16,206 nucleotides of DNA from a virus, in the IMG/VR virus record IMGVR_UViG_3300025312_000019. One strand, given 5' to 3'. The notes below the pieces were generated by a model. It was not told the DNA's origin. It was given only the letters and a program-made list of their open reading frames with translations, and ran no database searches. Both the position numbers and the translations under genes were made by a program. Each line of letters opens with the position of its first letter. The stretch's first letter is position 1. This document shows, in pieces, positions 1 through 16,206 of this stretch.

Positions 1-99
1 AACGAGCGCCGTGAAGAGGTCGGCGTACACTTCGTCGTCGCCTTCACGCTGTAGCAGGGGGATGTTGAGCGTCATGGGGATCTCCTCCCGTGGGGACTG
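1..99. repeat. Terminal direct repeat, copy A (identical to 16108..16206)
   Basis: Read base by base, 1..99 (aacgagcgccgtgaagagg...cccgtggggactg) equals 16108..16206. The repeat lies inside an open reading frame. Confidence 0.95.
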
Positions 100-570
100 C
101 AGGTGGTAGAGCCAGAAGAGTGTTCCGGGGCAAGCGGTTGGGTCGCTGGCCAGTGCCCACGCTCTATGCCCGGCGAGTGGGATCGCGGGGTACTCTCGCT
201 GGATGAAGGCGACGGCGTGGGCGGCGGCGGTGAGTTGGGTGTCGGGTGGCGCTTGGTCGCGGAAGTCGCCGATCAGGACGATGCCGATCAGCTCGTTGTT
301 GCGCCCGGCGACGTGGGCGCGTGCGCCGTGTAGGTCGCCGCAGTAGTACCAGCGCCCGGAGGGGAAGGCGGCCAGGTGGTAGCCGAAGCCGCCCCAGTCG
401 CGGTCTGGGGGCTGGTTGTGGTAGCGGTCGATGGCCCGGAGGTGGGCGATCTCGTCGGCTTCGGTGTCGGGGATGGCGTCGAAGAAGGGAGCGCCGCTGA
501 CGGAGTGGTGGACGGCGACGCCGATGACAGCGGGGCCGATGGGGTAGCGGCCCGTGAGCCCGTTCGTCAT
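1..570 (-). CDS. Endolysin, N-acetylmuramoyl-L-alanine amidase (Amidase_2/PGRP, T7-lysozyme-like). This is the N-terminal 190 codons; the ORF runs off the window start and resumes at 16107.
   Basis: Hand translation from ATG 570: MTNGLTGRYPIGPAVIGVAVHHSVSG...WGGFGYHLAAF...ARAHVAGRNNELIGIVLIGDF...PLAGHRAWALASDPTACPGTLF. No stop down to position 1. The HHS / GYH / AHxxGxN / GHR...CPG pattern is typical of zinc amidases. The ORF is absent from the supplied track because it has no stop inside the window. There is no clear SD before ATG 570, and in-frame GTGs at 582 and 597 are alternative starts. Confidence 0.85.
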   Translation of the reverse strand, partial: MTNGLTGRYPIGPAVIGVAVHHSVSGAPFFDAIPDTEADEIAHLRAIDRYHNQPPDRDWGGFGYHLAAFPSGRWYYCGDLHGARAHVAGRNNELIGIVLIGDFRDQAPPDTQLTAAAHAVAFIQREYPAIPLAGHRAWALASDPTACPGTLFWLYHLQSPREEIPMTLNIPLLQREGDDEVYADLFTALV

Positions 571-614
571 GAGGTTGCGCACGTCTAGGGGTTCCACGCA
601 ACCGAGTATACCAC

Positions 615-713
615 TTAGCGGTTGTAGTGGCCTTGCGGGGCCGCTGGTGGGCGCTGGTGTGGCGCTAGGTGATGGCGGCGGGGGGCGCTGGCGCGCATCT
701 CGCTCAGGTTCAT
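615..713 (-). CDS. Hypothetical 32-aa basic, Pro-rich mini-protein (MNLSEMRASAPRRHHLAPHQRPPAAPQGHYNR)
   Basis: ATG at 713 is preceded by GAAGGGAG with 7-nt spacing. Third-codon-position GC (GC3) is high. It is very short, with no recognisable motif. Confidence 0.3.
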   Translation of the reverse strand: MNLSEMRASAPRRHHLAPHQRPPAAPQGHYNR

Positions 714-733
714 CTCTCGGCTCCCTTCTCTCT

Positions 734-872
734 TTACGCGATCTTGTCGGCCAGGATGATGGAGTTGGTGACGACGACGGTGTTGGTCGCCTCGGCGGTG
801 TTTTGCGCCCAGCTCTTCGGGGCTAGCGGCCGAGGTGTTGGCGGGGATGGTGAGGTCGAATTCGTAGAACAT
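734..872 (-). pseudogene. Frame-disrupted duplicate of the tail-fibre C-terminal tip
   Basis: Frame 1 from ATG 872 gives MFYEFDLTIPANTSAASPEEL with high GC3. From 811 the +1 frame reads WAQNTAEATNTVVVTNSIILADKIA followed by a stop at 734. This matches the last 25 residues of the fibre (WAQNTSNATATTVLANSCLIAHKLA, then stop) at 14/25 positions with identical length to the stop. A single-nt offset separates the two coding-like segments. Confidence 0.5.
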
Positions 873-882
873 CAGTCTCTTC

Positions 883-1875
883 TTATGCGAGCTTGTGTGC
901 GATGAGACAGCTGTTGGCTAGCACCGTGGTCGCCGTGGCGTTAGAAGTGTTCTGTGCCCATTGGAGTTGGAGGTTACCGGGGGTCGCGCCACATACGACG
1001 ATGGCTTCGATGATGACCAGGGTAGGGTCGCTGACGTCGAGGATGCCAGGGGAGCGGTCGACGGCAGCATCCTGGAGGGTGGCGCTGTAGGTCACGAATG
1101 GGGTCGCCGTTACGCCGATTACTGGGCCAAAGTAGGTGTGCTTGACCGTTGCGCCGGCGGGGACAGTGAAGGCGTATTTGATGTCGCCAGCTTGGGCCGC
1201 CGTGACCATGAGTTTAAAGCGGACTTCCCAGATTTCGTTGGCGGCCATGGCGAGGAGCAGGTGGTTGTCGTTCTGGAGGACTGTGCTGCTGGTAACGGTC
1301 TCGTCGGCGGTCTTGCGCACGGTGGTGGGGCCGCCGCTACCCGTCCCGACTTCCGTCCAGGCGGTAGCGCCGTCGTTGTTGCAGTAGAGCTTGTTGTTGG
1401 TGGTGTCCCAGTACAACGTCCCCTCGGCCTCGGAGTGGGACGGCGCTCCGGCCCCGGTCTGTATCTTGAGGCGGCCCGTGATGCCGGTCACGTCCCAGTT
1501 GCCGGTGATAGCCATGGCCTGGCCGCCGATGTCGTCGCCCGCGGCTGCGGCATGGGCGGCGGCGTGTAGCTGGGCGTGGTGCTGGTCGGCAGTGACGTTC
1601 GTTAGGCTGGCGTGAGACTTCTCGGTGAGCTGGGCGAGGCGGCTGAAGGTCTCGCCGCGTACAACCTCGCTCCACGCTGCGCCGGTGTCGCGGTAGAGGA
1701 TGCCGGTATCGGTGGCCCAGTAGAGGCGGTTGGCGACGGCTGCGGCGGGTTTGGCGGCGTCCAGGCCGGACAGGATGACGCCGATCTCCGACAGGTCTAG
1801 TGTGATGTTGAACTTGTCGGCGGGGGATTCGGCTACGTCGAAGCCGGCCCCGAAGTCGATCTTGAATGTGGTCAT
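883..1875 (-). CDS. Tail fibre / receptor-binding protein (330 aa)
   Basis: ATG 1875 overlaps the upstream stop (ATGA). Repeated fibre-like motifs are present: LYWATDTGILYRDTGAAWSEV and LYWDTTNNKLYCNNDGATAWTEV. The C-terminal part is beta-rich and ends ...NLQLQWAQNTSNATATTVLANSCLIAHKLA. The R-rich N-terminal extension in the track (to 2061) is a shadow of the upstream gene. Confidence 0.8.
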   Translation of the reverse strand: MTTFKIDFGAGFDVAESPADKFNITLDLSEIGVILSGLDAAKPAAAVANRLYWATDTGILYRDTGAAWSEVVRGETFSRLAQLTEKSHASLTNVTADQHHAQLHAAAHAAAAGDDIGGQAMAITGNWDVTGITGRLKIQTGAGAPSHSEAEGTLYWDTTNNKLYCNNDGATAWTEVGTGSGGPTTVRKTADETVTSSTVLQNDNHLLLAMAANEIWEVRFKLMVTAAQAGDIKYAFTVPAGATVKHTYFGPVIGVTATPFVTYSATLQDAAVDRSPGILDVSDPTLVIIEAIVVCGATPGNLQLQWAQNTSNATATTVLANSCLIAHKLA

Positions 1876-2207
1876 GGTGTGCCTCCTACTAGGACGCCGC
1901 CTTCGTACACTTCGATTAGGGTTAGGGTTGCGCCGACGGTTCCTACGCTTACGCCGCTCTCTAGCACTTCGACGTCTAGACCTGCGGCTGGTAGGGCTCC
2001 CTGTACGGTGATGATAACGGCGTCGTCGGGGTTGTCGTCGGTGAAGAAGAGGACGGCGCATTCACGATCGGCTACGACGTCGGCGGCGGGGATGTCCGTG
2101 GCCACGGGCACGGCGAGCACGAGCGTGGGTAGCGAGCTTACGAGTTGCACGTCGGCCTTGTGGGTCACGGCGTCGTAGGCCTTGATGATGGCGCGGTGCA
2201 CCTGCAT
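1872..2207 (-). CDS. Small tail spike / OB-fold protein (gpV / gp138-N-like), 111 aa
   Basis: The pattern AIIKAYDAVTHKADVQL...LPTLVLAVPVATDI...ECAVLFFTDDNPDDAVIITV resembles the baseplate-spike OB-fold N-domain. It sits directly after the hub-like gene, and its start shares one nt with the upstream stop (TGATG). Confidence 0.5.
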   Translation of the reverse strand: MQVHRAIIKAYDAVTHKADVQLVSSLPTLVLAVPVATDIPAADVVADRECAVLFFTDDNPDDAVIITVQGALPAAGLDVEVLESGVSVGTVGATLTLIEVYEGGVLVGGTP

Positions 2208-4222
2208 CAGGGCGCTCCCAGGGTCAGGGTGTGGGTGTAGTCGGGGTCGCGACTGCGACCGCGGCTGTAGTGTAGCACGGCCCGGAGGACGCGGCGTTTG
2301 GAGGCGGAGAGCGCCCGGCGGGAGTCGGTGATGTCTATTACGTCGTTGACCTCTAGGCCGCAGTGGACCGGGGCCGTGATCTGGTCGGCGTAGTGCTCGA
2401 TCGCTTCTTCGCGGGCGAATGATCCCGCTTCCTTGCGGGCCAGGGCGAGCGCTCGGTTGAGGGTGGTGGTGTCGGTGGTAAGCTCGCGGTCTGCGATTAG
2501 GGCAGGGCTGGCGTAGTGAAGGGGGATCTCGGAAAAGTCGATCGACTCGCCAACGACGTTGGCGAGAGCGCCGCCCAGGACCTTGAAGTGGTTGTGATCC
2601 TTCAGGCGGTCGACGTAGCGCGCGGTGTAGATCGGGTGCTGGGTTGTGGGTTGCCAGGCGAAGGCCTGGTCGGAAGAGTCGGCAGCGAGAGGTTCCTCCA
2701 GGTAGAGGAACTCGCCACGGTTGTAGATGATGTCGGGGATTCGCCCGAGAAGGCGGTGAGCGACGGCAAGGGCGCTGGTTCCCGGGTTGATGGAGAGGGC
2801 GGGGTAGGTGTTGCTGGCCGTTGCGCTTGAGCCCGTGCCGGAGAACTCAAAACCTGCGCGGGCGGCGAGCCACATGAACAGGCCGAAGATGTTCTTAGCA
2901 GCGGCGGCGAACTGGATAAGGCGGGGCGCACGCCAGCGGGATAGGTGGGCGAAGGCGTTTTCACAGCGCAAAGTTAGGGTGGCGCTTCCCTTTGAGTCGA
3001 AGGTGTGCTCTAGGGCGGCGATCCAGACGGTGGGGCCGTCGGAGTAGCGGGCGACGTTGTTGGCGTCGTAGTAGCCCGGGCTGATGCGCACCTCTGCGCC
3101 CTTGGTGATGGTGGCGTGCGCGTTGTACGTGCCCGCGTGGTTGTCCAAGAGGATGGTGGACGTCTCGGGCTCGGTGCTTTCGTTCAGGGAGCACTCGATC
3201 ACGTCCGCGGTGACGTCCAGGGTGGCCAGGGTCAGGCCCCAGTAGTAGACGCGGTTGGGGGTCGTCAGGTAGACGGCTGTGGCGGTGAAGGCGATGGCTA
3301 GGCCGTAGTCCGTGCCCAGGTCGAAGGGGACGGGTTCGTGCCACAGGTTGTCGGCGTAGTCCGCCGTGGGGGGGCTGTAGGAGTGGACGATGCGGTCGTA
3401 GGCCCCGGTCCCGGTGTAGTACTCGCGACAGGTGAAACGGTAAACGTCGGGCTGGAAGAGGAAGGGGTTGTTGTAGGCGACGTTCGAGCCGGGGGCGGTG
3501 TCGTTGATGGGCCAGGCGGGGCTCCAGGTGTTGGGGGCCTGAGAGAAGCCGTCGCCGAATATGCGAGAGGCGAGCCGGGCGCCGCCGCCGGTGACGATGG
3601 TGCCGGTAACGATGATGTTCCAGTCGCTTTGATAGAAGAGGGCGATGCCGGTCGGGGTTATTTCGCCGTCGGTGGTGGTGACGGCAGCGGCCCAAGCGCT
3701 GGCCGAGTACTTGTAGGCGCTGAGGTTGTTGCCGTTGTTCACTACCAGGGCGCGGACGGTGCTCGATTTGGCTGAGGCTGCTATGTAGTTGATGGTCACG
3801 GCGTGGGTGATGATCAGGGCGAAGGCGGACCAGGTGGCTCCGCTGTCCGCGCTGGTGGACTCGTATATCTGGGTGGGGGTACCTGAGTCCACAGCGTAGG
3901 CGTAGAGGTTGGCGCCCGACTTGGCGATGGCGCAGAGCTTCGTCGTGGTGCGCCAGCTCGTCCAACTGCTGTACGTGCTGCCGCTGGTGGGGCTGGCGAC
4001 GCGCTGGCGGTAGAGGGTGTTGGCCTCGATGCGGAGCCGGTTCAGCGAGCCGTCGGTGGGGACGGCTACGGCGTGGGGCCCGGCGGCTTCAGCGCCGGTG
4101 TACCAGAGGGTGGGGCGTAGGCGGCGGATGCCCGCGTTGCGGTCGGAGACGACGACCTTCAGGTAAGGGCGGCGGTTGGTCGCCTTCTGCGCGGCGGTAA
4201 GGTCGGCGTGTAGGGCTCGCAT
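2207..4222 (-). CDS. Large tail protein (671 aa): N-terminal beta-propeller-like half with an Asp-box, C-terminal half resembling gpD/gp27-type tail hub proteins
   Basis: The Asp-box/BNR motif SADSGATW lies at residues 124-131 (3830..3853). The C-terminal pattern (...ILLDNHAGTY...GAEVRISPGYYD...TLTLRCENAFAHLSRW...IFGLFMWLAARAGFEF...) looks hub-like. The gene lies between the adaptor and the spike. Confidence 0.7.
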   Translation of the reverse strand: MRALHADLTAAQKATNRRPYLKVVVSDRNAGIRRLRPTLWYTGAEAAGPHAVAVPTDGSLNRLRIEANTLYRQRVASPTSGSTYSSWTSWRTTTKLCAIAKSGANLYAYAVDSGTPTQIYESTSADSGATWSAFALIITHAVTINYIAASAKSSTVRALVVNNGNNLSAYKYSASAWAAAVTTTDGEITPTGIALFYQSDWNIIVTGTIVTGGGARLASRIFGDGFSQAPNTWSPAWPINDTAPGSNVAYNNPFLFQPDVYRFTCREYYTGTGAYDRIVHSYSPPTADYADNLWHEPVPFDLGTDYGLAIAFTATAVYLTTPNRVYYWGLTLATLDVTADVIECSLNESTEPETSTILLDNHAGTYNAHATITKGAEVRISPGYYDANNVARYSDGPTVWIAALEHTFDSKGSATLTLRCENAFAHLSRWRAPRLIQFAAAAKNIFGLFMWLAARAGFEFSGTGSSATASNTYPALSINPGTSALAVAHRLLGRIPDIIYNRGEFLYLEEPLAADSSDQAFAWQPTTQHPIYTARYVDRLKDHNHFKVLGGALANVVGESIDFSEIPLHYASPALIADRELTTDTTTLNRALALARKEAGSFAREEAIEHYADQITAPVHCGLEVNDVIDITDSRRALSASKRRVLRAVLHYSRGRSRDPDYTHTLTLGAP

Positions 4223-4249
4223 GCTGGCCCTATTCTACACGGTAGCGTG

Positions 4250-4876
4250 TCAGGGGCCTGGGTCGCTGGACTGGCTGGGCACGGGGTCGGTCTCGACGTA
4301 GAGGCGGCGGGTGCGGAGTTTCTGGCGCTTGCGGAGTAGCGCCTGGAAGCGTCCCAGGTAGTGGGCGGCGAGCTTCTCCCAGTCGGTGGCGGCGCGTTGG
4401 CCGCCGGTGTTCAGGGAGTCGGTGGCGTCGACCTGCTCCTGGAGGCAGGCGTAGCCAGCGGCGCCGATTAGCACAAGCTCGATCTGGGCGACGTCCAGGG
4501 TGGTGCTGCTGGCGCCCAGGGTGTGGGGGCCTTCCCAGTAGACGTAGGTGTTCTCGATGGCGGCAGGAGCAGCGTCGGTGAGCATGGTCAAGGTGTTGCC
4601 CCAGATGGCGAAGCCGACGAAGTTCTGGGGCCAGGAGCCGACGGGCCACTCGACGGCGCGGACGTTAATGCGGCCGGTTAGGGCGGAGATACTGATGTCT
4701 CGGCTGCCCGCGACGGTCACGACGGTGGTCTTGTTCTGGTAGGGGATGGCTTTCGAGAACTCTTCCAGGGCTTTCTCGATGGCGCGGGTGAGCTCGGCGT
4801 CGGACCAGATGGCAGAGGCGGCGTCCTTTAGCTCGACGCGAAGGTCGGCGAGAGCGTCGGCTAGGGGGGTGGCCAT
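4250..4876 (-). CDS. Putative head-tail adaptor / connector protein (208 aa)
   Basis: GGGAGG lies upstream of ATG 4876. The N-terminus LADLRVELKDAASAIWSDAELTRAIEKALEEF resembles gp6-like connector N-termini. The gene lies between the head and tail genes. Confidence 0.5.
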   Translation of the reverse strand: MATPLADALADLRVELKDAASAIWSDAELTRAIEKALEEFSKAIPYQNKTTVVTVAGSRDISISALTGRINVRAVEWPVGSWPQNFVGFAIWGNTLTMLTDAAPAAIENTYVYWEGPHTLGASSTTLDVAQIELVLIGAAGYACLQEQVDATDSLNTGGQRAATDWEKLAAHYLGRFQALLRKRQKLRTRRLYVETDPVPSQSSDPGP

Positions 4877-4888
4877 AGGGCCTCCCTG

Positions 4889-5299
4889 CTAGGCGGCGGT
4901 GGAACCGGCGCGCACGCTGGGGGCGACGTAGATCTCGGTGGCGGAGAGGATATAGCCAAGGATGGTGTTCACGTCGCCGGTGGTGGCGGGGGCGGTCTCG
5001 GTGTAGCCGCCGCCGACGCCTGCCCCTTCCTCGTTGTAGACGAGGCCGCCGACGGTGCCGGCGGTGAAGCCGCCGATGATGGCCTCGCGGCAGACCTCGA
5101 TCTCGTCGCCGCTGACGCCGCCCTGAAGGGCGATCAGCTTGCCCTGGATGGCGGTGGCGACGGTGGCCAGGGCGCGTTTCCAGCCGGTGGCGTAGCCGAT
5201 TAGGTCGCCCGCAATGACGGTGCCGGAGAGAGCGACTTTGAACTTAGGACCGATGGCCCGGACGGTTCGGTTGCGAGGGCTGGCTTCGGTGAGCGCCAT
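4889..5299 (-). CDS. Putative head decoration / cement protein (DUF2190-like), 136 aa
   Basis: A Gly/Val/Ala-rich, beta-type sequence lying just downstream of the capsid gene. Confidence 0.45.
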   Translation of the reverse strand: MALTEASPRNRTVRAIGPKFKVALSGTVIAGDLIGYATGWKRALATVATAIQGKLIALQGGVSGDEIEVCREAIIGGFTAGTVGGLVYNEEGAGVGGGYTETAPATTGDVNTILGYILSATEIYVAPSVRAGSTAA

Positions 5300-5301
5300 G
5301 G

Positions 5302-5436
5302 CTACTTCTCCTTAGACGGCTTCGTGGGGGCTGGTGCGACGGGTTGGACGAGGGCGGTCCCGCAGTTGGAGCAGGAGATGCCGTCCTGCTCTAGCAGGCA
5401 CTTGCTCTGACAGCGGGGGCAGTAGACGCCGGCCAT
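5302..5436 (-). CDS. 44-aa zinc-ribbon mini-protein (MAGVYCPRCQSKCLLEQDGISCSNCGTALVQPVAPAPTKPSKEK)
   Basis: ATG 5436 overlaps the capsid-gene stop (TAATG). It has a CxxC...CxxC pattern and high GC3. The 71-aa track ORF has a spurious N-terminal extension inside the capsid gene. Confidence 0.6.
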   Translation of the reverse strand: MAGVYCPRCQSKCLLEQDGISCSNCGTALVQPVAPAPTKPSKEK

Positions 5437-6377
5437 TAGTTTGTCCAGTCTCCGGAGCTGAGGCCGTCCATGCGGGCCATGGCGACGCTGCTGAGTAGGG
5501 CCAGGCCGCAGTACCACTTCACGCGATCTCGTTTGGCGTCCTTCGTCTCCAGGGAGCCTACGCGTTCGACTTGGATTCCGCCGCCTGCTTCCAAGCCAAA
5601 GAGGGCGTCACCACCAAACTTCAGCGCGAAGATGCTGGAGGACGCGCCGCCGGTCTTGGCGGAGTACTTGCTGGAGGCTAGGAGTTCGGTGTCTACCATG
5701 AAGTCGTTGATGAGGATGGGGATCCCGGACCAGAGTTGGGCAAGGTAGCCTAGAGCGCCGACTGGGGCGGACTGGAGTGCCCAGCCTTGCGACCGGGCAA
5801 GCTTCTGGATGCCTCGGCGCGTGCGGCGGCTCATCATGAGGGCGGACGGACCGCCGACGATGCAGTCGCAGAGCTGGTCAAGTTGGGTGAAGGTGCCGAC
5901 GGCGGGGGTGGTGCTGCTGCCCAGGTGGACGTTCTGGGCGGCGGCTAGGGCTTCGGCGGTGACATGGAGGCCGTTGAAGCCCTTGGGGTCGACGGCTAGC
6001 TCGCCGTAGACGAACTCGTCCTGGAACTCCCGGGCGACGGCCTTAGCCTTCATTGCCAGGACTTCGGCTTCGAGGTCTTGCTCGTTGGAGCGGGTGAGAG
6101 CGAGGAAGTTGTCGATGTCGGCGTCGCCGCCCAGAATCTTGAGGGTGGCGGTGACGGCGGTAACGGTAGGTGTTCCTTCGACCCAGGTGTCGCCGGGGTT
6201 GTAGAACTGTGCGCCGCCGAGGGTGGCCTCGCGGTTGTAGGTGAGGCTGTTGCCGAGGATTTCGGCGAACGGTAGGAGGTTGAGGACGGGGGACTCGGCG
6301 ACGATGGCCTCCACAACGCCCTTGATGAGTTGGGTGCGGCTGTACTTGTCGGCTTCGGCTACGGTTTCAAATGCCAT
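5436..6377 (-). CDS. Major capsid protein, HK97 fold (313 aa)
   Basis: GGAG lies 8 nt before ATG 6377. The sequence is typical of HK97-like capsids (LPFAEILGNSLTYNREATLGG...LKILGGDADIDNFL...QDLEAEVLAMKAKAVAREFQDEFVYG). The gene follows the portal and scaffold genes. Confidence 0.9.
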   Translation of the reverse strand: MAFETVAEADKYSRTQLIKGVVEAIVAESPVLNLLPFAEILGNSLTYNREATLGGAQFYNPGDTWVEGTPTVTAVTATLKILGGDADIDNFLALTRSNEQDLEAEVLAMKAKAVAREFQDEFVYGELAVDPKGFNGLHVTAEALAAAQNVHLGSSTTPAVGTFTQLDQLCDCIVGGPSALMMSRRTRRGIQKLARSQGWALQSAPVGALGYLAQLWSGIPILINDFMVDTELLASSKYSAKTGGASSSIFALKFGGDALFGLEAGGGIQVERVGSLETKDAKRDRVKWYCGLALLSSVAMARMDGLSSGDWTN

Positions 6378-6383
6378 GGGGTT

Positions 6384-6764
6384 CTACTCCGTCATTCCTG
6401 GGCCTGGGTGGTTGAGGGCAAAGGCGATGCGGCTGACGCCGCGAACGCCGTCGGGGACCTGGATGGTGGCTCGCTGTATGCCTCCGCCGGTGGGGAGTCG
6501 AACCCCTGTGTTGGTGGCGGCGGCGGCTGCCTGGGCCGTCTCGATCTGCTGGCGCACGTGGTCGGCGACGGCGCGGGCGCTGTCGATGCTCTGGGCCAGG
6601 GTGGTCAGGTCAGCGCCGGTGAAGGCGGCGTCGGGGAGGTCAGGGTTGGCGGCGCGTAGAGCGGTCCGGGTGGTCTCTAGGGCCTGGGCCAGTTGGGCCT
6701 GTAGGGCCGTTAGAGGGTCGGGGTTGTCGTCTTGGCCGCCGGTCTGCTCGTTCTCGTCGGACAT
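6384..6764 (-). CDS. Scaffolding protein (126 aa)
   Basis: AGGAGG lies 5 nt before ATG 6764. The protein has an acidic N-terminus and an Ala/Gln-rich helical composition. It lies between the portal and capsid genes. Confidence 0.6.
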   Translation of the reverse strand: MSDENEQTGGQDDNPDPLTALQAQLAQALETTRTALRAANPDLPDAAFTGADLTTLAQSIDSARAVADHVRQQIETAQAAAAATNTGVRLPTGGGIQRATIQVPDGVRGVSRIAFALNHPGPGMTE

Positions 6765-6791
6765 TCTCGCCTCCTGATTCTGCGCATGAGC

Positions 6792-8168
6792 TTATGCCGA
6801 TGGTACGTTCTTTGTCAAATCGGGTGCCGGTGGAACCTGGGCCCAGTCCCTAGCTTCTTGTAGGGCCTCCTGGTAACGGGCGTCGGGGTCGTGCTCCCCT
6901 AGCCGTGACATGGATGTCTTACGGGTGCTGAGTCCGGCGGCGATCTGGGCGCTTTCGTTTCTGATCTCGGCAGCGCGGTCGTAGATGGAGGGAGCGGCCC
7001 AGGCTATGGTGACGCGTCCGGTGGTGGCGTGGGTGGTGTCGTGGTGCTGGTCGTATATCTGGAGGGCGAGCAGTGCCCGGCGCTTGTAGGCGTCGGTGCG
7101 GATGAGGCGCTTGCGCTCGCATTTTTGCAATAACGGCTGAAGCTGCACCTGTAGGGCAATGCCCGACAGGTCGCGTTCGGTGGACCCGAAAGCTGTTCGG
7201 GGTGTCTCCGTGACGGCGTAGAGGGTTTCCAGGAGGGATTCGAGATAGTCAATATGGAGGCGGACACCTCCTCCGCTGAGTAGGTCTAGCAGGTAGGCCT
7301 TGGCTTTCTCCGGGAGATCCCATACTGCCCCAGGCTCGGCCTGGATGTCGCTGGCCTGTTCTACGTTCTCCAGTACGGTGATGGGGGAGCCGGAAAGTTC
7401 CAGGATGGCGGAGATGCGGGAGAGCTGGGCGTTGATCTGCTTAGCGGGCTCCTTGGCCTGTTCAAGGTCAGAGATTCCGTGCCACTGTTTAGGGACGGAC
7501 AGGTTGGGGTAGATGATGATGGGGATGGCGTTGTATGGGTTGACGCTGGTGGCCACTCGTACTTTGTCGACCCAGATGTCCAGGGTGGTGTCCGTCCAAT
7601 CCTCGATGACCTGGGCGGGGTCTCTCAGGGGCTGGTAGTTCCATAGGGCGCGGATGTCGGCGGCGCTGAGTTGGTAGGTGTGGGCGATCTGGCGGGCGCG
7701 GTCAAAGCGGGCGGGATGGGGCCAGACGTAGAGGCCCTGCATGTCGGGGGCGGTGATGGTGACGCGCTCTTCGTTGGGATTCCAGAGGACCTTGAACGCG
7801 CCGTCGCCCAAGACGGCGGTGTCGATCTCGTTGTCGAAGTCCAGGCGGGGGAGGTTGTTCTCGTCGCTGATCTGGGTCAGGACCTCTTCGGCCTTGGCTG
7901 CGGCCTCGATGTGCTCTGGGCTTTCGCTCAGGGGTTCAACGCCGATGGTTAGGCCGGCCATGACGTAGGAGCTTAGCTTGTTGATTAGGGTGGCGGCGTA
8001 GTTGAAGGTGAGTTGAGGGAGGGTGCGTGGGCGGCGGCGCTGGGGCCGGTCCCACTGTTGGCCTCCGTAGAAGTCCAGGTTGCTCTTGTAGGCGGTGAGC
8101 CGCGGGCGGTCTCGGTTGGCGATGCGCTGGGGAAGGGGGATAGATTCGTCGTCGGTGTTCATGTTCAT
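6792..8168 (-). CDS. Portal protein (458 aa)
   Basis: The start is set at ATG 8168 (MNMNTDDES...), preceded by AAGGAG at 7 nt; the terminase stop TAA lies inside that spacer. The portal-like motif NLDFYGGQQWD is present. The gene follows the terminase gene. Confidence 0.88.
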   Translation of the reverse strand: MNMNTDDESIPLPQRIANRDRPRLTAYKSNLDFYGGQQWDRPQRRRPRTLPQLTFNYAATLINKLSSYVMAGLTIGVEPLSESPEHIEAAAKAEEVLTQISDENNLPRLDFDNEIDTAVLGDGAFKVLWNPNEERVTITAPDMQGLYVWPHPARFDRARQIAHTYQLSAADIRALWNYQPLRDPAQVIEDWTDTTLDIWVDKVRVATSVNPYNAIPIIIYPNLSVPKQWHGISDLEQAKEPAKQINAQLSRISAILELSGSPITVLENVEQASDIQAEPGAVWDLPEKAKAYLLDLLSGGGVRLHIDYLESLLETLYAVTETPRTAFGSTERDLSGIALQVQLQPLLQKCERKRLIRTDAYKRRALLALQIYDQHHDTTHATTGRVTIAWAAPSIYDRAAEIRNESAQIAAGLSTRKTSMSRLGEHDPDARYQEALQEARDWAQVPPAPDLTKNVPSA

Positions 8169-8172
8169 GCGC

Positions 8173-9531
8173 TTACTCCTTTGTCTGGATTCTAGCACGG
8201 GCAAGGCGTGGGGCGGGCGCTTCCTGCGCGGCGCGGTTGCAGAGGGCGACGCTGACGGCGTAGTCGTCGTGGCCCTCCGCCTCGGGTACGGCCCAGGCGA
8301 CCATGCGGTTGGGTTTGTAGGTCGCTCGGCACTGGCGAAGCTGGAATACCACTTTCTGGTATTCCAGTGTTTGGTCGTTGGCCCATATCTTCAGCCGGCC
8401 GGTGGTGGCGGCGGCCTGGAGGTCGTAGCCTAGCTGGGACTTGCTGGACTCGGTGAAGCGGACGGGGATAAGGGCGCCGCTGGGCAGGACCTGTTCTAGA
8501 TAGAGGGTCAGGGCCTCGCCTAGAGTCGTGCTGTCTACGGCCACACGGCGAACGTGCCAGGTCTCGCGCAGGAGCTGGGCGATAAGGGGGTAGAGGTCGG
8601 CGTGGGAGGTGCCTTGCCATTCGTAGGCCTGGACGATGTGCGCTGTGGGCGGCTGGCGGGGCTTCTCCCACATGACGCGGGCGATGGTCAGGACGGTGGA
8701 ATCTCGGCCCTTCAGTGTTGTGGCGGCGGTGTCCTCTCCGGCTACGTCGATTCCGGCGACGTAGGACTGTTCGGCCTGGGGCATGTCCTGGCGTGGGTAG
8801 TCGCCCTGGAGGGCGGCGAGTTGGGCGGGGGAGAGTAGGCGTCCGGTGCCCGGTAGGGTTTGGAGCTCGTACTGCGTCAAAAAGAGGGGGTGATTTGCCC
8901 CTAGCCGGTCGCGTTCGGTCTGGACGTATCGGGCGTAGGCGGGGTTGTGCTCGGCGGCGACTGTCCAGGGGACAAGGAACACGCGGCGTAGGCCGTCCTT
9001 GCGCTGGGCCTCCTCCCCGGCGGCGATGGCTTGGGCGAGTAGGCTGTCGTCCGTCCAGGGGGTGCCGTAGTAGACGGTGGTGGCGTTGGTGGTAGAGGCC
9101 ATGGGGCGGAAGTCCTTGTTCCACTTGTCGGGGTTGATATCCTGGGCCTCGTCCGCCTCCAGGAGAATGTCGGCGGTGGCCCCGACTACGTGGGATTCAG
9201 GGGCGGCGCTGTGGAAGGCCCAGCGGGCGCGGCCAAGGTAGATGTACGGATCCCGCGCCCGCCAGATGGCGCCCATGCCCTGGTCGTTCAGGGTGGCGGT
9301 GAGCCGGTCGCGGGATATCTGCACCTGGGGTACGGCCGTGGGCGCAGCCTTGATGCCGGTGCCGCCCCTGGCGTAGTTCAGGGTGAGTAGGGCGGTCTCG
9401 ATCTGGGCGCTGGTTTCGTTCTTCCCCGCCTGGCGGGCCATCATCACGGCGATAGAGTGGCCGAGGCCGTAGACGGCGCTGTGGAGAGCGGCCTTATAGA
9501 CCTGGGCCTGGTAGGGGCGGAGGGTGATCAC
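8173..9531 (-). CDS. terL: Terminase large subunit (452 aa)
   Basis: GTG 9531 overlaps the upstream stop (GTGA). Walker A-like ARQAGKNETS, Walker B-like ILLEADEAQDI and the nuclease-domain motif VAGIDVAGED are present. The track ORF start at 9648 overlaps the zinc-ribbon gene and looks like an artefactual extension. Confidence 0.9.
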   Translation of the reverse strand: MITLRPYQAQVYKAALHSAVYGLGHSIAVMMARQAGKNETSAQIETALLTLNYARGGTGIKAAPTAVPQVQISRDRLTATLNDQGMGAIWRARDPYIYLGRARWAFHSAAPESHVVGATADILLEADEAQDINPDKWNKDFRPMASTTNATTVYYGTPWTDDSLLAQAIAAGEEAQRKDGLRRVFLVPWTVAAEHNPAYARYVQTERDRLGANHPLFLTQYELQTLPGTGRLLSPAQLAALQGDYPRQDMPQAEQSYVAGIDVAGEDTAATTLKGRDSTVLTIARVMWEKPRQPPTAHIVQAYEWQGTSHADLYPLIAQLLRETWHVRRVAVDSTTLGEALTLYLEQVLPSGALIPVRFTESSKSQLGYDLQAAATTGRLKIWANDQTLEYQKVVFQLRQCRATYKPNRMVAWAVPEAEGHDDYAVSVALCNRAAQEAPAPRLARARIQTKE

Positions 9532-9713
9532 CGGCGGCTCCGGGCCTGGTGGTGTCCGTAGCGGGGGCGCTTGCCCCGCGGTGCTGCTTGGAGCTTGCCT
9601 TCGGGGTCGTAGGAGTCGATCGGTTCCGTCCAGCCACAGTTGACGCACTCACGATAGGCGCCGTGCCGGTCCTGGTTGATCATGACGAAGCCGCTGCAGC
9701 GGGGACAGGTCAT
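9528..9713 (-). CDS. 61-aa zinc-ribbon protein directly upstream of terL (possible DNA-recognition / small-terminase role)
   Basis: MTCPRCSGF...ECVNCGW has a CxxC-17-CxxC pattern and a basic tail. It has an ATGA overlap upstream and a GTGA overlap with terL. The function is inferred from position only. Confidence 0.6.
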   Translation of the reverse strand: MTCPRCSGFVMINQDRHGAYRECVNCGWTEPIDSYDPEGKLQAAPRGKRPRYGHHQARSRR

Positions 9714-9856
9714 GCGGCGATCTCCTGGCGCGTGAGAAGGTAGAGAAGGAAGCGGAGGCCGAAATGGTCAAGGCGGCGTAGTCGGCGGTGACGGGCGCGT
9801 TTCTTGGTCTTGCCTGGCCGCCGGTTGTGGCCGTCGTAGGGGGGCTTGTCGTTCAT
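9710..9856 (-). CDS. Hypothetical 48-aa basic protein (MNDKPPYDGHNRRPGKTKKRARHRRLRRLDHFGLRFLLYLLTRQEIAA)
   Basis: Found by hand; it is below the track cutoff. It has ATGA overlaps at both ends and high GC3. The C-terminus resembles the first helix of a sigma-r4/LuxR-type helix-turn-helix (HTH). Confidence 0.5.
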   Translation of the reverse strand: MNDKPPYDGHNRRPGKTKKRARHRRLRRLDHFGLRFLLYLLTRQEIAA

Positions 9857-10083
9857 GGGGCCTCAAAGAGGGGGAGTTGTTGGGGGTCCTCCTGGGTGGT
9901 GAAGGTGACGGCGACGGTGCGGGTGGTTTGCCGGGCGAATGTGGCGAAGTCGTCGACCCAGGTGAGACGGAGGCGAACGTCCAGGTAAGGTCCGGCCTTG
10001 TCGTGCTTGAGGCTGACGGTTTCTACAGAACCGCGGGCGAGTGTGTCGTGGGATGGGCGGTCGGTTAGCGATTGGTCTGGCAT
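9853..10083 (-). CDS. Hypothetical protein (76 aa)
   Basis: ATG 10083 is preceded by GGAG at 5 nt. It begins MPDQSLTDRPSHDTLARGSVETVSLKHDK... The longer track ORF start lies inside the DUF3850 gene. Confidence 0.55.
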   Translation of the reverse strand: MPDQSLTDRPSHDTLARGSVETVSLKHDKAGPYLDVRLRLTWVDDFATFARQTTRTVAVTFTTQEDPQQLPLFEAP

Positions 10084-10337
10084 GGTGGCTCCAGTCTGAC
10101 TGCTCGGATGCTTAGTGCAACGAAGTCCTTGCGTAGTCCGGGTTCCGTGTCGATGTAGGTCACTTGGGCGAGTTGGCTTAATCCGCTGTACGTTGCGGGG
10201 CCTGGGTCCCACTCGCGCAGAAGTAACAGGTCGCCGACTTGAAAGTTGCGGTCGTTGCGCCGCACTTCGACAGTTTTCTTACCTTTCAAGAGGGCGTAGT
10301 AAGGGACCGGCCAAGTCTTCAGTTCATGTATGTTCAT
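10065..10337 (-). CDS. DUF3850 / ASCH-like (PUA-fold) domain protein (90 aa)
   Basis: HELKTWPVPYYALLKGKKTVEVRRNDRNFQVGDLLLLREWDP...QVTYI matches the characteristic DUF3850 pattern (ELKxWP...G.K..E.R.NDR.FqvGD.l.L.E). AAAGGAG lies upstream of ATG 10337. Confidence 0.8.
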   Translation of the reverse strand: MNIHELKTWPVPYYALLKGKKTVEVRRNDRNFQVGDLLLLREWDPGPATYSGLSQLAQVTYIDTEPGLRKDFVALSIRAVRLEPPCQTNR

Positions 10338-10524
10338 TTTGATTCTCCTTTCGGAGGGGGTAGATGTCTGCGAAGGCGAGCTGGGCGGTGGTGGTCTTGG
10401 CCCAGCGGACGGCCTGGTGGCGCTGGTGGGCGCGGGCTAGGTAGCGGAAGAGGGCGCGGCGCTTTGGCCGCTCGGCGATGCGGCCTGCTTGCTGCCAGAT
10501 GGCGCGGTAGGTGGAGAGGCTCAT
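10324..10524 (-). CDS. Hypothetical basic protein (66 aa)
   Basis: ATG 10524 has an ATGA overlap with the upstream stop. GC3 is high. It begins MSLSTYRAIWQQAGRIAERPKRRALFRYLARAHQRH... Confidence 0.55.
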   Translation of the reverse strand: MSLSTYRAIWQQAGRIAERPKRRALFRYLARAHQRHQAVRWAKTTTAQLAFADIYPLRKENQNEHT

Positions 10525-10655
10525 GGCGTCCCCCAGACGCCGGAGGTGATCCAGCCGTAGGCGGCGACGCCTAGAAGTGTCAGGAGGAGGAGGAGGTACG
10601 GCCAGGCCCACGCCTTGTCTTCTTCCGGGGTCAGCCGGGTGCGTCGGGGTCTCAT
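10521..10655 (-). CDS. 44-aa single-pass membrane protein
   Basis: ATG 10655 has an ATGA overlap. It has a TM segment: MRPRRTRLTPEEDKAWAWPYLLLLLTLLGVAAYGWITSGVWGTP. Confidence 0.55.
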   Translation of the reverse strand: MRPRRTRLTPEEDKAWAWPYLLLLLTLLGVAAYGWITSGVWGTP

Positions 10656-10873
10656 GACGTGGCCCAGTCGCGGACGGTGCGGAGTTGCTCGATGGCTTCT
10701 CGGGTGCGGGTCTCGACTGCCTCGAGCTCGGCGGCGGCCTGGAGGTATTTCTGCCTGCGTTCTTGGACGCGGCGGAGGAGGGCGTGGCCGGCGGCCAGCC
10801 ACTCGTTAAGGGCGTCGCCTAGGGCGGTGTCGGTGGGCTCGTGGCCGTTGTGGTTGTCGCTGGGGGTGGTCAT
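10652..10873 (-). CDS. Hypothetical coiled-coil protein (73 aa)
   Basis: ATG 10873 has an ATGA overlap with the upstream stop. It has a helical heptad-like sequence: LNEWLAAGHALLRRVQERRQKYLQAAAELEAVETRTREAIEQLRTV. Confidence 0.6.
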   Translation of the reverse strand: MTTPSDNHNGHEPTDTALGDALNEWLAAGHALLRRVQERRQKYLQAAAELEAVETRTREAIEQLRTVRDWATS

Positions 10874-11442
10874 AGTAGTTGTTCCTTTCTCTGGCTGGTG
10901 GAGGTCCAGCCGCAATACGGGCAGGTTAGGAAGGGACCCACGTCCGCGATCTCCTCGTGGAAGAGGGTGCGTATCAGGCCAGCGGGGGACCGGATGGCTT
11001 TGTACTGGTTTGGGGTGAGCTCGTCCAGGTAGTCCAGGATGGCGGCTAGGGCGGGCGCCGCTGGGCTGTGGCGGAAGGCGAAGGCGTGGGCACCGAAAAA
11101 CCCGTGGGCCTGGAGACGGGCTGAGAGTCCGGCCAGGATGGTGTTTGATTGAACGTCTTGTTGTGTTGTGTGAGTGGTAGGCGCTCCTTTCTGCTTGAAG
11201 GGTAGTAGGGTTATTGGCTTGGCTGGGCCCCGGATGGCGTCCAGCAGGTCGAGGCGGCGTTTGATTGTCCGGTTGGTGCTGCGTAGGTACTTGATGGCTT
11301 CGGGCCGGAGGGCTGCGGGTAGGGAGCCGATGATCTTGGCCAGCACAGGGTCGGCGCTGCGGCGTCCGTGCTGGAGGGCGTTGCGGTTGCCTTTGGGGGC
11401 ACCGGCTCCTGGCCTCTTGCCGCCTCGGTTGCCCTTAGTCAA
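10870..11442 (-). CDS. GNxNAxxHG-motif protein (about 190 aa from TTG 11442), C-terminal CPYCGW motif. Possible DNA-binding, replication or packaging role.
   Basis: This is the 3' part of the 364-codon frame, where GC3 is high again. The candidate TTG start overlaps the stop of the 74-aa ORF (cTTGACTAA). The basic N-terminus plus KGNRNALQHG parallels the 113-aa protein at 15427..15768. Confidence 0.55.
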   Translation of the reverse strand: MTKGNRGGKRPGAGAPKGNRNALQHGRRSADPVLAKIIGSLPAALRPEAIKYLRSTNRTIKRRLDLLDAIRGPAKPITLLPFKQKGAPTTHTTQQDVQSNTILAGLSARLQAHGFFGAHAFAFRHSPAAPALAAILDYLDELTPNQYKAIRSPAGLIRTLFHEEIADVGPFLTCPYCGWTSTSQRKEQLL

Positions 11443-11659
11443 GGGAGCCTCGCAGGAACTGGTCGCCGGTGGGCCGTCGCTTCCGCTGTCCCGCGTTGCG
11501 TCGGGCGGCTTGCTTGGTGGCGACCTGGAGGCGGTAGCGGGTGATGGCGTTAAGGGTGGCGGCGGAGGGTCGCCCAAAGGCGGCGAAGGGGGACCCGGGT
11601 GTGTACGCCAGAAGCGAGAGCTGCCGGGGGTCCGGGTCAGGCCGGTGGTGGGTTGCCAT
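11435..11659 (-). CDS. Hypothetical 74-aa protein, embedded out of frame in the 364-codon ORF
   Basis: AGGAGG lies 7 nt before ATG 11659, with an in-frame TAG immediately upstream. GC3 is clearly higher in this frame than in the overlapping long frame, which here uses TTA, CCT, CCA and TCA. Confidence 0.6.
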   Translation of the reverse strand: MATHHRPDPDPRQLSLLAYTPGSPFAAFGRPSAATLNAITRYRLQVATKQAARRNAGQRKRRPTGDQFLRGSLD

Positions 11660-11964
11660 CTAGCAACCTCCTGCCCGTGGGAGTCTTCGACGTAGAGGTG
11701 ATCCCAGCACCAGAAGAGGACCCGGTGGCCGGGGTTCTTCTGAGCGTGCTCTCGGATGTGGATGTTTAGGCGGAGTGGCTTGAACGGCGGTAGGTGGCGG
11801 CCGTTGGGGCAGTCTATACAGACCTGGCGTCCAAAGCAGGTGTCTGTTGTGGCCCAGTGGGCGCGATCGGGCAGGCCGGCGGCGCGACGCAGGATGTCGT
11901 CTGCGGTGGGCGTGGTGGGCCTCCTTCGGGGGGGCTGATGCCCACCAGGGTACGGAACAATCAA
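11660..11964 (-). CDS. Cys/His-rich N-terminal module (about 100 codons) of the 364-codon frame; start and 3' end unresolved
   Basis: GC3 is high and the sequence is protein-like: ADDILRRAAGLPDRAHWATTDTCFGRQVCIDCPNGRHLPPFKPLRLNIHIREHAQKNPGHRVLFWCWDHLYVED. The frame has no stop before 10870. The TTG at 11964 lacks an SD, and an internal GAAGGAGG has no canonical start after it. Confidence 0.4.
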
Positions 11965-12110
11965 ACGGAGGATAGAGGGGAAGGGTGGATAGGGGGTTAA
12001 GGGACTCTATATGTTCTGTCAAGTTCTCCTCGCTCTCCCTCCACGGGCTGGGGGCCTCCGAGGTGGAGGCTCTCGGTGGCGCCCCAGCGAGCAGGAGCTC
12101 GTATAGGACG

Positions 12111-12139
12111 TTTGTACGCCTTGCTTGGGTGGATGTCAA
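12111..12139 (-). promoter_or_regulatory. Sigma70-like promoter for the leftward operon: TTGACA-17 nt-TACAAA
   Basis: On the minus strand, TTGACA lies at 12139..12134 and TACAAA at 12116..12111, with a 17-nt spacer. It sits about 150 nt upstream of the first leftward ORF. Confidence 0.35.
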
Positions 12140-12154
12140 GGGCCTTATGTCGTC

Positions 12155-12183
12155 TTGACGGAGGGAGTTCTGGGGTCTAGGAT
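12155..12183 (+). promoter_or_regulatory. Sigma70-like promoter on the plus strand: TTGACG-17 nt-TAGGAT, back to back with the leftward promoter
   Basis: TTGACG lies at 12155..12160 and TAGGAT at 12178..12183, with a 17-nt spacer. The GTG of the plus-strand ORF begins 7 nt after the -10 element. Confidence 0.3.
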
Positions 12184-12189
12184 GCGGGC

Positions 12190-12363
12190 GTGTTGGAGAC
12201 GTTGGAGTCCTCGCTTCCCTTCGTTGTTCCGGCCCTGATGGGTTTGGCGGCGTTGTTCTTGGCTGCTCCGGTGGATCGGTGGTGGGAGCGGTTCTCGGAC
12301 TGGCTGGAGGGCCGACGGGGGCCTCCGGCCGGACCGGAGGGCCCCCGTGACGTGGCCGGTTAG
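12190..12363 (+). CDS. 57-aa small membrane protein, the only plausible plus-strand ORF; possibly leaderless
   Basis: Hand translation from GTG 12190: VLETLESSLPFVVPALMGLAALFLAAPVDRWWERFSDWLEGRRGPPAGPEGPRDVAG, then a stop. GC3 is about 80% and there is one TM helix. It is below the track length cutoff. Its stop overlaps the stop of the convergent 71-aa ORF. Confidence 0.35.
   Translation: MLETLESSLPFVVPALMGLAALFLAAPVDRWWERFSDWLEGRRGPPAGPEGPRDVAG
12317..12346. terminator. GC-rich hairpin between convergent ORFs (possible bidirectional terminator; no U-tract)
   Basis: GGGGGCCTCCGG (12317..12328) pairs with CCGGAGGGCCCCC (12334..12346). This gives 12 bp with a 1-nt bulge and a 5-nt loop. Confidence 0.35.
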
Positions 12364-12575
12364 GGCCTTATCCTGGCCGAGAGGCTGGTGAGTCGCCAGC
12401 CTTGGGGCGGCGAGACGATGCTCCGGCGGAGTGCGAGTTTAGCTTGCTGGGCTGTCTCGCACGTTATGTCAGCTTTCACCTCCTTGATATCTCCGGTGGT
12501 GTGTTCGAAGATGGCTGTCACGCGCCACGTTCGAGCGCCCATCTGGAAGCCGCTTGGCGCCAGGTAGAGTTTCAT
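12360..12575 (-). CDS. Hypothetical protein (71 aa)
   Basis: ATG 12575 has an ATGA overlap with the upstream stop. GC3 is moderate. No motif was recognised. Confidence 0.55.
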   Translation of the reverse strand: MKLYLAPSGFQMGARTWRVTAIFEHTTGDIKEVKADITCETAQQAKLALRRSIVSPPQGWRLTSLSARIRP

Positions 12576-12763
12576 GCGTGGTTCTCTCCGTTGTACCTGT
12601 GGCGGAGCTCCTGGTCGATGGTGTGCTGTCGGGTTAGGACGTCCTGGTCGGGCTCGTCGTCGTCATAGTAGAGCTTGATAACCCAACCGTAGGTGCCATC
12701 TTTGTAGCGGCTGAGCTCTACGCTGCTGCGTCCGGCGGCGATCACTGGGGTTTCTGTGGTCAT
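12572..12763 (-). CDS. Hypothetical acidic protein (63 aa)
   Basis: ATG 12763 is preceded by GGAAGGGG. It begins MTTETPVIAAGRSSVELSRYKDGTYGWVIKLYYDDDEPDQD... The track's longer N-terminus is intergenic. Confidence 0.6.
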   Translation of the reverse strand: MTTETPVIAAGRSSVELSRYKDGTYGWVIKLYYDDDEPDQDVLTRQHTIDQELRHRYNGENHA

Positions 12764-12778
12764 GGTGGTTTCCCCTTC

Positions 12779-12810
12779 CGGGGCCGCCGGACCTGCGCTC
12801 GGCGGCCCCG
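12779..12810 (-). promoter_or_regulatory. Intercistronic 11-bp perfect stem-loop
   Basis: CGGGGCCGCCG (12779..12789) pairs with CGGCGGCCCCG (12800..12810), with a 10-nt loop. It lies between the 119-aa and 63-aa ORFs. Confidence 0.4.
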
Positions 12811-12822
12811 ACTTGTGGCCGG

Positions 12823-13182
12823 CTATCCGGCCTTGACCTTGTTCTGGCAGTATTCGTTGGTCTCGTCCTTCTGCGGGCAGTACCAGCCTCCCCACTTGGA
12901 GGGGGTCATGGGGCCGTGTTCTGGGCAGTTTGGCGCGCCGTTCGTCTTGCCGTTGGGGGTGGGCCTGGACGCCTTGGCTGGGGCCGGTGTGGGCCTGGCC
13001 TGCGGCGCTGGTGCTGGCGTGGGCTGCGTGCCGGGCAGAAAGCCGGCTTCGGGAAAGAGGCGGTGGGCCTCGGATAGGTGCTTCTCAAACTCCTCAACGG
13101 TGTGGGCTCGGACCGATAGCAGTATCTCCGAGCCGGTCCCGCTGACGTACTTGGCGTTGACGCTGAACGGGTGGTCTGACAT
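12823..13182 (-). CDS. 119-aa protein with a Pro/Thr/Ala linker and a C-terminal zinc-ribbon (CPEHG...WYCPQK...YC, topoisomerase-type C4-like)
   Basis: AAAGGAG lies before ATG 13182. It begins MSDHPFSVNAKYVSGTGSEILLSVRAHTVEEFEKHL... and ends ...NCPEHGPMTPSKWGGWYCPQKDETNEYCQNK. Confidence 0.65.
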   Translation of the reverse strand: MSDHPFSVNAKYVSGTGSEILLSVRAHTVEEFEKHLSEAHRLFPEAGFLPGTQPTPAPAPQARPTPAPAKASRPTPNGKTNGAPNCPEHGPMTPSKWGGWYCPQKDETNEYCQNKVKAG

Positions 13183-13193
13183 GGTTCTCCTTT

Positions 13194-13331
13194 CTAGGGG
13201 CAGTCCTGGAGGTCTGAGCCGACGGCGATAGCGGTTTCTCGGTCTTGACAAGGGTCAAAGTCTGTCCAGGGGTTGCCCGAGACTAGGGCTAGGGCTGTTA
13301 TCAGTAGACAGAGGATGCCCCGCCGGATCAT
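13194..13331 (-). CDS. 45-aa secreted mini-protein with an N-terminal signal-peptide-like segment
   Basis: Found by hand. ATG 13331 has an ATGA overlap and GGAGG lies 6 nt upstream. Sequence: MIRRGILCLLITALALVSGNPWTDFDPCQDRETAIAVGSDLQDCP. Confidence 0.5.
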   Translation of the reverse strand: MIRRGILCLLITALALVSGNPWTDFDPCQDRETAIAVGSDLQDCP

Positions 13332-13525
13332 TTCTCACCTCCTTTCACGTCTGACTCGAACCGCTTTTCAATGGCTTCTACGAGGGGTTTGACGAAGTCC
13401 CAACAGTAGTCACACCAGCCGAAACCGCCGTAGCAGTGCGTGCTGGGCTGGCCACAAGTGCAAAAGGTTACGTCTACCGCCTTCAAGAGCGCGGGCGGGA
13501 ATACCTCGCGGATGTTCTTCTTCAC
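13328..13525 (-). CDS. 65-aa Cys-rich (likely metal-binding) protein
   Basis: GTG 13525 is preceded by GGGAGGTG at 7 nt and overlaps the upstream stop (GTGA). Sequence: VKKNIREVFPPALLKAVDVTFCTCGQPSTHCYGGFGWCDYCWDFVKPLVEAIEKRFESDVKGGEK. Confidence 0.6.
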   Translation of the reverse strand: MKKNIREVFPPALLKAVDVTFCTCGQPSTHCYGGFGWCDYCWDFVKPLVEAIEKRFESDVKGGEK

Positions 13526-13842
13526 GATGACACCTCCCAGAGCGAAAGCTGGCCGGCCAACACGGCGACCGGCGACCGGCGACGGAGAGCGCGACGGCGG
13601 CGCTGAATGCAGCAGCCGGAGGAACAGGAATGAAGCGCGCAACAGCCGCAGCAGAACGCGCAACTGCAGGCGGCGAGAGCGCCGATGACCAGACCGCAGG
13701 CGGCGCAGCAAAGCTGACACGGGGACCCGAACGGGTGAGAGCAAAGGATCATGACGACGCCCCACACCCTGACCAGCCACAAGCCGGACAGAACCAGCAG
13801 CGACCACCCGCCGGATGGAGAGAACACCCACACTCTGGACAC
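13522..13842 (-). CDS. 106-aa membrane protein with an extremely Cys-rich core (14 Cys in about 45 residues)
   Basis: GTG 13842 lies 9 nt after AAGGGGGTG. GC3 is about 80-86%. There are two hydrophobic segments. The core is CSHPFGSPCQLCCAACGLVIGALAACSCAFCCGCCALHSCSSGCC. It has a GTGA overlap with the next gene. Confidence 0.5.
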   Translation of the reverse strand: MSRVWVFSPSGGWSLLVLSGLWLVRVWGVVMILCSHPFGSPCQLCCAACGLVIGALAACSCAFCCGCCALHSCSSGCCIQRRRRALRRRSPVAVLAGQLSLWEVSS

Positions 13843-15179
13843 CGCACGTTACACCCCCTTTTTCTAGAGCCCCCCCTGCCGGGGCCTAAAAGGCCCAGGA
13901 AAGCGGCGGCGCGGCGAAGGCACCCGAAGGGCCGTAACGAAGTGAAGGAGGCGTGAGCGGAGCGGAGCCTTGCCGAAGCCGCGAAGCCGCGCATAATGGG
14001 CCTGGCCCCGGCAGGGAAGGCTGGGGGGGAGGTGGTTTAGTAGTTCCTGCGCCCCTTCGCCTCCATGAAAACGACTGGCCGTTCGGCGGAAACGACTAGA
14101 TACGAAGCGTATCTGCGCTGTGGGCGTCGTTCCGGCGGCGACGGAGGGCGCGGCTCCCTATATGCGGGGGCTTGTCCCCGCTCTTCAATGGTCCGCGCCC
14201 GATGTGGCCGCTCTTCTCTTCCGCGAGCCGTGACGCCGGGGGATGTGGGGTTTAGCTAATGCGGCCTTCGGGGGGCTGGACGGCGTGACGGCGAGCGCTT
14301 GACCCTGGGTCTGGGGCGTTGCCCCAGGGTTGACGCCTGTCCGCGGGCGCCTAGCGCGGCCAGAAACGGGGGGCCGGAAGCGCCGAGCGGGGCCCGCAGC
14401 GGGAAGCGCGGAGTGCGGGCCCCTAGCCGAGGGCGCGCTCTTGAACGCGCCCCGGCGGCCCGGGGGTGGGGGCCCTGGCGGGCGAGTCGAGCGGTGGGGT
14501 GGTGGCCGCGTGACGGCTGGCGCTCGTTCGCGATGTGGGCGGCTATACAGGATGATGTTGGGGGGGGCGGGGTTCTTGGCCGCCCACCAAACCGAGCCGC
14601 CGCCCGAACCGATTTCGTGCGGCGATTCCCTACGAACAGCGCCGTTGAGGGCGGCGGCGAGTAAGGCGGCCATACGCGAGCGAAACGTGCGAAGAGGCCG
14701 TTGTTCCCCATTGTGAGGAGTCACGGTCAAATCCGTAGGACGCCACCGAGAAGCGAGAGTCCAAGCGTAGACCGCACAGAGTACCGTGAGAACGGCGGCC
14801 TCTTCAAGCGGACGGCCTTTGTAGTGTAGGGGGGGGCGGTGGTCCTCGTGGGTGGTGGAAGGGCGGCCCAAGGCGCACGGGGCGTAAGCCCCGCCTCGTG
14901 GGGGGAGGTAAAGCGGCCCCTGCGAGGCCTCCGGAGTTAGTGACGGTTTGACCCGACCCATGTATCTTCCGGCCGAGCAACAGGGGACGCGGGGGAGCCA
15001 GCCCGCGCTGAGGGGGGAGCATAGGGGCTGCCTCGGGGGCGTCAACAGCCCTGGGAAGCGCGGGCTGGTGAGGGGCGCTTCTGGATGCGCCGACGGGACG
15101 GCCCTGGAGGGGTGCGCTGCCCTTCCTGTGGCGGGGCTGTTATTAGACACTCAGCGCTGCACCGTGGTACTGGTGGTTG
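13843..15179 (+). ncRNA. 1,337-nt non-coding island; candidate large structured RNA and/or cis-acting ori or pac region. Wobble evidence favours the plus strand for about 14160..15070. The strand and ends are not established.
   Basis: There is no SD-led ORF and no codon-position GC periodicity. Five perfect local helices of 10 bp or more are present, plus nested helices, a GGGGC-GUAA-GCCCC hairpin (14879..14892), and six helix-flanking G-U positions that work only on the plus strand. No known RNA family was recognised by eye. Confidence 0.4.
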
Positions 15180-15314
15180 CTATTTACCCCCCCACTTGCG
15201 CCAGCTGTTGATGACCTTCACGACGTAGGCGGCAGCGAAGGACGCGCAGGCGACGGTGAGCGTGGCCAGGGCGGCGACGACTACCTCGAGGTAGACGTGT
15301 AGGGGTTCGCTCAT
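15180..15314 (-). CDS. 44-aa single-pass membrane protein (holin-like candidate)
   Basis: ATG 15314 has an ATGA overlap. Sequence: MSEPLHVYLEVVVAALATLTVACASFAAAYVVKVINSWRKWGGK, one TM with a basic C-terminus. The track ORF has a spurious R-rich N-terminal extension. Confidence 0.6.
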   Translation of the reverse strand: MSEPLHVYLEVVVAALATLTVACASFAAAYVVKVINSWRKWGGK

Positions 15315-15424
15315 GGTGTGGGCCACGCGCCGCCGAGGACGCCGAGGATGTAGACGACGATGGCGACGATGATGGCCCTGGCCATGGCGCGGAACTTCGG
15401 GTCGAGCCAAAGTCTCTTTATCAT
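15311..15424 (-). CDS. 37-aa single-pass membrane protein (holin / antiholin-like candidate)
   Basis: Found by hand. ATG 15424 lies 7 nt after AAGGGAG. Sequence: MIKRLWLDPKFRAMARAIIVAIVVYILGVLGGAWPTP. GC3 is very high. Confidence 0.55.
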   Translation of the reverse strand: MIKRLWLDPKFRAMARAIIVAIVVYILGVLGGAWPTP

Positions 15425-15426
15425 AT

Positions 15427-15768
15427 CTAGGCTCCCTTCAACGTGCGCTCTATGGAGTCAAGGACGTTGGACATGGCCTCGGTCAGGCGGTCGGCGTCGG
15501 TGCCGGAGATGTGGTAGTGGGTCGCTGCGAGTCGGGCGAGCGTGCCGAGAGTCTGACGAAGGAGGTCAAGGTCCGTTGCGTCGGCGCTCAGTAGGCGCTC
15601 GGCCCGTTCTCGGAGCAGGGCGATCTCACGGTGTAGGTCGGTGGGGGAGAGAGTGAGCGCTAGGGCGAACCGCTCCTGTCCGACTCGGTCGAGAACGCTA
15701 CTGTAGAGGCCGTGCTTGACCGCGTTCAAGTTGCCGGGTTGTCCGCCCGGTTTCCTCTTCGGTTTCAC
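15427..15768 (-). CDS. GNxNAxKHG-motif protein (113 aa); possible DNA-binding or small-terminase-like protein
   Basis: GTG 15768 is preceded by AGGAAAGG. The basic N-terminus MKPKRKPGGQPGNLNAVKHGLYS is followed by ...EIALLRERAERLL..., a pattern I recall from a family of small phage-associated helical proteins. The function is not established. Confidence 0.65.
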   Translation of the reverse strand: MKPKRKPGGQPGNLNAVKHGLYSSVLDRVGQERFALALTLSPTDLHREIALLRERAERLLSADATDLDLLRQTLGTLARLAATHYHISGTDADRLTEAMSNVLDSIERTLKGA

Positions 15769-15994
15769 TGTGCCTTTCCTCGGTGGTGTGTGTGTGGGTG
15801 CGGGTGGTGATGCGTTCGTGCGTTCGGGTTCGCTTGCGGGTTTGGGTTGTGGCGTTGATCTCGGCTAGCTCTTCGGCGGCGCTGACGACAAGGGTCAGGG
15901 CTGCGAGTTCCCAGTGCTGGTCTGTGACGATGGCGCCCGTCGGCGTGTGCTGCTCGATGTGGATGTGCGCCTTGACTCGTTGCGGTTGCGTCAC
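15698..15994 (-). CDS. Hypothetical protein (98 aa) with a low-complexity T/R/H/E tail
   Basis: GTG 15994 overlaps the endolysin stop (GTGA). The first 50 or so codons have high GC3. The last 71 nt overlap the next gene in a frame with poor GC3. The tail contains a (TG)6 / (CA)6 tract at 15786..15797. Confidence 0.5.
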   Translation of the reverse strand: MTQPQRVKAHIHIEQHTPTGAIVTDQHWELAALTLVVSAAEELAEINATTQTRKRTRTHERITTRTHTHTTEERHSETEEETGRTTRQLERGQARPLQ

Positions 15995-16206
15995 GGGAGT
16001 CTCCGATCTCTGTCGGGGTAGAAGGTGGGTTTGTCGAACGTTGGGTCGTCGGGTGGGACTCGTCGGACTGCGTCCCAGTCGGCGACGTACTTCGGTTCGG
16101 GGATGTGAACGAGCGCCGTGAAGAGGTCGGCGTACACTTCGTCGTCGCCTTCACGCTGTAGCAGGGGGATGTTGAGCGTCATGGGGATCTCCTCCCGTGG
16201 GGACTG
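15991..16206 (-). CDS. C-terminal part of the same endolysin ORF. The unique part is 15991..16107; 16108..16206 duplicates 1..99. The track's 63-aa ORF (15991..16182) is its in-frame tail.
   Basis: ATG at 75 (=16182) is in frame with ATG 570 (495 nt = 165 codons). The frame is open through the junction to TGA at 15991. The total ORF is 228 aa. Confidence 0.8.
   Translation of the reverse strand, partial: QSPREEIPMTLNIPLLQREGDDEVYADLFTALVHIPEPKYVADWDAVRRVPPDDPTFDKPTFYPDRDRRLP
16108..16206. repeat. Terminal direct repeat, copy B (identical to 1..99). Implies a circular or circularly permuted sequence of 16,107 unique bp.
   Basis: Exact 99-nt identity with the window start. Confidence 0.95.

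Follow-up and report, generated by a model that had tools for sequence, protein, structure and literature searches.

A gene-free stretch that recurs in related Chloroflexota phages looks like a fast-evolving DNA control region

Introduction

The cos region of lambda-type phages is built as cosQ-cosN-cosB, with repeated R sites for the small terminase, and the genome-end region of T7-type phages consists of a terminal repeat and a non-coding left end that carries early promoters and the primary origin. Here, we describe a gene-free island in a small podovirus-like phage (IMG/VR record IMGVR_UViG_3300025312_000019) and compare it with these and other systems. The window, that is, the whole stretch of 16,206 nucleotides analyzed, is a circular assembly of ~16.1 kb in which every gene has the same orientation. 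Chloroflexota genomes host relatives of this phage, and free contigs of ~16 kb together with prophages in Dehalococcoidia and Chloroflexia indicate that the family is widespread. The assemblies are circular, with arbitrary break points. The family is uncultured and unannotated: BLAST searches with the island found no match in cultured phages in GenBank, matches to the large terminase protein were confined to distant Bacillus and Streptomyces phages, and we found nothing in the literature on a ~16-kb Chloroflexota phage family.

Results

A gene-free island between the late and early genes

The initial annotation had delimited a gene-free stretch of 1.3 kb at positions 13843-15179. The stretch is real, with neither codon-position GC periodicity nor a conserved ORF, and codon-phase GC is flat along its entire length, with differences of 0.25-0.5 in the flanking genes. 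Its left edge, however, lies at 13848 rather than 13843, because the first early gene starts at a GTG at 13847. The accompanying statement that gaps elsewhere stay under 45 nt did not hold, with ~530 nt at ~11660-12190 also lacking a called gene and having flat GC.

The first early gene, a zinc-ribbon ORF, is joined by an ATGA overlap to the next ORF (13522-13752), and its homologue in the relative L042 comes after the island as well. On the other side, the late operon closes with genes for two small membrane proteins of 37 aa (15311-15424) and 44 aa (15180-15314), a pair that relatives also carry. Searches of the early proteins found no replication or regulatory family, and the window phage has no phage RNA polymerase gene, no integrase, and no recognizable replication initiator among its genes.

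Table 1. Positions of the island, its neighboring genes, motifs and inverted repeats in the window
Feature	Coordinates	Strand	Remarks
Non-coding island, last late gene (44-aa membrane protein) to first early gene	13848-15179		Flat GC, no conserved ORF
First early gene, 32-aa zinc-ribbon ORF (RCPECG...CPACGWS)	13749-13847	-	Identified from sequence
Two small membrane-protein genes closing the late operon	15180-15424	-	Gene calls in L004
KHG100, 100-aa helical protein, N-terminal motif KPGGQPGNLNAVKHG	15427-15729	-	Upstream neighbor of the island
321-codon open frame, judged spurious	14185-15150	-	No periodicity, family match or homologue
M1, site array GTCGTTYC around CAGATACG palindrome	14067-14133		Conserved, terminase-linked in relatives
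M2, CTCCTTCACTTCGTTACGGCCCTTCGGGTGC in gene orientation	13920-13950	-	~75-100 nt upstream of first early gene
M3 copy a, GGGGGAGGTGGTTTAG, flanks M1	14025-14040	+	2 window matches vs 0 expected
M3 copy b, GGGGGATGTGGGGTTTAG, other side of M1	14238-14255	+	2 window matches vs 0 expected
Extended imperfect palindrome enclosing M2	13868-14022		Arms 13868-13886 / 14004-14022, 13-bp perfect core
Perfect 10-bp inverted repeat	14389-14423		14389-14398 / 14414-14423
Perfect 10-bp inverted repeat	14596-14658		14596-14605 / 14649-14658
16-bp inverted repeat, two G-T positions, nested 7-bp helix	14691-14805		14691-14706 / 14790-14805
Perfect 12-bp inverted repeat, nested 6-bp helix	14998-15068		14998-15009 / 15057-15068

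Most of the island is spanned by one long open frame, which in the sister contig L004 is annotated as a 258-aa gene. We consider it very improbable that this frame, of 258 to 321 codons, is a real protein gene of atypical composition. It does share the strand of all other genes and was called in L004 by the annotation pipeline, but it lacks the codon-position GC signal, and its proline-, arginine- and alanine-rich translation matched no family in Pfam, PHROG or NCBIfam. Moreover, tblastn and tblastx found no homologue in ~250 related loci, even though neighboring proteins are 35-65% identical, and related islands carry frameshifting indels. The first assessment of the frame as not gene-like, on the grounds of roughly equal GC at codon positions 2 and 3, stands, with family match and homologue both lacking; relatives proved non-coding here too, rather than carrying an intact gene. 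We judge it to be spurious, a chance open frame in DNA of 69% GC.

Position is retained among relatives while sequence is not

At least 15 relatives also had a non-coding island, of 0.8-1.4 kb, at this same junction, where the last late genes give way to the first early gene. These islands likewise had flat codon-phase GC and came after the same trio of genes, encoding a KHG protein and the small membrane proteins. Their indels were mostly not multiples of three, their substitutions lacked 3-periodicity, and identity between related islands was ~65%, versus 79-91% for the flanking genes. In the case of the window, the island body had no alignable homologue: nhmmer and blastn searches of ~250 related loci recovered only the motifs M1 and M2, and tblastx of the body against related loci returned merely scattered low-complexity noise. 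The near-identical sister contigs L004-L013 differed by a single SNP in the island (14057, T/G) and were therefore useless for covariation. Internal repeats or modules were rejected as a feature of the islands, local duplications being seen only in L052 and L263.

Mostly functionless DNA, in the form of decayed genes or filler between operons with selection on promoter-proximal motifs only, is in our view an unlikely account of the island. The lack of homologues of the body and its faster evolution relative to genes are consistent with it, as is the placement of M1 within the island, which varies by lineage from 45 to ~1065 nt from the late genes. Set against these points, an island of 0.8-1.4 kb is kept in every relative with the same gene order, in genomes that are otherwise tightly packed; tblastx exposed no frame-shifted protein remnants within it; and inverted repeats exceed shuffled expectation by a wide margin in the window and in several relatives.

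Conserved DNA motifs at the early side of the island

Three motifs, M1 to M3, were identified. In M1, two direct sites on the minus strand, GTCGTTTTC (14067-14075) and GTCGTTTCC (14088-14096), are 21 nt apart, and an inverted site, GTCGTTCC, is on the plus strand (14126-14133). Between the direct sites and the inverted site is the palindrome AGATACG-AAG-CGTATCT (14099-14115), which includes CAGATACG. Three of the four matches to GTCGTTYY in the whole window fall inside the 66 nt that make up M1, which also sits in a local GC minimum (58-62%). The arrangement of CAGATACG flanked by ATTCGTTCC-type repeats is conserved in ~10 lineages, and M1 has the clustered repeated sites near a core sequence that are a feature of cos/pac regions.

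The second motif, M2, is nearly invariant in the window, L063, L093, L176 and L263, with a variant in L032 and unalignable flanks; a search of IMG/VR for its exact pattern returned only three contigs. Copies related to M3 are present in L263, and the order M1, M2, first early gene is common to the window, L263 and L063. A sigma-70 promoter scan of the window gave one weak match per strand, neither of which is conserved in relatives.

M1-type sites recur beside terminase genes

In distant relatives, the M1-type unit was located beside terminase genes. Specifically, the strict dyad GRAACGAN-N(6-45)-NTCGTTYC occurred only 14 times in 2.1 Mb, and among its 12 distinct instances, four end ~20 nt before the start codon of the large terminase, five end roughly 170-570 nt past the terminase gene, and the other three belong to islands or non-coding gaps (the window, L015 and L016). 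The dyad directly precedes or follows the large terminase gene in nine lineages. Additionally, the M1-type 8-mer had a density of 0.67/kb within 0-500 nt after KHG-type genes, versus ~0.06/kb elsewhere (about 10-fold). In the window itself, however, distances of 1.3 kb and 4.5 kb separate M1 from the KHG and large terminase genes, respectively; throughout the subfamily to which the window belongs, 0.2-1.3 kb lie between the dyad and the KHG gene, and the large terminase gene is kilobases away.

The gene adjoining the late membrane-protein pair, KHG100, has homologues that immediately precede the large terminase gene in L051, L054, L066, L070 and L076. This position makes KHG100 a candidate for a small terminase or for the DNA-binding partner of M1. 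Sequence searches of Pfam, PHROGs, NCBIfam and PDB gave no significant match to it, a profile search of 5.8 billion proteins matched hypothetical proteins only, and its AlphaFold model (pLDDT 78) had no significant Foldseek match in PDB or BFVD.

Two other roles for M1 were weighed. An attP site was rejected, because an integrase is absent from the phage and it is terminase genes, not integrase genes, that the M1 unit follows. An iteron-type replication origin or an operator of the main operon, with the KHG protein as initiator or regulator, is a tentative possibility, one in keeping with direct repeats 21 nt apart, an inverted copy, a central palindrome and a local GC minimum. The dyad is, furthermore, always at an operon boundary and sometimes 20 nt before a start codon, the position of an operator, and since the phage has no recognizable replication gene, some site must serve to recruit host machinery. 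However, an initiator gene is not recognizable, the GC minimum, at just 58-62%, is not a clear unwinding element, and conserved promoter hexamers were not found. The linkage to terminase across different gene orders favors packaging.

Inverted repeats exceed expectation, folding energy largely does not

Every helix, hairpin and G-T position listed in the initial annotation was present in the sequence as described. When perfect Watson-Crick helices were counted with a minimum length of 10 bp and within 170 nt, the island had five, versus 0.48-0.53 in dinucleotide shuffles, so that the reported excess held up; five were reached in 0 of 200 and 1 of 500 shuffles, and coding windows of equal length averaged 0.42 (maximum 2). 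Inverted repeats were likewise enriched above shuffles in several relatives. The excess consists of pure Watson-Crick inverted repeats and is strand-symmetric, a symmetry of the kind seen in DNA elements. In non-coding DNA that is rich in GC, more perfect helices than expected are thus not in themselves a sign of structured RNA.

Thermodynamically, the description of the island as helix-dense was not sustained. The body (14180-15179) folded no better than dinucleotide shuffles on the plus strand (z -0.45) and marginally better on the minus strand (z -2.10; 1 of 20 shuffles). The only 150-nt window that folded better than shuffles was 13876-14025 (z -4.9 plus, -4.2 minus), and a second run on the palindrome that encloses M2 gave z of -4.5 and -4.9. 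A helix like this one is present in L063 and absent from L093, L176 and L032.

The G-U argument for a plus-strand transcript also failed, as the positions next to perfect helices of 8 bp or more were G-T in 6 cases, A-C in 4 and other in 16, matching the expectation from base composition. Helices tolerant of G-U numbered 21 on the plus strand against 15.1 expected (18 of 200 shuffles reached the observed count) and 13 on the minus strand against 6.1 expected (3 of 200 shuffles), the latter a mild enrichment.

Little points to a structured RNA

A scan of the island against Rfam 15, which covers GOLLD, ROOL, HEARO, OLE, tmRNA, RNase P, group I/II introns, riboswitches and others, returned no match at E-values up to 1, bearing out the earlier impression that the sequence fits no known family. 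At the gathering score, Rfam also had no match in 13 related loci, and ARAGORN detected no tRNA or tmRNA. In the three independent sequences of related islands that could be aligned, the structure conservation index was 0.25-0.55 with z of ~0 over most columns, and two local windows of the alignment reached consensus-fold z of -2.4 to -3.4. This single set of alignable islands yielded neither a consensus structure nor a covariation signal.

We therefore found no backing from Rfam, energy, G-U pairs, consensus structure or sequence conservation for the large plus-strand RNA antisense to all structural genes that had been proposed at the outset. More broadly, a large structured non-coding RNA, either antisense on the plus strand or, on the minus strand, forming a long leader or trailer, and new and ornate in the manner of GOLLD and ROOL, appears quite unlikely. 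That a 16-kb genome and its relatives have kept ~1.3 kb of non-coding DNA speaks for such an RNA, as do the over-represented local helices, the z of the minus-strand body, the two local alignment windows, and the strong folding of 13868-14022. Against it are the negative Rfam results in the window and 13 relatives, the plus-strand z, the lack of any plus-strand G-U excess, and the near-zero z over most of the related-island alignment. Additionally, the islands diverge faster than genes and have short linear motifs alone in common, and the sequence of M2 is conserved while its surrounding helix is not.

A sense-strand RNA may nonetheless contribute, because the minus strand has both the z of -2.1 and the mild enrichment of G-U-tolerant helices. 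The ~1 kb of fast-evolving, inverted-repeat-rich DNA that every member of the family keeps would in that case encode a hairpin-studded sense-strand RNA (leader/trailer or small RNAs) in which structure rather than sequence matters, a scenario to which we likewise assign a low probability. Such an RNA may, for instance, be a decoy for host defence or a device for timing between late and early transcription. If true, this would make the region a phage non-coding RNA locus of a new kind, invisible to Rfam.

Discussion

The best reading of the island is cis-acting DNA for packaging, replication or early-gene control, joined to a lineage-specific spacer. A cis-acting replication or packaging region had been the other half of the original proposal, and it was partly supported, by conserved direct and inverted DNA motifs (~21-nt spacing) and by their recurrence adjacent to terminase genes. 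Our main reading, to which we give a probability of roughly 55%, is a non-coding control region that acts mainly as DNA and in which M1 most likely serves as a packaging start of the cos/pac type.

The island lies where the late (lysis) operon ends and the early operon starts, and under this main reading its functional core would be the ~400 nt that adjoin the early genes (13850-14260). In this stretch, M1 is placed between the two M3 copies, with M2 ~150-190 nt downstream and the first early gene ~75-100 nt after M2. We infer that M1 is the assembly site of a phage DNA-binding protein, for which the KHG-motif protein, with its gene just upstream of the island, is the best candidate. Such an assembly would most likely serve to start DNA packaging, with M1 as a cos/pac-type terminase recognition site, and a replication origin or an operator at the operon start are the alternatives. 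M1 is a candidate cos/pac site, and the putative terminase role of KHG100 is suggested by gene position. M2 would form part of the early promoter or leader. The remaining ~0.9 kb (14260-15179) would be a lineage-specific spacer, rich in inverted repeats, that keeps its presence and length but not its sequence; it may represent terminal DNA, such as a terminal repeat or the genome end, or else transcript-end and leader hairpins.

As concrete candidates for packaging, origin or early-control sites, M1, M2 and M3 come with a likely DNA-binding partner. The motifs help to define genome ends, to separate complete from permuted contigs, and to annotate hundreds of related contigs in which gene callers place a spurious 258-aa gene.

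Among the known systems, GOLLD and ROOL (PMC12286853) resemble the island as long non-coding phage stretches with many potential helices. Unlike them, the island has no covariance-model match and no excess folding energy on the proposed strand, no conserved structure appears in the alignable related islands, and sequence conservation is very low. Iteron origins, such as lambda ori and those of theta plasmids, share with M1 direct repeats in helical phase (21 nt) and a local GC minimum, whereas M1 has only two direct copies and one inverted copy, without a clear AT-rich unwinding element or a recognizable initiator gene.

The T7 genome end is similar in being gene-free for at least 1 kb, between the last late and the first early gene on the circular map, and in having repeats and hairpins. 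The window phage differs from T7 in that it has no phage RNA polymerase gene and no recognizable promoters, and its island takes up ~8% of the genome, versus roughly 3-4% for the T7 region.

In the case of lambda cos, the site in the window differs in being 4.5 kb from the large terminase gene, in having unrelated site sequences, and in having a candidate small terminase with neither a sequence nor a fold match. The likeness to lambda-type cos lies in the short repeated sites, in both orientations, beside a partly symmetric core, in the location of the M1 region where the lysis genes meet the next operon, and in the recurrence of the M1 site unit beside terminase genes in relatives.

Position and coding status of the island

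The island, which lies between the last late gene and the first early gene, had been described in the initial annotation as non-coding, and this was borne out by GC that stays flat at the three codon phases over ~13900-15150, against differences of 0.25-0.5 in the flanking genes. A 321-codon minus-strand frame (a 258-aa gene call in the sister contig L004) matched no family and had a homologue in none of the related loci, though neighbouring proteins are 35-65% identical. A hidden gene was also refuted by the relatives, where most indels within the islands have a length not divisible by 3 and substitutions lack 3-periodicity. The true left boundary is 13848 rather than 13843, because a zinc-ribbon ORF of 32 codons starts at GTG 13847; its homologue, like the counterpart of the overlapping 76-aa ORF, lies 3′ of the island in L042.

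Coordinates of features in the window
Feature	Position	Strand	Remarks
Large terminase	8173-9531	-	family recognised
57-aa gene	12190-12363	+	only plus-strand call in L004; adjoins second gene-free stretch
76-aa cysteine-rich hydrophobic ORF	13522-13752	-	ATGA overlap with zinc-ribbon ORF; absent from L004 gene calls
32-aa zinc-ribbon ORF (RCPECG...CPACGWS)	13749-13847	-	absent from L004 gene calls
Island	13848-15179		non-coding
M2	13920-13950	-	CTCCTTCACTTCGTTACGGCCCTTCGGGTGC in gene orientation
M3	14025-14040 and 14238-14255		copies flank M1; 0 matches expected by chance
M1	14067-14133		GTCGTTTTC and GTCGTTTCC on minus strand, 21 nt apart
Two small membrane proteins	15180-15424	-	
KHG gene	15427-15729	-	100-aa helical protein

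Among ~250 related loci compared, those sharing the window's gene order carry 0.8-1.4 kb without codon periodicity 3′ of the KHG and small membrane genes (L015, L019, L022, L026, L029, L036, L040, L042, L044, L052, L096, L098, L104, L108, and L263), so that presence of the island is conserved across the family. The sequence itself is not, and aligns within subgroups only (~65-70% identity for L036/L052/L099, ~61% for L029/L042); within a subgroup the island is 65% identical, versus 79-91% for flanking genes. Local tandem duplications of ~110-170 nt, each carrying hairpins of its own, were seen in two related islands (L263:1560-1790, L052:3620-3910), which suggests that the spacer grows by duplication.

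Contrary to the claim that all other intergenic gaps are under 45 nt, ~530 nt at ~11660-12190 also lack a called gene and show flat codon-phase GC. A promoter-like site (12155-12183) precedes the plus-strand gene there, and folding is much stronger than in shuffled sequence at 12001-12150 and at 12301-12450 (z -3.6 to -3.8). The whole of ~11660-12363 resembles a divergent regulatory switch.

Genome organisation, hosts, and strain variation

Identity of the window's ends (1-99 and 16108-16206, a 99-nt overlap) and the circular permutation of its sequence in sister contigs from other samples (L004, L005) indicate a circular assembly of ~16.1 kb; counting the overlap once gives a true genome length of ~16,107 bp, with the endolysin gene spanning the window ends. 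The phage is small and podovirus-like, with recognised portal and major capsid protein families, an SU10-type adaptor, and an Amidase_2 endolysin, and all of its genes are on the minus strand. Along transcription, the island is followed by ~15 small early genes, then terminase, portal, scaffold, and capsid, the tail genes, the endolysin, a 98-aa protein, the KHG protein, and the two small membrane proteins, after which the island recurs.

A terminase profile search returned >1600 relatives, many on 15-17 kb contigs. Those in species-representative genomes came almost only from Chloroflexota (Dehalococcoidia, Chloroflexia), often as prophages in megabase chromosomes, and those on the genome contigs L180-L258 were nearly all in Chloroflexota MAGs, many within 1-3 Mb contigs, which implies that much of the family is temperate. 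An integrase is present in some relatives (L014, L016, L022/L259) and absent from the window phage.

Otherwise identical strains from other samples differ in few positions, tightly clustered in patches of <160 nt, with 20, 10, and 13 mismatches at 405-559 (endolysin gene), 4944-4991 (a 136-aa gene), and 8830-8929 (terminase gene), suggesting short recombination patches, not point mutation. Partial contigs of the same strain from other samples all have upper ends between 10361 and 13136, except L006, which spans 14413-16206 and then, across the window ends, 1-11745; no such contig covers 13137-14412, a gap that may reflect heterogeneity among strains in the early genes and island.

Conserved motifs

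Three short motifs are conserved in the island, all within the 400 nt adjoining the early genes. In M1, the palindrome AGATACG-AAG-CGTATCT sits between the GTCGTTTTC/GTCGTTTCC pair and an inverted GTCGTTCC, and of four GTCGTTYY matches across the window, three fall inside 66 nt of this motif. The element CAGATACG with flanking ATTCGTTCC-type repeats is also found in L016, L019, L026, L029, L042, L096, L098, L103, L108, and L263. In 80 loci found via KHG-like proteins, the M1-type 8-mer is ~10x denser in the 0-500 nt after the KHG-like gene than elsewhere.

A strict dyad, GRAACGAN-N(6-45)-NTCGTTYC, occurs just 14 times in 2.1 Mb, every time at an operon boundary. Four instances stop ~20 nt short of the start codon of the large terminase (L060, L065, L071, L072) and five end ~170-570 nt past the terminase gene end (L063, L080, L083, L089, L091); the remainder are in the islands of the window and L015 and in a non-coding gap beside the integrase gene of L016. 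M1 is most likely a terminase recognition or packaging start site, an origin of replication or an operator at the operon start being live alternatives.

M2, which would be part of an early promoter or leader, hardly varies among the window, L063, L093, L176, and L263, and takes a variant form in L032, amid unalignable flanks. L063 has an equivalent of the long helix around M2 (13868-14022), and L093, L176, and L032 have none, so that sequence is conserved, not fold. M3 copies recur in L263, and the order M1, M2, first early gene is common to the window, L263, and L063.

The KHG-like family comprises helical proteins of ~100-150 aa with an invariant N-terminal G-x-Q-P-G-N-x-N-A-x-K-H-G, and occurs widely in Chloroflexota phages and also elsewhere. 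Searches of Pfam, PHROG, NCBIfam, PDB, and Foldseek gave no match; the window's protein is predicted to be all-helical (pLDDT 78). In several distant relatives the KHG gene directly precedes that of the large terminase, a placement common in the family at large, which could represent a small-terminase or DNA-binding family not yet described. The identity of the M1-binding protein we infer from position only.

Inverted repeats and folding

The helices, hairpins, and G-T positions reported in the initial annotation are all present, and the excess of perfect helices is real: five Watson-Crick helices (≥10 bp, within 170 nt), against 0.5 expected and at most two in coding windows. Enrichment is uneven among relatives (in total 14 observed, 6.5 expected). 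This excess of inverted repeats comes without matching unusual folding energy, the sole outlier among 150-nt windows of the island being 13876-14025 (z -4.9 on the plus strand, -4.2 on the minus). For the three independent sequences that make up the one alignable set, consensus folding returned structure conservation indices of 0.25-0.55 and column-shuffle z values close to 0 for the greater part of the alignment, with two local exceptions (z -2.4 to -3.4).

The structured antisense RNA favoured initially is not supported. The 1-kb island body folds with a z of -0.45 on the plus strand (-2.10 on the minus), and the plus-strand G-U argument fails, since helix-extending pairs (six G-T, four A-C, 16 other) follow the composition expectation. 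With G-U allowed, 21 plus-strand helices (15.1 expected) were matched by 18 of 200 shuffles, and 13 minus-strand helices (6.1 expected) by three of 200.

Interpretation and comparison with known systems

Taken together, short linear motifs (direct and inverted, with helical-phase spacing) kept in otherwise unalignable DNA, terminase linkage across different gene orders, and a strand-symmetric repeat excess are the hallmark of DNA sites to which proteins bind, and on this basis we take the island to be the cis-acting control region of the phage. The initial observation was largely accurate and concerns a real feature; the cis-acting region then offered as the alternative is supported in outline by these motifs, linkage, and repeats, and its exact role we infer. 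The ~0.9-kb body would be a lineage-specific spacer, which may persist because it serves as terminal DNA or supplies hairpins to transcript ends. In practice, these results aid annotation of an abundant uncultured Chloroflexota phage family.

The island departs from GOLLD/ROOL-type RNAs (PMC12286853) in every testable respect and partially resembles iteron origins. With the T7 genome-end region it shares position and size, and, as a putative counterpart, it resembles the lambda cos region in site architecture and junction position.
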